64,000 nt of DNA from a virus (Duplodnaviria; Caudoviricetes): the IMG/VR virus record IMGVR_UViG_2515154105_000002, positions 7,105 to 71,104 of that record; one strand, written 5' to 3'. Shown piece by piece: positions 1-64,000 of this stretch. Every line of letters begins with the position of its first letter. Within the stretch, counting starts at the first letter, position 1. The notes under the pieces were generated by a model. It was not told the origin of the DNA and did not search any database. It saw only the letters and a program-made list of their open reading frames with translations. The position numbers were made by a program, and so were the translations under genes.

Positions 1-7
1 AGGCTCC

Positions 8-652
8 TTAGCGTCCGGGCGTGAACGCGTGCCCGCAGTCAGGGCAGGTGATCAGTCGTGCGCGGCCCTCGTCGTCGGCGCTGAGCCCGCCGTCGTCCAG
101 GCCGCCGTCACCGCCGTCGTCGGGCAGGTGCAGCACGGGGGCCTGGTCCTCGTTGATGGCGCCGGGCAGCGTCTCCGGGTCGACCTGGCGCAGCAGGTCC
201 TCCAGCTTCTCGTCGGGGATCGCGAGGGAGTCGTACAGGGCGGCATCTTCGGTGACGATGTCTTCGAGGTACGCGGCCAGGGAGCGCGGCCGCCAACCAC
301 CGTCGGCCCCAATCAAGTTGAGCTTGATGTTCAGGGCCTTCGCCTCGACGTCGCTGCGCGAGGCCCACCCGCGCTGCACGGGCACGAGCCATCCGCCGTC
401 GTGGTCCAGGAGGAGACCGGCGGGGAGCTGCTCGCCGCGGGCCTGCATCTCGATCAGGGCCTCGCGGCGGCCGTGCCCGCCCAGGATGGTGCCGGTGCGC
501 TCGTCGGCGATGGGCTGGTCCACGAAGCCGTGCGTGCGGATGCTCTCGATGATTCGCTCGACCTCGTGCTTCTTCGGATTGCCCAGGGCGGGGTTGAGGT
601 CGGTGAGCGGCACGTAGGTGGTGTAGCGGGGCGCGTGCACGGTCTCGGTCAC
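8..652 (-). CDS. ParB/Srx N-terminal-domain protein with C-terminal CxxC
   Basis: NPKKH...IESIRTHGFVDQPIADERTGTILGGHGRREA (ParB-N GHxR motif); ends TCPDCG; GTG at 652 with GGAAGGA RBS. Confidence 0.8.
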   Translation of the reverse strand: MTETVHAPRYTTYVPLTDLNPALGNPKKHEVERIIESIRTHGFVDQPIADERTGTILGGHGRREALIEMQARGEQLPAGLLLDHDGGWLVPVQRGWASRSDVEAKALNIKLNLIGADGGWRPRSLAAYLEDIVTEDAALYDSLAIPDEKLEDLLRQVDPETLPGAINEDQAPVLHLPDDGGDGGLDDGGLSADDEGRARLITCPDCGHAFTPGR

Positions 653-698
653 GGTGGTCCTTCCGGCGGCAAAGGGAGTGCCGGCGGCGGGCGTTGCC

Positions 699-767
699 TG
701 CGAGCCCGCGGACTTCAACCGCGGCGCCCCGCCTCGCAAGCGGGACATGCCGTCATGGCCGGGCCGC
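699..767 (-). ncRNA. degenerate tRNA-like cloverleaf (anticodon position GCG)
   Basis: Hand fold: CCCGC-TTGCGAG-GCGGG, CGCGG-TTGAAGT-CCGCG T-arm-like, short GCC/GGC D-arm, bulged acceptor; no CCA. Confidence 0.25.
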
Positions 768-864
768 GCCCACCACCGGGCCGGTGCTCGTCCTCGTTCC
801 GGATGGGACGCGCCCCGGGGCCCTGCCCGTACGGCGACGTCACCGAGCGAACAGGGCCACGCGG

Positions 865-894
865 AACGTAGGGGCCGCCAGGTGTTTGTGTCGC
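865..894 (-). promoter_or_regulatory. putative late promoter (ParB-like gene)
   Basis: GCGAC-ACAAA-N14-TACGTT. Confidence 0.55.
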
Positions 895-982
895 ACGGTT
901 CTTCCGTGCGCGGCCGCAGAAGACGCCAGTTGGGTTGCCCCTCGACGCACGCCGTGACGTGTGCTGTACTATTCGGCAACGG

Positions 983-1009
983 CTGGGAGAGCGACCCAGC
1001 TACCTGAGC
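983..1009 (+). promoter_or_regulatory. leader hairpin CTGGG-AGAGCGA-CCCAG followed by ACCTGA
   Basis: Same loop recurs at 5621-5648 with a compensated stem; follows a TACTAT -10-like hexamer at 966-971. Confidence 0.4.
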
Positions 1010-1125
1010 CTAGATGTAACGGATCTGATCTTCCGCCCGTACCTATGGGTGACGCCCGTTGCGCTCCGCTCAGGAAACGACCTGAAAAGCCCTGGGCAGA
1101 GCCCTCGGGTGAGAAAGGACCCACG

Positions 1126-1731
1126 ATGTCGCACGACGCCGCTGAGCAGCCCCAGCCCGACATGTCCCTGGGGGATGTCGCGCTGCTGTCGGCCTTCGCG
1201 AAGCTGTTCAAGGACCACGTGGTGCCCGCGATCGACAAGAAGATCGCCGCCGTCAAGACCCCGCTCCTCGCCGCGTACGACGACCCGGAGCGCGGCACCA
1301 AGTCCATCGACGTGAAGGTCAACGGCGTCGCCGTCGCCACGCAGACCGTCAGCGTCTCCCGAGACAAGTACGACGTCGCCGACGACGACAAGTTCAACGA
1401 GTTCGCCGAGGAGTGCGGCGAGGCCGAGGTCATCATCCAGGCCCGCCCCTCCTTCCGTGAGGCGATGATCAAGCGCGCCAAGTTCGACAAGGAGACCGGC
1501 CAGATCGTCGACAAGCTGACCGGCCAGGTCATCCCCGGCATGGTCCGTATCCCCGGCGGTAAGCCCACCGGCAGCGTCTCCTTGACCTGGAAAGACGGCG
1601 GCAAAGAAGCCGTAGTCGACGCGTACCACTCGGGTCAGCTCCACAGCCTGCTCAGCGGCGTGCCCATGCTGCCCGCCCCGCCCGGCGCCGAGCCGCATGG
1701 CGCCGAGGTCGACGAGAGCCCCGAGCAGTAG
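1126..1731 (+). CDS. phage hypothetical protein
   Basis: ATG after GAAAGGA RBS; globular, non-shadow composition. Confidence 0.75.
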   Translation: MSHDAAEQPQPDMSLGDVALLSAFAKLFKDHVVPAIDKKIAAVKTPLLAAYDDPERGTKSIDVKVNGVAVATQTVSVSRDKYDVADDDKFNEFAEECGEAEVIIQARPSFREAMIKRAKFDKETGQIVDKLTGQVIPGMVRIPGGKPTGSVSLTWKDGGKEAVVDAYHSGQLHSLLSGVPMLPAPPGAEPHGAEVDESPEQ

Positions 1732-1811
1732 CCACCCCGACGCGTCGCACCACGGCCCGGCCGCTGCACTCCACGGCGGCGCCGGGCCCCCTTCCCGAAG
1801 GACTCACGCAC

Positions 1812-2102
1812 TTGTCCACCGCCATCGCCATCAAACCGGCACTTGCCAACGGCATCTCCGATCGCGCCTTCAAAGTCTTCTGCGTCCTCGTCCTGAGCAG
1901 CGACGGCGAATGGGTCCGCGTCCAAGACGTCGCCGAAGACTGCAACCTGACCAACCACCAGGTCCGTGCGCCGCTCGCAGCGCTGCGCAAGGCCCGCATG
2001 GTCGAGTCCCGCCGCGTCTACGAGCAGGGCTCCCAGGGGCGCCCCACGTGGCACACCCACTTCCGTCTCGCCCCGGCGACGAACAGCGAGGCTGCCGCAT
2101 GA
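1812..2102 (+). CDS. small winged-HTH DNA-binding protein
   Basis: ISDRAFKVFCVL...VQDVAEDCNLTNHQVRAPLAALRKARMV; ATGA overlap with next gene. Confidence 0.7.
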   Translation: MSTAIAIKPALANGISDRAFKVFCVLVLSSDGEWVRVQDVAEDCNLTNHQVRAPLAALRKARMVESRRVYEQGSQGRPTWHTHFRLAPATNSEAAA

Positions 2103-3097
2103 CCCGCCTGAGCCGCCGTGACGGCACCCGAGTCAACCAGCGGATCTACACCGTCCCGATCGAGTCCGACACGGCCAACGACGACAAGATCAGCTACCGC
2201 GCCCTCGGCCTCCTGGTCCACATGCTCAACAAGCCCGCGGACTGGCAGATGCGGTCCGAGCAACTGTCCAAGGGTAAGAAGCGTGAGGGCCGCGACGCCG
2301 TAAGGAAGGTCCTGCACGAACTGGCGGCGGCCGGGTACTACCGGCTCGAACGCCGAAGATTCCGAGACGGCACGACCGCCATGGGCACCGCGATCAGCTT
2401 CTACCCCGTCAAGCAGTGGGCGCAGGACTACGTCACCTTCGGGCAGAAGCTCGACGTGCCCGTCGTCGAACAGGAAGACGGCACCTTCCTAGTCCGCTAC
2501 CCCGACAACACCCTCGGCTCGGACGGGTTCGCCCCCGGCCAGATGGAGGAGCAGGAGCCCGACGCCGAGCCCTCCCAGGAGGAAGCGCCGGAGCCGAAGC
2601 CGACACGGAAGACGCCGCCGGCCGCCGCCCGGTCCGCCCGCAAGAAGAAGGCCGCCGCCAACACGGACAGTGCGCCGGACGCAGCCGCCGAGGACAAGGC
2701 GACCGAGGGCGAAGCGAAGAAGAAGACGCCCGCCCAAGAGGTCGCCACCTGGTACTACGAGCACGCCACCAAGCACCTGGGCCCGTACGCGGGAGCCAAG
2801 AAGTCCGGCTGGTACTTCGGTCTCCTCAAGCTCAGCGAACAGGCCATAGAGGCCGGATACACGAAGCAGCAGATCGCCAAGGCGTTCCAGCGCACCGGTA
2901 TCCACTTCCCGACCGCGCACCAGTTCCAGCGGGCGCTGAGCGACGAGCGAAACAACAAGCCCATGCCCAGCCAGTACGGAGGACGTCCCGCCCCGTACAG
3001 CGACGCGGAGACCTGGGGCACACCCGGCCCCGGCGCCCCGCCCACGTCCACGCCCGACGCCCCCGACGACGCCGTGTTCGGCATCGACCCCGCCTAG
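2099..3097 (+). CDS. phage replication initiator (Rep, HTH N-terminus)
   Basis: DDKISYRALGLLVHMLNKPADWQ...EGRDAVRKVLHELAAAGY, typical of phage initiators; immediately upstream of a DnaC-like gene. Confidence 0.75.
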   Translation: MTRLSRRDGTRVNQRIYTVPIESDTANDDKISYRALGLLVHMLNKPADWQMRSEQLSKGKKREGRDAVRKVLHELAAAGYYRLERRRFRDGTTAMGTAISFYPVKQWAQDYVTFGQKLDVPVVEQEDGTFLVRYPDNTLGSDGFAPGQMEEQEPDAEPSQEEAPEPKPTRKTPPAAARSARKKKAAANTDSAPDAAAEDKATEGEAKKKTPAQEVATWYYEHATKHLGPYAGAKKSGWYFGLLKLSEQAIEAGYTKQQIAKAFQRTGIHFPTAHQFQRALSDERNNKPMPSQYGGRPAPYSDAETWGTPGPGAPPTSTPDAPDDAVFGIDPA

Positions 3098-3115
3098 CAC
3101 GAAGGAGAACGAGCG

Positions 3116-3913
3116 GTGAGCACCTTGGCAGCCGAGCGCATCGTTCCCGGCCGAGAGCCGAAGCAACTGTTCGAGGTCACCGACAGGTTGCTCGCCGCGC
3201 TCAAGCGGGGCGGCGCGGACCTTTCCCAGCTCGGCGTTCCCGCACCTGCGGACGACGAGGGCGTGGAACTGTGGGAGGACGTGTCCGTGCCGCAGGCCCA
3301 CGCCCGCACCCTGGCCTGGACGAACAGCATGAAGCGCGCCTCGTACGACGACTACCTGCGGTTCCGGTTCGAGCACCTCGACGACTACCAGCAGCCGCGT
3401 TCCCTGGCCGGATGGCTCGACTCCCTGGTGGAGGCGAAGCGGAAGAAGGCCCGCCCCTCGACGATGCACTTCATCATGACGGGCAACATCGGATCGGGTA
3501 AGACGACGTCGCTCGCCGCGCTGGGCAACGAGTCCGCCGAGCGCGGCCTGCTCGTGCGGCTCGTCCAGCACTCTACCTACCTGGCGTGGCGGCGCCCGGA
3601 CGGAGCGCCGGACGACCTGAGCACCGACGCGGTCCGCAGGCGTCACGTCCTGGACCCCGACCTGCTCATCGTCGACGAGCTGTGCGGCGAGATGGACGGC
3701 GTCCAGACCGAGTTCGTGCGCCGCGAGACCACCGACCTGGTCGGCTCCCGACTCGCGGCCGGACGGCCCACCGCGTTCTCCACGAACCTGCGCCGAGACG
3801 GCATCGCCGCCATTCTCGGCGAGCGGCTGCTGTCGCGGATCGAGGACCGCGCCTATCTGGCGAAGGTCGTCGGCCCCGACCGGCGCGCCCCCAAGAAGGC
3901 TCTCGACTGGTGA
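3116..3913 (+). CDS. DnaC/IstB-like AAA+ ATPase (helicase loader)
   Basis: Walker A GNIGSGKT, Walker B LLIVDEL, STNL, ERLLSRI, GPDRR. Confidence 0.85.
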   Translation: MSTLAAERIVPGREPKQLFEVTDRLLAALKRGGADLSQLGVPAPADDEGVELWEDVSVPQAHARTLAWTNSMKRASYDDYLRFRFEHLDDYQQPRSLAGWLDSLVEAKRKKARPSTMHFIMTGNIGSGKTTSLAALGNESAERGLLVRLVQHSTYLAWRRPDGAPDDLSTDAVRRRHVLDPDLLIVDELCGEMDGVQTEFVRRETTDLVGSRLAAGRPTAFSTNLRRDGIAAILGERLLSRIEDRAYLAKVVGPDRRAPKKALDW

Positions 3914-3917
3914 AAGC

Positions 3918-3951
3918 CGCCCGCCCGGCCCCGTGTTGACCGGTCGGGCGG
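3918..3951 (+). terminator. hairpin after dnaC-like gene
   Basis: CCGCCCGGCC...GGTCGGGCGG inverted repeat. Confidence 0.45.
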
Positions 3952-4053
3952 AATGCGGGGCAGCGCTGGAGGCGGAGGACCCTATATCGTTTGGGCAGCC
4001 CGAGGACCGACGAGCGTAGGCCCTCGGGGAGACCTGAACGAAAGGGACGTGTC

Positions 4054-5055
4054 TTGCCGAAGCTGCCTACCCTCCGTGCCATCACCCAGGGCGAGCGAGA
4101 GCTGCGCGATTGGCACCGCAATCTGCGTATCGGAGCCGCGGCCGCGGGCTTCGGAATGATGCTCGCCTCCCTATACCAGCTCCATTGGGCCGGAACGCTG
4201 ATCGGGTTCCCCACCTTCGCGGCCGCCGCCATGGCCGGATCCCTCGAACTGCTGTTGGCGTTCAACGCCGGGGCGGTCACCTCGATCCGCCGGCGCGGAG
4301 ACAACGGTCGTGAGGGCGGCTACTACTGGTCGCTGTGGTGCATCTTCGCGTTCCTGCTGTGCATCTCGATCGCGGCGAACGTGGGGCACTGCGTGGTCGC
4401 ACTGTCGGAGTGGTTCGCCACCGGCGGGGCACCCGAGCTGATGAACGCGCACAAGGAGTACGTGTACGTCGTCGGCGGGGCCGTCGCCGCGATGGTGCCG
4501 CTCGGCGGCAGCTTCGGCCTGCACATCTCCGGTTTCGTCCGCGCGCGCGGCGCGGGATCGGACTGGGTCGACGCAGACGGGACCGGCGCGCTGCTCGATG
4601 CGGCCGCGCCCGCTCCCGTCCAGGCCGCCGCGCCTGCGCGGAAACCCGCGCCGCAGCCGCGCCCCGCGGCCAAGGTCCCCGGGCCCGCCCCGAAGAAGGT
4701 CAGCCTCGTCAAGGCCGCGGCGAACCCTGTCCCCGTCCCCGCCGAGACTCCCCGCCCGCATCCGGCGCCGGAGGAGACCCCGCAGATTGAGCCCGTGGAG
4801 GTCGTCACCGAGGAGGAGCTGTACGCCCTCTACAAGGCGGCGAAGGATGCGGGGGAGGGGCACCGGTTCGGGCCGCGCGGCGACCTGAACGCCTCTCAGC
4901 TCGGTCGCCGTCTGGGGCAGTCGCCGCAGAACGGCCGCAAGAACGTCGGGCCGCGCTTCGAGTCCCGCTACGAGGCGGAGAAGCTGGAGGAGGGCGGCGC
5001 GGGCATCGACATCGAGGGGCTTGCAGCCAATAGCGGGGCCACTCAGGCATCCTGA
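4054..5055 (+). CDS. membrane protein, DUF2637/Spd-like, Pro-rich linker and C-terminal HTH-like region
   Basis: Four TM segments including CISIAANVGH, PA-rich linker, NASQLGRRLGQS. Confidence 0.55.
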   Translation: MPKLPTLRAITQGERELRDWHRNLRIGAAAAGFGMMLASLYQLHWAGTLIGFPTFAAAAMAGSLELLLAFNAGAVTSIRRRGDNGREGGYYWSLWCIFAFLLCISIAANVGHCVVALSEWFATGGAPELMNAHKEYVYVVGGAVAAMVPLGGSFGLHISGFVRARGAGSDWVDADGTGALLDAAAPAPVQAAAPARKPAPQPRPAAKVPGPAPKKVSLVKAAANPVPVPAETPRPHPAPEETPQIEPVEVVTEEELYALYKAAKDAGEGHRFGPRGDLNASQLGRRLGQSPQNGRKNVGPRFESRYEAEKLEEGGAGIDIEGLAANSGATQAS

Positions 5056-5132
5056 CGTTCCGCACCTGCACGGTACTCGCGGCGGGCGCTCCCATGGGGG
5101 CGCCCGCCGCAGTCACGATCGGACCCCTTTCC

Positions 5133-5546
5133 ATGACCCCCGAGAACCTGGCCCGTCTCGCTTCCGCCCGCGCGCACCGTGATCTGTCGGACCTTGCCCG
5201 GCAAGGCGTTGGCGCCATCAGCGAGACAGCCACCCCTGCGGAACGGATCGCTGCAGCCCGCCATCTGCGGGTGATGGTGAACGAGCTCGTCGACCTGGTC
5301 GTGCTCGGCGAGGCCCTGGGCGGCGCCTCGTGGGAGGAGATCAGCCAGGCGCTGAAGCGGCGCGACCCGGGCACGGTCGAGGGCGAGTACGAGGAAGCGG
5401 TGGCCGAGTGGAAGGCGGCGCCGGCATCGGCGTACGAGGGCGCCGAGGGGGACGCGCGCGACCTGGACGCCTGGTACCGGCGGCACCGCGAGGACTTCGA
5501 TCCGGCCGCCGAAAGTCCGGTGTCTGATCTGCTCCGCGAGGGTTGA
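5133..5546 (+). CDS. hypothetical protein
   Basis: GASWEEISQAL HTH-like motif; acidic C-terminus. Confidence 0.6.
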   Translation: MTPENLARLASARAHRDLSDLARQGVGAISETATPAERIAAARHLRVMVNELVDLVVLGEALGGASWEEISQALKRRDPGTVEGEYEEAVAEWKAAPASAYEGAEGDARDLDAWYRRHREDFDPAAESPVSDLLREG

Positions 5547-5665
5547 GACCAGCCCCTGACAGGCTAAGATATTACAGCGCACGTCAGGACGCGAAGCTAA
5601 GGGCCTGACAGGCGCAGCATCCGGGAGAGCGACCCGGAAGACCTGAACTGAAAGGCCCCCGTTCC

Positions 5666-7318
5666 GTGGCTGGACTCATCGCACCACAACGCACCCGAAA
5701 GAGCCGGAAGCCCACCGGCCTGCCGAACCCGCCCCTCGTCCTGATCACCGGTCAAGAGAAGGTCGGCAAGAGCTACGAAGCCGCCAAGGGCAGCGGCTCC
5801 GACCTGATCGGCAAGACGTACTGGATCGAAGTCGGCGGAAACGAGGGCACCGCCGACTACTACGGGCGTGTGCCCGGCGCCGACTACGAGATCGTCGAGC
5901 ACGACGGCTCGTACCAAGACATCCTCGACGCGATCCGCTGGGTCAACGCCCAGCCCCGCATCGACGGCAAGCCCAACATGCTCGTCATGGACTCCGTGAC
6001 GTCCGTGTGGGACATGCTCAGCGACGAAGTCGCCATGTTCGCCCGCAACCGCGCCGTCATCAAGGCGAACCGCAACCGCAGCCGGGTGCCGGCAGCCGAC
6101 GAACCGGTCGTCGTCGACCCCGACCTGTGGAACCGCGCCAAGGACAGGTGGGGCAAGGTCATGTGGCTGCTGCGCCGCCACCAGGGCCCGGTTCTGCTGC
6201 TGGCCCGCACCGAGGTGGTCACCGCGTTCGAGAACGACAAGCCGACGCGGAACACCACGCGCAAGGTGAAGGCGGAGCGCAACCTGCCCGCGGCCGTCGA
6301 CGCGATCCTCGACCTCCACGGACTCGGCGAAGCCTGGCTCACCGGGGTGCGCAGCCTCCACATGGACCTCCAGCCCGGCGAGACCCGCCGGTTCAAAGAC
6401 TTCTCCGTGGACGCGCTGCTGCGCCGCATGGGCTTGCAGGACGCCGTGGAGTCCCGCGCCATGTACGAGACGCGGCCCGACGCCACGCTGCAGGAGCCCG
6501 ACCAACCGGCCGAGCCCGCCGAGCCCACCGCCCCCGGCCTGAGCGAGCAGAAGGCGACACACCTGATCGCCGAAGCGCTCAAGCACCCCAACGACCCCGA
6601 GCAGGCCCTGCGCGAGGTGCGCGAGGAGCACGGCCGACGCACCCTCAAGGCCGTGCGCACCCAGTCGAAGTGGGGGGTGATGAGCGCCGACGCCCTGATC
6701 ACCCGGACCCTCGACTACCTCGCGAAGAAGGTCGCGGAGGCCGAAGCGAGGGAGGGCGGCGACGCCGGGACCGGCGAGCTGTCGTCCACCGAGAGCAGTG
6801 CAGGGCAGCCCGAGGGCGGGCAGGAGACGCCGGACACGCCCCGCGTGGAGGCGCCCGCCACCGCCGAGACACCCCAGGCCGATCCCGAGCCGCCGGTCGA
6901 CGAGGGGGCACCGCCGCCCCCGGACCCGCAGGCCGAGGCGACCGAGCCCGAGCCGCGGCCCGAGGACGTCAGCGAGGCCGAGCAGCCGCAGGACCTGCCC
7001 CGGCCCCGGCCCGCCCAAGCCAACAAGCTCAACAGGGTGATGGCGGTGCTGCTGACCGAGTCGGAGATCCAGTCCCGCATCCTCGGCGTGACGATGCAGG
7101 AGTTCCTGGAGCCGGTCTCCGGACCGGAGGAGGGGACACCGCCGCCGATGACGAAGCTGCGCTCGCACGTCCTGGAGCACCGGCCCATGGTGATCGGTCT
7201 GCTGGAGGATCGCGGCGAGCGGGACATCGCCAACGCGTACCGGCTCGCGGGCAAGCCGGAGCTGAAGATCGCCGACATGTTCTCGACGCTCTACAACGAC
7301 CTGACGACCGTCGGGTGA
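5666..7318 (+). CDS. AAA_24/Sak4-like P-loop ATPase (recombination-associated) with acidic C-terminal extension
   Basis: LITGQEKVGKS Walker A, LVMDSVT Walker B. Confidence 0.7.
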   Translation: MAGLIAPQRTRKSRKPTGLPNPPLVLITGQEKVGKSYEAAKGSGSDLIGKTYWIEVGGNEGTADYYGRVPGADYEIVEHDGSYQDILDAIRWVNAQPRIDGKPNMLVMDSVTSVWDMLSDEVAMFARNRAVIKANRNRSRVPAADEPVVVDPDLWNRAKDRWGKVMWLLRRHQGPVLLLARTEVVTAFENDKPTRNTTRKVKAERNLPAAVDAILDLHGLGEAWLTGVRSLHMDLQPGETRRFKDFSVDALLRRMGLQDAVESRAMYETRPDATLQEPDQPAEPAEPTAPGLSEQKATHLIAEALKHPNDPEQALREVREEHGRRTLKAVRTQSKWGVMSADALITRTLDYLAKKVAEAEAREGGDAGTGELSSTESSAGQPEGGQETPDTPRVEAPATAETPQADPEPPVDEGAPPPPDPQAEATEPEPRPEDVSEAEQPQDLPRPRPAQANKLNRVMAVLLTESEIQSRILGVTMQEFLEPVSGPEEGTPPPMTKLRSHVLEHRPMVIGLLEDRGERDIANAYRLAGKPELKIADMFSTLYNDLTTVG

Positions 7319-7334
7319 GGTGACGTGATGTGAC

Positions 7335-8060
7335 GCGCGCCCGGCGCGCCTGAACCGATCCACGGGGGCAGGAGAGGCGCGCCCCACATCACGTCACGTC
7401 ACCTCGTCGAAGCGCGCGCCTGGACGCTCCAGCCGCCGTCTGGGCGCGCGCTTCGCCGTACGTAGTGGCGCGCGCCTGCCCACCGATGGCGCGCCCTGAT
7501 CATCAGGCGCGCCACCGGGGAGCGCGCCAACCGCTACCGGCCGAGCGCGCCCGCGCCACGGCGCGCCCTCCCCGATAGCGCGCCACCGTACGGCGCGCTC
7601 CGCGCAGGCGCGCCCGGCTGGCAGGCCCGCCTTCCTCTGGGCGCGCCTACGTCGGTGGCGCGCCCGGCCGCACCGCGCGCCCACGCCATGAAGGCGCGCC
7701 ATCGGCCGGGCGCGCCCGCGCCACGGCGCGCCCTCCCCGACGGCGCGCTCACGCTCGCGGCGCGCCACACCGTCAGGCGCGCCACCCTCTGACCTGCGCA
7801 ATCGTCAGGCGCGCCACTCGTCGGCGCGCCTGCAGCCCGGCCGCGCGCCACCTGAAGCGCGCCCAACGAAGCGCGCCGACGAGGAGCGCGCCCCGGCAAG
7901 CGCGCCACCCAGGGCATGCCCTGAGCAAGGCGCACCGACGTGGCGCGCCCTGGTGGCGCGGGCGCGCCCGGGCATGAAGAAGGGCGCGCCCGTCGCGGGC
8001 GCGCCCTGGGAAGGCTGGTTGCGGCGTCAGCTCGCCGGGCGCGCCTGGGCGCGGCGCGCC
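7335..8060. repeat. dense array of GCGCGC/GGCGCGCC palindromes
   Basis: About 35 GCGCGC sites by hand count in ~730 bp between convergent genes; also a ~30-bp direct repeat (7544-7575/7708-7740) and an inverted repeat 7317-7332/7385-7405. Confidence 0.9.
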
Positions 8061-8851
8061 TGCCGCTTCTGCCGGCGGACCTCCTCGCGCGCCTCGGCCG
8101 CGTTCTCGCGCACCGCGTTGCGCAACTGGGAGAACTCCTCGGGGTACTTCTCGGCGAGCAGGTTCATCGCCTGCAGCCGGTAGTTCGGGGCGGTCGGCAT
8201 CCGGCCCCAGCGCGCCGTCATGTAGTTCAGCGTGTACTGCAGGAACCGCAGCTCGGCCTCCAGCCGGGACTGGAGCTGCGAGACGCGCGCCTCGTACGCC
8301 TTGCGGGACTCGCCCTCGGTCTGCGGAAGGAATCGACTGGTGGCGCGCATCATCCGTACGGCCAGCGTTTGGGTGCGCGCCGCGACCTGCGGCGAGCGGA
8401 ACGCGAGGCCCTGCACGTAGTTGTGCCCGGCACGCACACTGGCGCCCGCGGCCTGCTGCACGAACGCCAGCCACTCCTCGGTGAACGCCTCGTTGTCGAG
8501 CTGCGCCAGGAACTCGGCCTCGTCGACGGCCAAGTCCTCGATCGCGGCGACGACCGGTACGCGCGCGGCCTGGAGCTGCTCCCGGAAGGCACTCATGCGG
8601 GCCTGATACTCGCGCTTCGATTCGCCGTCCCGGCGGGGCAGTGCGGTCTTGAGTTCCCGGCCTGCACGGTCAGCGGCCAGGAGCGTGCGTCCCGCCACGT
8701 CCGGAGAGCTGAACGCTGCTGCCCGCACCTCGTTGACGCCGCCGTCCTGGACGTGCGCGATCCACGCCTCGTAGAACGCCTGGTGCGTCATGTCGGTGAG
8801 GCGCTTGGCCTCTGCCGTGACCTGCTCGGCAGGCGGCTGCGCGTCGGCCAT
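8027..8851 (-). CDS. hypothetical helical protein with internal duplication
   Basis: Two repeats AF.E.W...VQ...AF.SP.VA.RT...LP...GES...Y.AR. Confidence 0.75.
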   Translation of the reverse strand: MADAQPPAEQVTAEAKRLTDMTHQAFYEAWIAHVQDGGVNEVRAAAFSSPDVAGRTLLAADRAGRELKTALPRRDGESKREYQARMSAFREQLQAARVPVVAAIEDLAVDEAEFLAQLDNEAFTEEWLAFVQQAAGASVRAGHNYVQGLAFRSPQVAARTQTLAVRMMRATSRFLPQTEGESRKAYEARVSQLQSRLEAELRFLQYTLNYMTARWGRMPTAPNYRLQAMNLLAEKYPEEFSQLRNAVRENAAEAREEVRRQKRQARRAQARPAS

Positions 8852-8919
8852 CCCCGGGTTCCTCCTGGTCTTCGCGGCCCGCTGGTCTCGAGCCGTGCCG
8901 CGCGGAGCGGCGACGTGTA

Positions 8920-9127
8920 AACGGTGGCCGCTTCGCGACCGAACTCACCCCGTGTGCTGGGTCATAGCAGGAGCGACCGCTCTCCAGCCCTGGGCGCTCT
9001 GCACGCGCGCAGTGGTCTCGGACTCTTTGTCACCACCGGAGTGACCTGGGACGAAAAGGATTAACACCCCATGAGTTCCGGCAGCTGCCCTCAACGCAGT
9101 GAGTTCGGCGGCGAAACGGCCACCGCT
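8920..9127. ncRNA. candidate structured RNA or cis element closed by a ~29-bp imperfect inverted repeat
   Basis: CGGTGGCCGCTTCGCGACCGAACTCAC (8922-8948) pairs with GTGAGTTCGGCGGCGAAACGGCCACCG (9099-9125). Confidence 0.35.
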
Positions 9128-9173
9128 GCGGATGATACCCGCCGGCCCGCGGCGGGCCTCCGCCCTGGTGCGG

Positions 9174-9497
9174 CTACTCGGCCGGTTCCTGGCTGTTCCG
9201 GCTGGTAAGCGACTCAATGACCGGGGCGATCGTCGTCGGCTTCCAGATCAGGTCGTACGTGGACTGCGCGGCGGCGATCACCGCGAGGATCGTGGTGCAC
9301 GCCTGCGGGCCGTCCTGGAGCTGCTGCCAGCCCCCGGCGACCAGGACGGTCCCGACGCCCGCGATGAGGGCGAGCGCGACCGCGACGGCCTTCTTCACCT
9401 CGGCCGACCAGGCGGGCCGCTGCACGATCGCGGTGAGCATCGGGAGGAAGGCGCCGACCTGGGCGCCGATGGTGATGGAGTCGAGCGTGTCCGACAA
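9174..9497 (-). CDS. putative holin
   Basis: 107 aa, 2-3 TM helices, WS..VK..V and STYDLIWKPT resemble actinophage holins; end of tail cluster. Confidence 0.65.
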   Translation of the reverse strand: MSDTLDSITIGAQVGAFLPMLTAIVQRPAWSAEVKKAVAVALALIAGVGTVLVAGGWQQLQDGPQACTTILAVIAAAQSTYDLIWKPTTIAPVIESLTSRNSQEPAE

Positions 9498-9530
9498 GGG
9501 AGTGCCCTTCCGTAGGTGATGCGGAAGGGC

Positions 9531-9560
9531 ACGGTCACCGCTGGGGACTGCTTGCGTCGC
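9531..9560 (-). promoter_or_regulatory. putative late promoter (holin)
   Basis: GCGAC-GCAAG-N14-GACCGT. Confidence 0.55.
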
Positions 9561-9564
9561 CTGC

Positions 9565-9963
9565 TCAGGACCAGTCCGGCCCGGTGATGTCGGAGGCGAT
9601 CTCGTCCGGCGGCGCGGGCGCGGGCCGGTTCAGGGCGGCGCGGATCACGTCCTGCAGGTCGTGGATGTACTCGACGGCGGCCGCCTTCCAGCGCCGCCAC
9701 TTGCGCTGTTCCTCGCGCAGCTCCTCGACGCTGCGCTCCAGCGTCTCGTACTTCGCCTCCAGCGTGGTCATCCGCTCCAACGTCTGCTGAGTGGAGGCGC
9801 GTTGCTGCTCCAGGAGGCTGGTGAACCCGTCGGTCAGGTTCTTCACGGCCGTGGCTTCGCTGTTCTTCTTGCCCTGCCGGTACACGAGCCAGGCGCCGCC
9901 GAGTGCGCCGAGCATCCCGAAGAGGGGAGCAAGTACGGGTGCCAGCGAGACGAGCCCATCCAC
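9565..9963 (-). CDS. membrane-anchored coiled-coil protein (lysis-cassette type)
   Basis: N-terminal TM followed by a heptad coiled coil; GTG with GAGGGAG RBS. Confidence 0.65.
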   Translation of the reverse strand: MDGLVSLAPVLAPLFGMLGALGGAWLVYRQGKKNSEATAVKNLTDGFTSLLEQQRASTQQTLERMTTLEAKYETLERSVEELREEQRKWRRWKAAAVEYIHDLQDVIRAALNRPAPAPPDEIASDITGPDWS

Positions 9964-10046
9964 TGGCGCTCCCTCATATCGGTTGGTCATGGGTGCGCGG
10001 GAGCCGGAGCCCCGGGGAAAGGGCTCACGGCTCCCCGCAAGCGCGA

Positions 10047-10076
10047 ACGGTGCACGACCGCGGTCGTTTACGTCGC
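10047..10076 (-). promoter_or_regulatory. putative late promoter
   Basis: GCGAC-GTAAA-N14-CACCGT. Confidence 0.55.
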
Positions 10077-10469
10077 GCCCTGCCCGTCGCCGGCCGCAGA
10101 CACCGCAGGAGCGACTCCGGCGACGGTGCTCCAGCCCCGCCGTATCGCGCCGAGCAGCTGCTCGTCGGTGATCGCGGCCGCCATCTCGGGTCCGGCCGTG
10201 CTGCCTGATGTCGCGGCGGCCTGCAGAAGCGGCGGGGTGACGACGAGGCCGATTGCCATCTGCGCCGCCTGCGCCTCCGTCGGGGTGAGCGCGGTCTTCG
10301 CCAGGTTCCAACGCAGCGGGTAGCCGGGCGTGGTCGGGTCCTCGGCGAAGACCTCCTGCGCGATGACCGCGATGGCCATGCGGACGCGTGGCAGTAACGT
10401 CGGCTCGCAGGCCAGGGTGCAGATCGCGGACAGCGACAGAGGCAGGACAGTCGTCACAAGGGTCCTCAC
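10068..10469 (-). CDS. hypothetical tail-associated protein
   Basis: Coupled to the tail fibre stop; RVRMAIAVIAQEV...ITDEQLLGAIRRGW. Confidence 0.6.
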   Translation of the reverse strand: MRTLVTTVLPLSLSAICTLACEPTLLPRVRMAIAVIAQEVFAEDPTTPGYPLRWNLAKTALTPTEAQAAQMAIGLVVTPPLLQAAATSGSTAGPEMAAAITDEQLLGAIRRGWSTVAGVAPAVSAAGDGQGAT

Positions 10470-13400
10470 TTGGTGTAGGTCACTTTGAGCTTGGGCGGAT
10501 TGGACTGGCCGACGCCGCGGGCGATGCCGTAGTACGTCGAGCTACTGCTGTTCGGGTCAAGGGCGATGCCGCGCCACTTGGTGCTGTCGAAGACACTGGT
10601 GATGTCGACCCATTTGCCCTCGTTGCGGGCCCACGAGATCGTCTTCGACTCGGAGTCGGAGGAGAACGACGACGGACGCGACGTGTGGGAGTGGGCCTTG
10701 ATGACGGCCTTGCCGCCGGCGTTCGCGTACCAGTGGTCGAAGTAGATGTAGACCTGCGCCTTCACGATCGTGGCGCCCGCGAGGTCGCTGGCCAGCGACG
10801 ACGGGAAGCCGATCAGCGCTGCCTGCGTGCCGTTGGTGCTGGAGTAGTAGCCCTGGATGCACTTGGACCCGTAGTACGAGTTGTACGAGCCGCGGTTGGC
10901 GTAGGTGCCGGACCAGGAAGCCGTGTACGTCTTCTCGTACTGCTTCACGATCGGGTCGCTCGTGCCGCCGCCGTTGTTGTAGCCGCCGGTCTCCGGGATG
11001 TACGGGCCGATGTCCTCGACGTAGAAGACGCCGTGGTTGTCGGCGCCCCCGTACAGCTCGCAGCTCTGCCCGGACGGGGCCAGGGCGTTCTCGAAGCTGA
11101 TCAGGAATCGGTGATCGCCTGCGCCGAGGGACGGCCCGGAGGCAATGTGCTCCAGGCCCGCGGTGAAGCTGTTGCCGAGCGCCTGGTGATGCACGGCGAC
11201 ATAGATCTGAGGGGAGTTGATCGTCGGTGCACCAGTGCCGCCGTCGCGCAGCCGCAGTCGCAACTCCCCGCCATCCGAGGAGGGGTTGGCGCGGGCGGTG
11301 AACACGAATCGGTACATGCGGCTCGTGTCGATCGTGGCGCCCAGTTCCACGAATCCCATCTCGGTTCCGGTCGTGGTGCGGGTGCTGATCTGGTAGTCGA
11401 TGGCCTGGATGCCGCGCGGGAACTGGGCGAGGACGTCGGCGAGGTCGCTGCCGCCGATGGAGACGGTGTCTGCGACGGCCAGGCGCTGGAATCCGGCGCC
11501 GCCGTCCTGGTCGATAGTGGCGACCGGCGTGCCGTCCGTCGACAAGGTCAGGTAGTTGGGGCGGCCGGTGACCAGGGCGACCGCCTCGTCCCCGCTGTCG
11601 TCGAACAGCTGCAGACCCTGTGGGGAGACTTCGGCACGCGCCCCGGCGATTGCGCCGGAGGCCATGACGACGCGGCACGAGACGTTGTCGAATGCGATCG
11701 TGCCGGTTGTTGCCTGGAAGGCGGAGATCCACACCTGCATCTGCGTCGTGCCGGTCGGCGCGGGGGTGGTGGGGACGGTGCTGACGGTGGTCCACGTGCC
11801 CTTCACCGCGGGAGTGATGTTGAGGGTGCTCCAGCCCAGCGCCGTGTTGGAGCTGTTCAGCCACGTCGCGTACATCCGGATGCTTTCGCCAGCCCAGTCG
11901 GCTGAGGCGAGGTAGTCCATGGACAGCCACACCTTCTGGCCCGGCATGCCCGCCAGGGCGGCGAGCTGCAGGGCCTGCGTGGTGGCGGCCGCCGCCGTGC
12001 ACACGGTCTGCACTGCCCGCGGTGTGCCGTTCCCGGCAACGATCGACCACGTTGAGCGGGACGCGACCCGCTGGTCGGACAGGGCACCCTCGAAACTGGG
12101 GTCGGCGATCACGTTGCCGTCGGTGCCCAGCGCGAGCCGGTCGGCCGTGAGGGAGCCGACCTTGATGTGGGTGGCGTCGATCGACCCGGCGAGGATCTTC
12201 GTCGCCGTCACCGAGTTCGCGGCCAACTGCGCGGCTGTGACGGACAGCGCGGCGAGCTTGTCCGTCGTGATCGCGAGCGATGCGATCTTCTCGGCCGTGA
12301 CGCTCAAGGCGACCAGCTTGTCCGTGGTGACCGAGCCAGCCAGGATCTTCGGCGCGGTGATGGCGCCGTCGGCGATGTTGATGGTCTGTACGGCGCCGGT
12401 CTCCAGGACCTCGACCGTGATCATGTCGATCTCGGCCGTGCCCGTGCCTGTCTGGTAGTTCGCGTAGAACAGGGGGGTGATGTAGCGGGCGTTTGCGTGC
12501 AGCGCGCCGGGAGCGGTCGGAGACGGGCAGGCCGCGGTGGTGCCCTTGGCTCCGGCCGCGGCATAGCCCCTGAGGTAGCCGGTGTACCGCTGCCATCCGG
12601 CTCCGGCGGTGAGGGGCTGCTGCGCGGCTGCGACGTAGTGCTGTGAGCTCCCGGCCGCGTTGCCGTCGATGTTGACGAGCGTCGCCCCGTCTGCGGCAAT
12701 GCCCGCGACACCGCAGTAGAACCGCTGCTGTGCGGTGTCCGTGCTTGCGACGGTCTGCCGCACCGTGACGCTGATCCGGTAGAGGACGTTCGGGTCGAAC
12801 GGGATCAGGATGTCCGGCCGCCAGACGCTGTTGACGGCGCCGACCGCGCGCATCACGTAGCCGCCGGACTGCGCATCCGGCACGGTCACCGACGTCAGGT
12901 TGGACACTGCGCTCGTGGTCGTGGTGCTCGAACCGGCGGAGCGCCACTTCGAGGCTTCGGCGCCGGCGTCGTAGAGCTTCTGCACGACGCTCGCCGCGGT
13001 GGTCACCGACAGCTGGCTGGTCGTGATCGATCCGGCGACTACCCGGTCGCCGTTGAGGGTGCCGACCGCGATCCGGTCTCCCTGAATCGAGTTGGCGATC
13101 ATCTTCGGCGTGGTGATCGCGCCGTCCGCGATCTGTACGCCACCGACCACGGGGCGGCACGCCGCGTTGTCGAACCACGTGGCACCCGCGGTGACGAGAC
13201 CGGTCTCGATGCGGACGCGGGCCCGGGTGGCGGTCGCTGGGGCGGTGTAGGTCGCGGCCAGTCGCGCCCACGCTCCCTTGGACGGTGTCGTCGTCCGGGA
13301 GCTGCCCTTGTCGGTGGCGAGGGTGGTGCCGCCCTCGGTCTCCCACCGGACGTGGACGTTGACCTCGGAGCCCGCCCAGTCGGCGGAGGCGTAGTAGTCG

Positions 13401-15202
13401 GCCGCGATGTACAGCTGGTCGCCTGCGGTGACGGGCAGAAGGGCGAGTTCGATGGCCCGCCACTGGGCTGTGCCGTCGGTGGTGACCTTCATCGACGCGG
13501 CGGAGGCGTTACCGAAGGCGAGGTCCTGGACCGCCCACGCGAACTTCGCGGCGAGCGCCGCGGCGTAGGCGCCCTCGAACGAGGGATCGTTGAGCACGTT
13601 CGCGCCGCCGACGACGGTCAGCTTGTCCGTGGTGACCGCTCCGGCCACCAACTCCGACGTCGACACGGAGTTCGCCGCGATCTCCCGGCCGGTGATCGCG
13701 TCGGCTGCGACCTTGCCCGCGACCACGGCGTCCGCCGCCAGGGCCGCCGTGTTGACCGACCCGGCGACGAGGTTCGACGAGCCGACGACGCCGGTGCGCA
13801 GCGGCTCGATGGTGAAGGCGTCGACCTCCATCACCGCGGCCGTGCCCTTGCCGAAGTTGAGCCAGACCGTGGGCCGCAGGAAGCGCACGCTCGCGTGGGT
13901 GGCGCCGGGGACGCGCGGGTCGGTCTGCGGGCCGGAGGGGGCCGTCGCGCCGTCCGTGACCCGGCCCTGGATGTAGCCGACGTACGTCTTCCAGCCGTCC
14001 GCGACGGCGAGCGCGCCACCGTTGGAGGCGCAGTAGTAGTGCATCGACGTCGACGCCGCGCCCGAGCGGTTGACCAGCGTGGTGCCGTCGTCGGCAACGC
14101 CGATCGCGCCGAGGTAGACGGTGGCGGGTCCGGACGCGTCCTGCGCCGTGGCCCGTACGCGGACCATGACCCGGTACAGGGTGTCGGTGTCCTGGGCGAT
14201 CAGCGCCTTGCCGGCGAGCTGCACGTCGCCGTTCGCGATGAGGAGACCGCCGCCGGACGGGGTGCCGGTCGCGGACGGGTTCACGGCCCAGGTGGCGCCC
14301 GTGGCCGTGGAGAATGCCTCCCACACGGTCGGGTCGCGGAACGTATCCGTGTACCGCTGGCCGATGCTGTCGCCGAGCGCCCCCGTCAGCGAGTTCAGCG
14401 ACACGGACGCCGCGGCGAGCGCGTCCTTCGTCACCGACGCTTTGGCGAGCTTGTCGGCCAGGACCGCGCCGTCGGCAAGCGCCGCCGACCCCACAGCCCC
14501 AGTCGCGATCTTCGCCTCGGTGACCGCGTCGTCGGCGAGGATCAGATCGTTGACCGCGCCCTGCTGCAGCTTCTCGTTGGAGATGGCCTGCAGAGCGACC
14601 TTGGCCTCGGTGACCGCGGCCTCAGCAAGCTTGTTCTCGGTGATGATCCCGTCGATCAGGTCCTGGCCGACGGCCTGCTGTGGCGTGCCCTGGACCGTGT
14701 CGGAAGCCGGGCCGGTGACCGCGGCGGTGTTCTCGGCGACCAGCCGCACCCATACCGGCTCGTAGTTGTCGACCTTGACGGTGACGGTGCCGCCGAGCGC
14801 CGCGCCGATCGTGGCGAGCTGCGTCGTCAGGTCCGGCGTGAAGTCGGCGCTGCGCCCGACGTGGACCTGCACCAGAGCGAAGTCAGCGGGCGTGGTGTAC
14901 GAGTCGGCCCAGGCCCCGTCCCAGCCGATCTGCAGGCCCGCCAACTGGTTCGAGACGGCCGGCGCCGTCGGCGTTGGCGGCGGCCCGCTGTTGACCGGGA
15001 CGAGGGCGACCGTGCCGTCTTCCTGGACGCCGACAGAGCCCTTGAGAGTGCCCTCGTCGTCGTAGATGTCGAGAGAGCCGCCCTCAATGGACGTGTATCC
15101 GGCCTGGGTGCTGCGCTCCAGTGCCTGGAGGCGCCGTTCGTAGTCGGCGAGCAGGGTCGCCAGGCGCTTCGCGTCAGTCTGGTCGTCGAGGAAGTTCGCC
15201 AT
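10466..15202 (-). CDS. large tail fibre / receptor-binding protein
   Basis: 1578 aa; decapeptide repeats (GSVTTDKLVA), two N.l.DPSFEG CBM-like domains, two copies of a second beta-sandwich, C-terminal PPKLKVTY. Confidence 0.85.
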   Translation of the reverse strand: MANFLDDQTDAKRLATLLADYERRLQALERSTQAGYTSIEGGSLDIYDDEGTLKGSVGVQEDGTVALVPVNSGPPPTPTAPAVSNQLAGLQIGWDGAWADSYTTPADFALVQVHVGRSADFTPDLTTQLATIGAALGGTVTVKVDNYEPVWVRLVAENTAAVTGPASDTVQGTPQQAVGQDLIDGIITENKLAEAAVTEAKVALQAISNEKLQQGAVNDLILADDAVTEAKIATGAVGSAALADGAVLADKLAKASVTKDALAAASVSLNSLTGALGDSIGQRYTDTFRDPTVWEAFSTATGATWAVNPSATGTPSGGGLLIANGDVQLAGKALIAQDTDTLYRVMVRVRATAQDASGPATVYLGAIGVADDGTTLVNRSGAASTSMHYYCASNGGALAVADGWKTYVGYIQGRVTDGATAPSGPQTDPRVPGATHASVRFLRPTVWLNFGKGTAAVMEVDAFTIEPLRTGVVGSSNLVAGSVNTAALAADAVVAGKVAADAITGREIAANSVSTSELVAGAVTTDKLTVVGGANVLNDPSFEGAYAAALAAKFAWAVQDLAFGNASAASMKVTTDGTAQWRAIELALLPVTAGDQLYIAADYYASADWAGSEVNVHVRWETEGGTTLATDKGSSRTTTPSKGAWARLAATYTAPATATRARVRIETGLVTAGATWFDNAACRPVVGGVQIADGAITTPKMIANSIQGDRIAVGTLNGDRVVAGSITTSQLSVTTAASVVQKLYDAGAEASKWRSAGSSTTTTSAVSNLTSVTVPDAQSGGYVMRAVGAVNSVWRPDILIPFDPNVLYRISVTVRQTVASTDTAQQRFYCGVAGIAADGATLVNIDGNAAGSSQHYVAAAQQPLTAGAGWQRYTGYLRGYAAAGAKGTTAACPSPTAPGALHANARYITPLFYANYQTGTGTAEIDMITVEVLETGAVQTINIADGAITAPKILAGSVTTDKLVALSVTAEKIASLAITTDKLAALSVTAAQLAANSVTATKILAGSIDATHIKVGSLTADRLALGTDGNVIADPSFEGALSDQRVASRSTWSIVAGNGTPRAVQTVCTAAAATTQALQLAALAGMPGQKVWLSMDYLASADWAGESIRMYATWLNSSNTALGWSTLNITPAVKGTWTTVSTVPTTPAPTGTTQMQVWISAFQATTGTIAFDNVSCRVVMASGAIAGARAEVSPQGLQLFDDSGDEAVALVTGRPNYLTLSTDGTPVATIDQDGGAGFQRLAVADTVSIGGSDLADVLAQFPRGIQAIDYQISTRTTTGTEMGFVELGATIDTSRMYRFVFTARANPSSDGGELRLRLRDGGTGAPTINSPQIYVAVHHQALGNSFTAGLEHIASGPSLGAGDHRFLISFENALAPSGQSCELYGGADNHGVFYVEDIGPYIPETGGYNNGGGTSDPIVKQYEKTYTASWSGTYANRGSYNSYYGSKCIQGYYSSTNGTQAALIGFPSSLASDLAGATIVKAQVYIYFDHWYANAGGKAVIKAHSHTSRPSSFSSDSESKTISWARNEGKWVDITSVFDSTKWRGIALDPNSSSSTYYGIARGVGQSNPPKLKVTYTK

Positions 15203-15210
15203 GGCCGGGC

Positions 15211-15240
15211 ACGTTGCGCGGCAGGGAGGGTTAGTGTCGC
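15211..15240 (-). promoter_or_regulatory. putative late promoter (tail fibre, near-leaderless)
   Basis: GCGAC-ACTAA-N14-CAACGT, 8 nt before ATG. Confidence 0.6.
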
Positions 15241-15328
15241 GGCCTCCTCAGCTGAGACACGCGTGCACCGGCAGTGAATACTGCCGGTGCCAGTGGCTGG
15301 GGAGGCCACTCTTCTGGTGGGGGAGTAG

Positions 15329-16042
15329 ATGGGAGACAGAGATCAGCCGGAGTACGTGTGGCTCATGGTTCTGACCGCGAATCGAGGGCTGTGCGTCTAC
15401 TGCAACGCGATGCGATCGACGACGCTCGACCACGTGGACTCGATAGCAGAGGGTGGCCGGAACGCCGTCGAGAACCTCTTTCCAGTCTGCCGACGCTGCA
15501 ATTCGGCAAAGGGCCGGCTCACCGTGGATGACTGGTTCGACGAGATGGAGCAGGCCAACTACTGCCGTCGTGGCCACTGCGTACATCTGGAAGCCGGATG
15601 CTCAACTCGGGGCGTAGTCCTGGATATCCCTTGGTGGGAGCTGTCCGATCGCATGGAAGCGACCCGGGCAACCATCGACGACGTCGACCGGACCCGCTGG
15701 TTCAGCCACCATTTCGCCCGCACGATTCTGCGGACTTCCACCGTGGACGTGATCGAACGCAAACAGGCCGCAGTCAAGAAGCTGTCTGCCTATCCGGTGC
15801 CCCCTTGGACGAGTGAAGAGACAGAGCCGGAAAGGGACGTGTGCAGTCGGCGCCTGTGCTGCCCGCAACCGGCCAAGGACGAATGGCCGACGTTCTTCTA
15901 TCTGGACGCCGACACGCGGCGCCGGGCTGAGAAGCTGGCCTTCGAGAGCGAGATCAATGTCATCGACCTGTACGGACTGGCGGTGTGGGAGTTCGTGGTC
16001 CGGGCCGAACGCGAAGGTCGAGAGGCTAGGGAGCGCACCTAG
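15329..16042 (+). CDS. HNH endonuclease
   Basis: CVYC...TLDHV...GGRNAVENLFPVCRRCNSAK. Confidence 0.85.
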   Translation: MGDRDQPEYVWLMVLTANRGLCVYCNAMRSTTLDHVDSIAEGGRNAVENLFPVCRRCNSAKGRLTVDDWFDEMEQANYCRRGHCVHLEAGCSTRGVVLDIPWWELSDRMEATRATIDDVDRTRWFSHHFARTILRTSTVDVIERKQAAVKKLSAYPVPPWTSEETEPERDVCSRRLCCPQPAKDEWPTFFYLDADTRRRAEKLAFESEINVIDLYGLAVWEFVVRAEREGREARERT

Positions 16043-16140
16043 GGCGCGTATCGGGTCGTGATCAATGAGCACCGAAGCTTCCGGGGCGGGTGCCCCGTCG
16101 GGGGTACGGGCCCCGGCTGCCTGCCATCCGAGACGGTGCG

Positions 16141-16719
16141 TCAGAGCACGGCGAGACGGTCCACCAGGAGCTCTACCCTCTGCTCGACGTACTCCGGCGG
16201 CAGCCGTCCGGCCCGGGTCAGGGTCGCGATCCCGTGCAGGGCCGCCCAGAACAGCTCGGTGAACAACCCCGGGTGGACGCCGTCCCCGGCGACCTCGCTG
16301 AGGCTTTCCAGCAGGGCGGCGAAGGCGTTCTTCAGCGGCTCCGGGGTGTCCTCCTGTGCGAAGGCCAGGCCGCCGTCGAGCTGGAACATGGCGTCGTAGA
16401 GCGCCGGGTTGCGTTCGGCGAAGTCGAGGTAGGCGCGGGCGAGGGCCGTGACCCGGCCGCGCGTACTGGTCGCGGCGGAGGTCGCGGCCCGCACCGCCGC
16501 GGCCATCTCGGCGGCGCCCTCGAGGGCGACGGCACCGATGATCTCCTGTTTGCCGCGGAAGTGGCTGTAGAGGACGGGCTGGCTGTACTCGATGCGCTCG
16601 GCCAGCCGGCGGGTGGTGACCGCCTCCCAACCCTGCTGCTCGGCGAGTTCTCGGGCTGTCGCCACGATGAGGCGCTCGCGCTCCGCCCTTTCGCGCTCTT
16701 TGCGTTCCTGTACCGACAT
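16141..16719 (-). CDS. TetR/AcrR-family regulator (WHG-type C-terminus)
   Basis: TTRRLAERIEYSQPVLYSHF; FWAALHG. Confidence 0.9.
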   Translation of the reverse strand: MSVQERKERERAERERLIVATARELAEQQGWEAVTTRRLAERIEYSQPVLYSHFRGKQEIIGAVALEGAAEMAAAVRAATSAATSTRGRVTALARAYLDFAERNPALYDAMFQLDGGLAFAQEDTPEPLKNAFAALLESLSEVAGDGVHPGLFTELFWAALHGIATLTRAGRLPPEYVEQRVELLVDRLAVL

Positions 16720-16727
16720 GATTCGAC

Positions 16728-16792
16728 CCTAGCACCGCTAGGCAATCGAGCGGCAGCAGTGCTAGCGTTGTCACATTACATAGCGCCGCTAG
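16728..16792. promoter_or_regulatory. probable TetR operators in divergent promoter
   Basis: Three related near-palindromes CTAGCACCGCTAG, CAGCAGTGCTAG, TAGCGCCGCTAG. Confidence 0.55.
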
Positions 16793-16810
16793 ATTCCTGG
16801 AGGGGTCATC

Positions 16811-17257
16811 ATGCTCAACGCACTTGAGGTCGTCACCACCGTGGTAGTCGGCGTGATGGTGGGGGTGGAGTTCTCCGTCCCCTTCTTCAGCAACCCGATC
16901 CTCAACGCACTCCCGGGCGACAACGGCCTGCGCGCCCGCACCCACGGGGCCCGACTGGGCGGCGCCGTGATGCCGTTCTGGTACATCGGCTCGCTCGTCC
17001 TCGTCGGGGCCTGGGCCATCGGTGGGTGGGACCACCCCGGCACCGGCCTCGTCGTCACCGCCGGCGCGCTGCTGATCCTCAGTGTGATCATGTCGCTCAC
17101 GCTGCTCGTCCCGATCAACAACCGGGTCAAGGCGTGGACCGCCGACAACCGGCCTGACGACTGGAAGGAGCAGCTGAATCGCTGGGACCGCTGGCACTAC
17201 GTCCGCGTCGCCGTCATCATCGCCGCCTTCGTCTGCCTGGCGGCCGCCCTTGTCTGA
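16811..17257 (+). CDS. DUF1772/anthrone oxygenase-like membrane protein
   Basis: GVEFSV, MPFWY, VPINNR, W..WHYVR. Confidence 0.75.
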   Translation: MLNALEVVTTVVVGVMVGVEFSVPFFSNPILNALPGDNGLRARTHGARLGGAVMPFWYIGSLVLVGAWAIGGWDHPGTGLVVTAGALLILSVIMSLTLLVPINNRVKAWTADNRPDDWKEQLNRWDRWHYVRVAVIIAAFVCLAAALV

Positions 17258-17382
17258 ACCCGCGGGCCGACACGGCGCTGGTGGCGCACGAGCCACACCC
17301 CCCGGGCGGCAGCGGGCCACCGGAATCCGAACATCCGGGAATGCGGCTGTCGCTGAGAGTCCACAACTGCGATCCCGACAAG

Positions 17383-18244
17383 CTACGTCCCTCGATGACC
17401 TGCGCGGCTCTCGGCTCTCATTCGGGTGAGGTCTTTGATCCAGATCACCGAGGCGCGCAGATGAAGCCCGGCGAGGTAGCTTTCCGGGGTCTTGTCGTAG
17501 CGGGTCGCGATGCCCCGCCACGCCTTGAGCTTGTTGATCAGGCGCTCGACGGTGTTTCTCTCCTTGTAGAGCTCGGCGTCGTGGCCGACGGGCCCGTGGA
17601 TGCGCACCTTGTCCAGTACGGGGATGAACTGCGGGCCGTCGGCGGCCTGCCCCGCAGTCAGGACAAACGCCAGTGGGCGGCACCTGCGGTCGGCGGCGAG
17701 GTGGACCTTGCTGGTCTGCCCGCCCCGGGAGCGTCCCAGGAGCGCAGCCTTCAGTCGGAGTTTGCGACGGCGCCGGATGCGTCGTCGCTCCTCCCGCCGG
17801 AATCGCCTTCGGCCTTTCGCCCGTTTTGCACTTCGCAACCGCCCCTTTTGACCTGAGCCTCTTCTCCTCGGTGGCCTTCTCCAGCGCGTCGAGCACGCAG
17901 GGATCGAGATGCATTCCGGCGGCGTCGTGGTGGGCTCGGGCGGTGGTGGAATCGATACTGACCAGCGACAGATCCACCTTGCCCCGCTTCGCGGCCTCGG
18001 CTATCAGCCCCTCCAGCAGGGCCTCGAAGACACCGGCATCGCGCCACTGCCGGAATCGGTCGTGGACGGTCGACCAGGCACCGCACTCGGCGGGCACTTC
18101 CCGCCACTGCCCGCCCGTCCGAGAGCGCCACAGCACCCCCTCGAACTGCTGCCACAGCCGCACCGGGTACGGGCCATACTCGCCGACCGGCAGGTACGGC
18201 TCGATGAACTCCCACTCCACGTCGGCCAGTTGCGCACGTGTCAT
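17383..18244 (-). pseudogene. IS5-family transposase, two-frame type with internal deletion
   Basis: OrfA RTGGQWR...WSTVHDRFRQW...IDST; AAAAGGGGG frameshift site ~17841-17849; OrfB GRSRGGQTSKVH...ERNTVER...IATRYDK but lacks the usual DKAY catalytic segment. Confidence 0.8.
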
Positions 18245-18316
18245 GCAAGACGATCTACCGGATCGAAGATCCGCGCGAGGGGAAAGCCGCTCATTGATCG
18301 CGACCCGATACGTGCC

Positions 18317-19519
18317 CTAATAGTGGAAGCTGTTGGAGCGCTTGAGGGAGAGAGTGCAGGAGCCGTCTGCGCTGATCTCGTCGCCGACGATCCGGTGCCA
18401 GATGGAGACGTCGCCGAGCCAGGGGACTTCGACCTGGACGAGGATGTCGTCGCCCAGGGACCACGAGCCGAAGCGTGCGTTGGGGTGGTCGATGATCTGG
18501 ATCGCAGGGATCTGCAGCTCGGCGGAGCGGTCGGCGAGTTCCTTCTCGCCGCGCGAGCGGAGCGCGGACGCCGACGACAGGGTCTTGTCGGTGACGGTGA
18601 CGACGCGGCGCAGCCGGTCCCCGCGCGGCCGGTAGACCTGCGCCCTCTTCATCTTCGTGCCCTCGCCCTTGCCGAGGACCTGGACCTCATTGGCGTAGTC
18701 GTCCCCGAGGCCCTCCGGCTTGGCGATGGCGTTGATGTTCTCGCCGTCCATGAACCGCAGGTCGGTCCGCTTACGGCCCAGCCGTGGCGTGCCGAGCCGG
18801 ATTCGGTGCTTGATCGTGTTCCCCGTGTCGCCCGCCCACTCGTGGGTCTCGACCCAGTCGAACGGCGTCTGCGTGGTCAAGGTGTCCAACGTCTCGCCGC
18901 AGTCGGGGTTGTTGAACCAGGCCAGCTCCCACGGGTCCTCACCGTCGGACGTGCCGAGGAGCTGTCCAAGGTCGTGGCTGTCGACGTCGATGCCGATGTC
19001 ACCGCCGGGCTTGGACTGGACGTGACTCCACACGTGACGGAACGCGTCGTAGACGTCGATGCGGGGCCCGCCATAGCTCTTGGGCGGCTTGGGCACCTTC
19101 TTCTTCGGCTTCACGCCATCGAAATAGCCGTCATGATTCTTGTCCTTGCCGGCGTTCGGATCTTTCGGGGTGATCTTCTTTCCGGAGATCAGGTAGCTCT
19201 CGTACGGAATGCCGTGCGGGTAGGAGGAGAAGCCTTCGCAGCCCACGGTGAACTGCGGACCGTCGAACGCGCACTTCGTGACCAGGCCGCCCCACCGGAG
19301 ATCGCCGTCGATCTCCAAGTACAACTTGGTGCCCCATTCCTCCAGGACCGGGGAACCGTCAGAGCCGATCATGCGCGCGTACTCGGGGGTGATGGTGCCC
19401 GCCATGGCGCCTGGCCCGGACAGATCACGCTTCGGGTTGGTCGACAGCGCGAACGGGACCTCCCAGTCGATGATCTGGTCCGTGGTCGCCCGCTGTGCGA
19501 TGAACCGCCACCCCTGCAT
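18317..19519 (-). CDS. minor tail / baseplate hub protein
   Basis: Position after Dit; LSGPG, WGG, YANEV.V.G.GEG motifs of actinophage minor tail proteins. Confidence 0.75.
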   Translation of the reverse strand: MQGWRFIAQRATTDQIIDWEVPFALSTNPKRDLSGPGAMAGTITPEYARMIGSDGSPVLEEWGTKLYLEIDGDLRWGGLVTKCAFDGPQFTVGCEGFSSYPHGIPYESYLISGKKITPKDPNAGKDKNHDGYFDGVKPKKKVPKPPKSYGGPRIDVYDAFRHVWSHVQSKPGGDIGIDVDSHDLGQLLGTSDGEDPWELAWFNNPDCGETLDTLTTQTPFDWVETHEWAGDTGNTIKHRIRLGTPRLGRKRTDLRFMDGENINAIAKPEGLGDDYANEVQVLGKGEGTKMKRAQVYRPRGDRLRRVVTVTDKTLSSASALRSRGEKELADRSAELQIPAIQIIDHPNARFGSWSLGDDILVQVEVPWLGDVSIWHRIVGDEISADGSCTLSLKRSNSFHY

Positions 19520-20505
19520 CAGATGGCGTCCTCGGACGGGTCCTCAACGAACTCGATGTCGAGGAACACCGAAGCGCCGCCGTCGGCCTCGAGTTGCCCG
19601 GCCGCCGACGTGTCGCCGGTTCCCATGAGGACGGCGTCGTAGACGTTGCCGCGCATGCTGGAAGGGATGGACACGGTCCCGCCCGCCACGAATGTGAACC
19701 TCTGCGCGCTCCCGACCCAGTCGCAGTTGAAGCGCGTCTCTGCGGTGCTCAACGACCCGAGGTCGACTCGCAATCTGCCGTACGCGTCCTTGGCGTTGCG
19801 CTGGTCCAGGCCCGCGAAGGTCGCCATGATCGTGGCGGACGTCGCCCACTCCGGGACCTCAATGTCCCAGCGGGCGCCCTGCGGGAACTCCTCCCATGAC
19901 GGGTACTTGATGTTGCCGACGGCGTCCGGCTCGTCCCACACACCACGCAGCGCGCGGACGACGCGGCGGCGCCGGGGGTTCGCCATCTCCCGCAGGTCCT
20001 TGATCATCGACTGCGTGATGTTCGTGGTGTTCGCCGGGATGTCGATGCGGGCGAGGGTGATCGCGCTGTCGCTGGGTCGGACCTGCTTGACGCGCTTGGT
20101 CGTCGAGGGCACCGAGGAGATGACCCGGGTGTAGACGTACGGGCCGACCGTGACGTCGGAGGGCTCGTTCCAGGACTCTCCGGCCGACCACGGGTTCTCG
20201 ATGCGGGCGACGATCAGGTCACTGCGGGCGCTGTTCGTGGTCGGGGCGATGCTGATGCTGTCCGCGGACGGGAGGCGGGCCGCGTACGCCTGGTACTTGC
20301 CGCCGGTCCCCTTGTTGAGGATGGCGCAGGCCCCGGTCATGACCTGGATCTTCGAACCGGGGGTGGAGAGGGCCTTCACCTGCAGGTCGGAGTTGCCGAT
20401 GATTCCCTCGGAGCCTCCGAACGCGGCGTAGGCGAGGAGGCGGGCCACCTCGCTGGAGTGCTCCGCGCCGCCCTCGGTGAACCACGGCACGCTGTCCCAG
20501 GCCAT
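19519..20505 (-). CDS. minor tail protein
   Basis: RSDLIVARIENP, LARIDIPANTTNITQSMIKDLR. Confidence 0.75.
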   Translation of the reverse strand: MAWDSVPWFTEGGAEHSSEVARLLAYAAFGGSEGIIGNSDLQVKALSTPGSKIQVMTGACAILNKGTGGKYQAYAARLPSADSISIAPTTNSARSDLIVARIENPWSAGESWNEPSDVTVGPYVYTRVISSVPSTTKRVKQVRPSDSAITLARIDIPANTTNITQSMIKDLREMANPRRRRVVRALRGVWDEPDAVGNIKYPSWEEFPQGARWDIEVPEWATSATIMATFAGLDQRNAKDAYGRLRVDLGSLSTAETRFNCDWVGSAQRFTFVAGGTVSIPSSMRGNVYDAVLMGTGDTSAAGQLEADGGASVFLDIEFVEDPSEDAI

Positions 20506-20537
20506 GAAGTCTTCCTCCGCTCGTCGTTGGACTGCGG

Positions 20538-20567
20538 AGGTTCACCGGGGCCGGGCGTTAGTGTCGC
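20538..20567 (-). promoter_or_regulatory. putative late promoter
   Basis: GCGAC-ACTAA-N14-GAACCT. Confidence 0.6.
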
Positions 20568-20581
20568 GCGCTCCCGGCGTT

Positions 20582-20619
20582 CAAGATCGCCCTTGCACAA
20601 TTGGGCAAGAACGATCTTG
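20582..20619. promoter_or_regulatory. 38-bp palindromic operator-like site (copy 1)
   Basis: CAAGATCGCCCTTGCACAATTGGGCAAGAACGATCTTG. Confidence 0.7.
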
Positions 20620-20621
20620 GT

Positions 20622-21566
20622 TTACAGGTACGAGTACGCGTCCCGCCACGCCACCGTCATGTACGCATTGCCCGTCGGGTCCGTGCCGCGCAGGATGAAG
20701 TCGTGGCGGCCGATCGGGAGCCGCAGATCGCGCAGCCGCGGCGACGCCCGGGTCAACTGCCCGGCCACCGACGCGCCGCTGTTGCGGACCACCGTGCGCG
20801 CCCACGGCCGGGGGTCGATCGTCACGTACTGCCCGGCAGCGAGCGACAGCCCGGACAGCTCCACCTTCCAACTCCCCGCCACCTCGCACGCCGGAGACGA
20901 GATCGGTCCGTAGATCCGGATGACCGGCCACGTGGGGCGCTGCCCGCCGATGACGACGGCGCCCGGCTTGAGGGAGGACCCCTCACCTGTCATCGACAGC
21001 GGTTCCTTGAGCGGCCCGACCAGGCCCCGGTGCGGCGGCGGAACCAGGTCCACACGGATCGACTTCTCGGTGTCGTCGTACGCCGTCCGGTCCACGCACA
21101 CGAACGTCGCGACGACCGGCGTGTACCCGTGCCAGGTGAGCTTGGAGCCCGCGGGTGCGGCCTTGCGGGGCCTGCCGTAGAAGCGGCGCGCGCGGCCGCC
21201 CTGCGTGGTGCGCAGCACGGCCGGCGTCGCCACCCGCTTGCGTACGGCCTCGCCGTCCCACGCTTGCATCATCACGGACACGGCGTCCAGGTTCGCGCCG
21301 TGCCGCCCACGCTGTGTGGATGCGGCATCGACAGTGTCGACACCGACCTCGAACGTCAGGGTGGCCTGCCCGCGGTAGTCCTCACCGAAGCGCGTGTTGT
21401 CCTCGCGCGGCATCGCGGCGTCGCCAACATCCGGGTCGGCGTACGTGATCTCGTACGGCTCGATCAGCCAGTAGCCGGTGTCGAACGTGCCGAACGTGAA
21501 ACTGGCTGCGGGCAGTACTCCGTTCGCCGAGTAGGACAGGTTCCACTCGCCCTCTGCTAGCGCCAT
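20622..21566 (-). CDS. distal tail protein (Dit-like)
   Basis: Follows tape measure; TWPVIRIYGPISSP, ends WRDAY. Confidence 0.75.
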   Translation of the reverse strand: MALAEGEWNLSYSANGVLPAASFTFGTFDTGYWLIEPYEITYADPDVGDAAMPREDNTRFGEDYRGQATLTFEVGVDTVDAASTQRGRHGANLDAVSVMMQAWDGEAVRKRVATPAVLRTTQGGRARRFYGRPRKAAPAGSKLTWHGYTPVVATFVCVDRTAYDDTEKSIRVDLVPPPHRGLVGPLKEPLSMTGEGSSLKPGAVVIGGQRPTWPVIRIYGPISSPACEVAGSWKVELSGLSLAAGQYVTIDPRPWARTVVRNSGASVAGQLTRASPRLRDLRLPIGRHDFILRGTDPTGNAYMTVAWRDAYSYL

Positions 21567-21581
21567 GCGGCCGCTCCTCTC

Positions 21582-24500
21582 CTACACATACACGCCGCCC
21601 CGGCGCATGCGACGCAGCTCGAACAGAGCGTCGTTGAGGGCCTCGCCCGGGGTCGTGGGCTGGCTGGTCATCGTCAGGTTCAGGTCGCCGCCGACGAGCG
21701 CGGCCGTCGCCTGCTGCGTGGTGGCGGTACGGCTGCTGGAGGCCGGACTCGTCGAGCGCACACCGCCGTTGGCGTACTGCTGCAGCGCGCGCCCGGGGTA
21801 GACGACCATGCCGCCGAAGTAGCGGGCGACCCAGTCGAGGATCTCCTCGGACCGCTGCCGCTTCGCCTTGGCCAAAGGGAGGTAAGCCTCGCCCTGAGTC
21901 TCCGGCTCATTCCATATGCGCAGGTCACCGGGCCTGCCGATCTGCGCGATGTGGTTCTCGGCGCCATTCGCGAACGCCTGGACGCGGCTCGCGGCGCGCC
22001 GAATACCGCCGTTGGCGTACTGAATGATCCCGCCGTCCGCCTTGGACAGCGCGGCGCCCTTGCCCTTGGCGGACCAGTTCACGACGACGTTGACCGTCTT
22101 GCCCTTGAGCCGGTCAATGGCGCCCTGGATCGCGGCCACGTTCGCCTTCGGTGAGCCGGTCGGCACGGTGATCTTTACGCGCTTGCCGCCCTTGTCGACG
22201 TCCTTGATCTTGAACCCAAGGTCCTTGAGCGCGGCCTGCGCGGTCTTCGTCGGCGCCTTGATCTCTACCGACTTGCCCTTGAGGTTCTTGACCGACGACT
22301 GGACACCCTTGAGATCACCGGTCGCCTTCTTCACGACCGCGTCGACCGTCAGCTTCTTGCCGCCGGGCACGCTGTTCATGTCGCTCTTGACGGCTGCGAG
22401 GTTGTCCCGGGCCGTCTTCGTCTTCGCAGTGAGAACGAGGTCCTTCGTGCCGGGCACGCGCTGCACCGTGATGCCGAGGGCCTCCAGCTGTGCGCGCGCC
22501 GCGTCCGAGGGCGCGGTGACCCGGATCGTCTTGTCCTTCATGGAGGACAAGCGGCCGATGATGCTGGCGACTTCGACGTCCACGGCGTCGCCGCCCTTGA
22601 GGGAAACGGTCGACTCGATGACGTCGGGGACCAGACCGAGCTGGTCGGCGAGCTGCTTCGCTTCGGCCTTCGGGATGCCGTAAGCGGCGGCCAGGTCGAG
22701 GACGCTCTGCCGGCTGCGGCTCGCGGCCTGGGAACTGGTGTACATGGCCTGCGACATGGTCATGAAGCCGTCGCTCTCCGCCTGCTTCGCGGACGCCACC
22801 ACGCCGAGCATGCCGTCTCGGATCGACTGGAGCTGCGAGTTGAAGGCGAGACCGTTCTTCGTGGAGGTGTCCACCTGCCCGGACGCGTCGATGAGGGCCT
22901 TGCCCCAGCCCTCCGTCTTCGCGATCTCCTGCCCCATCGCATCCTTGGCGCCGAGGATCGCCTGGTTCATTTGCGCGGTCGCGTCGTGCACGGACTCGGT
23001 GTTGCCGGAGAGCGCATCGAGCGCCGACTTCAGGGCGGTCACACGCTGGTCGGCGGTACCGGTCTCGGCGTTGAAGAGAGTCATCGACGACTTAAGTCGG
23101 TCGAAGCTGGTGGCCCCCGCATTCCCGGCGCCTTCCAGCGCTTCGCGCTGCTCGTCGGCGTTCTTCTTGGACTCCTTGATGTTGCCGTTCAGGCCACCCA
23201 GGGCGTCAGCCGCGGCCTTGTACTTCTTGCCCTGGTCGGTGTAGTCGAGGACGTACATGTCGCGGCCGTGCTCGACGTACTCCTTGTTCGCCTCGGCCAG
23301 CTTCATGAGGTCCTTCTGCAGGCCGCCGACGCTCCCGCCCTGCTCCAGGTAGGCGTCGGTCAGGGTGCCGACCCCGACACCCGCCTCCTTCATGACGTCG
23401 ATGAGGTTGCCCTGACCGTCGGCGAGTTCGGTGTTCTTGAGGACCTGGTACGCCTGAGCGCGCACGTTCGCGTCGATGGCGCCCCCGGAGTCGGTCAGGG
23501 CGTCCGTCAGCGACTTCACGCGTTCCTTGTGGGCCTGCGCGGCGCGGGCGGCGGCCTCCTGCTTGGAGGCGAGTAGACCGAGCCCGATGGTGACTCCGGC
23601 TATCGCGATACCGAGCGGGCCGCCGAGCGCAGAGGTGATGCCGCCGATGGCGCGCGAGGCGACGGCGTTCGCGGCGCCGATCCCGCGCAGCGTGCCGGTC
23701 AGGCGGTTGCCCTGCTGCGAGACCCGGCTGTAGACGCCGGACATGCGTCCCCAGAGGCTGAGGTGGCCTCCGGCGGCGGTCGTGGTCCCGGCCATCGTCG
23801 TGCCGAGCCCGCGGACAGAGGTCCCCGCGGCGGCGACGGACGTGCCGAAAGACCGCAGGGCGTTCCCGACTGCGGTGACGACCTTTAGGGCGAGCATCGT
23901 GCCCAGGAGCACGGCCAGTGCGGTGTTCGCGCCGGGGACCACGCTCATCAGCGAGTTGAAGATGTTCAGCAGCCCGCTGAAGGCCACGAGGAGGACCCCG
24001 AGCCCGGACCCTGCTTCGGACACGTGCCCGATGGCCGTGGCGATGTTGGAGATTACGGATATGACCGCGGGGCCGACGTCTTTTCCCAGCGCGTTGAAGA
24101 ACGTGCCGAGCGCCGGCACCAGCTCGACTCGGATCTGGCGGACCAGGTCGGTGATGCCGCCGTCCTTCATCGACCGGCCCATCCCGCGCATGAGGTCACC
24201 GAAGAGGAGGTTGACCTCGTGGAACGCGGGTTCTGCGTCGCTGAAGAAGTCCTTCATGGCCCTCTGGCCAACACCGGACTTCGCCCACCGCTCGAACCGA
24301 AGCGCGCTGCCCTCCAGGCCGTCGAGCAGCGCATTGCCGGTCTCCATGGCGGCCTTGCCGACCCCACCGAGCCCATGGATCAGGGAGCCGGTGGTGCGGC
24401 CGAGCTGAGCGGCCTTGTCTCCGGCGTGGTCCAGGAACGTGGCGAGGCTGCCGGTTTCCCGGCCCGCCTGAGCGGACGACCGGACGTACTGGGTGAACCG

Positions 24501-25607
24501 CTCGCCCGCCCGGCCGACCCGCTCGGTGAACGGGCCCGCGGCGACGAGGAAGTGCCCGGCCGCCACCGCCAGGTTCGACACCCCGTCGCTCATGTTGCCC
24601 ATGAGCCGGGCGTTGGTCGTGGCGACCTTCTGGAAGCCCGCCTTGAACGGGCCGGACTGCATCGCCTTCGCGCCGCGCTGCGCGAGCAGTCCCATGGCGT
24701 CCGACGTGCTGGACAGGGCGCCCTTGAACAGGGGCAGGACCGCGTTGCTGAGCGGCTTGATCTCGCCCGCGATCCGTGAGAAGAAACGTTCCTGCACGGA
24801 TTTGCGGACGTCCTTCCAGGCGCCGGACAGCTCCGTGACGGTGCGGACCGACTTCTGGGCGGACTTGGAGAGGTTGCCGACGGCCTGGTCGAGCTTCTGC
24901 TGTTCGGCCTTGGTCAGCTTGCTGCCGTCGGCGAGCTGCTGCTGCGCCTTCAGCGACTGTTTGAGAGCTTCCCCGAACCCGGCGAACGCGACCTTGGTGC
25001 TGATCGCGGCTGTGCCCGCCGCAGTGATCAGTCCGGGTATCGCGCCGAGGACGCCGACGGCGGGGGCGGCCGCGGAGACCAGCGCGGTCAGGCCCGCGCC
25101 GTACTGCCCGATGAGGGCGACTGCGGGCTGCAGGAGGGAGACGATCGCGCCGATGCCGAGCATCCGCAGCGAGCCGCGGCCGCCGCCGGGCAGGTTCATC
25201 CGTACCGGCACGTTGACCGGTGTCCGGTCGGCCTCGCCCTGCGCCCCGCTGATCAGGTCCCGCAGGCCGCCCAGGAGGCCGCCTCGACGGCTGCTGTCGC
25301 CGTCCCCGTCGGTGCGGACGGGGACGCGTAGGCCGGCGTCGTCGAGGCGCCGCCGTATGCCGTCGAGTTCGGCCCGGAAGCGTTCCTCGTCGACCTTGAC
25401 CTTGACGGTGGAGGTGACGCCCTTGGAGGCCTCCTTGACGACGTCCTTGAGGCGCCGCCGGAGCCCCTTGCCGTCGATCTCGACCTTGATCTTCGCGGCG
25501 AGGCCCTCGGCGGCCGTCTCGACCTCCGTGCGGAGCTTCGCGGCGAAGCCCGCCAGATCGGCGATGACCGGGACGTCGAGGCGGCCGGCCTGCAGGCCCT
25601 CAGCCAC
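21582..25607 (-). CDS. tail tape measure protein
   Basis: 1341 aa, Ala/Gly-rich helical with central hydrophobic block; C-terminal ANGG...EPETQGEAYLPL. Confidence 0.9.
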   Translation of the reverse strand: MAEGLQAGRLDVPVIADLAGFAAKLRTEVETAAEGLAAKIKVEIDGKGLRRRLKDVVKEASKGVTSTVKVKVDEERFRAELDGIRRRLDDAGLRVPVRTDGDGDSSRRGGLLGGLRDLISGAQGEADRTPVNVPVRMNLPGGGRGSLRMLGIGAIVSLLQPAVALIGQYGAGLTALVSAAAPAVGVLGAIPGLITAAGTAAISTKVAFAGFGEALKQSLKAQQQLADGSKLTKAEQQKLDQAVGNLSKSAQKSVRTVTELSGAWKDVRKSVQERFFSRIAGEIKPLSNAVLPLFKGALSSTSDAMGLLAQRGAKAMQSGPFKAGFQKVATTNARLMGNMSDGVSNLAVAAGHFLVAAGPFTERVGRAGERFTQYVRSSAQAGRETGSLATFLDHAGDKAAQLGRTTGSLIHGLGGVGKAAMETGNALLDGLEGSALRFERWAKSGVGQRAMKDFFSDAEPAFHEVNLLFGDLMRGMGRSMKDGGITDLVRQIRVELVPALGTFFNALGKDVGPAVISVISNIATAIGHVSEAGSGLGVLLVAFSGLLNIFNSLMSVVPGANTALAVLLGTMLALKVVTAVGNALRSFGTSVAAAGTSVRGLGTTMAGTTTAAGGHLSLWGRMSGVYSRVSQQGNRLTGTLRGIGAANAVASRAIGGITSALGGPLGIAIAGVTIGLGLLASKQEAAARAAQAHKERVKSLTDALTDSGGAIDANVRAQAYQVLKNTELADGQGNLIDVMKEAGVGVGTLTDAYLEQGGSVGGLQKDLMKLAEANKEYVEHGRDMYVLDYTDQGKKYKAAADALGGLNGNIKESKKNADEQREALEGAGNAGATSFDRLKSSMTLFNAETGTADQRVTALKSALDALSGNTESVHDATAQMNQAILGAKDAMGQEIAKTEGWGKALIDASGQVDTSTKNGLAFNSQLQSIRDGMLGVVASAKQAESDGFMTMSQAMYTSSQAASRSRQSVLDLAAAYGIPKAEAKQLADQLGLVPDVIESTVSLKGGDAVDVEVASIIGRLSSMKDKTIRVTAPSDAARAQLEALGITVQRVPGTKDLVLTAKTKTARDNLAAVKSDMNSVPGGKKLTVDAVVKKATGDLKGVQSSVKNLKGKSVEIKAPTKTAQAALKDLGFKIKDVDKGGKRVKITVPTGSPKANVAAIQGAIDRLKGKTVNVVVNWSAKGKGAALSKADGGIIQYANGGIRRAASRVQAFANGAENHIAQIGRPGDLRIWNEPETQGEAYLPLAKAKRQRSEEILDWVARYFGGMVVYPGRALQQYANGGVRSTSPASSSRTATTQQATAALVGGDLNLTMTSQPTTPGEALNDALFELRRMRRGGVYV

Positions 25608-26438
25608 GGCGGATCATTCCTCTCTGCATGGCGGCCGCGAGCATCGCGTGATGGCCGGTCATGCGGGGTGCCGCTGGCTGCGGAGCCGGATTCGGCTGCC
25701 GCGCCGGGCGGTTGGAGCGAGTCCGTCCGGGCGTCTGGGAGCGCTTGGGGCGGACGATGACGATGGGCTCCTCGCGCCGCTTCTCCGCGGCGAGTAGCCC
25801 GATCTCCTCAATGGCCAGGGCCAGCAGCTCCAGTGACGTCGTCCACCCCTGCACGGGGGCGGAGCGGACGCGGGAGTCCTCCGGCAGACCGTCGAGAAGG
25901 ACGGTCAGGCGTCGGAGTCCGAGGAACCCGGGCTCGCCGGGGCGGAGCCAGACTCGTCGGGCGTCGATTCCGTGGAATCGGCTGAGGTCGGACTCGACGT
26001 CGCTCCATCGGTGTTGGAGGAGCCGGCCGACCGAAAGAGCTTTCCCAGCTCAACTCCGTAGACCCGCGCGAGGCCGGTCGTCAGGCGGACGTAGTCGCCA
26101 ATGGACGGGCGGGCCTTGAGGAACTCGTCGTACTGCTCGTCGCCCAGGAGGATGGCGTACACGTCGCGTACGGCGCCCAGGAACCGGCGCGGCAGCTTGG
26201 GGCGCCGGAACAGGGCGTTGACGATCTCCCGGTACCCGGCGTCGCCGTCACCGTCGGCCGACCCCACGATCTCCATGAGGAGGCCGGTCAGGTCGAGCTC
26301 GTCGGACAGGATCGGGTCCAGGGCCTCGGCAGGCAGCTCCGCCGGGAACAGGAACTGTTCTCCGCCGAAGAGGACGGGGATGCCGTTGGGGTACTGGACC
26401 TCACGGCGCTCGGCGTCCAGGTCGATGACGAACGACAT
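25600..26438 (-). CDS. tail assembly chaperone G/GT pair joined by programmed -1 frameshift
   Basis: G ORF 26438-25905; GGGAAAG at 26046-26040; -1 frame reads ALSVGRLLQHRWSDVESDLSRFHGID...LRRLTVLLDGLPEDS through to 25600. Confidence 0.85.
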
Positions 26439-26493
26439 GGTGGGTGGCCTCTCGTGTGTGCGTAGCTGAGTCGCGGAGTGCGGCAGCGCGCGG

Positions 26494-26523
26494 ACACTCG
26501 CAAGCCCGTAGGGGTTGCGTCGC
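26494..26523 (-). promoter_or_regulatory. putative late promoter (chaperone)
   Basis: GCGAC-GCAAC-N14-GAGTGT. Confidence 0.55.
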
Positions 26524-26542
26524 GCGCTGCCGCGACGAGAGG

Positions 26543-27127
26543 TCAGGCGGCCACCGGGGCGAACGCCGGGTCGTCCGTGATCACGTACCAGGCGTCGGTG
26601 TCGTCGCCGCCCTGGACGGCCAGGCGCAGCGGCAGGATGGCCTCCTTCGTCTTGGCGAGGTCCTTGGACACGCCTTCCATCTGCATCGTGCGCGGGATGG
26701 GGTAGCGGTAGTGCTTGCCGCCATCGATGACCTCGATGCACGCGGCGATCTCGGTGCGCGATCCGATGCGCGGCGGCGTGAACTTGTAGTGCTTCACGCC
26801 GGTCTGCCCGGCCACGGTGATCTCACCGCCGCCGTACACGGCCTGGAAGTTCCGGCCGGACCACTGCTGCAGGTCGACCTCGATCGTCGCGGCGTCCGAC
26901 GTCTGGAACGTACGGGTGGGGTAGGAGGACTGGGCGCTCTTGACTTGCTCGAAGTTGGGCTCGGAGTTGAACTTGAGGCTGTCCTCTGTGGTGAGCCCCA
27001 CGGCCCACCACCCTTCGGGCATCGGCGAGGTCGCGTCGGCCGGCGCGGTGGTGCCGACCTCGGCGAGCCAGACGCGGGTGATCGACGGGATGACGATCTC
27101 GTTGTTGTTGGCGGTCTCGTTCGCCAT
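26543..27127 (-). CDS. major tail (tube) protein
   Basis: VWLAEVGTTAP...WWAVGLTTEDSLKF; upstream of chaperones. Confidence 0.85.
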   Translation of the reverse strand: MANETANNNEIVIPSITRVWLAEVGTTAPADATSPMPEGWWAVGLTTEDSLKFNSEPNFEQVKSAQSSYPTRTFQTSDAATIEVDLQQWSGRNFQAVYGGGEITVAGQTGVKHYKFTPPRIGSRTEIAACIEVIDGGKHYRYPIPRTMQMEGVSKDLAKTKEAILPLRLAVQGGDDTDAWYVITDDPAFAPVAA

Positions 27128-27168
27128 GAAGGGCTTCTCCCTGGGGTCCGGTGATCGGGGGCACCAGA

Positions 27169-27198
27169 ACCTTGAGGAGAGCAGGAAGCTAACGTCGC
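27169..27198 (-). promoter_or_regulatory. putative late promoter (tail tube)
   Basis: GCGAC-GTTAG-N14-CAAGGT. Confidence 0.6.
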
Positions 27199-27266
27199 GT
27201 GCTCAGGGTCGATTTCCGCCTCGGAGTTGACCCTTCGCCTCCCGTACGGGCTGTTCGGCCTCTACC

Positions 27267-27707
27267 GTGATCAGGGTGTCCACAGCAGCCTCCCCGCCAC
27301 CAGGCGGCCCCCCGCGCCCTGCTCTGCGGCAGCGCCTACGGGCGCGGTGGGCTGATCGGCACGCCCTGCCTCGGTTCGGCTACTGGCTACTCAGTCGAGG
27401 CACCCTACTCCTAGGGATCTCCGGGGTGCTGTACCTACTCAACGGGTTTCTGATCGGGTGGGCCGGCGCCTATGAGTTACTCATAGGGATCACCTCGCCT
27501 GCGGCTGTCCACCCTCAGTGGTGTGCGTGGCCGCTGTCGCTGGCCGGTTGGGCCGCGATCCCCGCAGTTGTGGGAGCGGCGGCGGGGTACGTCATTACCG
27601 AACAGATCCAAGCGCATCGTTCACGGGAACTACGCGACGTTATTAACGAGCTACGCCGCCTTGCCGAACGGCCCGGCCCGCCCGCGACGTCGGGGGACGA
27701 CTGTTGA
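27267..27707 (+). CDS. membrane protein (DUF6313-like), moron
   Basis: AYELLIGITSP...WPLSLAGWAAIPAVVG; opposite strand, lower GC3. Confidence 0.55.
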   Translation: MIRVSTAASPPPGGPPRPALRQRLRARWADRHALPRFGYWLLSRGTLLLGISGVLYLLNGFLIGWAGAYELLIGITSPAAVHPQWCAWPLSLAGWAAIPAVVGAAAGYVITEQIQAHRSRELRDVINELRRLAERPGPPATSGDDC

Positions 27708-28009
27708 TCTCCCTGCATGAGGTGTACGAGCGGGGCAACGAGGCCGTCAAGGGTGCAGTTCGAGCGTTCGGCGATCGTCACGGCCCAGCCTCTGCCGCGA
27801 ATTCCGCCCCGGACTGGAATGGGGCAGAGAGGCATTTCACTCAGCTGATCGAGGTGATCATGGCGGCGGCCACACCTGCACAGACCGATATCAAGGGGAT
27901 CATTCGCCGGGCCGAAAACGAAGCCGTCCAGCTTCTACTTGCGCTGCACACGTTGCCGGACTACCGCTGTCCCATCTGCGTCAAGAGACAAGGGCGGGAG
28001 ATCCTGTGA
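27704..28009 (+). CDS. hypothetical protein with C-terminal CPIC
   Basis: TTGA overlap with upstream gene. Confidence 0.55.
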   Translation: MISLHEVYERGNEAVKGAVRAFGDRHGPASAANSAPDWNGAERHFTQLIEVIMAAATPAQTDIKGIIRRAENEAVQLLLALHTLPDYRCPICVKRQGREIL

Positions 28010-28034
28010 CTTCTCAGCCTACCCTGGAGGCGTG

Positions 28035-28943
28035 GTGACTCACGCCGAACGTGAAGCTCACGCCGCGGCCCTGCGCGGGCTGCTCTACCTCGCATGCCCC
28101 GACGCCCTCCCCTCGGCGATCGACGAAACAGCTCGGGCCATCACGGAGTGCGCAGATCAGACGCCCCTAGCCCCAGTCCCCGAAGCCGCGCACCTCACAG
28201 ACCCACCCGGAGATCGCCCCGTCCCTCTGGACCTGCGGTGGGCGGACCTGAGCGGTGCGGACCTGACCCGCGCGAACCTGCATGGCGCAGACGTGCACAG
28301 CGCGAACCTGAACGGCGCGAACCTCACGCATGCGAACCTACGCAACGCGAAGCTGGGTTATGCGAGGTTGATCCGCGCGGACCTGAGCAATGCAACCCTG
28401 ATCCGCGCAAACCTGCGGCACACAATCCTGAACGGCGCGAACCTGAACGGTGCGGATCTGAGCGGCGTGAAATCGACCAGGTCTGGCGAGCCCCTGGAGC
28501 GCACCTCTGTTCACATGCGCGGCGCCACACTGAGAGGCTCGAACCTGAGCCACGCGGAGCTGCGAGCCGCGGACCTGAGCGGCGCGGACCTGAGCGGCGC
28601 GGATCTGAGCGGTGCGAACCTACTCCGCGCGAACCTGGATGGCGCGAACCTGAACGGCGCGAACCTGAACGACACAGTGATGGTCCTCGCGAACCTGAAG
28701 GGCGCGGATCTGACCGCCACGGATCTGGCCCACCTTGCTCTGCGTAGCGCGAATCTGACCGGAACCCGTCTCCGACGTGCCAGGAACATGCGTCTTCCGC
28801 CGGGAGCAACTTGGGACGAGCGAACGGAATGGCCTGCCGAGTTGGAATCGGTTGTCTTCGAGCAGTCCGATGAGGTGAGCCCGGGTCTCTACCGGGTCCG
28901 CAGCGACCCGACCCTGGACCGATCAGACATCGTGCCGGTTTAG
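28035..28943 (+). CDS. pentapeptide-repeat protein
   Basis: Many A(D/N)Lxx repeats, C-terminal WDERTEWP. Confidence 0.85.
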   Translation: MTHAEREAHAAALRGLLYLACPDALPSAIDETARAITECADQTPLAPVPEAAHLTDPPGDRPVPLDLRWADLSGADLTRANLHGADVHSANLNGANLTHANLRNAKLGYARLIRADLSNATLIRANLRHTILNGANLNGADLSGVKSTRSGEPLERTSVHMRGATLRGSNLSHAELRAADLSGADLSGADLSGANLLRANLDGANLNGANLNDTVMVLANLKGADLTATDLAHLALRSANLTGTRLRRARNMRLPPGATWDERTEWPAELESVVFEQSDEVSPGLYRVRSDPTLDRSDIVPV

Positions 28944-28979
28944 GAATGGGCCTTGACTCCAAGCCATTGACACAGCACC

Positions 28980-29402
28980 TCAGGGGTGGATGGTGACGAG
29001 CAGCCCGAGGATCCAGCGGGGCTGGCCGTCGACGAGCGGGGACCACAGGAGGGTGCCGGAGGGGCGGACGCCGCTGATCACGGGCTGGTCGAGCTGCTGA
29101 GGTGCTTCGGGTATCCCAGTGGCCGCGGCTGCGCACGTGAGGATGATGCGGCGCAGCTCGGCCTTGCCGGGCCAGCCGCCGGGGTCGCCGTACACCTCCA
29201 GCGTCACCTCGGGCTCGGTCGCCCAGGTGAGGGTGCGCAAGTCGCCGCCGGAGCCGTGCCCGACGAGGAGGTGGGGCCAGGGCGCTTCGGAGATCCCGGA
29301 GACGCGGCCGGGCCCGCCCAGGGCCTCGGCCACGCTCTGGTGGGCCTGCAGCCAGGCCAGGACCGCCGAGACCGGGTCGGCGTCGGCGAAGGCGTCGGCC
29401 AT
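28980..29402 (-). CDS. tail terminator
   Basis: 140 aa, VTLEVYG; neck-module position. Confidence 0.65.
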   Translation of the reverse strand: MADAFADADPVSAVLAWLQAHQSVAEALGGPGRVSGISEAPWPHLLVGHGSGGDLRTLTWATEPEVTLEVYGDPGGWPGKAELRRIILTCAAAATGIPEAPQQLDQPVISGVRPSGTLLWSPLVDGQPRWILGLLVTIHP

Positions 29403-29635
29403 CAGGTGCGGGCGACGTAGCCGGAGCGGCGCAGGCGGCGCGCGTAGTCGGCCGGCACGCGGATCTTGTCGCCGGGCGCGAAGCTGGTGCCCTCGATGTT
29501 GAGGTGGTGGGACAGCTTGATCGTCTCCATCGTGGCGCCGATGTGGGTGGTGACGTTGACCGTCTTCACTTCGTCGGAGGGGGCGACCTCCGCCGCGGTG
29601 TCGGGTGCGCTCTTGGCGGTGCTCTTGGTTGTCAT
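29402..29635 (-). CDS. small virion-associated hypothetical protein
   Basis: PGDKIRVPADYARRL..SGY; leaderless behind promoter motif. Confidence 0.6.
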   Translation of the reverse strand: MTTKSTAKSAPDTAAEVAPSDEVKTVNVTTHIGATMETIKLSHHLNIEGTSFAPGDKIRVPADYARRLRRSGYVART

Positions 29636-29642
29636 GCCGCGC

Positions 29643-29672
29643 ACTGTGAGGAGCCGGAACGTCTTGTGTCGC
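29643..29672 (-). promoter_or_regulatory. putative late promoter (leaderless)
   Basis: GCGAC-ACAAG-N14-CACAGT, 7 nt before ATG. Confidence 0.6.
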
Positions 29673-29724
29673 GGCCTGTCGCAGAGGAGGTGACTACCAG
29701 TCGCCCCCCTTTCGGGGCTGCGGG

Positions 29725-30255
29725 TCACCTTCGGACGGCAACGGCCGCGGCAGCGCGGGCCATGAAGTGAGTTCCCTCGGCGATCAGGTTCCCGGGGTAG
29801 ACCGTGCCGACTTCCGCCTCGACGACCATCGGGGCACGTACGGACACCGTCACGGTGACCTTCTTCCCGGTGATGATCGACTGCCCGGTGGTGATGTTCC
29901 GGGCGATGCCGTCCGGGTCGATGGTCGTACTGCACCGGCAGTGCTTGATATTCGCGACGGCGCGCGAGGAATGGTCCCGGGGCACTCGCATGTACGTGTT
30001 GGGGCCTACGCCGCGGTGCTTGCGGTCCCATTCCATGGAGTTGATCGTGAAGCGCAAGTTGTCCGGCACGACCTGCCCCTGCGCTTCCACGTGCGTGGGG
30101 CGCACCTTGTCGTCGGCGACGGTGACCCATCGCTTCGTGGGCGGGGCGAGCCGCTTCGCCTCGACCTCGACCTGGTGGGCGATCCGCTGCACGTGCGGGG
30201 CGATCATCCGAGCGAGCGCCGCTTCCAGGCCGGGGTTGGGGTGGAACTTCGCCAT
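29725..30255 (-). CDS. HK97 gp10-like neck protein with inserted MuF-type motif
   Basis: EAKRLAP and EAEVGT flank KRWVTVADDKVRPTH...HCRC. Confidence 0.6.
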   Translation of the reverse strand: MAKFHPNPGLEAALARMIAPHVQRIAHQVEVEAKRLAPPTKRWVTVADDKVRPTHVEAQGQVVPDNLRFTINSMEWDRKHRGVGPNTYMRVPRDHSSRAVANIKHCRCSTTIDPDGIARNITTGQSIITGKKVTVTVSVRAPMVVEAEVGTVYPGNLIAEGTHFMARAAAAVAVRR

Positions 30256-30590
30256 CACGGCACCTCGGGCGGATTGAGGGTGGCGGTGGCCTGGACGTAG
30301 TCGACGGCCGGGACGCCGGGCACACGGTGCACCCGGGCCGTGGTGATCGTCCACGTCATCCCGGTCTCGTCCTCCACGGTGTCGCCGGGCTCGACCGGCC
30401 ACGCGGCCGGGTCCAGGCGCAGGGACCATGAACCGTCCTGCTGCTCCAGCGCGGCCCCGGGCCAGGTGCCGCGCGCCGCGGGCTTCTGGTTCGGGTCCGG
30501 TGGTATGGGGACCCCGTTGGCGTCACGCGCCCACGGGTGATCGAGGACGCGGACCGTCAGTTGCCGGTCTGCCAGGACCACCGCCATCAC
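30255..30590 (-). CDS. head closure (stopper) protein
   Basis: RDANGVP, PGDTV...WTI; position. Confidence 0.6.
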   Translation of the reverse strand: MMAVVLADRQLTVRVLDHPWARDANGVPIPPDPNQKPAARGTWPGAALEQQDGSWSLRLDPAAWPVEPGDTVEDETGMTWTITTARVHRVPGVPAVDYVQATATLNPPEVP

Positions 30591-30596
30591 TGCCTC

Positions 30597-31463
30597 CTAG
30601 TACCAGCGGCGCGTACGGCCGGGTGAGTACGGCCACGGTGCGTGGGCCGGGCGTCCGATGGACTGGAAGGTCAGGCGACGCAGCCTCTTGAGGCTGTCGA
30701 GCGTCGGCAGGGCTCCGGCCTGCCCGGCGGTGGGCGCGGCATCGTAGGAGATGGACTGTCCTTCGGCGCTCACCGAGGTGACTCGGCGCCCGGACCCGCC
30801 TCCGCCGTCGGGGCGCTGCCGGATGCCTTCGGCGGCGTGCGCGATGACGTACCGCACGACGCCGTCCTCCTTGGCTCCGTCGAGACCGACCAGGAAGTCG
30901 ACGTCGTACGTGCCATCCGGGTTGGCCCGGTAGGAGAGCACTTCGGCAACGTCGTCGAAGCGGAGACCGCCCCAGGTGTCGACGTCGTCGAGTTCGCTGG
31001 TCCAGCGCGGTGTGAGGCCGGGGATCGTCGTCACGCTGGGCACGAGCGGCCGGTTCAGGTAGATGGCGACGTCGGCCTGCGCCGTACGGATCTCCTCGGC
31101 GTACGCGGCGCGTTGAGTGTCGCTGAGGGGCAGGGGCACGCCGAGAGCGTCGGCGATCTGCTCGGGCGAGCCGACCAGGCCCTGACCGGTGGGCAGGTCC
31201 AGGCGCACCGACGTGTCGGTGACGGGCTGGGCGGACGCAGAGGGGGTGAAGGTGACCACGCCCCAGTAGCGGCCCGGTGCGACGTCGGGCAGCTCGAACC
31301 GGTACACCCCGGCCCGTACCCGGGTGGCGGTGGCGATCGTGGCGGCTGCATCGCCGTCGCGGCCCGGTGTCGAGAAAAGAGCGAGGCGGGTCACGGCGCC
31401 GCCGGCAGGGGCCGGGTCGCAGAACGCCCCGGCCCACATGGGTTTGTGGTCGTAGACCGACAC
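30597..31463 (-). CDS. head-tail adaptor with extra N-terminal domain
   Basis: AQADVAIYLNR, SVSAEGQSISY, L..LKRLRR. Confidence 0.65.
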   Translation of the reverse strand: MSVYDHKPMWAGAFCDPAPAGGAVTRLALFSTPGRDGDAAATIATATRVRAGVYRFELPDVAPGRYWGVVTFTPSASAQPVTDTSVRLDLPTGQGLVGSPEQIADALGVPLPLSDTQRAAYAEEIRTAQADVAIYLNRPLVPSVTTIPGLTPRWTSELDDVDTWGGLRFDDVAEVLSYRANPDGTYDVDFLVGLDGAKEDGVVRYVIAHAAEGIRQRPDGGGGSGRRVTSVSAEGQSISYDAAPTAGQAGALPTLDSLKRLRRLTFQSIGRPAHAPWPYSPGRTRRWY

Positions 31464-31474
31464 CCCGTCCCTCC

Positions 31475-31966
31475 TTACTTGCTGTCGGCGACGACGCGGG
31501 CGGCCTGCGCGGCGAGCTGCTCACGGATGCGGGCGGCGATGCCCTCCGAGACGACGGCGCCCTTGGGCTGCAGGAGCCGGGTGACCGGGTTGCGGTGCGG
31601 GCCCAGGAAGGTGCGCTCGACCAGGCGGACGGTGCACTGGAGGGTGGAGCCGAGCGGGGTCAGCGGCACGAACACGGCGTCGACGTCGACGGGCGGCTGC
31701 CCCGTGGCGTCGTCGAGGATGACGTCGGACAGGTTCTCATCGTCCGGGATGACCTCGGTAGGGGTGACGTACAGGCGGTGCGCCGGGGGCTCGGGCGCCT
31801 CGTGGACAACCGGCGGCTCCAGCGGCGCGGCGTCCGGCGCGGCCGGGGCTGCGTTCGCCTCGGCGGTCGGCTCGGCGGTTGCGGTTGCTTCGGCGGTCGG
31901 CGCGGCCGGGACGTCCTCGGCGACTGGCTTGGCGGCGGTCTTGCGGGGGCGGGAGGCAGTGGCCAT
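31475..31966 (-). CDS. hypothetical virion-cluster protein
   Basis: PA-rich N-terminus; ATG with GAGGAG RBS. Confidence 0.6.
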   Translation of the reverse strand: MATASRPRKTAAKPVAEDVPAAPTAEATATAEPTAEANAAPAAPDAAPLEPPVVHEAPEPPAHRLYVTPTEVIPDDENLSDVILDDATGQPPVDVDAVFVPLTPLGSTLQCTVRLVERTFLGPHRNPVTRLLQPKGAVVSEGIAARIREQLAAQAARVVADSK

Positions 31967-32006
31967 GGAAGAAGGCTCCTCAGCAGGGTCGGGTCCAATC
32001 GGGCGC

Positions 32007-32036
32007 ACCCTGCACAGCGGGACAGCGTTGTGTCGC
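32007..32036 (-). promoter_or_regulatory. putative late promoter
   Basis: GCGAC-ACAAC-N14-CAGGGT. Confidence 0.6.
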
Positions 32037-32093
32037 GTTCTCATTCCGTGCGCTCAAAGCGGCGCCTATCGTGGGTGATCCGCCTGGGGGGGC

Positions 32094-32141
32094 GTGAGGG
32101 CCCGGTGGAGCTGACCGCACGCTCCGCCGGGCCTTCGTCAC
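32094..32141 (-). terminator. hairpin after IPT gene
   Basis: GGCCCGGTGGAGC...GCTCCGCCGGGCC. Confidence 0.55.
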
Positions 32142-32143
32142 GA

Positions 32144-32605
32144 TCAGGAGTACGTGAAGCCGCCGCTCTTGGTGATGTTGCCCGCGTCGTCGACGAGCAC
32201 GACGTTGACGGCTCCGGCCGATCCCGCCGGGGCCTTCACGGTGAGCTGGGTGGCTGACTTGATCTGCAGGCTCGTACCGGCAGTGGAGCCGAAGTTCACG
32301 GCGGAGACTCCGTCGAGCGCCGTGCCGGTGATGGTGACGAGTGTGCCGCCGGCCGCCGGGCCGGTTGCCGGGGAGGTCGTGGCGATGGTCGCCGCGGTGA
32401 ACAGGCGGTCGATGACGGACTGCGGGACGACGTCCCCGGCTTCGTAGAGGAGGTGGCGGCGGGACCCCTCGGGGCGGCCGTCGCCGGGCCCGTACGGCTC
32501 GGTCTGGTAGATGTTCTCGGTGATCCGCTTCGGGGGGTCGGTGACGGCGGCCGCGGGGAACGCCGCCTTCGTGATGCGAGTGCCGTTCTCCTTGTAGAGG
32601 CCCAT
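32144..32605 (-). CDS. IPT/TIG (Ig-like) domain protein, probable virion decoration
   Basis: SPATGPAAGGTLVTITGT...VNFG...FTYS. Confidence 0.8.
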   Translation of the reverse strand: MGLYKENGTRITKAAFPAAAVTDPPKRITENIYQTEPYGPGDGRPEGSRRHLLYEAGDVVPQSVIDRLFTAATIATTSPATGPAAGGTLVTITGTALDGVSAVNFGSTAGTSLQIKSATQLTVKAPAGSAGAVNVVLVDDAGNITKSGGFTYS

Positions 32606-32636
32606 GGGTGCCCTTCCTCGTCGTGGTGGTCGCGGA

Positions 32637-32666
32637 AGGATGGGGCAGCAGGCGGGCTTGGGTCGC
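32637..32666 (-). promoter_or_regulatory. putative late promoter
   Basis: GCGAC-CCAAG-N14-CATCCT. Confidence 0.55.
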
Positions 32667-32688
32667 GCACTCCACGACGGCGGGAGGT

Positions 32689-32715
32689 TTGCCCAATTGG
32701 GCAAGGATGATCTTG
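32689..32715. promoter_or_regulatory. palindromic operator-like site (copy 2)
   Basis: TTGCCCAATTGGGCAAGGATGATCTTG (perfect 16-bp core). Confidence 0.7.
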
Positions 32716-32794
32716 AAATTTGCCGGGCGGGCCTATACCCCCCCCTGCCATGATGTGCACATGCGCGGCCGGGGGGCCGCCACAGGGGGGATAC

Positions 32795-33226
32795 GTGAGA
32801 GCACCACGCCTATTGGCCTGCCTGATAACGGCGTTGCTGGCGTTCAGCGCGGCGGCCTGCAGCAATGGCAGCGGCGAGGCAAAGGGGCAGGACGCGGCCG
32901 GACTGCGCGAGAAGATTGTCGGGAAAGGTAGCGAGACTCCCGCACCAGACAGCCCAGCGCGGCAGTGTACAAAGACCGTCACCGCGGCGGTCGCCAACAA
33001 GCTGTGGATCGACAGCGGCCAAGTTGACGACGAGGCGGATCGCGTGAAGCGCCACGCCTACCAGGACAAGTTCGCCGCCGCATACCTCGGCACGCCGGAG
33101 ATGGACATCTTCTTCATCGCGACGAGCAAGGCCGTCACGGCGTTCAATAACGGTTCGACCGTGACCGAGGGGGTCGCCGAGGCCACCCCGACCATTCAGG
33201 AGCGGTGCGAGACCCAGTACCCGTGA
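32795..33226 (+). CDS. lipoprotein (moron)
   Basis: Signal peptide with lipobox-like SAAAC; opposite strand. Confidence 0.65.
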   Translation: MRAPRLLACLITALLAFSAAACSNGSGEAKGQDAAGLREKIVGKGSETPAPDSPARQCTKTVTAAVANKLWIDSGQVDDEADRVKRHAYQDKFAAAYLGTPEMDIFFIATSKAVTAFNNGSTVTEGVAEATPTIQERCETQYP

Positions 33227-33234
33227 CGCTTCCC

Positions 33235-33272
33235 CAAGATCGGTCTTGCACAATTGGGCAAGAACGATCTTG
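33235..33272. promoter_or_regulatory. 38-bp palindromic operator-like site (copy 3)
   Basis: CAAGATCGGTCTTGCACAATTGGGCAAGAACGATCTTG. Confidence 0.7.
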
Positions 33273-33277
33273 CTCGG

Positions 33278-34525
33278 CTACAGCAGCCGCAGGTGGTCCC
33301 AGCCGTCCGGGCCGATGCTGAACACCAGCAGGCCGGACGCCGACACCTCGCCGGAGCGCGCCGTGTACCAGTCGCTGCCGTTGTCGAGCGTGGGTGCCTG
33401 GACGTGCAGGCGTCCGTTCCCGAGCTGCATGGCCCTGAAGTGGTGGAAGTGCCCGGTGACGAGGATCGAGGCGTCCGCGACGGCCTGACGGCCGAAGCTC
33501 TGGGATCTCCACCAGTCTCCGGCCTTCTCCGGGCGCGAATACTGGTGGCCGTGCGCCAGGCCCACGGTGGTGCCGGAGATGTCGAGGCTCACGCTCTCGC
33601 GCCACTTCTCCGGCACGACGAAGGAGACGTGCCCGTACGCGTCGGTGTTGCGGGCGTAGGCGTCGGCGATCTGCGACATGACCTCGATGCCCCAGTCGTC
33701 GCTGGGCGGGCCGACGGCTTCGCGGCCGCGGCGCACCCGGCCGTGGTTCGAGCCGCACGTCGCTGCGACGACCCGCCCGAAGCGACCGGCGAGTCTGTCC
33801 AGGCCCTCGAAGGTGATCCTGCGGTGTACCCGGATCATCTCGGTCATCGACAGGTCGTTGGTCTGCGCCTGTTGGGCGGTGTTCTCGTAGTTCTCGACGC
33901 AGTCGCCGGCGTCGAGCCAGTACGCGGCGGAGGGGTCCTGCCCGATGGTCTTCAAGTCGCGTATGTGGTCGTCGAGTCGGTCGAACCGCTCGGCGACGCG
34001 CGCGACGAGTTCGGGGGTGCCGCCGCCACTGCCGACCTTCCCGGCCTGGGCGTCGGCGTAGACGACCACGAGGCTGCGTTCGGCGGTGTCCGCGGTGGTG
34101 CGCGGCTTGCGGCGGCGGCGCATCGCGTCGCGGACCAGGGCGTCGACGTCGCCCGCGGACAGCCAGGCCGGGGCGGCGGGCTCGATGACGTAACGGCAGC
34201 GCCACACGGGTCGGGTGACGGCGTCCTCGCCCTGGGCGTCGCGGTGCCAGGCGGCCGGGTCGTGCCGGGCCTCGACGAGCCGGACCTGCCATCCCTCGGG
34301 GACGACCAGGCCGAGTTCTTCGACACGGGCCCGCCAGTCGTTTTCGCTGTTGGCGGGCTTCTCGGCGGCCGGGGCGGTGACGACCATCGTGCCGCCCGGC
34401 TCGTAGCGCACCCCTGCCTCCCAGCCGCGCGGCGCCGGGACCGGAGCGCGGAGGTTCTCGCTCGGCTGCGTCTGCGCGGCGGGAGCGGGCTGCAGGAGGG
34501 ATTCCAGGTCGCTGGTCAGGGTCAT
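33278..34525 (-). CDS. calcineurin-like metallophosphoesterase
   Basis: DAQAG, GDCVE, SNHG, AHGH, TGHFH. Confidence 0.85.
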   Translation of the reverse strand: MTLTSDLESLLQPAPAAQTQPSENLRAPVPAPRGWEAGVRYEPGGTMVVTAPAAEKPANSENDWRARVEELGLVVPEGWQVRLVEARHDPAAWHRDAQGEDAVTRPVWRCRYVIEPAAPAWLSAGDVDALVRDAMRRRRKPRTTADTAERSLVVVYADAQAGKVGSGGGTPELVARVAERFDRLDDHIRDLKTIGQDPSAAYWLDAGDCVENYENTAQQAQTNDLSMTEMIRVHRRITFEGLDRLAGRFGRVVAATCGSNHGRVRRGREAVGPPSDDWGIEVMSQIADAYARNTDAYGHVSFVVPEKWRESVSLDISGTTVGLAHGHQYSRPEKAGDWWRSQSFGRQAVADASILVTGHFHHFRAMQLGNGRLHVQAPTLDNGSDWYTARSGEVSASGLLVFSIGPDGWDHLRLL

Positions 34526-34797
34526 CGCGGGCACCGGCATCCGTTGGAGTCGCCGCGGCGGCGGTGGCGGGCCACGGTGTACGAGGTCACCTGCTGACCG
34601 TGCTGGCTGAGGACGTCGGCGATGGCGGTCGAGGTGACCGTGGGGGTGTCGAGGATGCGGCCGAGCATCGCCGCGGTGTCCTCGTCGACGGACGCCAGGA
34701 CCCCGCCGACAGTGCACGGCGGGCCCTTGCGTGTGCCCGGCGCCCGGGTCAGCGCCTCCAGGTCGGCGGAGAGCCCGACGAGTTCCTTCTCGGTCAC
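34522..34797 (-). CDS. small HTH-like protein coupled to the phosphoesterase
   Basis: CTVG...IADVL...TVARHRR...CRC. Confidence 0.6.
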   Translation of the reverse strand: MTEKELVGLSADLEALTRAPGTRKGPPCTVGGVLASVDEDTAAMLGRILDTPTVTSTAIADVLSQHGQQVTSYTVARHRRRGDSNGCRCPR

Positions 34798-34835
34798 CGG
34801 CAAACTCCAAGTCAGTACGAACAGAAGTGGGGCGA

Positions 34836-34865
34836 ACCGTACGGTCCGCCCCACTCTTACGTCGC
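34836..34865 (-). promoter_or_regulatory. putative late promoter
   Basis: GCGAC-GTAAG-N14-TACGGT. Confidence 0.6.
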
Positions 34866-34872
34866 ACCCTGC

Positions 34873-35892
34873 TCAATCGTCCTGCGGCGCATCGTCCCTG
34901 GCTTCAACAGTTACAACGTGGGTGTACTCGGAGTACCTCTCCTGCTCCTCAGGTGTCCCGTACAAGGCGAGCAAGCTGCGGGCGTGGTCGAGCTTCGGTC
35001 CGATCTCCTGCCCTCGGGGGTGGGAGTGCGACCAGAGTTCGAGATTTCCGGAGCGGAGCCGTCCTCGCTCGTCCATGGCGAGCGGGCCGTCGGCCCGGTT
35101 GTCGTGCCTCACGCCGTTGACGTGGTGCACGGTTTCGGTGGGCAGCAGTAGACGGCCGAGGAGCCGTTCAACGACCAACCGATGTTCCCCCTTTGCTGAC
35201 TTGCCGCTGCCTTGCGAGATGACGCGGTAGCCGTCGGCGTTGATGTAGCCAGCACCATTGCCTGTCCGAAACGCGTGTTCGCAGGGCTTTGAGCAGAAGC
35301 GTCCGATGGTGGATGGAGCCCGGGTGTATTGCTCGCCGCAGTGATCGCATTCGCGCGTTACCTGGCGGCTGCGGGCAGCGGCCGTCTTGCAGGGAACCGA
35401 GCAGTACCTCGCGGTCTCAGCAAGGGCTTTGATGACGTAGAAGTCGGTGCCGCATTGAAGGCATTCCTTCGTCGCGCCGGTTCTCGGCTTGGACGCCCGG
35501 TTGCGGCATTCTGCGTTGCAGAAGGTCCTCCCATTGCGCACGTCGACGGCTCGACGCACTACGTCGGCCCCGCAAGCTGCGCAGGGCAAAGTAACGAGGT
35601 TGGCGGCCTTCTGGCAGCCTCGGGAGCAGTAGACCGGGCGGCCGTCTTGCTGTGCTGTTGCCTGACGGGCGGTTCCCTTGAAGGAGAGCGCGCACCGCGC
35701 GCACTTCAACATCGGGAGTCTGGGCTTTGGGCCGGTCTTGCGGGGCTCGAGATCCCCGTTTCGTCGGATGCGCTGGTAGTGGCGGTTGCACCAGTCGAGA
35801 CGCCCTATGCGGGAGTCGGAGCAGTTCGGCGCCTTGCACTTCTCGGGCTGCTGACTGCGGTCATCCGCGTTGCTCTGCGTAAGCTCACTCAC
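34873..35892 (-). CDS. HNH homing-type endonuclease with tandem Zn-finger repeats
   Basis: Four CxxC...(Y/F)C(S/N)xxC repeats; EHRLV...ETVHHVNGVRHDN...NLELW; lower GC. Confidence 0.8.
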   Translation of the reverse strand: MSELTQSNADDRSQQPEKCKAPNCSDSRIGRLDWCNRHYQRIRRNGDLEPRKTGPKPRLPMLKCARCALSFKGTARQATAQQDGRPVYCSRGCQKAANLVTLPCAACGADVVRRAVDVRNGRTFCNAECRNRASKPRTGATKECLQCGTDFYVIKALAETARYCSVPCKTAAARSRQVTRECDHCGEQYTRAPSTIGRFCSKPCEHAFRTGNGAGYINADGYRVISQGSGKSAKGEHRLVVERLLGRLLLPTETVHHVNGVRHDNRADGPLAMDERGRLRSGNLELWSHSHPRGQEIGPKLDHARSLLALYGTPEEQERYSEYTHVVTVEARDDAPQDD

Positions 35893-36037
35893 GCGAGTAC
35901 CTCCAGATTAGGTATCGCCATGCCCCGGGACGGTTGCCGCCGTCGCCGGGGTCCCTTGTGTCTCGACGGTAGAGATCGGCTATGTCGAGCGTCAACGAAA
36001 CAACGACAACTTTCGCACGTCTGTGATCTCGAAACGA

Positions 36038-36067
36038 GAAGGCCGCCCCGTGGCGTGGGCGGCCTTC
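36038..36067 (-). terminator. hairpin after major capsid gene
   Basis: GAAGGCCGCCC...GGGCGGCCTTC. Confidence 0.6.
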
Positions 36068-36089
36068 AAGTCGGCTTCTAGCTGCTACT

Positions 36090-37391
36090 TCAGCCCGTCG
36101 GCTGGGTCCACGTGCCTATGACAAACGACTCTGGACGGGGCACTTCCAAGGCGACTCGTTCATCGGCTCGCACCGTGATGAGGCCCTTCTCGAAGTTGTC
36201 GGCGTTCTCGGAGGAGACGGTGACGCTGACGGCCTCGCGGTCGTGGAGCTGGGCGCCGAGGCCGAACGCGCCGACGAGGAAGTTCTCGTCGGCCATCGCC
36301 GTGGTTTCGACGACGTTCAACCTCCAGACTTGCTTCTTCGCGCCGACCGCGATCTGCAGGGCGACGCGGAACGCGCCGGTGTCGTCCTCTTCGACCTCGA
36401 CGTGCTCCCACATGGTGGGCGACAGGACGATGCCGGTCGGGTCGTACTCGGCGAGCAGGGCCTTGGTGATGCTGCGGCGGATCTGGACGCTGTACTTGTC
36501 CGTCGACAGGCCGCTGTACTGCTGGACACCCGGGGTGTTGAAGATGCCGGTGAGGGACTGGCCGTCACCGACGCTGTGCAGGAGGTCCCAGTCTTCCTGG
36601 TACTTCACGCCCTCGATCATGCGCGAGTTGATGAAGGTCTTGAGCCTGGGTTCGTCCGCGAGGATGTTCTTGTGCGCGTCGATGAGGTGCGCGATCTCGG
36701 CGACCGGGTACATCACCGGGACGAGCGACAGCTTCGAGCGCGGCGCGCGGCCCCACGTGTCGGTGTCGGCGCCGGTCGCCGGGGACGTCCCGTCGGCGGC
36801 GTAGCGCTCCTTGACCTGCTTGGCGTTGTTCGTCCAGCCGGTCTCGCGGGCGCCGTAGAGCACGGCCTGCTTGGTGCTGCTCTTGGGGAACAGGTCGCGG
36901 ACGTGGAACTTGCGGAACTCGCGCTCGGAGATGCCCAGGTTCTGGGCGGAGCCGAGGGTCTGGTGGGTGACGGACCCGGCGGACAGGCTGAAGATGGACT
37001 TGCCCTCCATCTCCGCGCGGACGTACGGCCGGTCGCGGAAACCGCCCTCGGAGGCGCGCTTGAAGGCGTCGGACTCGACGAACATGTCACCGAGGCTCTT
37101 GCCCTCGGTGAACTGCTGCGGCTGCTGCCCGTAGTGCTGCCCGGCAGCGGGGGTGGCGTCGGGGGCGTCGAGGTACTGCTTGACCTCGTGCATGCCCTCC
37201 GCGTCGGCGATGAGCTGCTTGAGCTCCATCGCGTCGGCGGAGACCTTCTTGAATGCGTTGGCCTGCTCGGTGGAGACGACGAAGCCGCCGTTGTCCTCGA
37301 CCTTGAAGGTCTGCGAGATCCGCTCGGCTTCGGCGGACTTCTCGGCGAGCTGGGCCTTGAGGCCCTTGATGAGGGACTTGTCCTGTGGCAT
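36090..37391 (-). CDS. HK97-fold major capsid protein
   Basis: N-terminal delta-like helix, IAHLI...ILADEPRL, GDG.SLTGI, NFEKGLITVRADERVAL.V.RPESF. Confidence 0.92.
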   Translation of the reverse strand: MPQDKSLIKGLKAQLAEKSAEAERISQTFKVEDNGGFVVSTEQANAFKKVSADAMELKQLIADAEGMHEVKQYLDAPDATPAAGQHYGQQPQQFTEGKSLGDMFVESDAFKRASEGGFRDRPYVRAEMEGKSIFSLSAGSVTHQTLGSAQNLGISEREFRKFHVRDLFPKSSTKQAVLYGARETGWTNNAKQVKERYAADGTSPATGADTDTWGRAPRSKLSLVPVMYPVAEIAHLIDAHKNILADEPRLKTFINSRMIEGVKYQEDWDLLHSVGDGQSLTGIFNTPGVQQYSGLSTDKYSVQIRRSITKALLAEYDPTGIVLSPTMWEHVEVEEDDTGAFRVALQIAVGAKKQVWRLNVVETTAMADENFLVGAFGLGAQLHDREAVSVTVSSENADNFEKGLITVRADERVALEVPRPESFVIGTWTQPTG

Positions 37392-37478
37392 TGCGGGGGT
37401 CTCTCTCCCGTGTGCTGGGGTGCGGTTGACGTGCGTCGCTCGCCCGGCCAGCACCGGGACGACCCGACAACGCGGGGC

Positions 37479-37508
37479 ATTTGAGAGACCGGAGGGGGTT
37501 AACGTCGC
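37479..37508 (-). promoter_or_regulatory. putative late promoter (capsid)
   Basis: GCGAC-GTTAA-N14-TCAAAT. Confidence 0.55.
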
Positions 37509-37632
37509 GTGCTGCCGTCCCCGACGGTTCGGGGAGCGGCAGCACGCGGGCTCTGACCTGCTGTTTTGTTGTTTCGGTGGGGCGGGGCCGGAGGGTGCGG
37601 CCGCGGCCTGCGGTGCCGCTGGATCGCGGCTG

Positions 37633-39576
37633 TCACACCTGGATCGCGGCGAGTTGGGCCTTCACCTCGTCGGGGTCCAGGCGCACGGTGTCGTCGTCGG
37701 TGGGGGTGTCCTTGTCCGTGGCCGGCGCCTCGTCCTCGTCGTCGGGGTCCTCCAGGTCGGTGTCGGCGGCCGAGTCGTGGGGCTCGTCGTACGGGTCGTC
37801 CCACAGGTCGATGCCGTTGGCGGCCGCGGCCGAGGACGACGGGGCGGGCAGTGTCTCCGCGTCGTCGTCGACGGGCACGTCCATGCCCTTCTTGGAGAGC
37901 GCGGCGAGGAGTTCGGCGAGGGGGTCGCGGATGGGCTCCAGTTGCTCGGCGTCGTCGGCGGCCCGGACGCAGGCGGTGGCGTCGGCCAGGGCGGTTACGG
38001 CAGGCTGCACGAGTCGACTGTCGGTGGTCTCCTCCTCGTCGGCGGTGCGCGCCGGGCCCCGGTCGGGGATGACGACGGTGGTCAGTTCGACGGGTTCGGG
38101 TGTGCCGAGGGCGACTTCGGGGCCGCTCGCGTCGTACGACACGGCGTACGTAGCCTCCTCGCCGCCGTCCTGGTGCACGGAGACGATGACGCGGTCGGGG
38201 TAGGTGGCCTCCACGCACGTCCAGATGCCTGGCTCGGTGGCGAGTAGGCGGCGTACGGCGCCCGCGACGCGGTCGCGTATCTCCTCGTAGGAGGCGGGGA
38301 GCGGCTGGATCGGGGTCACGGCAACTTCTCCTGTGGTGATGCGGGCCTTCGCTTCGAGGACGGTGACGCGGGCGCTCTTGTGGTTGAGGGCGCGGCGGGT
38401 GGCGGGGTGTGCCGATTTCGCTTCGAGGACGGCGGCCCGGGCGGTCTTCGCCTCGGTGCTCGCACGCGGACCAAGATCGTTCTTGCCCAATTGTGCAAAT
38501 CCGGGTGCCAGGTCGACGGTGTCAATGGCGGGGCCGGTGAGGCGTACAGGGGTGGCGTCAATGCCGCGGACGACGTGCACGGTGTCGAACGCGACGGGGA
38601 TCGCGGGCACGGCGGGCACGTCGGCGGGCAGGTCGTAGCCGAGGGTGATGTGTGGGGTGTACCCGTGGTTGGTGCGCAGCGCGGAGCCCAGGGGCGATAG
38701 GGCGATGGCGTTGACGACGCGGGTGCGGAGTTCGGTCAGGCCGGGCACGTCGACGGGCACGAAAGTGGGCTCGCCGTTACCGGAGTCGGGGAAGCGGCCG
38801 ATGCCGCCGATCTGCCCGGATAGCGGCTCGAAGCCGTCGAGGGCTGCGCTGACGAGGCCCGCCAGGTCGTCGGGGTGGCCGGGCAGTTGGTCGGCGTCGC
38901 CGAGGTAGGCGAGCGTGATGTGCAGATCACGGGCCGCGGTGCCGTCGGCTCGGGCGATCCGTTCAGCGACGGTCCCAGGCACGTACAGGGCCACCATGAC
39001 GCCGCGGCCTGTCTGCTGTTCGGCGGCTTTCACGTCCAGGGGGCCGCTGGATGCGGTGGTCTTGTGCTCCAGCTCGACGGCGCCGGGGTCGGCCTTGACC
39101 TCCAAACTCCGCGTCATGGGGTGCGCGCCGTGGAGGACCGGGGAGACCTCGAACAAGTCGAGCTTGCGGATGACGCGGACGCCGTCGGGCCGCTTGCTGG
39201 CGCCGCTGGGCGGGACGCGGTAGCCGATGGAGAACTGTGCTTCGCCGTGCTGGTGCCACTGCAGCACCTGCTCGTACACGTCGCGGCCCTTGGACGTACG
39301 AAGGTTGAACTGGATTGTCGCGACGAGCGCCCCGGCCTCTGCCGGCCAGTTCGGGATGTCGGCGAACCGCGGGTCGCCGGGCTGCCATTCGGCGACGTCC
39401 AGGACGACGCCGATCGGCTCCTTCCACTCGTGGTGCCAGACGGTCTTGACGGGTCTGGTCGCCAGGGTGTGCGCGAAGGCTCCGGGAAGGATCAGGTCGG
39501 CGACTTCGTCGACGACACCGGTTACAGCGAAGATCGCTCGGCACACGCCCTTGCGGGGCGTGGGGGCGGACGGCAC
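37633..39576 (-). CDS. HK97-type prohead protease fused to 2H phosphoesterase and acidic scaffold-like tail
   Basis: DLILPGAF, WHHEWKEPIG, FSIGY, LFEVSPV (S78); HITLAY and HITLGY (2H motifs). Confidence 0.85.
   Translation of the reverse strand: MPSAPTPRKGVCRAIFAVTGVVDEVADLILPGAFAHTLATRPVKTVWHHEWKEPIGVVLDVAEWQPGDPRFADIPNWPAEAGALVATIQFNLRTSKGRDVYEQVLQWHQHGEAQFSIGYRVPPSGASKRPDGVRVIRKLDLFEVSPVLHGAHPMTRSLEVKADPGAVELEHKTTASSGPLDVKAAEQQTGRGVMVALYVPGTVAERIARADGTAARDLHITLAYLGDADQLPGHPDDLAGLVSAALDGFEPLSGQIGGIGRFPDSGNGEPTFVPVDVPGLTELRTRVVNAIALSPLGSALRTNHGYTPHITLGYDLPADVPAVPAIPVAFDTVHVVRGIDATPVRLTGPAIDTVDLAPGFAQLGKNDLGPRASTEAKTARAAVLEAKSAHPATRRALNHKSARVTVLEAKARITTGEVAVTPIQPLPASYEEIRDRVAGAVRRLLATEPGIWTCVEATYPDRVIVSVHQDGGEEATYAVSYDASGPEVALGTPEPVELTTVVIPDRGPARTADEEETTDSRLVQPAVTALADATACVRAADDAEQLEPIRDPLAELLAALSKKGMDVPVDDDAETLPAPSSSAAAANGIDLWDDPYDEPHDSAADTDLEDPDDEDEAPATDKDTPTDDDTVRLDPDEVKAQLAAIQV
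38472..38498. promoter_or_regulatory. palindromic operator-like site (copy 4, intragenic)
   Basis: CAAGATCGTTCTTGCCCAATTGTGCAA. Confidence 0.65.
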
Positions 39577-39618
39577 GGCGTGGAACCTCCGGCGGCGGGT
39601 GGACTGTTGGCCGCCGGG

Positions 39619-39648
39619 ACCGTGCCGTGCCTGTCTGCTTACTGTCCT
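39619..39648 (-). promoter_or_regulatory. putative late promoter variant (protease)
   Basis: AGGAC-AGTAA-N14-CACGGT. Confidence 0.45.
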
Positions 39649-39851
39649 GCGCTGGCCCCTGCTGGGGGCGTAGCCGCCTCACGTGCGGTGCGCGCGGCGA
39701 GCCATCCCTGCTTCCAGTAGCGAGCGTCGAACTGCTGGGCCTGGTCGGCGCTGTACTCGTCGTAGGGGCTGCCGTCGGACGGGTCGCCCTTGGCGAAGGC
39801 GGCCTTGCCTTCGTTGAAGCGCGCCGACTGCCGCGTCCGGTCCAGGTCCAC
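39639..39851 (-). CDS. small Rmf/CrpP-fold-like protein
   Basis: FNEGKAAF..G.....SPY...YWKQGW. Confidence 0.6.
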   Translation of the reverse strand: MDLDRTRQSARFNEGKAAFAKGDPSDGSPYDEYSADQAQQFDARYWKQGWLAARTAREAATPPAGASAGQ

Positions 39852-39860
39852 GGTCGTCTC

Positions 39861-40469
39861 CTAGCTCTGCGGGGCGGGCGGGAACAGGGGCGTCTGTCCG
39901 CCGTGGGCGGCTGCCGACTCCTGTCCGCTGCTGCCGTCGGCTTGACTGTGCGTGCGGGTCATCTGCGCGTCGTCGACGTCCATGGCCCAGACGTCGGGGT
40001 CGGTGTAGCGCCAGACCTGGCCGCCAGTGTCGCGCACCCATCCGGTCAGTGTGCCGTCCGGGGCCTGGTCGAGCCACGCCTCTTCCCCGGCTGCTCCCTT
40101 GTAGGCGGCGAATGCGCTGGCCGGGTCGGTCTCGTCACCCTCGTCGTACATGTCGCCGGACCACGGGCGCGCATCGTCCTGGGGGCCTGCGGCTGCCGAG
40201 TCGTCGGAGGTGTCGCCGTCCGGCATCTCCTCGTCCGCGGCCCCTTCGGTGGGAGATTCCTGCGGCGACTCGGCGGTGGGGTCGGCTGCCGGATCGGCCA
40301 TCGGGTCGGCCGCGAGGTCCGCGGCCGGTTCGTCCTCGGTGGCGCCCGGCTCCGGGACATCCTCCGAGATCTCCGCTGCGGGGGCGTCCGGGTTCTGCTC
40401 GTCCTCGTTGTCGTCCCCGAACGGCTTGCGGCCTTGGGGCAGCGCCTTGATGGCAAGTCCGTATCTCAT
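39861..40469 (-). CDS. highly acidic head-cluster protein
   Basis: D/E/P-rich N-half, Trp-rich C-domain; leaderless behind promoter variant. Confidence 0.65.
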   Translation of the reverse strand: MRYGLAIKALPQGRKPFGDDNEDEQNPDAPAAEISEDVPEPGATEDEPAADLAADPMADPAADPTAESPQESPTEGAADEEMPDGDTSDDSAAAGPQDDARPWSGDMYDEGDETDPASAFAAYKGAAGEEAWLDQAPDGTLTGWVRDTGGQVWRYTDPDVWAMDVDDAQMTRTHSQADGSSGQESAAAHGGQTPLFPPAPQS

Positions 40470-40475
40470 GACGTG

Positions 40476-40504
40476 AGCGTGACTGTTGGGCTGGCTTGTG
40501 TCCT
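40476..40504 (-). promoter_or_regulatory. putative late promoter variant (leaderless)
   Basis: AGGAC-ACAAG-N13-CACGCT, 6 nt before ATG. Confidence 0.45.
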
Positions 40505-40916
40505 GTCCAGGTAGCCAGATGTATCCGTGGGTTCTCGCCTCAGCCCACTGGTGACCCCTTGACCGATCGCCGCTCGTACTCGTCGGTGCTGACGGTGTTG
40601 TCACCTCAGCGCGCCGGTCGCAGCGATCGCCTCGACGGACGGCAGGCCCGTTCAGCTTTTCGGTCGTCGAATTCAGCCAAGTGCACACCTGTGGCTAGGT
40701 TGGCCACGCTCCGCGACTTTGCCGGGATGGTAATCCTCACGCATATGCGCTTTACCTGCACATCGCTGTGCGCGTCGACTCCCTGCGTGCCTGTCGGGCG
40801 GCAAGCGCTTTCTGGCCAGGCCAGCAACAAAACTAAATGGATCTGCCGATTCCGTACATACCGTTCCCCTCTGGTGAGGCCTCGGCGCCAACGAGGCCAG
40901 AGAGGAAACAGACTTC

Positions 40917-42242
40917 GTGATACAGAACAACCGAAAGAGATCGTGGCAAAGGTTGACCGCGATGGCGTTTTCCGCGCTGGGGGCGCTGTCCCTGCTCGCT
41001 GCCACAGTGCAAGAGTCGTCCGCCGCGCCGGTCGCGGCGCAGGTGCGCGAGACCGTGCCGAGCTCCGCCGGTCAGGCGCCCCGCCCGGCGGAGGGGGCGG
41101 GCGTGGAACTCGCAGGGCAGACCTGTGACGACGTAACGCCCAGCATGCTCAGCTCCGTTGCGCGCACCGGCGAAGACGAAATCTTCTGTCTCCGAGACGC
41201 AAAACCGGTTCCGGAAACGACGGTGAAGGCAACTACCGCGCCGCCGCAGCTCCAGAACGCGGTGGGCGCGTGCGACACCTCGCCGAACCTGTACTTCTAT
41301 GACCGGTTCACCGGCTGCGTGAACACCAAGGTCAGCTACGAGGTCATCGACACCAAGACCGGCAAGGTGACCGGCACCGCGAGCTTCACCGCCATTCAAG
41401 ACGTGACGCTCCTGGCGAATGATTCCATGTGGCACTCCGAGGTATCGCTGCGTCAGGACTCCGCGACCGGAACGGCTACGGGGCTCACGGCCGCCTGGCA
41501 AACCACTTGCGACTCCTCAGCTTGCACCAGCAGCGACAACGCGTGGACGGGATCCCAGCCCATCAGCGTGGGCAAGGTCCTCGATGGCGCCACGACCTTG
41601 ACCTGGGCGGCCGGATCCGGGATCAATCAGCAGAAGTTCGGCTTCAAGAACACCATCACCATCAACGCGGCCGGCGCCGTGCTGATCAACCCGGCATGGT
41701 TCGCGTTCCCCCAGCAGATCCGATGCGACAACGACTTCGGGTCGGGAACCAGGATGGGCTGCGTGTTCCCGAACTACATCCCCACGCTCGACATGGCCAT
41801 CACGCACGCTGGTCACGCAAACGTCGCCTGGTCGATGAACAACCTCATCGACAAATGGGGCTGGCAGGGCAAGGGGCAGCCCCTCACTCGGGAGAAGAAT
41901 ACGACGATCCGGGACCAGAACCGCGCGAAGATTTGCGAGGACGGCACCTGGAAGGCGATGCCGGACGTGGTGCCGACCGACTCCTGCGACGAATTCGCGT
42001 TCGCGGCCACCAATCAGAGCGGCGGCCAGCTCCAGCTCACCGGAAAGGACTGCGCCCAGATCCGGCCCGCCAAGGAGAACGGCCAGTGGGTCGTCTACTA
42101 CTACGGCTCGGTTACCAGCAAGCGCTGCACGATCGGGCATGTCCCGCTGGCCGAGAACGTATCTGTGGGCGGCTCCCTGTCGACCTTCTACCAGGGGCAA
42201 CGTGTCCTCGATGACGAGAAGTTCTGGTTGTACGTGCACTAG
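40917..42242 (+). CDS. secreted protein with C-terminal NucA/NucB-type DNase domain
   Basis: Sec signal peptide; NRAKIC...SCDEFAFAAT...ENVSVGGSL..FY...RVLD.EKF. Confidence 0.75.
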   Translation: MIQNNRKRSWQRLTAMAFSALGALSLLAATVQESSAAPVAAQVRETVPSSAGQAPRPAEGAGVELAGQTCDDVTPSMLSSVARTGEDEIFCLRDAKPVPETTVKATTAPPQLQNAVGACDTSPNLYFYDRFTGCVNTKVSYEVIDTKTGKVTGTASFTAIQDVTLLANDSMWHSEVSLRQDSATGTATGLTAAWQTTCDSSACTSSDNAWTGSQPISVGKVLDGATTLTWAAGSGINQQKFGFKNTITINAAGAVLINPAWFAFPQQIRCDNDFGSGTRMGCVFPNYIPTLDMAITHAGHANVAWSMNNLIDKWGWQGKGQPLTREKNTTIRDQNRAKICEDGTWKAMPDVVPTDSCDEFAFAATNQSGGQLQLTGKDCAQIRPAKENGQWVVYYYGSVTSKRCTIGHVPLAENVSVGGSLSTFYQGQRVLDDEKFWLYVH

Positions 42243-42253
42243 TTCTTCAGTGT

Positions 42254-42282
42254 TGTGCCGCCACGGTCTCGGTGGCGGCACA
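42254..42282. terminator. bidirectional hairpin between convergent genes
   Basis: TGTGCCGCCAC...GTGGCGGCACA. Confidence 0.6.
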
Positions 42283-42291
42283 GCCGCGTGC

Positions 42292-42939
42292 TCAGCCCTC
42301 GTCGTACGGAGAAGGTCCCTCAGACCCACGGTAGAGAGCAGGCATCCGACCGGCAAACAGGACATCGTCCGATACCAGCAGAGGGATTTCGACGCCGGTG
42401 ATCTCGAAGCAGAGCGCTCGTCCGCGCTCGTCCACGCCTACCTCGGCGTCGAAACAACCAGCGCGCTCCATGGGCGCAAGCAAGCGATCCGGTTCCTCAC
42501 CATGTCGACGCTGGGGAGCCATTAGCTCGGCCCCGGTCAACTTCCGCCCGTTCTCCCAGTACTCGAAGACACACAACGCGCCCATGCTCGCGTAGCAGAT
42601 CACGCTGGACTGAGCCGATGCCCGGCGAAGTCGCGCGTCATTCAACGGCGAGCCGCTGAGGGGAACTAGGCAGTAGGCCCAATCACTTGAGGTCCCGGCG
42701 AAGGCGGCGCTCCACACGTCGTGCTCATCCATGCCCTGGTAGAGGAGCGCGTCGAACTCTTCAGTGTCGTCAATCTGCTCGATGCTCGCTCCATCACACC
42801 CAAGCTGCAGCAAGAGGGACTGTGCATCAGGCTCGCTGGAGAAGACCAGGCAATATGCCAGCCACTCGTCCGTAATCCACTGGTTCGCTCCAGCCACGAC
42901 GGTCGTTCTCCTCGCCGAGAAAGTGTGTTCTCGAACCAT
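42292..42939 (-). CDS. DUF6461-like protein (candidate immunity)
   Basis: YCLVF, FEYWENG, P.RRHGEEPDRLL..M..AG, ITGVEI. Confidence 0.55.
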   Translation of the reverse strand: MVREHTFSARRTTVVAGANQWITDEWLAYCLVFSSEPDAQSLLLQLGCDGASIEQIDDTEEFDALLYQGMDEHDVWSAAFAGTSSDWAYCLVPLSGSPLNDARLRRASAQSSVICYASMGALCVFEYWENGRKLTGAELMAPQRRHGEEPDRLLAPMERAGCFDAEVGVDERGRALCFEITGVEIPLLVSDDVLFAGRMPALYRGSEGPSPYDEG

Positions 42940-43024
42940 AGTGCGGTGGCCGCCCTTGCGGCCAACATCGTCCGCTGCCTCTGAAGTGGCATCATCTGCC
43001 AGCGGAATAGGACAACTTGGGCCC

Positions 43025-43261
43025 TCACGTCACGTGGATGACGTCGGTGTGCCGGTGCAGCACGGCGAGAACGGACTTCTCATCATCTGCGGATACCCGC
43101 TTCATCGGGCCCGTGGGGGCGAGCGGAATCAGTTCGCCTGTATGGAGCGCGACGAGGGCGGCCACGCGGGCGGAGCCGACGACCGGCCGGTCCGCGCCCC
43201 TGGCAACCTGCACCTGGTAGGCGGACCCGTCGGCGAACCGGCCGGTCACGGTGTACTGCAT
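43025..43261 (-). CDS. hypothetical protein following the giant gene
   Basis: ATG with GAAGGAG RBS; LAPTGP motif. Confidence 0.6.
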   Translation of the reverse strand: MQYTVTGRFADGSAYQVQVARGADRPVVGSARVAALVALHTGELIPLAPTGPMKRVSADDEKSVLAVLHRHTDVIHVT

Positions 43262-43272
43262 CTGCGTCTCCT

Positions 43273-46200
43273 TCATCGGGTGGCCATCAGGCCGAGGAGG
43301 AAGGCACGCATGTCGTCGTCCTCGAACCAGTCGCCGTTGAACATGGCCTGCAGCGATCGGGCGAGGCTGTCACCTCTGTCCGGCTGTGTCTGCCGCTGGT
43401 CGAACAGGTGGGACAGGCTCGTCGCGTCGGGGCGGCGGGCGCCGGGGCGGCCGGAGTGGGTGCGGGTGAACCACCAGGCGCGCTGTGCGGCGTCCAGGTC
43501 GGGCATTGTCGCGGCCAGGTGCTGGCCCAGGGCGTGCGCGGCCGTGCCGAGTCCGTCGTCGCCGAGGTCGGCGACCGTGGCGCGGCGCGTGGCGGGCTCG
43601 TAGCGGCCGCTGTCGCCCTCCACGGCGGTCAGGCGGCGACCGGCCCGGTTGGCGAGCCACGCGCGCGGGATGGCCTGCTGCACGTCCCGTATGGCCCGCT
43701 CGGCGTCCGGGGAGCCGCCGGGGCCGAAGACGATCCCTGCGGTGCCCTGGGGGCCGAGGTCGCGGACGTCGGCGAGGGTCGCGGCGACCGCGTCGGGGAT
43801 CGCGGCCGCGTACCGGGTGCGCAGGTCCTCCCACTCGCGGCGGGCGGTCGCGGCCTCCGCGCGGGCGGCCTCGATCTCCACCTCGATCTCCGGGTCCGGG
43901 ATTGTGCCGGCCGGGTGGGCGGCCTGCAGGTTGACCAGTCGTCGCTCCGCCGTGGCCAGGTAGTCATCGGCGTGGCGCAGGGTGCCGTGCGGGTCGCCGC
44001 CGAAGTCGTGACCCAGGGCGTCTGCCAGACGGCGCGTCACGTCCTGGTCGATGTCCGTACCGGCGGCGCGGAGCGCGGCCAGGTGCCGCAGACCGGTGAG
44101 GCCGGGGCCGCCGTCTGCGGCCTGGTCCGGCGCCCAGCGGATGCGGTCGCTGCGCCCGGGCAGGCGTCCGGCGGCGAGCTGTGCCCACGTGGTGGGCTGC
44201 CACCAGGTGACGCGGCGCTGTGCCTGACCGAACCGGCCGGTCTCCGGGAGGAGTTCCGCCCAGTGCGCGATGCGGGCGGACAGCGTCTCGCCGTCCGTCT
44301 GCGGCAGGTGGAGGGCGCGGTGCAGCCGGGACATACGGCGGGACTCCGGCCAGTCCCCGATGCGGCGGACGACGCGGGCAAGGAACGCACGCAGCTTGGC
44401 CAGGCGCTCTCGGGCGTCGCGCCACTTCTCGGCGATCTTCTCGGCAGCGGCCTTGAGGAGCAGGCCGAGACGCTTGGCGAGTCGGACGAGCGCGGCGATG
44501 ATCCGGGCGAGGAGGCCGGGCTGGCGTCCCGCGGCGGGGTTGTTGGCGGCGACGCGGCGGGCGATCCGGCGGGCGGTGGCCGGCCGGGTGCCGTCCATGT
44601 GTCCCATGAGGTTGCGGACGATCGCTTCGGCGTCGCCCGGGTCGACGCCTGCGGCCTGGAGCTGCTGCAGGAGTGCGTTCACCGCGTCGTCGGCGTGCCC
44701 GGCGACCGCACGGGTCACGTCGCCGTCCCCGTCACGCTGCGGCGCGTTGCCCGCGATGTGGTCGGGGATGAGCTGGAGCAGGTCCCGGGCTCGGGCGGCG
44801 AGTTCCTCGTCGCTCTCCCCGGGCAGCGGCTCCAGGTCGTTGATGGTGCGCAGTGCGGCGCGCACCGTCGCGACTTGGGCCTCGTCCCGCTTCTGCCGCA
44901 GGGCCCGCTTCGCGGCGTCCCGGTCGGCGCCGGTGATTTCGGCGGCGTCGAGCGCGTCGAGGGCCTCCTGCCGGGCGCTGTTGCGGGCGTCGCGCAGCGC
45001 CTCGGGGGTGAGGCGCTGGGCGATCTGCTCGCGCAGGGCGTGGATGTCCCCGGCGGGGTCGGTGCCCTGGATCGCGTTGTCGATGATGCGGGTGGCGACG
45101 GTGCGGGCGTGCCCGTCGACGAGCTGGTCGGCGACGCTCTGCGGGGTCGGGTTGGGGTCGCGGCCGTCGGGCGTGCCGGTCGGCGGTAGGGCCGGGGTGG
45201 GCCGGTTCCGCTCGTACACGTTGACGTCCCGCCCGTTGTGCAGGCCGAAGTCATGCACGTTGCCGTCGTCGTCGATACCGGTGAGCTGCATCCACCAGCC
45301 GTTGCGGCGTGGCTCGGCGATGATCGTCAGTCGGCGGTGCCCGTTGAACGCGTATCCGGCGCGGGAGGTGGGGGCGTCGATGACGTCCCCGACCTTGAGG
45401 CTGCCCGGGCGGACTTGTGTGACCGGCATCGTCGGCGCGGCCGGAGCCTGTGGGGCGTCCGGGGCGTCGTCGGCGTCGGGTGCGGCCGGGGCCTGCGGGG
45501 CGGGCTCGGGGAGCTGCCACACGGGCATCGCGCCGTGCACGATCCTCCGCTTCCACTGCTTGTCCTCGTCCTCCAGGAGGAGGCTGCGTACGCCGCCCGG
45601 GCCCTCTTCGACGTCGATGACGCGGAAGACGCGGATCTCGTCGCCGCGGCGCTCGTCGGGCATCGCGATGACGTCGCCCTCGCCGATCTGTGCGGCGTTG
45701 GAGGGGCGCGGGTGGTCGAAGCCGTCCACGGCCGGGGGCTGTCCGGCGGCCTGGTCGAGGTGCGTGGCGGCGCGCAGCGCGGCTCGCCCTTCCAGGGTTG
45801 CCGGGTCGGCGTTCGCGCGGAGCTGGGCGGCGAGCGCGGCGGCCTGGGGTGCGGTGACTGGCAGGTCCTCGTTGATGCGGGCGGCGGCCTGCTGGGCGTC
45901 CGGGTCGTCTTCGGGGCCCTGGCCGTTGTCGGCGATGGCGTCCCGGTCGCCCGGCGTCAGGTCGGGGGTGATGGTGGGCTCGTCGACGGGGTCGATCGGC
46001 TGCACCGGCTCCTGGACCGTCATGTCGTCGGCCGGGGCCGGGGCGTCCTCGGGGCCGAGTTCCGGCGCCTTGCCGTCAGCGCCCTCGGCCTTGTGCACGA
46101 CCGCGGAGCTGTCCATGTCGATGCCGCCCACGAGACCGGTGGTCGTGTCGACGTACTCGAAGGTGGTGCGGTCACCGTCGCGGGTGACGTCCAGGATCTC

Positions 46201-49200
46201 GACCGTCGTCGGGGTTCCGTCGATGTCCAGTACGACGACGTCGCCCTTGGCGATCTGGCCGGCGGTCTGGTCGCTGATGCCGGTGACGGGTTCGGTCTGC
46301 GGGGTCTCGTCACGGACTTCGCCGACGACGCGCAGCCGTGAGGCGTCGTGGGTCTGCGGGCCGGTTCCGGTGGAGATGGTGACGCGGTCGCCGTCGACCT
46401 CGTCGACCGCGCCGAGGGTGCCGTTCTCGTTGGCGACGAGCGAGCCGGGCCGGATGCGCTGGCCGGTGGCCGTCCACCCGGCGGGCCGCAGGTCGGTGGT
46501 GTCGTCGGCGGTGAGGGAGGCGGGCGCGATCCCGTTGTCGGTGTCGCCGTCGGCCCAGCGGATGGACACGGTCGTGTCGGTGACGCCGGTGACGGTGCCC
46601 TGGCGGTCGCCGCTGCCGGTGACGTTGGTGCCGGGGAACAGGCCGCGGCCGCGGGTGTCCGTGGCGATGCGGTCGGGCAGGTTGCCGTCGATGACGGCGC
46701 CCTGTGCTCCGGTGGGCAGCGTGGTGGGCGCGTCGGTGTCCGGTGCTTCGGCGCGCGCGGCCGACGCGTTGAGCGGCGTGTAGACGACACCGCGGTCACC
46801 GCTGCGGCCGTCGGGGCTCTCGCTGATTGTTGTGCGCAGCATGTCCTCGGTGCGGCCCCGGCGGGTCACGGACACGGTCTCGGGCGCGGTGAGGACGTAC
46901 CCGGCGCGGGTGACGGCGCGGCCGCGGCGGGTGGTGCCGTCGATGCGGGCCATGTCGCCCTGCTGGAGGTCGCCGACGGCGGCCCAGTGGGCGGGCTGTC
47001 CGCCGATGGGCTCCGGCTCGGGCCGTGTCTCCGGCTCGGCCACCTGCGGGGTGGGCTCGTCTTGGTCGGCGGCCGGCTCCGGGGTGGGCGCGGGCGTGTC
47101 CGTCTGCGGGGCGGCCGTGTCCGGCTGCCCGGACGGGCCCGGGCGGGTGCGCTGCTCGTCGTCGGGCAGCTCGTCGGGGCGCGGCTTGCGCCGGACGACG
47201 CCGAGCGCGGGGCGGACTTCGCGGGTCGGCCGGGTCTGCCCGTCCGGGGCGGTCTGCATGCCGCGGGCGCGGTAGCTGTCGTGGTCCTGCGAGCCGAGGG
47301 CCTGGATGCCGACCGGGGCGTGCCGGTACCGGTCGCCTTCGGTGATGGTGGCGCGGTTGGTGCCGATGGGGTTTGGGCCCGGCTGGAAGCCGTCGGGGCG
47401 GATGACGGTGGGGTGGGTGACTTCGTCGCCGGGCTGCAGGTCGTTGGGGTCGGCGACGACCGTGTACCCGTCGGCTTCCTGCTGCCGGTGCCATTCGTCG
47501 GCCTGCTGACGCCACGCTTCACGCTCGCGGGCGCGGTCTTGCGAGTAACCCCACTGGCCTTCGTTGGGGGCGTGCTCGGTCAGAACGCGGGTGATGGTGT
47601 CCGCGAGGGTCTCGCCGTTCGGGCCGCGGAAGGCGCGGGCGCGCTCTGCCGCGTCCGGCGCGTCCCACGGGAACGGCTGTCCCTCGGCGTCGCGGACGTG
47701 CTCCACCAGGGCGTTCGCGGCCCTCAGTGCCTGCTTCTGGGTGCCGAAGCCCTCCAGGTTGTCGTGGACGACCGGGAGCATGTTGCCCGGGGCGGCGATG
47801 CGGAAGCGGCGGTTGTACTCGGCGCCGTTGCGGGCGGCGTCGTTGGGGTAGATGAGCAGGCGGCCGCCCTTGGACAGGCGGGTGTTCTTGTCGTCGGCGA
47901 TGGCCTGGAGTTCTTCCGCGTTGGGGGCGTCGGTGCGCTGTACGCCGCTGGTGCCCTGCTCGTCGAGCTGCCCGGCACGCAGGTGGTCGCGTACGGCGTC
48001 CAGGTTGGCGAACCGGGGCGCGTTCGGGTCCCGCTCGCCTTCGTCGGCCTGGGGCGCGGCGTCCGGTGCGGCGGCGTTCGCGGCCTGCTGCTTCTGCTGC
48101 TCCGCGTACTCGTGCTGCTCGATGCGCTTCTGGTGGCGGCGCTGCTGCTTGAACTGGTTGTAGGTGATGCGGCCGCCGTTGTTGTCGTACCACTCGATCA
48201 ACTCTTCGCTGGCGTACTGCTTCCAGCGGCCGAACCGGGACAGGGTGCCGCCGGAGAACAGGTCACGCTCGTCGACGGGCGGCAGGCTCCGGCTGTTGCG
48301 GGAGAAGAAGTAGCCGTTGGTCGCATCGATCGCAGCGGAGTAGCGGGCCTCGTCGAAGTCCTGGAACTCCCGCTGCATCCGCTCCTCTTCGGTCTGCGGG
48401 CGGCGGGTGACGTCGGCGTCGCCGAAGCCGAGGGCGGCGTCCATGGCCTTGCCGCGGGCCTCGACCTCTGCGGCGCTGGCCGCGGGGGTGGCGGGGATGG
48501 CGTCGCGGACACGCTGGTCGACGGCGTCACGCCGGTCCATCTCGGCGACGGCACGCTCCTGGTCCTCGGGGGACAGTCCGCGGCCCCAGGCGGCGGCGAG
48601 TTCGTCGTCGCTCAGGGCGGTCAGGTCGTCCGGCAGGGCTTCGGGCTGCGGGGCGGTGGGGGCCTGCGGCTCCGTGTCCTGGTCGCTGTCGCCCTGGAAC
48701 AGGTCGCGGGTCGAGCGCAGGGCCTTGGGCAGGGGGCGGCCGTCGGAGTCGCGCCACTGGTCGAGCGTGTCCGCGGACAGGGGCTCGTTCCAGTCGATGG
48801 CGTGCCCGTTGGCGTCGGGGGTCAGCTCGAACAGGTCGGCGAGCTCGCGGGCCTGCTCGCTGTCGCGGGCGGTGAGCGTGATGTTGCCGAAGCGGCCGCC
48901 GTTGCGGGCCTGCGCGAACTGCCAGGTGCGCATGCCGTCAGGGGTGTCTCCGGGGTCGTCGGTCCAGGTGATCAGGCCGCCGCCCGTGGACAGGGTGAGG
49001 GTGGGGTTGTCGGCGAGGGCGGCAAGGAAGGCGCGCCGCGCGGGCGTGTTCTCGTCGTTGGTCAGCCGGTCGCCGTTGCGCCACGACTGGCGCAGCTCGT
49101 CCATGCTCCGGATCGGCTTGCGGTGGCCGTCGCGGTCACCGCCGGTGCGTCCGTCGCCGCGCTCTCCGCCGTCTCCGTCGCCGCTGGGGGCTTCGTTGTT

Positions 49201-52200
49201 CAGGTCGGGGAGGTGGGGCAGGTCGAGGCCGGGCATGCCCGGGCCGCCGGGTCCGCCGGGGCCACCGTTGTCTCCACCACGGCGGCGACGACGGCGCCGG
49301 CGCTTCCGGTCGTCCTCGTCCTCCTCGTTGTCGGGCTCGTCCGCGTCGGGCTCGTCGGTGTCGGCGCCCGGCGCGTTGCCCTGCTCGCCGTCGTTGTTTC
49401 CGTCCTGGGCGTCGCTGGCGCCTTCGCCTTGGCCGCCGTCCGCGTCCGGGGTCTGCGGGCCTCCGTCGGCCCCTTCGGGGGCTTCGTCGGGTGCCGCACC
49501 GTCGGCGTCCAGGTCGCGGCCGCGGCGTCCGTCGTCGTCTCGCTGCTCGTCGTCCTGGTTCTCCTGCTCCTCGCGGTCGCCTTCGGTGTCGTCGTTCTGG
49601 ACGTCCGGGGCGCCCGGCTCGTTGTCCTGGTCGTTGTCGTCGCCGAGCTGCGGGGCCGCCTCGTTGTCGTCGTCGTTGACGTCCTCGTCGGGGTGGCGGA
49701 GGCGGAGCTCGGCGTCGCGGCTGTAGAACCGCTCCTCGCCGTCCTCGGTGACGATGCGGACGCGGCCGCGGCCGGTCATCTTCGGCGGCTCGGCCACGGT
49801 GTGCGTGCGGCCCTCCGCGTCGATGTACCGGTCGCCCTCGGCGAGTTCGGCGGGGTTGCGCATGTCCACGGGGCGTAGACGGCTGGTGTCACGGCCTTCG
49901 TGGTCGGCGAACATGTCGGGCGTGCCGAACTCGTCGTCGGGCTGGTCCAGGGGGTTGTTCGGGTCGACGACCTGCGGAGCCTGCTCCGGTTCGTCGACGT
50001 CGAACAGGCCGCCCTCGGGCTCGGCCGGGGCGGGCTTCTTCGGCTCCGCCTTCGGCGTACGTCCGGCGCGGCGGTCCTTCTCCGCTTCCAGGACTGCCAT
50101 GCGGGTGCGGTCGGCGCCGGTCAGCTCGCCGTCGGCCATCTCCCGCTCCATCAGGGAGACGATCTCGTCGGCGATCTCCTGGTCGGACATGGCGGTCGGC
50201 GCCTTGACGCCTTCGGGGCGGATCGCGTCGAGCTGCTGGGCGACGTCGTCCTGGTCGAGGGTGAGCGTGCCGCCGTCTTCCTCGCCGTCCGTGGCGCCGT
50301 CGGTTTCGTTCTCGCCCCCGTCGTCCGCCGCCGCTGTGTTCGGGGCGTCGGCCGGCGGCTCGTCGCTGCCGCCGTCCTGGGACCCGTCGGCCTGCGGCGT
50401 CTGCTCCTCGTCCTTGTTCGGCTTCGCCGGGGCGGCCGGGGTCACGTTGTCGTCGACGGGGTTCGGCTGAATCCCTGCGAGGGTGTCGTTCACCTCGTCC
50501 TGGGTGAGGTGGACCGTGTCCTCATCGTCGACGTTCGCCTCCGCGTCGGCGGGGGTGGCGGGCGGCTCCTGCTCCTCGTCCAAGTCCCCGCCGTCGGGGG
50601 CGGCTTCACCGGTCGTGGCGTCGCCGGGGCGGATCTCGTCGAGGGTCTGGGCGACCTCATCGGCGGAGAGCTGCACACGGTCCTGGTCGCCGTTCTCGTC
50701 CCAGTCCTGCTGCGGCTTCTCGGCGCGCTCGGGGGCGGGGAACTTCTCGTCGAACTGCTCCAGGCGCAGCTTGGCGGCGCCGACCGCGGCCTGCAGCGGG
50801 ATGCGCTCCTCGCGACGATCGGCCACGATCTTGGCGCGCTCACTGGGCTTGAGCTTCTTGTCGAGTTCGCTCTCGTCGATCTCGGGCAGCTTGTCGAGGT
50901 CGGCGATCTTGCCGACGACGTCGTCGAGGAGGTTCGCGCGGGCCCGGGCGTGCTGGATCTGCGGCGTGAGGTCTGCGCTCGCCTGGGCGGTCTGCAGCAG
51001 GGCTATCTCTTCGTCGAGGCCGGGCAGGCTGTCGCGGTCGGCTGCCTGCAGATCCGGGGCCTTCTGCAGGGCGTTCTCCAGGCGGGTGATCATGCCCGCG
51101 CCGACGCCCTTCTTCTTCAGGTCCTCCGGGGTGCGCTCGAAGTCGCTGCGGGCCAGGTCACGGAAGCCGACGTGGGCGACGAGCGTGCCGTCGGCCCGGC
51201 GCTCGGTGCGCACTTCGACGTCCAGGCCGCCGAACATGCCGATGACTTTGCTGTCGCCCATGCCGTCGCGGTTGTGCTCCAGCAGTGCGGTGGCGACCTG
51301 CCGGTGCAGCGCCTTGCCGGCGTCCCCGCGGTCCCGGTACGGCAAGCCGCCCATGGTCATGGTGAAGTTGCCGCGCACATCCTGGATACGGGGCATTACC
51401 TCCTCGCGTAGCGCGATGGCTTCGCGGGTGGCCTTGAGGCGGTGCTGCAGCTCGGTGAGGGTTTCGGCGCGGCGGACGCGTTCGGCGGCCTCGTTGTGCT
51501 GGTCGATCTCCAGGTCGCGGAGGCTGCGGCGGGCCTTCATGAGCTGGCTCATGTAGGGGTTGCCGCCGATCTCGGCTTCCATCGTTTCGTAGTCGGGGTA
51601 GTCGACGTCGAGTTCGGTGACGGTGTCGCGGGTGTCGCTGTCGGCCATCTCCGGGCGCTGGATGTCGACCAGGCCCTCGGCCTTGGACGCGACGAATCCC
51701 GCCTTCCAGCCGTCCAGGGAGCCCTTGGTGGCGAAGATGTCGATCTCGACTTCGGCGTTCTGGTTGCCGTAGCGCAGGACGCGGCCGTTGCGCTGCTCCA
51801 TCTGCGCGGCGCCCCAGTCGAGGTCAACGTGCGTGAGGCTGACCATGCGGTTCTGCGCGTTCATACCGGTACCGGCGACGCTGCTGGAACCGATGAGGAC
51901 GGCTATCTCGCCGTCGCGGGCCTTGCGGAACAGCTCCGCGACCTCTTCGGGCTTGCCCTTCTTCTTGACGTCCTGGACGAACGCGATCTTCTCGGCAGGG
52001 ATGCCGCCCGCAACCATCTGCCGCTTGAGTTCGGCGTACGCGTCGAAGCCGCCCTTGTTGTCGCCGCCGGGCACACCCTCGTTCAGGAAGACCATCTGCA
52101 GGGCGCCGGTCACCGGGTGGTCCTCGTCGCTGCCGTAGTACGTCTTGTAGACGCGGTCCTTGTGCTGGTGGTAGCGCTCAACGTGCTTGTCGGCGACGGC

Positions 52201-55200
52201 CTTGAGCTTGTTGCCCGCCGGGGCCTTCGGGTCGATGAGCCGCGGGTCCAGGGCCACAGAGGTGCCCTCGTTGGACACCGTGAGCATGTTGTCGTCGACC
52301 ATCGCCCCCTTGCGGTTGCGGATCGCCTTCGGCTTGCCCTCGTGGATGGCACGGCCGCGGCCGACGAGCCCCTTCAAACGGGCCGTCTGGTCCTTGGTCG
52401 CGCCGACCAGGATCAGGTTCGGGCCGCCGCCCTTCACCTTGGGGCGCGGGATACCGACGTCGTCGGCACGCTTGGTGTCGGCGACCAGGCCCCACATCGT
52501 CTTCATGGCGCGCCGGTTGTGGAACTCGGAGAACCGCTCCACAATCCGCAGGCCGGAGCCGTCGGGCGCGTTCTCCACGCGCAGCGTCTTGCGGCCGAAC
52601 GTGGCGGCCCACAGGTCCGGGGCGCCCGCGTTGTACGAGTCGAGAATCCACGGGGCGGCCAGGGCGAGCATTGTGTACTGCTCGGTGATCGAGTTGGACA
52701 GCGGCGTGCCGGTGGCCAGGGTGACCGTGGCGCGCTCCCCGCGCCGGGTGTGGAGGTCGGTCAGCTTCTGGTGCAGGTCGATGCCGCGGATCGTGGCCGG
52801 GTCGCCGCCGCCCTCCTTGGAGCGGAAACCGACGCCCTTGTAGCGGTGCGCCTCATCGATGACGGCGTAGTCGAAACCGAGGTCGTCCCAGTACGTTTCG
52901 CCCGGGGTGCGCATCGGCGCGGCGTTCTTGCTGATGCGGTTCTGGACCGTCGCGATGCGCTGCTCGATCTTCGCGACGATGAACGGGTGGTCCGGGTTGC
53001 TGGCGTCCTCGTACTGCCGGTCGAGCTGCTCGCGCAGCGCCTCCAGCTCGCGGAACTCGTAATCGTCCTGAGCCTCGGGGCTCATCTTGATCGAGCCGAA
53101 CGCGGGCTCGGTGAAGATGACCAGGTCGGCCTTGTTGGCGCGCAGCCACTCCAAGGTGGCGTCGCGGCGGCCGTCGGCCAGGTCCGCCGAGGTGATCAGG
53201 TGGACGTCGGCGTTCGGGTACAGGAAGCGGGCTTCGTCGTACCACTGCTGTGCGAGGTGGTCGGGGACGACCGCGAACGGCTTCTCGATCTGCCCGGACG
53301 ACTTGAGGGCCTGGGTGCCCATGACGAGCGTGCCCGTCTTGCCCAGACCGACTTCGTGGGCGAGGACGACGGACCGTTCGAACTGCATGCGGGCGGCGCC
53401 GGAGAGCTGCCAGGCGTGCGGGGTGCGGTCGGGCGTGAGGCCGTCCAGGGACGGGCTCATGCCGTCGTACGAACGGACGACGTGCCCGTTCATGATCCCG
53501 TTGTAGGCGTTGGTGAGCGTGGTGAGCCGCTCGCTGTCCGCGGTGGCGTACTTGGCGAACTCCGACCGCATCTGGTCGGCCTTCTGCCGCACCAGGCGGG
53601 ACGTCTCCTCGTCGACGTCCTTCTGCTTGTCGTCGCGGTAAACGGTCAGCGAGCCGTTACCGAGGAGCGCGCGGGCGATCTCGACGGCGGCGCGGCCCTT
53701 GGTGCCCTTCTTCGGGTCGGCGGCGACGCCGTACAGGACGTTGTTGGCCTGCGGGACTTTGCCGGTGTGGAGGATCCACCCGTACCGCTCGTCGTGGGCG
53801 ACATGGAGGGTCTTGTCGCCGAGGTACTCGCGCAGGAAGCCCTGCACCAGCGCGGGCGGTGTCCAGTGCGCGCCCATCTCCGGCGTGAACTCGCCGATGG
53901 TCCGCTCGGGCGGCTGCACTGCTTCGAGCGCGGCCACGTTGACCTGGAAGGCGGGGTCACGCTCGGCGGCCTTGCGGGCGGCTGCGAGCTTGTTGCGCAC
54001 CGCGCCGGACAGGTAGGCGCCGGCCAGCTCGAGACGGCCCGTCGCCGGGTCGGTGAAGACCTCGTTGCCCAGGGCCTGGAGGGCGGCGTCCGGGGTGGTG
54101 TTGAGCAGGCGGGCGATCTCGCGGAGGTCGACGCGGCCGTGCGCGGCGACGACGGCGGACAGCGCCGTCTTGGGGTCGTCGGTCGACTCCAGCGGCTGGC
54201 GGCGGGCGGCCGCGCGCTCGGTGAAGACGCGGGAGAGGACCGGTTCGCCCTTCTCGGCGTCCCACCGCTCCAGCGCGAGGACCGATCCGGCGTCGGGGTC
54301 GAAGCGGAAGTATCCGAACGCGGTCGGGGTGCGCTCCTCCTTGCCCTCCGGTGTCGTGCCGGTCTTCCGCGTGCGGGTCTGGCCGGGCTTGGAAAGGGGG
54401 CCGAACTTGCTGACGTACGCGGTGTGGAGGTCGCCGAGCTGGGCGCGGAGCTTCTCGGCGCGCCCGTCCTCGGCGTTCTTCCGGTCCAGGGTGCGCAGTT
54501 CAGCGGCGACGTCGCGGAGCTGCATGAGGGCACGCAGCTGGTCTGTGCGGCCGTCGGAGGGCTGCACCGGGACGGGGTTGCCGCCGTTGACGTGCTGGTA
54601 GAGCTGGCCGTCGTCGCCCTCGTACAGGCGGCCCGTCCAGTCGTTGGCGTGCTTCTCGCGGGCGGTCTGCAGCACGACGCGCGGCCGGTCGTCGCCGTCG
54701 GGGTGCGGCTCGTAGCCGTTGCCGTCGGCGGTGGCCTTCTCTGCGATCTGCTTGAGGGCGTCACGGAGCTGCTCGGCGGCCTTGCCCGGGTTGCCCTTGA
54801 CGGTCAGGCGCGGCCCGTACGGCGACGACTCCACGGCCAGGTCGCCGAGGACGTGCTCGGGGTGCTCGGTGAAGTAGGTGTTGACGTTCTCGCGGTGGCT
54901 GCCGATCTTCCGCTCGGGGGCGTTGATCCACGACTGGTCACCGGGCTCGTCGCCGTCGGCGCGGCGGCGCAGCACGAGGACGTCGGTGACGACGTTGGTG
55001 CCGGCGTCGTTGAAGACACCGGCGGGCAGGCGTACGGCGCCGACCAGGTCGCCGTACTGGGCGATCTTCTGGCGGGCCTTGGTGCCCTTGGAGTCGAGGG
55101 TGTGCCGGGAGGTGATCAGGAGGGTGATGCCGCCCGGGCGGGTGAGCGCCAACTCCTTGGTGATGAACCCGTTGTGCAGGGACTCGGCCGGGTACCGCTT

Positions 55201-58200
55201 GTCGCCGAAGGGGACGGACGCGAACGGGACGTTACCGATGGCGACATCGAACGTGCCCGGCTCGGCGTCGGTCTCCGCGAAGTTCTCGTTGAGGACGTTG
55301 GCGTCGGGGTAGATGGCCTGCGCGATGCGCGCGGTCGTCGGGTCCAGCTCGATGCCGGTGAGGTGGGCGCCCTCCGGGGACACCCCGAAGAAGGTTCCTG
55401 CGCCGGAGCCTGCCTCCAGGACCTCGCCGCGCTCGAAGCCGAACGCCTTGAGGCCGTCCCACATCGCCTCGGCGATGGGCTGCGGCGTGTAGTGCATCGA
55501 CATGGTGCCGCGCGATGCCTGCCGCCACTCCACGGGTGTCAGCTCGTCGCTGAGCATGGTGCGCAGCTCGCGGTACTCCGCCCAACGGGCGTGGTCCTGC
55601 TCGTACTTGCCGTGCCGGGCGCCGCCCTGCTGGTAGCGCGGCTCCTTTTCCTGCGGCTCGGCCGCGAACATGATCGGGACCGAGCCCCACCCGGTCCAGC
55701 GGGCGAGGGTGCGCTTCTCCTTGTCGTTGGCCGGGCGCTGCTCGCGCTCCAGCCGCTTCATGACGCGGATCGCCTCGACGTTCGCCGCGGCGCGCTGCAC
55801 CGGGCCCTTCGTCGCGGCGTCGGCCGGGTTCGGCCGGAACCGCGGCGCTACATGTCGTACACCGAGTCGCGCAGCGCCTGCAGATCCCGCATCTCCGGCG
55901 TCAGCTCCGGCGCCTGATCGGTCTCCGGCTCCGGCTCCGGCAGCAGCTCCCGCAGCACCTGATCCGTTGCCGTCGCCCTGATCTGCCTGATCTGTCCGGC
56001 GCGGTCCTCGTACTCCGTCGCCGCCGGCACGGTCGTCTCCAGTGCCTCCTCGGCCACCAGAATCGCCGTCTCGATCTCCCTGCCCTTGTTCAGGAAGAAC
56101 TTCTCCGGGTCGGCCATCTCCGCCAGTTCCTTCGGCCGGTACTTCGTCCAGTGGTCCCTGGCCACCTGGCTGTAGACGCTCACCGTCAGCCCCTTCGTCG
56201 TCGTTTGCGAGCGCGGCACGCAGGGCTGCCTGCTGCGCTTCCATGTCTGCGCGGGAGATGACCTTGAGGTCGTCGTCGCCGCCATCCTTGCGTACGGTCT
56301 CCCGCTTCGCGCCGATGGTGTGCAGCGCAGCGTTGATGGAGGCCAGTCGGCTGCGGGCCTTGGAGCGGTCCGAGGAGTCCAGCTCGCGGTCGGTGGACCG
56401 CAGCATCATCTCCCGGGACATCTCTTCGGAGACCCGCTGCAGTTCGGCGAGGAGGCCCTCGGGGATCTCCAGCCGGGCGCCCTTGCCGGACTTCCCGGTC
56501 AGCGGGTTCGTGCCGTCCGACCAGCCGTACTTGTGGCTGGCGAACAGGCTGTAGAGGGTCTGCCGCTCCTTGCTCGCCGTGGTGAAGGAGTCCGCGCGCC
56601 GGTTGCTCTGGTACAGCTCAAAGAACATCTTCGGCACCCACACCGCGCGCGGTGTGCCGTACAGGCGCTGCGGCTCGGTGTCCGGGTCTCCGTCGTACGC
56701 GTCGACGATCGCGGCCAGGGCCTCGGGCAGCGTGGGGTACGCGCCCAGACGCGAACCGCTGCGGCCCTTGCTGGCGTTCCATCCGGCCTTGTAGCCGTAC
56801 TGGTCGGCGCTGTCGACGGCGTGGTAGGTGATCGAGCCGTATCGGGAGCCGTCGACATGAACGGCTTCGGTGTAGGTGCTGGTCGGGCTCGCGTTGGTCT
56901 CTGCGCGGCGGACCTTCGCCTCGCGGCCCTTCATGGCCCGCCGGTTCTGCTCGTCGAAGACCGCCTTCACGCGCTCGTCGAGAGCCTCGCGGGACACACC
57001 GTGGACCGTGCTTCGGTCCTTGTTGAGGGCCAGGAATTCCTTGTTCAGGGCCTCGTCGTCCATGCCAGCCACGTCGGGCCGGTTGCGATACTTGTCGGCC
57101 TTGCGGTTTTCCTTTTCCGCGTACACCGCTCTGTTGCGGGCCTTGAGCGGGCGCTGCTCCTCTGCCGTCAACCGCGGCATGTTGATCGGCAGGCCGACGA
57201 ACTCGCGACTCAGCTCGTCATCCGTGAGGTCTTGGACGGGCTTGCGCTGCTCGATGTTGCGGATCTTGCGGAGCTGCTGTGTCCGCTCGGCGGTCTCCAG
57301 GCGGCTCCCGAGGTCGTTGTAGAGGTCGCGATCTGGGGCGAGGTCGTCTTCACTGCGACCGGGGCCCATCGTCGGGTTGTGGGCGGCCCGGGCGGCGTTC
57401 AGGCGCTTGATGTGCGCGGAGAGGTCCTCGTCGGACAGGTCCTCGGGCGCGTCGGTGCCGTTGAGGGACTCTGTGGTGCGGCGGCGCCGGTCCTCGTACA
57501 GGGCGCGCTCGTCGTCGTTGAGCGCCTCGCCGCGACGGTTGCCGTACGTGCCGCGCTCGCGCTCGGAAGCACGGATCGCGTCGCGGAGCTCGCTGTCGCC
57601 CATCGCCGCGGCCCGCTCCTGTGGGGACTGTGCGGGCTCCGGCGCCTGCGGCTCGCTGGAGTCATTCGTGCCCGGCTTGTTGGCGTCGTCCTGAGTGGCG
57701 CGGCGGCGCTCGATCTCCGCCTCGATCTTCTGCAGCGCGGCCCGCGCCCGCTGCTCGCGCTGCGGCTTCCCCGCCTGCTTGGCGGCCTGCACGTGGAGCT
57801 GCAGGTTCTCGCGGTGCCCCTCCAGGTCCGCCTCGGACATGGCGCGGAGCTTCTTGGTGTCCTCGTCGAGCTGCTGGGCCGGGTTGCGCGTCTCGCCCTG
57901 TGGGGTGGCGTCCTCGTCGACGACGCGGACGTTGCGGCCCTGGCGGGCGAACTCGGCGAGGATGTCCGCGGTCTTGCGGTCGCGGGTCTCCGGCTTCCAT
58001 GTGCCGGTGGTGACGCGCGCGCTCTGCATGCCCGACCACGGCAGCTTGCCGCCGGCGCCGACGGCCTTGTCGTCCTTGGCGTCGTTCTTGATCGTGCCGC
58101 GGATCGCGATGATCCGCTTGCCCTTGTGGGTCGTCCACGCCACGGTCACGTGGTCGGCCTTGGACGGGTCGACGGTGGCCAGGTGGTGGCGGGCGATGAT

Positions 58201-59544
58201 TTGGTCGGCGTTGGTGAGCTGGTTGGCGATGGGGATGTAGACGCCGTCGACTCGGGCGTGACGCTCCTCGTAGCTGCCTTCCACGCGGCCGATGAGCGTG
58301 CCGTCCGGGCCGTACACGGTGACGTTGCCCTGGTTCCAGGCAGACCAGTAGCCGTCTACACCGTCCACGGGTTCGGCGTCCGCGGGCACCCCAGCGGGCC
58401 GACCGTTCGCTTCGGTGTCCGTCTGCGGCTGCTCGGGGGCGCCCGTCTCCCCGCTCTGGGTGAAGCCCGCGCGTGCGTACTCCGGGATGTCAGCGTCGTC
58501 CGCGGGGCGCTGCGGGGTGGGGGCGGCCGGGGCGGTAGCCGCAGGCGCCGGAGTCCGCTGCTGGTCGTTGCCCGGGCGGGAGGCGCGGAAGTCCTGTATG
58601 GCGCGGGTGATGGCCGCTCCGGCGTCCTCGCTCTTGGTGGAGCGCCAACCGGCAAGGACAGTGGCGAGGTTGGGGTCGGAGAAGTCGATCGGCTCGTTGA
58701 GCTCGCCCGGCATGATGTGGCCGTTGCGGACGTTCGCGTGGATGGCGGCGGCCGCGGCTTCGGCTTCCCGGCGGGTGGCGAAGTCGCCGTCGAGGTAGGC
58801 GCCGGTACCGCTCGCGGTCAGGTACCAGAGGCCGTTGGAGTCGTCGCGGGTGGTGACGAGACCGCCGTCGAGGACGACCTGGAGGTCCTCGTCACCGGCC
58901 AGGCGGCGCAGTGCGGTCGCGTTCGCGCCGGGCTGCTGGGCGAGGGCCAGGAAGTGTTGGCGTACCGCCGCGGTGTCCTTGAAGCGGGAGCTGCCGGCGC
59001 CCTGCCGGTTCGGCAGTGCGGTGATGTCGACGTCGTGGTCGCCGTCTTCGGGTTCGTCCTGGTCGTCGCCGTCGTCGGGGCCGTCTCCGTCGTCGTCGCC
59101 GATGGCGTTGCCCTCGTCGTCGGCGTTGTGCGGGTTGTCGGAGGTGTCGGGGTCGCCGCTGTCGTCGCGGGACAGGCCCAGGCCGCGCCGGTCGTCGGCG
59201 TCGCGGCGGGCGTCCTCCTCCTCGACCTTCTGCTGGTTCTTGGTGGGGGCGCTGCCGTCGGGGCGGGCGACCATGGTGACCCAGCGGGCGCTGGTGCTGT
59301 GCCTGCGGCCGGTGTAGGTGCCGTCCGGGGCCTGGTCCTGGACGAGGATGCGGTCGCGGGGCAGTGCGCGAACGACGCGGGCGAGGTTGCCCGCCCAGAG
59401 GCGGGCGATGCCGCCGGTTTCGATGAACCGTCCCTTGCTGTCGCGCGGGTGCAGGGAGGGGTTCCACGGCCTGCGGGAAACCTTGAGTTCGAGTCCGCGA
59501 CTCAGGTCCTGCGACTCAGCCTGTGCAGTGGGGCGATTCACCAT
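43273..59544 (-). CDS. giant (5423 aa) DarB-like polyvalent protein: N6-adenine MTase + SNF2 helicase + repeat domains
   Basis: VLEAGSGAG and GNVPF (MTase); AHEVGLGKT, DEAH, ATGTPLSN, GTGMNAQ, QRNGRVLRYGN (SF2/SNF2); N-terminal WNPSLHPRDSKGRF. Confidence 0.9.
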   Translation of the reverse strand: MVNRPTAQAESQDLSRGLELKVSRRPWNPSLHPRDSKGRFIETGGIARLWAGNLARVVRALPRDRILVQDQAPDGTYTGRRHSTSARWVTMVARPDGSAPTKNQQKVEEEDARRDADDRRGLGLSRDDSGDPDTSDNPHNADDEGNAIGDDDGDGPDDGDDQDEPEDGDHDVDITALPNRQGAGSSRFKDTAAVRQHFLALAQQPGANATALRRLAGDEDLQVVLDGGLVTTRDDSNGLWYLTASGTGAYLDGDFATRREAEAAAAAIHANVRNGHIMPGELNEPIDFSDPNLATVLAGWRSTKSEDAGAAITRAIQDFRASRPGNDQQRTPAPAATAPAAPTPQRPADDADIPEYARAGFTQSGETGAPEQPQTDTEANGRPAGVPADAEPVDGVDGYWSAWNQGNVTVYGPDGTLIGRVEGSYEERHARVDGVYIPIANQLTNADQIIARHHLATVDPSKADHVTVAWTTHKGKRIIAIRGTIKNDAKDDKAVGAGGKLPWSGMQSARVTTGTWKPETRDRKTADILAEFARQGRNVRVVDEDATPQGETRNPAQQLDEDTKKLRAMSEADLEGHRENLQLHVQAAKQAGKPQREQRARAALQKIEAEIERRRATQDDANKPGTNDSSEPQAPEPAQSPQERAAAMGDSELRDAIRASERERGTYGNRRGEALNDDERALYEDRRRRTTESLNGTDAPEDLSDEDLSAHIKRLNAARAAHNPTMGPGRSEDDLAPDRDLYNDLGSRLETAERTQQLRKIRNIEQRKPVQDLTDDELSREFVGLPINMPRLTAEEQRPLKARNRAVYAEKENRKADKYRNRPDVAGMDDEALNKEFLALNKDRSTVHGVSREALDERVKAVFDEQNRRAMKGREAKVRRAETNASPTSTYTEAVHVDGSRYGSITYHAVDSADQYGYKAGWNASKGRSGSRLGAYPTLPEALAAIVDAYDGDPDTEPQRLYGTPRAVWVPKMFFELYQSNRRADSFTTASKERQTLYSLFASHKYGWSDGTNPLTGKSGKGARLEIPEGLLAELQRVSEEMSREMMLRSTDRELDSSDRSKARSRLASINAALHTIGAKRETVRKDGGDDDLKVISRADMEAQQAALRAALANDDEGADGERLQPGGQGPLDEVPAEGTGGDGRPGEVLPEQGQGDRDGDSGGRGGTGDDRAGGDGVRGPRRTDQADQGDGNGSGAAGAAAGAGAGDRSGAGADAGDAGSAGAARLGVRHVAPRFRPNPADAATKGPVQRAAANVEAIRVMKRLEREQRPANDKEKRTLARWTGWGSVPIMFAAEPQEKEPRYQQGGARHGKYEQDHARWAEYRELRTMLSDELTPVEWRQASRGTMSMHYTPQPIAEAMWDGLKAFGFERGEVLEAGSGAGTFFGVSPEGAHLTGIELDPTTARIAQAIYPDANVLNENFAETDAEPGTFDVAIGNVPFASVPFGDKRYPAESLHNGFITKELALTRPGGITLLITSRHTLDSKGTKARQKIAQYGDLVGAVRLPAGVFNDAGTNVVTDVLVLRRRADGDEPGDQSWINAPERKIGSHRENVNTYFTEHPEHVLGDLAVESSPYGPRLTVKGNPGKAAEQLRDALKQIAEKATADGNGYEPHPDGDDRPRVVLQTAREKHANDWTGRLYEGDDGQLYQHVNGGNPVPVQPSDGRTDQLRALMQLRDVAAELRTLDRKNAEDGRAEKLRAQLGDLHTAYVSKFGPLSKPGQTRTRKTGTTPEGKEERTPTAFGYFRFDPDAGSVLALERWDAEKGEPVLSRVFTERAAARRQPLESTDDPKTALSAVVAAHGRVDLREIARLLNTTPDAALQALGNEVFTDPATGRLELAGAYLSGAVRNKLAAARKAAERDPAFQVNVAALEAVQPPERTIGEFTPEMGAHWTPPALVQGFLREYLGDKTLHVAHDERYGWILHTGKVPQANNVLYGVAADPKKGTKGRAAVEIARALLGNGSLTVYRDDKQKDVDEETSRLVRQKADQMRSEFAKYATADSERLTTLTNAYNGIMNGHVVRSYDGMSPSLDGLTPDRTPHAWQLSGAARMQFERSVVLAHEVGLGKTGTLVMGTQALKSSGQIEKPFAVVPDHLAQQWYDEARFLYPNADVHLITSADLADGRRDATLEWLRANKADLVIFTEPAFGSIKMSPEAQDDYEFRELEALREQLDRQYEDASNPDHPFIVAKIEQRIATVQNRISKNAAPMRTPGETYWDDLGFDYAVIDEAHRYKGVGFRSKEGGGDPATIRGIDLHQKLTDLHTRRGERATVTLATGTPLSNSITEQYTMLALAAPWILDSYNAGAPDLWAATFGRKTLRVENAPDGSGLRIVERFSEFHNRRAMKTMWGLVADTKRADDVGIPRPKVKGGGPNLILVGATKDQTARLKGLVGRGRAIHEGKPKAIRNRKGAMVDDNMLTVSNEGTSVALDPRLIDPKAPAGNKLKAVADKHVERYHQHKDRVYKTYYGSDEDHPVTGALQMVFLNEGVPGGDNKGGFDAYAELKRQMVAGGIPAEKIAFVQDVKKKGKPEEVAELFRKARDGEIAVLIGSSSVAGTGMNAQNRMVSLTHVDLDWGAAQMEQRNGRVLRYGNQNAEVEIDIFATKGSLDGWKAGFVASKAEGLVDIQRPEMADSDTRDTVTELDVDYPDYETMEAEIGGNPYMSQLMKARRSLRDLEIDQHNEAAERVRRAETLTELQHRLKATREAIALREEVMPRIQDVRGNFTMTMGGLPYRDRGDAGKALHRQVATALLEHNRDGMGDSKVIGMFGGLDVEVRTERRADGTLVAHVGFRDLARSDFERTPEDLKKKGVGAGMITRLENALQKAPDLQAADRDSLPGLDEEIALLQTAQASADLTPQIQHARARANLLDDVVGKIADLDKLPEIDESELDKKLKPSERAKIVADRREERIPLQAAVGAAKLRLEQFDEKFPAPERAEKPQQDWDENGDQDRVQLSADEVAQTLDEIRPGDATTGEAAPDGGDLDEEQEPPATPADAEANVDDEDTVHLTQDEVNDTLAGIQPNPVDDNVTPAAPAKPNKDEEQTPQADGSQDGGSDEPPADAPNTAAADDGGENETDGATDGEEDGGTLTLDQDDVAQQLDAIRPEGVKAPTAMSDQEIADEIVSLMEREMADGELTGADRTRMAVLEAEKDRRAGRTPKAEPKKPAPAEPEGGLFDVDEPEQAPQVVDPNNPLDQPDDEFGTPDMFADHEGRDTSRLRPVDMRNPAELAEGDRYIDAEGRTHTVAEPPKMTGRGRVRIVTEDGEERFYSRDAELRLRHPDEDVNDDDNEAAPQLGDDNDQDNEPGAPDVQNDDTEGDREEQENQDDEQRDDDGRRGRDLDADGAAPDEAPEGADGGPQTPDADGGQGEGASDAQDGNNDGEQGNAPGADTDEPDADEPDNEEDEDDRKRRRRRRRRGGDNGGPGGPGGPGMPGLDLPHLPDLNNEAPSGDGDGGERGDGRTGGDRDGHRKPIRSMDELRQSWRNGDRLTNDENTPARRAFLAALADNPTLTLSTGGGLITWTDDPGDTPDGMRTWQFAQARNGGRFGNITLTARDSEQARELADLFELTPDANGHAIDWNEPLSADTLDQWRDSDGRPLPKALRSTRDLFQGDSDQDTEPQAPTAPQPEALPDDLTALSDDELAAAWGRGLSPEDQERAVAEMDRRDAVDQRVRDAIPATPAASAAEVEARGKAMDAALGFGDADVTRRPQTEEERMQREFQDFDEARYSAAIDATNGYFFSRNSRSLPPVDERDLFSGGTLSRFGRWKQYASEELIEWYDNNGGRITYNQFKQQRRHQKRIEQHEYAEQQKQQAANAAAPDAAPQADEGERDPNAPRFANLDAVRDHLRAGQLDEQGTSGVQRTDAPNAEELQAIADDKNTRLSKGGRLLIYPNDAARNGAEYNRRFRIAAPGNMLPVVHDNLEGFGTQKQALRAANALVEHVRDAEGQPFPWDAPDAAERARAFRGPNGETLADTITRVLTEHAPNEGQWGYSQDRAREREAWRQQADEWHRQQEADGYTVVADPNDLQPGDEVTHPTVIRPDGFQPGPNPIGTNRATITEGDRYRHAPVGIQALGSQDHDSYRARGMQTAPDGQTRPTREVRPALGVVRRKPRPDELPDDEQRTRPGPSGQPDTAAPQTDTPAPTPEPAADQDEPTPQVAEPETRPEPEPIGGQPAHWAAVGDLQQGDMARIDGTTRRGRAVTRAGYVLTAPETVSVTRRGRTEDMLRTTISESPDGRSGDRGVVYTPLNASAARAEAPDTDAPTTLPTGAQGAVIDGNLPDRIATDTRGRGLFPGTNVTGSGDRQGTVTGVTDTTVSIRWADGDTDNGIAPASLTADDTTDLRPAGWTATGQRIRPGSLVANENGTLGAVDEVDGDRVTISTGTGPQTHDASRLRVVGEVRDETPQTEPVTGISDQTAGQIAKGDVVVLDIDGTPTTVEILDVTRDGDRTTFEYVDTTTGLVGGIDMDSSAVVHKAEGADGKAPELGPEDAPAPADDMTVQEPVQPIDPVDEPTITPDLTPGDRDAIADNGQGPEDDPDAQQAAARINEDLPVTAPQAAALAAQLRANADPATLEGRAALRAATHLDQAAGQPPAVDGFDHPRPSNAAQIGEGDVIAMPDERRGDEIRVFRVIDVEEGPGGVRSLLLEDEDKQWKRRIVHGAMPVWQLPEPAPQAPAAPDADDAPDAPQAPAAPTMPVTQVRPGSLKVGDVIDAPTSRAGYAFNGHRRLTIIAEPRRNGWWMQLTGIDDDGNVHDFGLHNGRDVNVYERNRPTPALPPTGTPDGRDPNPTPQSVADQLVDGHARTVATRIIDNAIQGTDPAGDIHALREQIAQRLTPEALRDARNSARQEALDALDAAEITGADRDAAKRALRQKRDEAQVATVRAALRTINDLEPLPGESDEELAARARDLLQLIPDHIAGNAPQRDGDGDVTRAVAGHADDAVNALLQQLQAAGVDPGDAEAIVRNLMGHMDGTRPATARRIARRVAANNPAAGRQPGLLARIIAALVRLAKRLGLLLKAAAEKIAEKWRDARERLAKLRAFLARVVRRIGDWPESRRMSRLHRALHLPQTDGETLSARIAHWAELLPETGRFGQAQRRVTWWQPTTWAQLAAGRLPGRSDRIRWAPDQAADGGPGLTGLRHLAALRAAGTDIDQDVTRRLADALGHDFGGDPHGTLRHADDYLATAERRLVNLQAAHPAGTIPDPEIEVEIEAARAEAATARREWEDLRTRYAAAIPDAVAATLADVRDLGPQGTAGIVFGPGGSPDAERAIRDVQQAIPRAWLANRAGRRLTAVEGDSGRYEPATRRATVADLGDDGLGTAAHALGQHLAATMPDLDAAQRAWWFTRTHSGRPGARRPDATSLSHLFDQRQTQPDRGDSLARSLQAMFNGDWFEDDDMRAFLLGLMATR
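55848..56183 (-). CDS. nested TnpV-like protein in an alternate frame of the giant gene
   Basis: GTG with GAAGGGG RBS; YSQVARDHWTKYRPKELAEMADPEKFF...QIRATATDQVLRELL. Confidence 0.65.
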   Translation of the reverse strand: MSVYSQVARDHWTKYRPKELAEMADPEKFFLNKGREIETAILVAEEALETTVPAATEYEDRAGQIRQIRATATDQVLRELLPEPEPETDQAPELTPEMRDLQALRDSVYDM

Positions 59545-59550
59545 GCGCGG

Positions 59551-59580
59551 AGGGTGGGGCGCCGGGGTGTTTAGCGTCGC
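59551..59580 (-). promoter_or_regulatory. putative late promoter (giant gene, leaderless)
   Basis: GCGAC-GCTAA-N14-CACCCT, 6 nt before ATG. Confidence 0.6.
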
Positions 59581-59614
59581 GCGCTGCTCAGGGGTGCGGG
59601 ACGAGATCCCCGAC

Positions 59615-59679
59615 CAAGATCATTCTTGCCCAATTGCGCAAGCCGGGTCCTCAAGATCGTTTTTGCACAATTGGGCAAG
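59615..59679. promoter_or_regulatory. tandem palindromic operator-like sites (copies 5 and 6)
   Basis: CAAGATCATTCTTGCCCAATTGCGCAAG and CAAGATCGTTTTTGCACAATTGGGCAAG. Confidence 0.7.
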
Positions 59680-59694
59680 TCCCGTGCCGTGCGG

Positions 59695-59907
59695 TCACAT
59701 GGTCTCGGTGAGGATGTGGATCAAGAACCATGCGCTGAACCCCGACCAGCCGACGGCGAACACGGCGCGGCCCGCCTTCGAGGTGCGGGTGTGGAACAGG
59801 CGCCGGAAGTTCTCCGACAGGGTGTCTCCCTCACGCCGGTTGACGAGCGCGATCGTCTCGAACGCGCCGAACAAGCAGGACCAGACGATCCAGATGGCAG
59901 CCCACAT
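59695..59907 (-). CDS. small two-TM membrane protein
   Basis: 70 aa, GDTLSE motif; TGATG coupling to portal. Confidence 0.65.
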   Translation of the reverse strand: MWAAIWIVWSCLFGAFETIALVNRREGDTLSENFRRLFHTRTSKAGRAVFAVGWSGFSAWFLIHILTETM

Positions 59908-62384
59908 CAGGGGTTCTCCAGGGCGGTGAGGCCGGTGCGGTAGTGCAGTCGGCAGCGGCAGTTGATGGTGAGGTCGATCGGGGCGAACGGGTCGCCGGGG
60001 TAGCGCAGACTGGCCCCGCCGACGGTGTAGGGCGCACCGGCGGGCAGCGTCTGGCCGTTCAGGGCCTTGTGCGCGGGCCGTACGCGGTCGTCTCCGCGGG
60101 TGATCCAGGTGCGGACGACTGCGGGCCCGGCGTCCTCCGCGGCTGTCTCTGCGGCGCCGTTGATGGTCGCGACGGCGCACGTCTCGGCCATCCGCTCCAC
60201 CAGGCGGGGCCCCTCGGTGCGGTAGAAGAACTCCACGGCGTTCTCAAGGGTGCTGAGGACCGGTGAGCCGTGCTGCACATCGAGTAGGTGCCCGGCCAGG
60301 TCATTCAGCAGCGCGGTCATGGCTTCGCCTGCGTGCCACGAGATGACGTGCGCGGCGAGAACGGCCGTGGCCGGGGGGACGGCGTCTGCGCCGGTGAGGG
60401 ACTGGCGCACCTTGCGGGCGGTCGCCATGGCGGCCTGGTGAAGGATCGGGGCCAGGGTCTGGTGGGTCTCCTCGGCCCAACGGGCGGAGGAGACCACGCG
60501 GTCCGGATCGAGGTCGGCGTCGACGTGCCGGGTGTCGTCGTCGTTCTCGGGCGTCCAGTACCGCGTGTTCTTGCGGATCTTCGGGGCGCGGAGCCGGGCG
60601 AGGATGACTCCCTCCTGCCGCGCGAGGAGCGCGGTCAGAACTGCGGCCACGGCCATGGACAGGCCGTCAAAGTCGTCGTCGGTGACCTCGTAGCCGTCGC
60701 CCTGGTCTGCCGGGTGGGCCTTGCGTTCCACGCGGGCGGCCTCCACGTCTGCGGCCGCGTTGCCCGGGCCGGGCACGCTGGTGGGGGTGGTGCGCGCGGC
60801 GGCGACGTCGTCAGCGGCGTCGCCGGGCAGGGTGAGCGGCATGTTGGCGCGCGCCTGGTCGACGACGGCGGCCGCGCTGTCCCCGCCCGGGCCGACCGCG
60901 GCCTCCGGTGCGGTACCGCGCGCGGCTGCCACGTCGGCGGCCGCGCTGGCGCTCTGGTCCTGGCCGCGGGCTGCGGCGACGTCTGCGGCCGCGGTGCCCG
61001 GCTGCTCGCCTCCGGCCGGGGCGAGGGCGGGCGGCTGCCCTCCAGGGGCGCCGGGCATGGCGCCCGCGGAGGGGTCCTGGGCGACGCCGAGCGCGGCCGC
61101 GTCCTGCTCGTTGGCGGGTACGGGCGCCTTCTGCGGGCTGATCCACAGTGCGCGCGTGTGGGGGACGTCGAACGGGTCCCGTCCGGCGATCTCCCGGTAC
61201 TCGTCCACGGTGATCAGTCCGGCGTTCCACTCCTCGCGGGCCTCTTGGCGGCGCTGGCGGCGCGGGAACTCCAGGGCCTCGACGCCGGAGGTGTTGAACC
61301 GCAGCTTCCATCCGTCGTCGAGGTCCAGGTCGAACGAGGTCGCGATGAGGGACAGGTGCGGCAGCATGGTGTGGGACCAGAAGTTCCACTCTTCGCGGTC
61401 GGCGTTCGCGTACGTCCGCTCGCTCGCGTTGCCGACGATGCTCTCCGGGACGCCGAACGCCGAGAGGATCTCGTCCTTTGCGGTCTTCGACAGCGTCTCG
61501 TAGTTCATGTCGCGCGGCCGCGTGCTGGTGTCGACGTAGTTGAGTCCGCCGGGCCCGCTGCCGACCACGACGGTTTCACCAGCCTGCGCGGCGCCGGGTG
61601 CCAGGCGCTGCTGAATGCGGTCAATCTCGCGCTGGTCGAGTCCGTCGACGTCGATGCCAACGATCCCGGAGGGCCGCGCGTCGTTGTCTATGAAAGCGAT
61701 GTTGTACGTGCGCGCCTTGACGTCCAGGTCGACGGAGAGGCCGGCAGCTTCCAGCGGGGTCACGCCACAGAACGGGTCGGTGGGGTGCGGGTCGCGGATC
61801 CAGATGACGCGGCTCGGGTCGAGCTCGCGGACTCGTCCGTCGTACGTGGTGAACTCGAAGTGAGAGACGTAGTCGCCGTGCGGGTCCGGGATCGGCTGGA
61901 CCCGGTCGGGCGGCAGCAGGTCGAGGCGGGTGATGGTGCCCGCACGGGTGCGGGTGATCTCGACGAACGCACCCTTCTTCGACAGCAGGAGCTGCGCGGC
62001 GAGCCGCTTCTTGAAGACGCTGGCGCGCTCGAGAGGGTTCGACTTCACGTTGAGGACGTGCAGCAGTGGGTGGTCGGTGAGAGTCTCCGCGAACTGGCGG
62101 GAGTCGCCGCCGCGGCCGATCTCGATGTCGAGTGCGGCGGGGTGCTTGGAGATCGCCTCAACGGCCTTGAACGTCCAGACCGACCGCTCGTATCCCTCCT
62201 GAATGACGCGGTCCAGATCCCAGCCTGCGGCCCGGTTCTCGGTGCCCCACACGGTGGTGGTGCCCGCGTAGCTCATGGAGACGTACGAGTTGCCGATCGC
62301 CCCGGCGGACTTCTCCTCCACGGGCGGGGTGACGGACGGCGGCACGAACAGGCGGCGCAGCCCCGGGAAGAGTTGGCGGGGCAT
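59907..62384 (-). CDS. phage portal protein fused to MuF (minor head) domain
   Basis: HPLL..LN, LLPPDRV, EILSAFGVPES, TYAN, GLITVDEYR; C-terminal RTWITRGDDRVRPAH...PGDP...INCRC. Confidence 0.9.
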   Translation of the reverse strand: MPRQLFPGLRRLFVPPSVTPPVEEKSAGAIGNSYVSMSYAGTTTVWGTENRAAGWDLDRVIQEGYERSVWTFKAVEAISKHPAALDIEIGRGGDSRQFAETLTDHPLLHVLNVKSNPLERASVFKKRLAAQLLLSKKGAFVEITRTRAGTITRLDLLPPDRVQPIPDPHGDYVSHFEFTTYDGRVRELDPSRVIWIRDPHPTDPFCGVTPLEAAGLSVDLDVKARTYNIAFIDNDARPSGIVGIDVDGLDQREIDRIQQRLAPGAAQAGETVVVGSGPGGLNYVDTSTRPRDMNYETLSKTAKDEILSAFGVPESIVGNASERTYANADREEWNFWSHTMLPHLSLIATSFDLDLDDGWKLRFNTSGVEALEFPRRQRRQEAREEWNAGLITVDEYREIAGRDPFDVPHTRALWISPQKAPVPANEQDAAALGVAQDPSAGAMPGAPGGQPPALAPAGGEQPGTAAADVAAARGQDQSASAAADVAAARGTAPEAAVGPGGDSAAAVVDQARANMPLTLPGDAADDVAAARTTPTSVPGPGNAAADVEAARVERKAHPADQGDGYEVTDDDFDGLSMAVAAVLTALLARQEGVILARLRAPKIRKNTRYWTPENDDDTRHVDADLDPDRVVSSARWAEETHQTLAPILHQAAMATARKVRQSLTGADAVPPATAVLAAHVISWHAGEAMTALLNDLAGHLLDVQHGSPVLSTLENAVEFFYRTEGPRLVERMAETCAVATINGAAETAAEDAGPAVVRTWITRGDDRVRPAHKALNGQTLPAGAPYTVGGASLRYPGDPFAPIDLTINCRCRLHYRTGLTALENP

Positions 62385-62722
62385 CAGGCTCCCTCACTGG
62401 CCAGCCATATGCCCGTCACCGCGATGGCCGTGCCGATTTCGGCCCAACCAAGGAGCGGGAAGTACATGAAGGTGAGGGCGACGGCGGAGGCGTTGGCGAC
62501 CGCGGTGCTGGCCAGGGACAGGAGGAGCGGCCCGCGGTTTTTGGGTGGCCCCACCAGGCGGTAGGAGACGAGCGTTCCCGCCGCGGCCGCGGTGACGCCG
62601 AGTACGAGGTGGACGGCGCCCAGGACGACGAGCACGACGAGGACGCCGACGGTCGTCAGCAGGAGTCCGGCGATCTCACGGGCGATGCGTCGAGGCGAGG
62701 GTGTCTCAGGCGGTGTGCTCAC
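62384..62722 (-). CDS. membrane protein upstream of portal
   Basis: Four hydrophobic segments; coupled to portal. Confidence 0.65.
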   Translation of the reverse strand: MSTPPETPSPRRIAREIAGLLLTTVGVLVVLVVLGAVHLVLGVTAAAAGTLVSYRLVGPPKNRGPLLLSLASTAVANASAVALTFMYFPLLGWAEIGTAIAVTGIWLASEGA

Positions 62723-62729
62723 GGCGCGC

Positions 62730-62759
62730 ACGATGGGTGCGCGGCCCGCTTAGTGTCGC
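62730..62759 (-). promoter_or_regulatory. putative late promoter (portal operon, leaderless)
   Basis: GCGAC-ACTAA-N14-CATCGT, 7 nt before GTG. Confidence 0.6.
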
Positions 62760-62776
62760 GTCCTCGCGGGTGGGGG

Positions 62777-63313
62777 CTACCGGGGGCGGCTGACGCCGGA
62801 CATGTAGGCGCCGATTCCGCGCCGCTGGATCGTGCCGCCGGGGATGATGCGCGAGTTCGGGGGCGGGGTCGGGCCGGGCTTGCGCTTGGCCCGCTTGGTC
62901 TGGTCGCCGCCGATGAGGTGGGTGTTGTCGACCTTCGCGGCGCAGTCGTCGCCGCGTACCTCGTCGTAGGGGCGGCGGCATCCCTTGCAGTAGACCTCCA
63001 GGGCGTCCACGCGCTGCCCGGCGGTCGTCTTGAAGGAGCCCCGGAAGTCGGCGATGGACGCGATGCGAGGCTCGACCTGGATCTCGGCGGCGACGACCCA
63101 CGTGTGGGACAGGTCCGGCTTCGGCTCGGCCTCGGTGGCCGGCTCGGACTCGTCCGGAGCATTGGGCAGGGGCGGCGACGGCGGCTGCTCCGCCGTCGCC
63201 TCTGCTTCCTCCACCTTCACTGAGGGCTTGGGCACGGCGCACGACTGGAAGAGGGACTCCTGCCAGAAAGCGTGGCCCTCCGCCGATGCGATAGAAGCCA
63301 AAGCGGTCGTCAC
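62777..63313 (-). CDS. hypothetical protein with CxxC
   Basis: EVYCKGCRRPY; GGAGG RBS before GTG. Confidence 0.6.
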   Translation of the reverse strand: MTTALASIASAEGHAFWQESLFQSCAVPKPSVKVEEAEATAEQPPSPPLPNAPDESEPATEAEPKPDLSHTWVVAAEIQVEPRIASIADFRGSFKTTAGQRVDALEVYCKGCRRPYDEVRGDDCAAKVDNTHLIGGDQTKRAKRKPGPTPPPNSRIIPGGTIQRRGIGAYMSGVSRPR

Positions 63314-63400
63314 CCGAATCCTCCATGCCTGCCTGGTGGCGGGGGTTGACGCAAGATCAACCCCCTGTCACAGCACGGAACGCGGATGGGTGGCTTTCTG

Positions 63401-64000
63401 TTACAACTCGTCTAGCTCGGCCTGAACCAAGGCCCGCGCTTCCTCTCCGTAGAGCGCATCGCGCTTGAGCACTGCGAAAGCTCTGCTGTAGATCGCGACT
63501 TGCTCGTCATCAGTGATCGTTGGTGTGTCTCCGTAGTTCTCGATCTCGACGCGTGCGCCGTCGAAGAGGCTGAACGAGTTGCCGGGGTAGATGCCGAGCT
63601 GGGCTCGCTCGGGAATCACGCCCAGCGTGAGCCCTGGGAGGCCGAACGAGTGCAGAATGCGTGCGAGTTGCCCGCGCATGGTTTGGACCCCGCCGACGTT
63701 ACGGCGCAGCGCGGACTCGCCGAGCAGTACGTGATAGGTGCGACCGTCCTGGCCGATGAGTTCCGCCCGAGCTGTCCGGGCGGCAACTCCGGCTTCGATG
63801 TCATCGGGAAAGCCGTGGAAGTCGACGACGAGCTTCAGCATGGCGCGTACGTAGTCTGGCGTCTGCAGATTGCCCCAGACGATGTTCTGGCAGTAGTGCT
63901 GGGAGTCCGTTGTGCTGCGAACGAGGTCGAGGAAGGCTTCTTGAGTGGGGCCCATTCCTTCTCTGTGGAGTTCGGACCAGGCTTTCGTGGGCTTCGGCAT
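63401..64000 (-). CDS. DUF5753 domain protein (XRE/Scr1-type regulator C-domain), probably 5'-truncated by window
   Basis: GNLQTPDYVRA, LGESALRRNVGG..MRGQL, SFSLFD, AIYSRAF. Confidence 0.8.
   Translation of the reverse strand: MPKPTKAWSELHREGMGPTQEAFLDLVRSTTDSQHYCQNIVWGNLQTPDYVRAMLKLVVDFHGFPDDIEAGVAARTARAELIGQDGRTYHVLLGESALRRNVGGVQTMRGQLARILHSFGLPGLTLGVIPERAQLGIYPGNSFSLFDGARVEIENYGDTPTITDDEQVAIYSRAFAVLKRDALYGEEARALVQAELDEL

What the first reader, a model, noticed from the sequence alone, without database searches (positions are those of the whole stretch)
55848..56183. A complete TnpV-like gene overprinted inside the giant ORF
Seen: in an alternate frame on the same strand there is a 111-aa ORF with its own RBS and normal globular composition. 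The host frame over the same bases is a low-complexity G/D/E/R linker, which is what the shifted frame of a real gene looks like. It ends just before the MTase region. Known from recall: TnpV-like small genes often sit directly upstream of MTase-helicase genes on mobile elements. Inference: an ancestral tnpV + MTase-helicase unit was fused in frame to a virion-targeting N-terminus while the small partner was kept as a dual-coded nested gene, possibly a chaperone or regulator.
Basis: partly seen in the sequence, partly recalled or inferred. Interest (0 to 1): 0.8.

Follow-up and report, generated by a model that had tools for sequence, protein, structure and literature searches.

The report
Small gene hidden inside giant gene
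A real gene for a small acidic helical protein lies in a second reading frame inside a giant phage anti-restriction gene, and the same two-frame arrangement recurs, unannotated inside the giant genes, in many phages and plasmids of distant bacteria.

Summary
Window 56183..55848 (minus strand) holds a 111-codon ORF (GTG start, GAAGGGG Shine-Dalgarno 6 nt upstream, TAG stop) in the +1 frame of the 5423-codon ORF 59544..43273. ORF length alone is not beyond chance in this 69% GC DNA. Other evidence shows the gene is real. GC3 switches to the small frame only here (0.88-0.96 against about 0.4). The small frame shows purifying selection and the long frame does not. AlphaFold gives pLDDT 95 for the small protein and 53, with no secondary structure, for the long-frame segment. 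A profile search finds 461 small-protein relatives.

The host gene is a DarB-like methylase-helicase 'polyvalent' protein next to the portal gene. The small protein is a distant TnpV relative: its own Pfam hit fails, but 30 of 110 relatives hit TnpV.

The nesting is conserved. The long frame is stop-free across the small ORF in 40 of 40 actinobacterial loci and in 74 of 74 complete IMG/VR loci, where chance predicts 2.9 of 73. It also holds in five proteobacterial phages and one alphaproteobacterial plasmid (per-locus chance up to 0.18).

The function of the small protein is inferred, not shown. I found no report of this nesting.

The parts
55848..56183 (-). Embedded gene (frame Y): 111 codons, GTG start 56183-56181, TAG stop 55850-55848. 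Product is an acidic (pI 4.5, net charge -11), all-helical TnpV-like protein.
   Evidence: Searches give the ORF. One search gives GC3 0.88-0.96 in this frame. Searches give relatives. Searches give pN/pS 0.44. One search gives AF2 pLDDT 95.4. One search gives pI. One search gives a local HMM E-value of 6e-37; this is the only hit in the window.
56190..56196 (-). Shine-Dalgarno GAAGGGG, 6 nt upstream of the GTG of the embedded gene.
   Evidence: Read. A Shine-Dalgarno plus a start codon was found in 46 of 49 related loci.
55846..56184 (-). Long-frame (X) reading of the same bases: giant-protein residues 1121-1233, a G/A/D/R-rich segment predicted to be disordered (linker).
   Evidence: Searches give composition. 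One search gives AF2 pLDDT 53.1, pTM 0.10 and no secondary structure. Searches give pN/pS 1.1-1.3. One search gives GC3 of about 0.4.
43273..59544 (-). Host gene: 5423-codon ORF for a DarB-like 'polyvalent' protein.
   Evidence: The class is described in PMC5512222 (passages read).
56185..59544 (-). N-terminal part of the giant protein (residues 1-1120), no Pfam family. The first ~380 aa are shared only with the other portal-linked copy.
   Evidence: One search finds no family. One search gives 60% identity over residues 1-319 with L002; the T4SS-linked L004 aligns only with residues 341-611 and 805-1120.
55700..55845 (-). Start of the conserved N-terminal region of the methylase module ('PRFRPNPAD..ANVEAIRV..RPA..EK..LARWTGWG'). 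It follows the embedded gene's stop at once, and no in-frame start codon lies between the embedded gene's start and its first residues.
   Evidence: GC3 in the long frame returns to 0.96-1.00.
55069..55299 (-). Adenine methylase motif region (Eco57I-like Pfam match, giant residues 1416-1492).
   Evidence: E 0.0031, 18.1 bits, below the 25.3-bit cut-off.
52837..53379 (-). SF2 helicase N-terminal lobe (SNF2-rel_dom / ResIII, residues 2056-2236).
   Evidence: E 1.2e-5 and 6.4e-5.
51766..51954 (-). Helicase C-terminal lobe (Helicase_C, residues about 2531-2593).
   Evidence: E 2.3e-5.
59907..62384 (-). Upstream neighbour: portal protein with a weak MuF-like C-terminal match. This places the giant gene in a head-morphogenesis module.
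   Evidence: Phage_portal E 6e-51; Phage_Mu_F E 2e-4.

Best explanation
The 111-codon ORF is a genuine gene with its own translation start, embedded in the +1 frame of a giant DarB-like methylase-helicase ('polyvalent') protein gene of a Streptomyces prophage or phage-plasmid head module. I conclude that both frames are translated.

Inferred from conservation: ribosomes that start at the giant gene's ATG read these 339 nt as a disordered G/A/D/R linker (residues 1121-1233). The linker joins the N-terminal part to the methylase-helicase module. Ribosomes that bind the internal GAAGGGG-N6-GTG make a separate 111-aa acidic helical protein of the wider TnpV family.

The small frame is the older, sequence-constrained one. 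The long frame mainly has to stay free of stops, and its G/A/D/R make-up follows from its first codon position being the GC-rich third position of the small gene.

The pair is an ancient unit. The same nesting, directly before the methylase N-terminal region, occurs in actinobacterial plasmids and prophages, in an alphaproteobacterial plasmid, and in phages of Klebsiella, Erwinia, Pseudomonas, Vibrio and Agrobacterium. Delivery-specific N-terminal parts were later added upstream of the pair.

Inferred function (not shown): the small protein works together with the DarB-like enzyme. It may be an acidic partner or chaperone that masks or escorts the DNA-binding enzyme until delivery, or a DNA-mimic-type helper in anti-restriction. 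Nesting guarantees co-inheritance and co-expression from one mRNA.

My confidence is about 0.85 that this is true dual coding and about 0.35 for the partner function.
For: SMALL FRAME IS CODING
- The GC3 switch is confined to 56250-55850.
- For 45 close pairs, pN/pS is 0.44 in the small frame against 1.28 in the long frame. pN is 0.059, equal to the adjacent methylase N-terminus at 0.058.
- A profile of 6 relatives finds 461 representative proteins at E<=1e-3. The best 150 are all 75-331 aa, and none is a giant protein.
- AF2 gives pLDDT 95.4 and pTM 0.74 with five helices.
- A Shine-Dalgarno plus ATG or GTG was found in 46 of 49 loci.
- In LASTA, Pavtok and VvAW1 a stop in the small frame lies only 2-5 codons before the start, and in L044 the open frame begins with an ATG directly after a stop. 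The frame therefore cannot be entered from far upstream.
- Separately annotated copies exist in L001 and L010.

LONG FRAME IS READ THROUGH
- It is stop-free across the small ORF in 40 of 40 actinobacterial loci, which fall into 9 clusters at 80% nt identity. The third frame is open in 0 of 40.
- The chance of this per locus is 0.31-0.70, mean 0.41, by synonymous resampling. Empirically it is 1953 of 5033 windows.
- In lower-GC relatives chance is small: L044 (47% GC) 0.0007, L048 0.029; Atu_ph08 0.012, LASTA 0.003, Pavtok 0.030, Itty13 0.18, VvAW1 0 of 3000.
- T at the small frame's third position before AA/AG/GA codons occurs 0 of 30-39 times in each of these 7 loci, against a T3 usage of 0.05-0.32.
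- In IMG/VR, 74 of 74 loci with a complete small ORF have the long frame open across it. The expected number is 2.9 of 73. The third frame is open in 0 of 74, and the GWG methylase motif follows in the long frame in 73.
- Synonymous change in the small frame is halved: pS 0.134 against 0.25-0.29 in the flanks.
- The conserved methylase N-terminus begins right after the small gene's stop, mostly with no in-frame start codon in between.
- The frame offset is +1 in 10 of 10 annotated giant plasmid CDS (confirmed) and in 4 of 4 phage CDS annotated on the right strand.

TnpV LINK.

ACIDITY: 97 of 110 relatives have pI below 5.

HOST GENE CLASS: and PMC5512222.
Against: - No expression data exist for either frame: no RNA run was listed, and there is no proteomics.
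- For the window alone, an open long frame is unremarkable (chance 0.33). Read-through here is therefore inferred from relatives.
- The window's own protein does not match Pfam TnpV, NCBIfam or PHROGs.
- pN/pS of 0.44-0.58 in the small frame is not low. The ratios saturate beyond about 20% divergence.
- The AF2 contrast uses alignments of unequal depth (110 against 16 rows).
- Loci are related by descent, so the counts overstate independence.
- A few loci depart from the pattern: in PBC5 the N-terminal ORF runs in frame into the small ORF; in L018 the long frame is broken just downstream; L001 and L035 are remnants.
- In L044 and L043 in-frame starts exist inside the small ORF, so a shorter overlap is conceivable there.
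- P1 darB, the only experimentally studied member, has no such ORF. P1 Ulx is unrelated.
- Nothing links the small protein physically to the enzyme. Fold searches gave no informative match.
Confidence: 0.82

Rival explanations
1. There are three separate genes (N-terminal gene, small gene, methylase-helicase gene). The uninterrupted 5423-codon frame is a chance or assembly artefact of high-GC DNA, and the long frame is not translated across the small gene.
For: In this window the long frame would stay open by chance about one time in three. Alternative-frame open runs are common. Ruania L010 is annotated as split genes. L018 is broken just downstream.
Against: There is no stop for the upstream part in any of the 35 giant forms. 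The long frame is open in lower-GC relatives, where chance is below 0.0003 to 0.03 in six of the seven loci tested and 0.18 in the seventh (Itty13, 68% GC). In IMG/VR it is open in 74 of 74 loci against 2.9 expected. The conserved methylase N-terminus has no start codon of its own in most loci. The same structure in more than 100 independent assemblies rules out sequencing error.
Confidence: 0.05
2. The small frame is reached by programmed +1 ribosomal frameshifting from the long frame, instead of or besides internal initiation. This would give a truncated isoform: the N-terminal part fused to a C-terminal TnpV-like domain.
For: In phage PBC5 the N-terminal ORF is in frame with the TnpV-like ORF and ends with it. 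An internal Shine-Dalgarno shortly before a shift site is known to stimulate +1 shifting in prfB (recalled). In the window the small frame is open for 74 codons upstream of the GTG.
Against: A start codon 4-12 nt after a Shine-Dalgarno is present in 46 of 49 loci. The small frame is closed by a stop 2-5 codons before the start in LASTA, Pavtok and VvAW1, and opens with an ATG directly after a stop in L044. None of the best 150 of 461 relatives is a long fusion protein. I saw no shared slippery motif when reading the junctions; this was not a formal search. PBC5 is a single old record and may carry a 1-nt error.
Confidence: 0.07
3. The small frame is an untranslated relic. Its conservation reflects constraint on the long-frame protein or on the nucleic acid, not on a second protein.
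For: No expression evidence exists. None of the fetched records that annotate the giant CDS lists the small ORF as a separate feature.
Against: The codon-position signature and pN/pS favour the small frame, not the long one. The long-frame peptide is low-complexity and predicted to be disordered. The small frame folds with pLDDT 95 from covariation in 110 sequences. It matches a Pfam family of free-standing proteins. Start codon and Shine-Dalgarno are conserved. Free-standing copies exist.
Confidence: 0.03

Closest known systems
Embedded spanin genes Rz/Rz1 of phage lambda and relatives (the 'embedded class' is cited in PMC9144972, passage read; details recalled)
   Same: A complete small gene with its own start lies in the +1 frame, on the same strand, wholly inside a larger phage gene. 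Both products are made from one mRNA and act in the same process.
   Different: Here the host is a 16-kb polyvalent anti-restriction gene, and the host-frame segment is only a disordered linker. The embedded frame is the older, better-conserved one. The pair is kept across phyla and in plasmids as well as phages. A functional link between the two products is not shown.
comS inside srfA of Bacillus subtilis (recalled, no call)
   Same: A small gene sits out of frame inside a giant multidomain gene and is expressed from the giant gene's transcript.
   Different: comS is 46 codons and is restricted to a narrow lineage. Here the embedded gene is 111 codons with hundreds of relatives and cross-phylum conservation of the nesting.
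Phage P1 DarB with Ulx, and DarB-like 'polyvalent proteins' (PMC5512222, PMC12810830, PMC11437467; passages read)
   Same: The host gene has the adenine-methylase plus SF2-helicase dyad with a conserved N-terminal region. It lies next to head genes (portal/MuF), as described for virion-delivered anti-restriction proteins. P1 DarB also needs a small accessory protein (Ulx).
   Different: P1 has no TnpV-like ORF in bases 1-50000, which include darB. Ulx lies downstream as a separate gene and is unrelated (hhalign probability 0.6%). The polyvalent-protein paper contains no occurrence of 'tnpv', 'overlap' or 'frameshift'.
TnpV of Tn4451/Tn4453-type transposons, Pfam PF14198
   Same: A helical protein of about 110 aa encoded on mobile elements. 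30 of 110 relatives of the window protein hit PF14198 at E<=0.01. The nested copy in L044 reaches 27.4 bits against the cut-off of 27. ESM Atlas neighbours are auto-named TnpV family.
   Different: The window protein does not hit the model. Classical TnpV is a free-standing gene next to a serine recombinase and was postulated to aid excision by likeness to lambda Xis (PMC3158075, passage read). Here the gene is nested in a methylase-helicase gene, and the predicted fold is an all-helical bundle.

Membership tests
Pfam TnpV (PF14198) | The protein itself scores at or above the gathering cut-off (27 bits). | tested here: not met
   no TnpV match at E<=10 for either the 111-aa or the 145-aa version; the only hit is FlgN at E 0.16; no PF14198 match in the own genome.
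Pfam TnpV (PF14198) | Homology to members, shown through intermediate sequences. | tested here: met
   461 profile relatives; 30 of 110 of them hit PF14198 at E<=0.01 (best 3e-5); nested copy in L044 27.4 bits, L012 20.4. LASTA 18.0, Pavtok 21.9, Itty13 15.7 bits. Atlas neighbours named TnpV (scores 0.90-0.91; a lead only).
Pfam TnpV (PF14198) | Free-standing small gene of a transposon, beside a large serine recombinase, with a role in excision. | tested here: not met
   The gene is nested in a DarB-like gene of a head module. No recombinase lies adjacent. The excision role is only postulated in print and cannot be tested here.
Embedded (overprinted) same-strand gene pair | The whole small CDS lies in another frame inside the larger CDS and has its own start and ribosome-binding site. 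| tested here: met
Embedded (overprinted) same-strand gene pair | Both frames are kept open by selection, beyond what composition gives. | tested here: met
   In relatives: (74 of 74 open against 2.9 of 73 expected). 40 of 40 loci in 9 actinobacterial clusters are open at a mean chance of 0.41. For the window alone this is inconclusive (chance 0.33).
Embedded (overprinted) same-strand gene pair | Both products are detected. | not testable with these tools
   No RNA run was listed. No proteomic data are at hand.
DarB-like polyvalent protein (host gene) | Adenine methylase fused to an SF2 (SWI2/SNF2) helicase. | tested here: met
   Eco57I-like methylase E 0.003 (below cut-off), SNF2-rel_dom 1.2e-5, ResIII 6.4e-5, Helicase_C 2.3e-5. 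Phage relatives are annotated 'DarB-like antirestriction'.
DarB-like polyvalent protein (host gene) | LPD36 domain N-terminal to the methylase. | not testable with these tools
   No model of LPD36 is at hand. A conserved region ('FRP..DLAP.G..ANL.AI..L...RPAT.EEQ..LARWSGWG') occupies that position in all lineages.
DarB-like polyvalent protein (host gene) | Encoded with virion packaging or conjugative transfer genes, and delivered with the DNA. | tested here: inconclusive
   Gene context is met: portal+MuF, protease and capsid in the window; portal in L002; T4SS coupling protein in L004 and L008. Delivery itself was not tested.
Programmed +1 frameshift product | The second frame is open back to a shift site and lacks its own start. 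| tested here: not met
   Own start plus Shine-Dalgarno in 46 of 49 loci. A stop lies 2-5 codons before the start in LASTA, Pavtok and VvAW1, and in L044 the frame opens with an ATG directly after a stop.

The most novel reading that the evidence does not exclude
The TnpV-like protein and the DarB-like methylase-helicase form an ancient obligate two-protein anti-restriction unit, written in two frames of the same DNA. The acidic small protein would be a co-delivered partner, such as a DNA-mimic-like shield or escort for the enzyme. Its nesting at the enzyme's N-terminal leader would fix co-inheritance and the ratio of the two products. The classical 'TnpV' genes of Firmicutes transposons would be escaped or captured copies of this nested gene. 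That would also explain why TnpV-carrying elements in Streptococcus suis sit in ICE snf2 genes (PMC9815147, passage read). If so, a protein family of unknown function since the 1990s would gain a role, and many DarB-like genes of this clade would be annotated one gene short.
Probability: 0.25. Interest if true: 0.9.

Novelty: new member of a known kind. Interest (0 to 1): 0.8.

Why it matters
Long same-strand overlaps that are conserved and demonstrably under selection in both frames are rare in bacteria and their elements. This one spans 330 nt and is kept from Streptomyces plasmids to phages of Vibrio and Klebsiella.

None of the fetched records that annotate the giant CDS lists it as a separate feature, so genome annotation misses a gene in a widespread class of anti-restriction loci.

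It ties the uncharacterised TnpV family to DarB-like enzymes, which gives a testable lead for both. It also shows how giant polyvalent proteins can be assembled across an intervening gene, by reading that gene in a frame where high GC3 leaves few stops.

It is a clean natural test case for methods that detect dual coding: GC3 phase, synonymous constraint and stop-avoidance statistics all agree here.

Tried and rejected
DIRECT FAMILY ASSIGNMENT OF THE WINDOW PROTEIN
- Pfam, NCBIfam and PHROGs gave nothing significant.
- tblastn of the window protein against phages gave no match.

FOLD AND STRUCTURE SEARCHES
- Foldseek against PDB and BFVD gave no hit at E<=1e-3.
- VIA-align wide gave a best Z of 6.2, with generic helical matches only.
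- A profile search against PDB sequences gave 0 hits at E<=10.
- A weak EcoEI_R_C match of the L044 protein (E 0.012) was considered as a hint of methylase binding. It was dropped as unsupported.

OTHER LEADS THAT FAILED
- P1 Ulx as a homologue: rejected (hhalign probability 0.6%).
- A TnpV-like ORF in P1 bases 1-50000: none.
- PF14198 search in 401 genomes of the phylum: only L044 again, plus a false positive in rpoC. In 6 relatives and 14 control genomes: nothing.

TOOLS THAT DID NOT RUN OR RETURNED NOTHING USABLE
- The look-up of sequencing runs listed no RNA holder, only small DNA shares.
- The search for related loci with the 110-row alignment failed because it was too diverse. It was replaced by the 6-row alignment A4.
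- tblastn of the L048 protein against plasmids found only itself.

IDEAS CONSIDERED AND REJECTED
- A single-base indel in the G-run before the GTG as the origin of the fusion. The same frame relation holds in all lineages.
- Sequencing error, for the same reason.

LIMITS OF THE LITERATURE CHECK
- Searches for 'TnpV', 'PLxRFG', overlapping-gene terms, and DarB plus embedded/nested terms turned up no report of this nesting.
- I saw only listings and the passages cited.
- Supplementary files were not consulted, so virion proteome tables of DarB-like phages that might hold peptides of either frame were not seen.
Full report
WHAT IS AT THE SITE

The window is 66-75% GC. Its minus strand carries a phage head module:
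- a portal protein with a weak MuF-like tail (59907..62384);
- a 5423-codon ORF (43273..59544);
- a DUF6461 protein;
- a prohead protease fused to a LigT-like domain (37633..39576);
- a major capsid protein (36090..37454).

The giant ORF holds an Eco57I-like methylase match (residues 1416-1492, weak), SNF2/ResIII (2056-2236) and Helicase_C (about 2531-2593). This is the methylase-helicase dyad of the DarB-like 'polyvalent proteins' described by Iyer et al. 2017 (PMC5512222; passages read). The gigantic Streptomyces viridifaciens plasmid protein that paper cites as a prototype appears to be the giant CDS of my locus L011 (same species, similar length).

It has a GTG start, GAAGGGG 6 nt upstream, a TAG stop and 111 codons. 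The long frame over the same bases reads G 31%, A 16%, D 12%, R 10%.

IS IT MORE THAN CHANCE?

Not by length. The giant ORF has 15 other +1-frame and 18 +2-frame open runs of 140 codons or more. Four other lines of evidence do exceed chance.

1. Codon-position GC. The giant frame has GC3 of 0.84-1.00 on either side, but about 0.36-0.50 between roughly 56250 and 55850. There its first position, which is the third position of the small frame, is 0.88-0.96. A scan of all 16.3 kb finds no other marked phase switch. The remaining flagged windows, 10 of them in an acidic stretch near 49600-49135 and 5 scattered, keep GC3 at 0.80-0.90.

2. Substitution pattern. In 45 pairs 90-97% identical, the small frame has pN/pS 0.44 and the long frame 1.28. 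pN of the small frame (0.059) equals that of the adjacent methylase N-terminus (0.058). Its pS (0.134) is about half that of the flanks (0.25-0.29), the synonymous constraint expected of dual coding.

3. Foldability. With 110 relatives, AlphaFold2 gives the small protein pLDDT 95.4 and five helices. The long-frame segment, with 16 relatives, gives pLDDT 53.1, pTM 0.10 and no secondary structure. The unequal alignment depth is a caveat.

4. Relatives. There are 20 plasmid records, 5 close proteins and 27 genome loci. A profile search finds 461 representative proteins at E<=1e-3, and the best 150 are all 75-331 aa.

WHAT FAMILY IS IT?

The window protein has no significant Pfam, NCBIfam or PHROG match. 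The link to TnpV is indirect:
- 30 of 110 profile relatives match Pfam TnpV at E<=0.01.
- A nested copy in a 47% GC genome reaches 27.4 bits against the cut-off of 27.
- Nested copies in the proteobacterial phages LASTA, Pavtok and Itty13 score 15.7-21.9 bits.
- ESM Atlas neighbours are auto-named TnpV family (a lead only).

I therefore call it a distant TnpV-family relative, not a Pfam member. The family is acidic: median pI is 4.5, and 97 of 110 members have pI below 5. No solved or predicted viral structure resembles the model.

THE NESTING IS CONSERVED

Actinobacterial loci:
- Of 12 plasmid loci fetched, 10 place the match inside an annotated giant CDS of about 3,400-12,400 aa. In all 10 the offset from the CDS start is 1 mod 3 (script check).
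- Two are separately annotated small genes: L001 beside an IS5, and L010 in Ruania.
- Across 40 actinobacterial loci including the window, the long frame is stop-free over the whole small ORF in 40 of 40. The third frame is open in 0 of 40.
- In high-GC DNA this is expected 31-70% of the time per locus (mean 0.41; empirically 1953 of 5033).
- The loci form 9 clusters at 80% nucleotide identity. Nine independent draws at 0.41 would all succeed about 3 times in 10,000. That figure is my arithmetic, and relatedness makes it approximate.

Lower-GC relatives give the decisive evidence:
- The chance of an open long frame is 0.0007 in L044 (47% GC) and 0.029 in a 57% GC alphaproteobacterial plasmid, where the host CDS is annotated 'PLxRFG domain-containing protein' (L048).
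- In phages it is 0.012 (Atu_ph08), 0.003 (LASTA), 0.030 (Pavtok), 0.18 (Itty13) and 0 of 3000 (VvAW1).
- In each of these 7 loci, none of the 30-39 positions where a T would create a stop carries a T.
- tblastn finds the small ORF in 12 distinct phages, always under the 'DarB-like antirestriction', 'PLxRFG' or methylase CDS (under wrong-strand 'hypothetical protein' calls in Itty13) and never as a separate feature.
- The offset is +1 in Atu_ph08, LASTA, Pavtok and VvAW1.
- An IMG/VR scan returned 76 loci. In 74 the small ORF is complete, and in 74 of 74 the long frame is open across it. The expected number is 2.9 of 73. The third frame is open in 0 of 74, and a GWG methylase motif follows in the long frame in 73. 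GC ranges from 47% to 69%.
- A few of these loci duplicate the named phages, and loci are related by descent.

HOW THE TWO FRAMES ARE READ

Small frame:
- A Shine-Dalgarno with ATG (28 loci) or GTG (18 loci) was found in 46 of 49 loci by a simple scan.
- In several phages a stop in the small frame lies 2-5 codons before the start, and in L044 the frame opens with an ATG directly after a stop.
- None of the top 150 relatives is a fusion.
- Internal initiation is therefore the simplest reading. Frameshifting from upstream is unlikely.

Long frame:
- Directly after the small gene's stop, the long frame encodes the conserved start of the methylase module ('(V)A.RFRP..(Q)EDLAP.G...ANLAAI..L....RPAT.EEQ..LARWSGWG').
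- In most loci there is no ATG, GTG or TTG in that frame between the small gene's start and this motif.
- In the window the 16 codons after the stop are 16 of 16 G/C at the long frame's third position (read).
- Ribosomes must therefore arrive in the long frame from upstream.

AGE AND ORIGIN

Short forms without the big N-terminal part show the same overlap. The long frame starts 37-165 nt upstream of the small gene's start in Actinophytocola L039, Ruania L010, L043 and L044.

The small frame has the normal codon signature, the wider distribution and the folded product. The long-frame segment looks like a later extension of the methylase ORF over an existing gene. That order is an inference.

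The window's N-terminal 1120 residues share 60% identity over the first ~320 aa only with the other portal-linked copy (L002). The T4SS-linked L004 aligns only with residues 341-611 and 805-1120. This fits a delivery-specific N-terminal extension but does not prove it.

EXCEPTIONS, TOLD IN FULL
- PBC5: the N-terminal ORF runs in frame into the small ORF, and the long frame reopens only shortly upstream of the small ORF. This may be a sequencing error or a real split.
- L018: the long frame is broken by an indel just after the small gene's stop.
- L001 and L035: these are remnants in which the long frame is only 223 and 306 codons.
- L008: a 72-nt deletion removes the last helix of the small protein but keeps the long frame.
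- L047: a free-standing paralogue 600 nt upstream of a nested copy.
- L069: it lacks the methylase motif.
- P1 darB: it has no such ORF, and P1 Ulx is unrelated.

FUNCTION

Nothing was shown. The obligate position before the methylase-helicase module, the acidity and the anti-restriction context suggest a partner, escort or DNA-mimic-like helper of the DarB-like enzyme. I give this about one chance in three. TnpV itself has only a postulated Xis-like role (PMC3158075, passage).

NOVELTY

Embedded same-strand genes are a known kind: Rz/Rz1, and comS in srfA (recalled). I found no report of this instance:
- the polyvalent-protein paper has 0 occurrences of 'tnpv', 'overlap' or 'frameshift';
- searches gave nothing relevant (listings and cited passages only);
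- none of the fetched records that annotate the giant CDS lists the small ORF as a separate feature.

I did not consult supplementary files, so virion proteome tables remain unchecked.

VERDICT

It is a new, widely conserved member of the embedded-gene class. Interest is 0.8.

Noticed in passing
window 37633..39576 (-): The prohead serine protease (Peptidase_S78, residues 85-156) is fused to a 2'-5' RNA ligase / LigT-like phosphoesterase domain (residues 212-320). This is an unusual pairing inside a head module.
   Followed up: no
L053 (Pseudomonas phage Itty13, NC_070969.1 3102-11323): The record annotates three 'hypothetical proteins' on the strand opposite to an ORF of more than 2740 codons. 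That ORF carries the DarB-like methylase N-terminal motif and the nested TnpV-like gene. The annotated genes are probably wrong-strand calls in 68% GC DNA.
   Followed up: partly
L049 (Sinorhizobium phage PBC5, NC_003324.1): The N-terminal ORF (gp22) runs in frame into the TnpV-like ORF and ends with it. About 1.6 kb up to the annotated start of the next DarB-like CDS is left unannotated, although the long frame is open there. Relative to Atu_ph08 the frames differ by one base just after 'SSAAEVE'. This is either a sequencing error in an old record or a natural split.
   Followed up: partly
L008 (Streptomyces sp. NBC_01232 plasmid), around 6213-6249: A 72-nt deletion relative to L004 removes the last predicted helix of the small protein and keeps the giant frame intact. 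This is a natural C-terminal truncation of the embedded gene.
   Followed up: no
L041 / L047 (genome G295, contig C7 149436-150354): Two TnpV-like genes lie in tandem. A free-standing copy sits about 600 nt upstream of a copy nested in the methylase ORF.
   Followed up: no
49 related loci: The embedded gene ends in TAG in 43 of 49 loci (TAA 4, TGA 2). From recall, TGA is the commonest stop in high-GC actinomycetes. The TAG gives the conserved Val (GTA) of the long frame. Many of the loci are close kin, so this may be inheritance.
   Followed up: no
literature: PMC9815147 (passages): In Streptococcus suis, integrative mobilizable elements that carry a TnpV gene are inserted specifically in the snf2 gene of ICEs. 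If that snf2 gene is DarB-like, the insertion site may relate to a nested tnpV.
   Followed up: no
window 15602..18244 (-): An 880-codon ORF begins with a DUF4096 (IS4/IS5 transposase N-terminal) match. This may be an insertion sequence within the element, or an over-extended ORF.
   Followed up: no
L132 (genome G301): The only other PF14198 match in 401 genomes of the phylum (E 9.4e-4) lies in a coiled-coil stretch of an RNA polymerase beta'-like ORF (recognised by eye from its translation). It is a false positive and shows how weakly the Pfam model performs in this phylum.
   Followed up: yes
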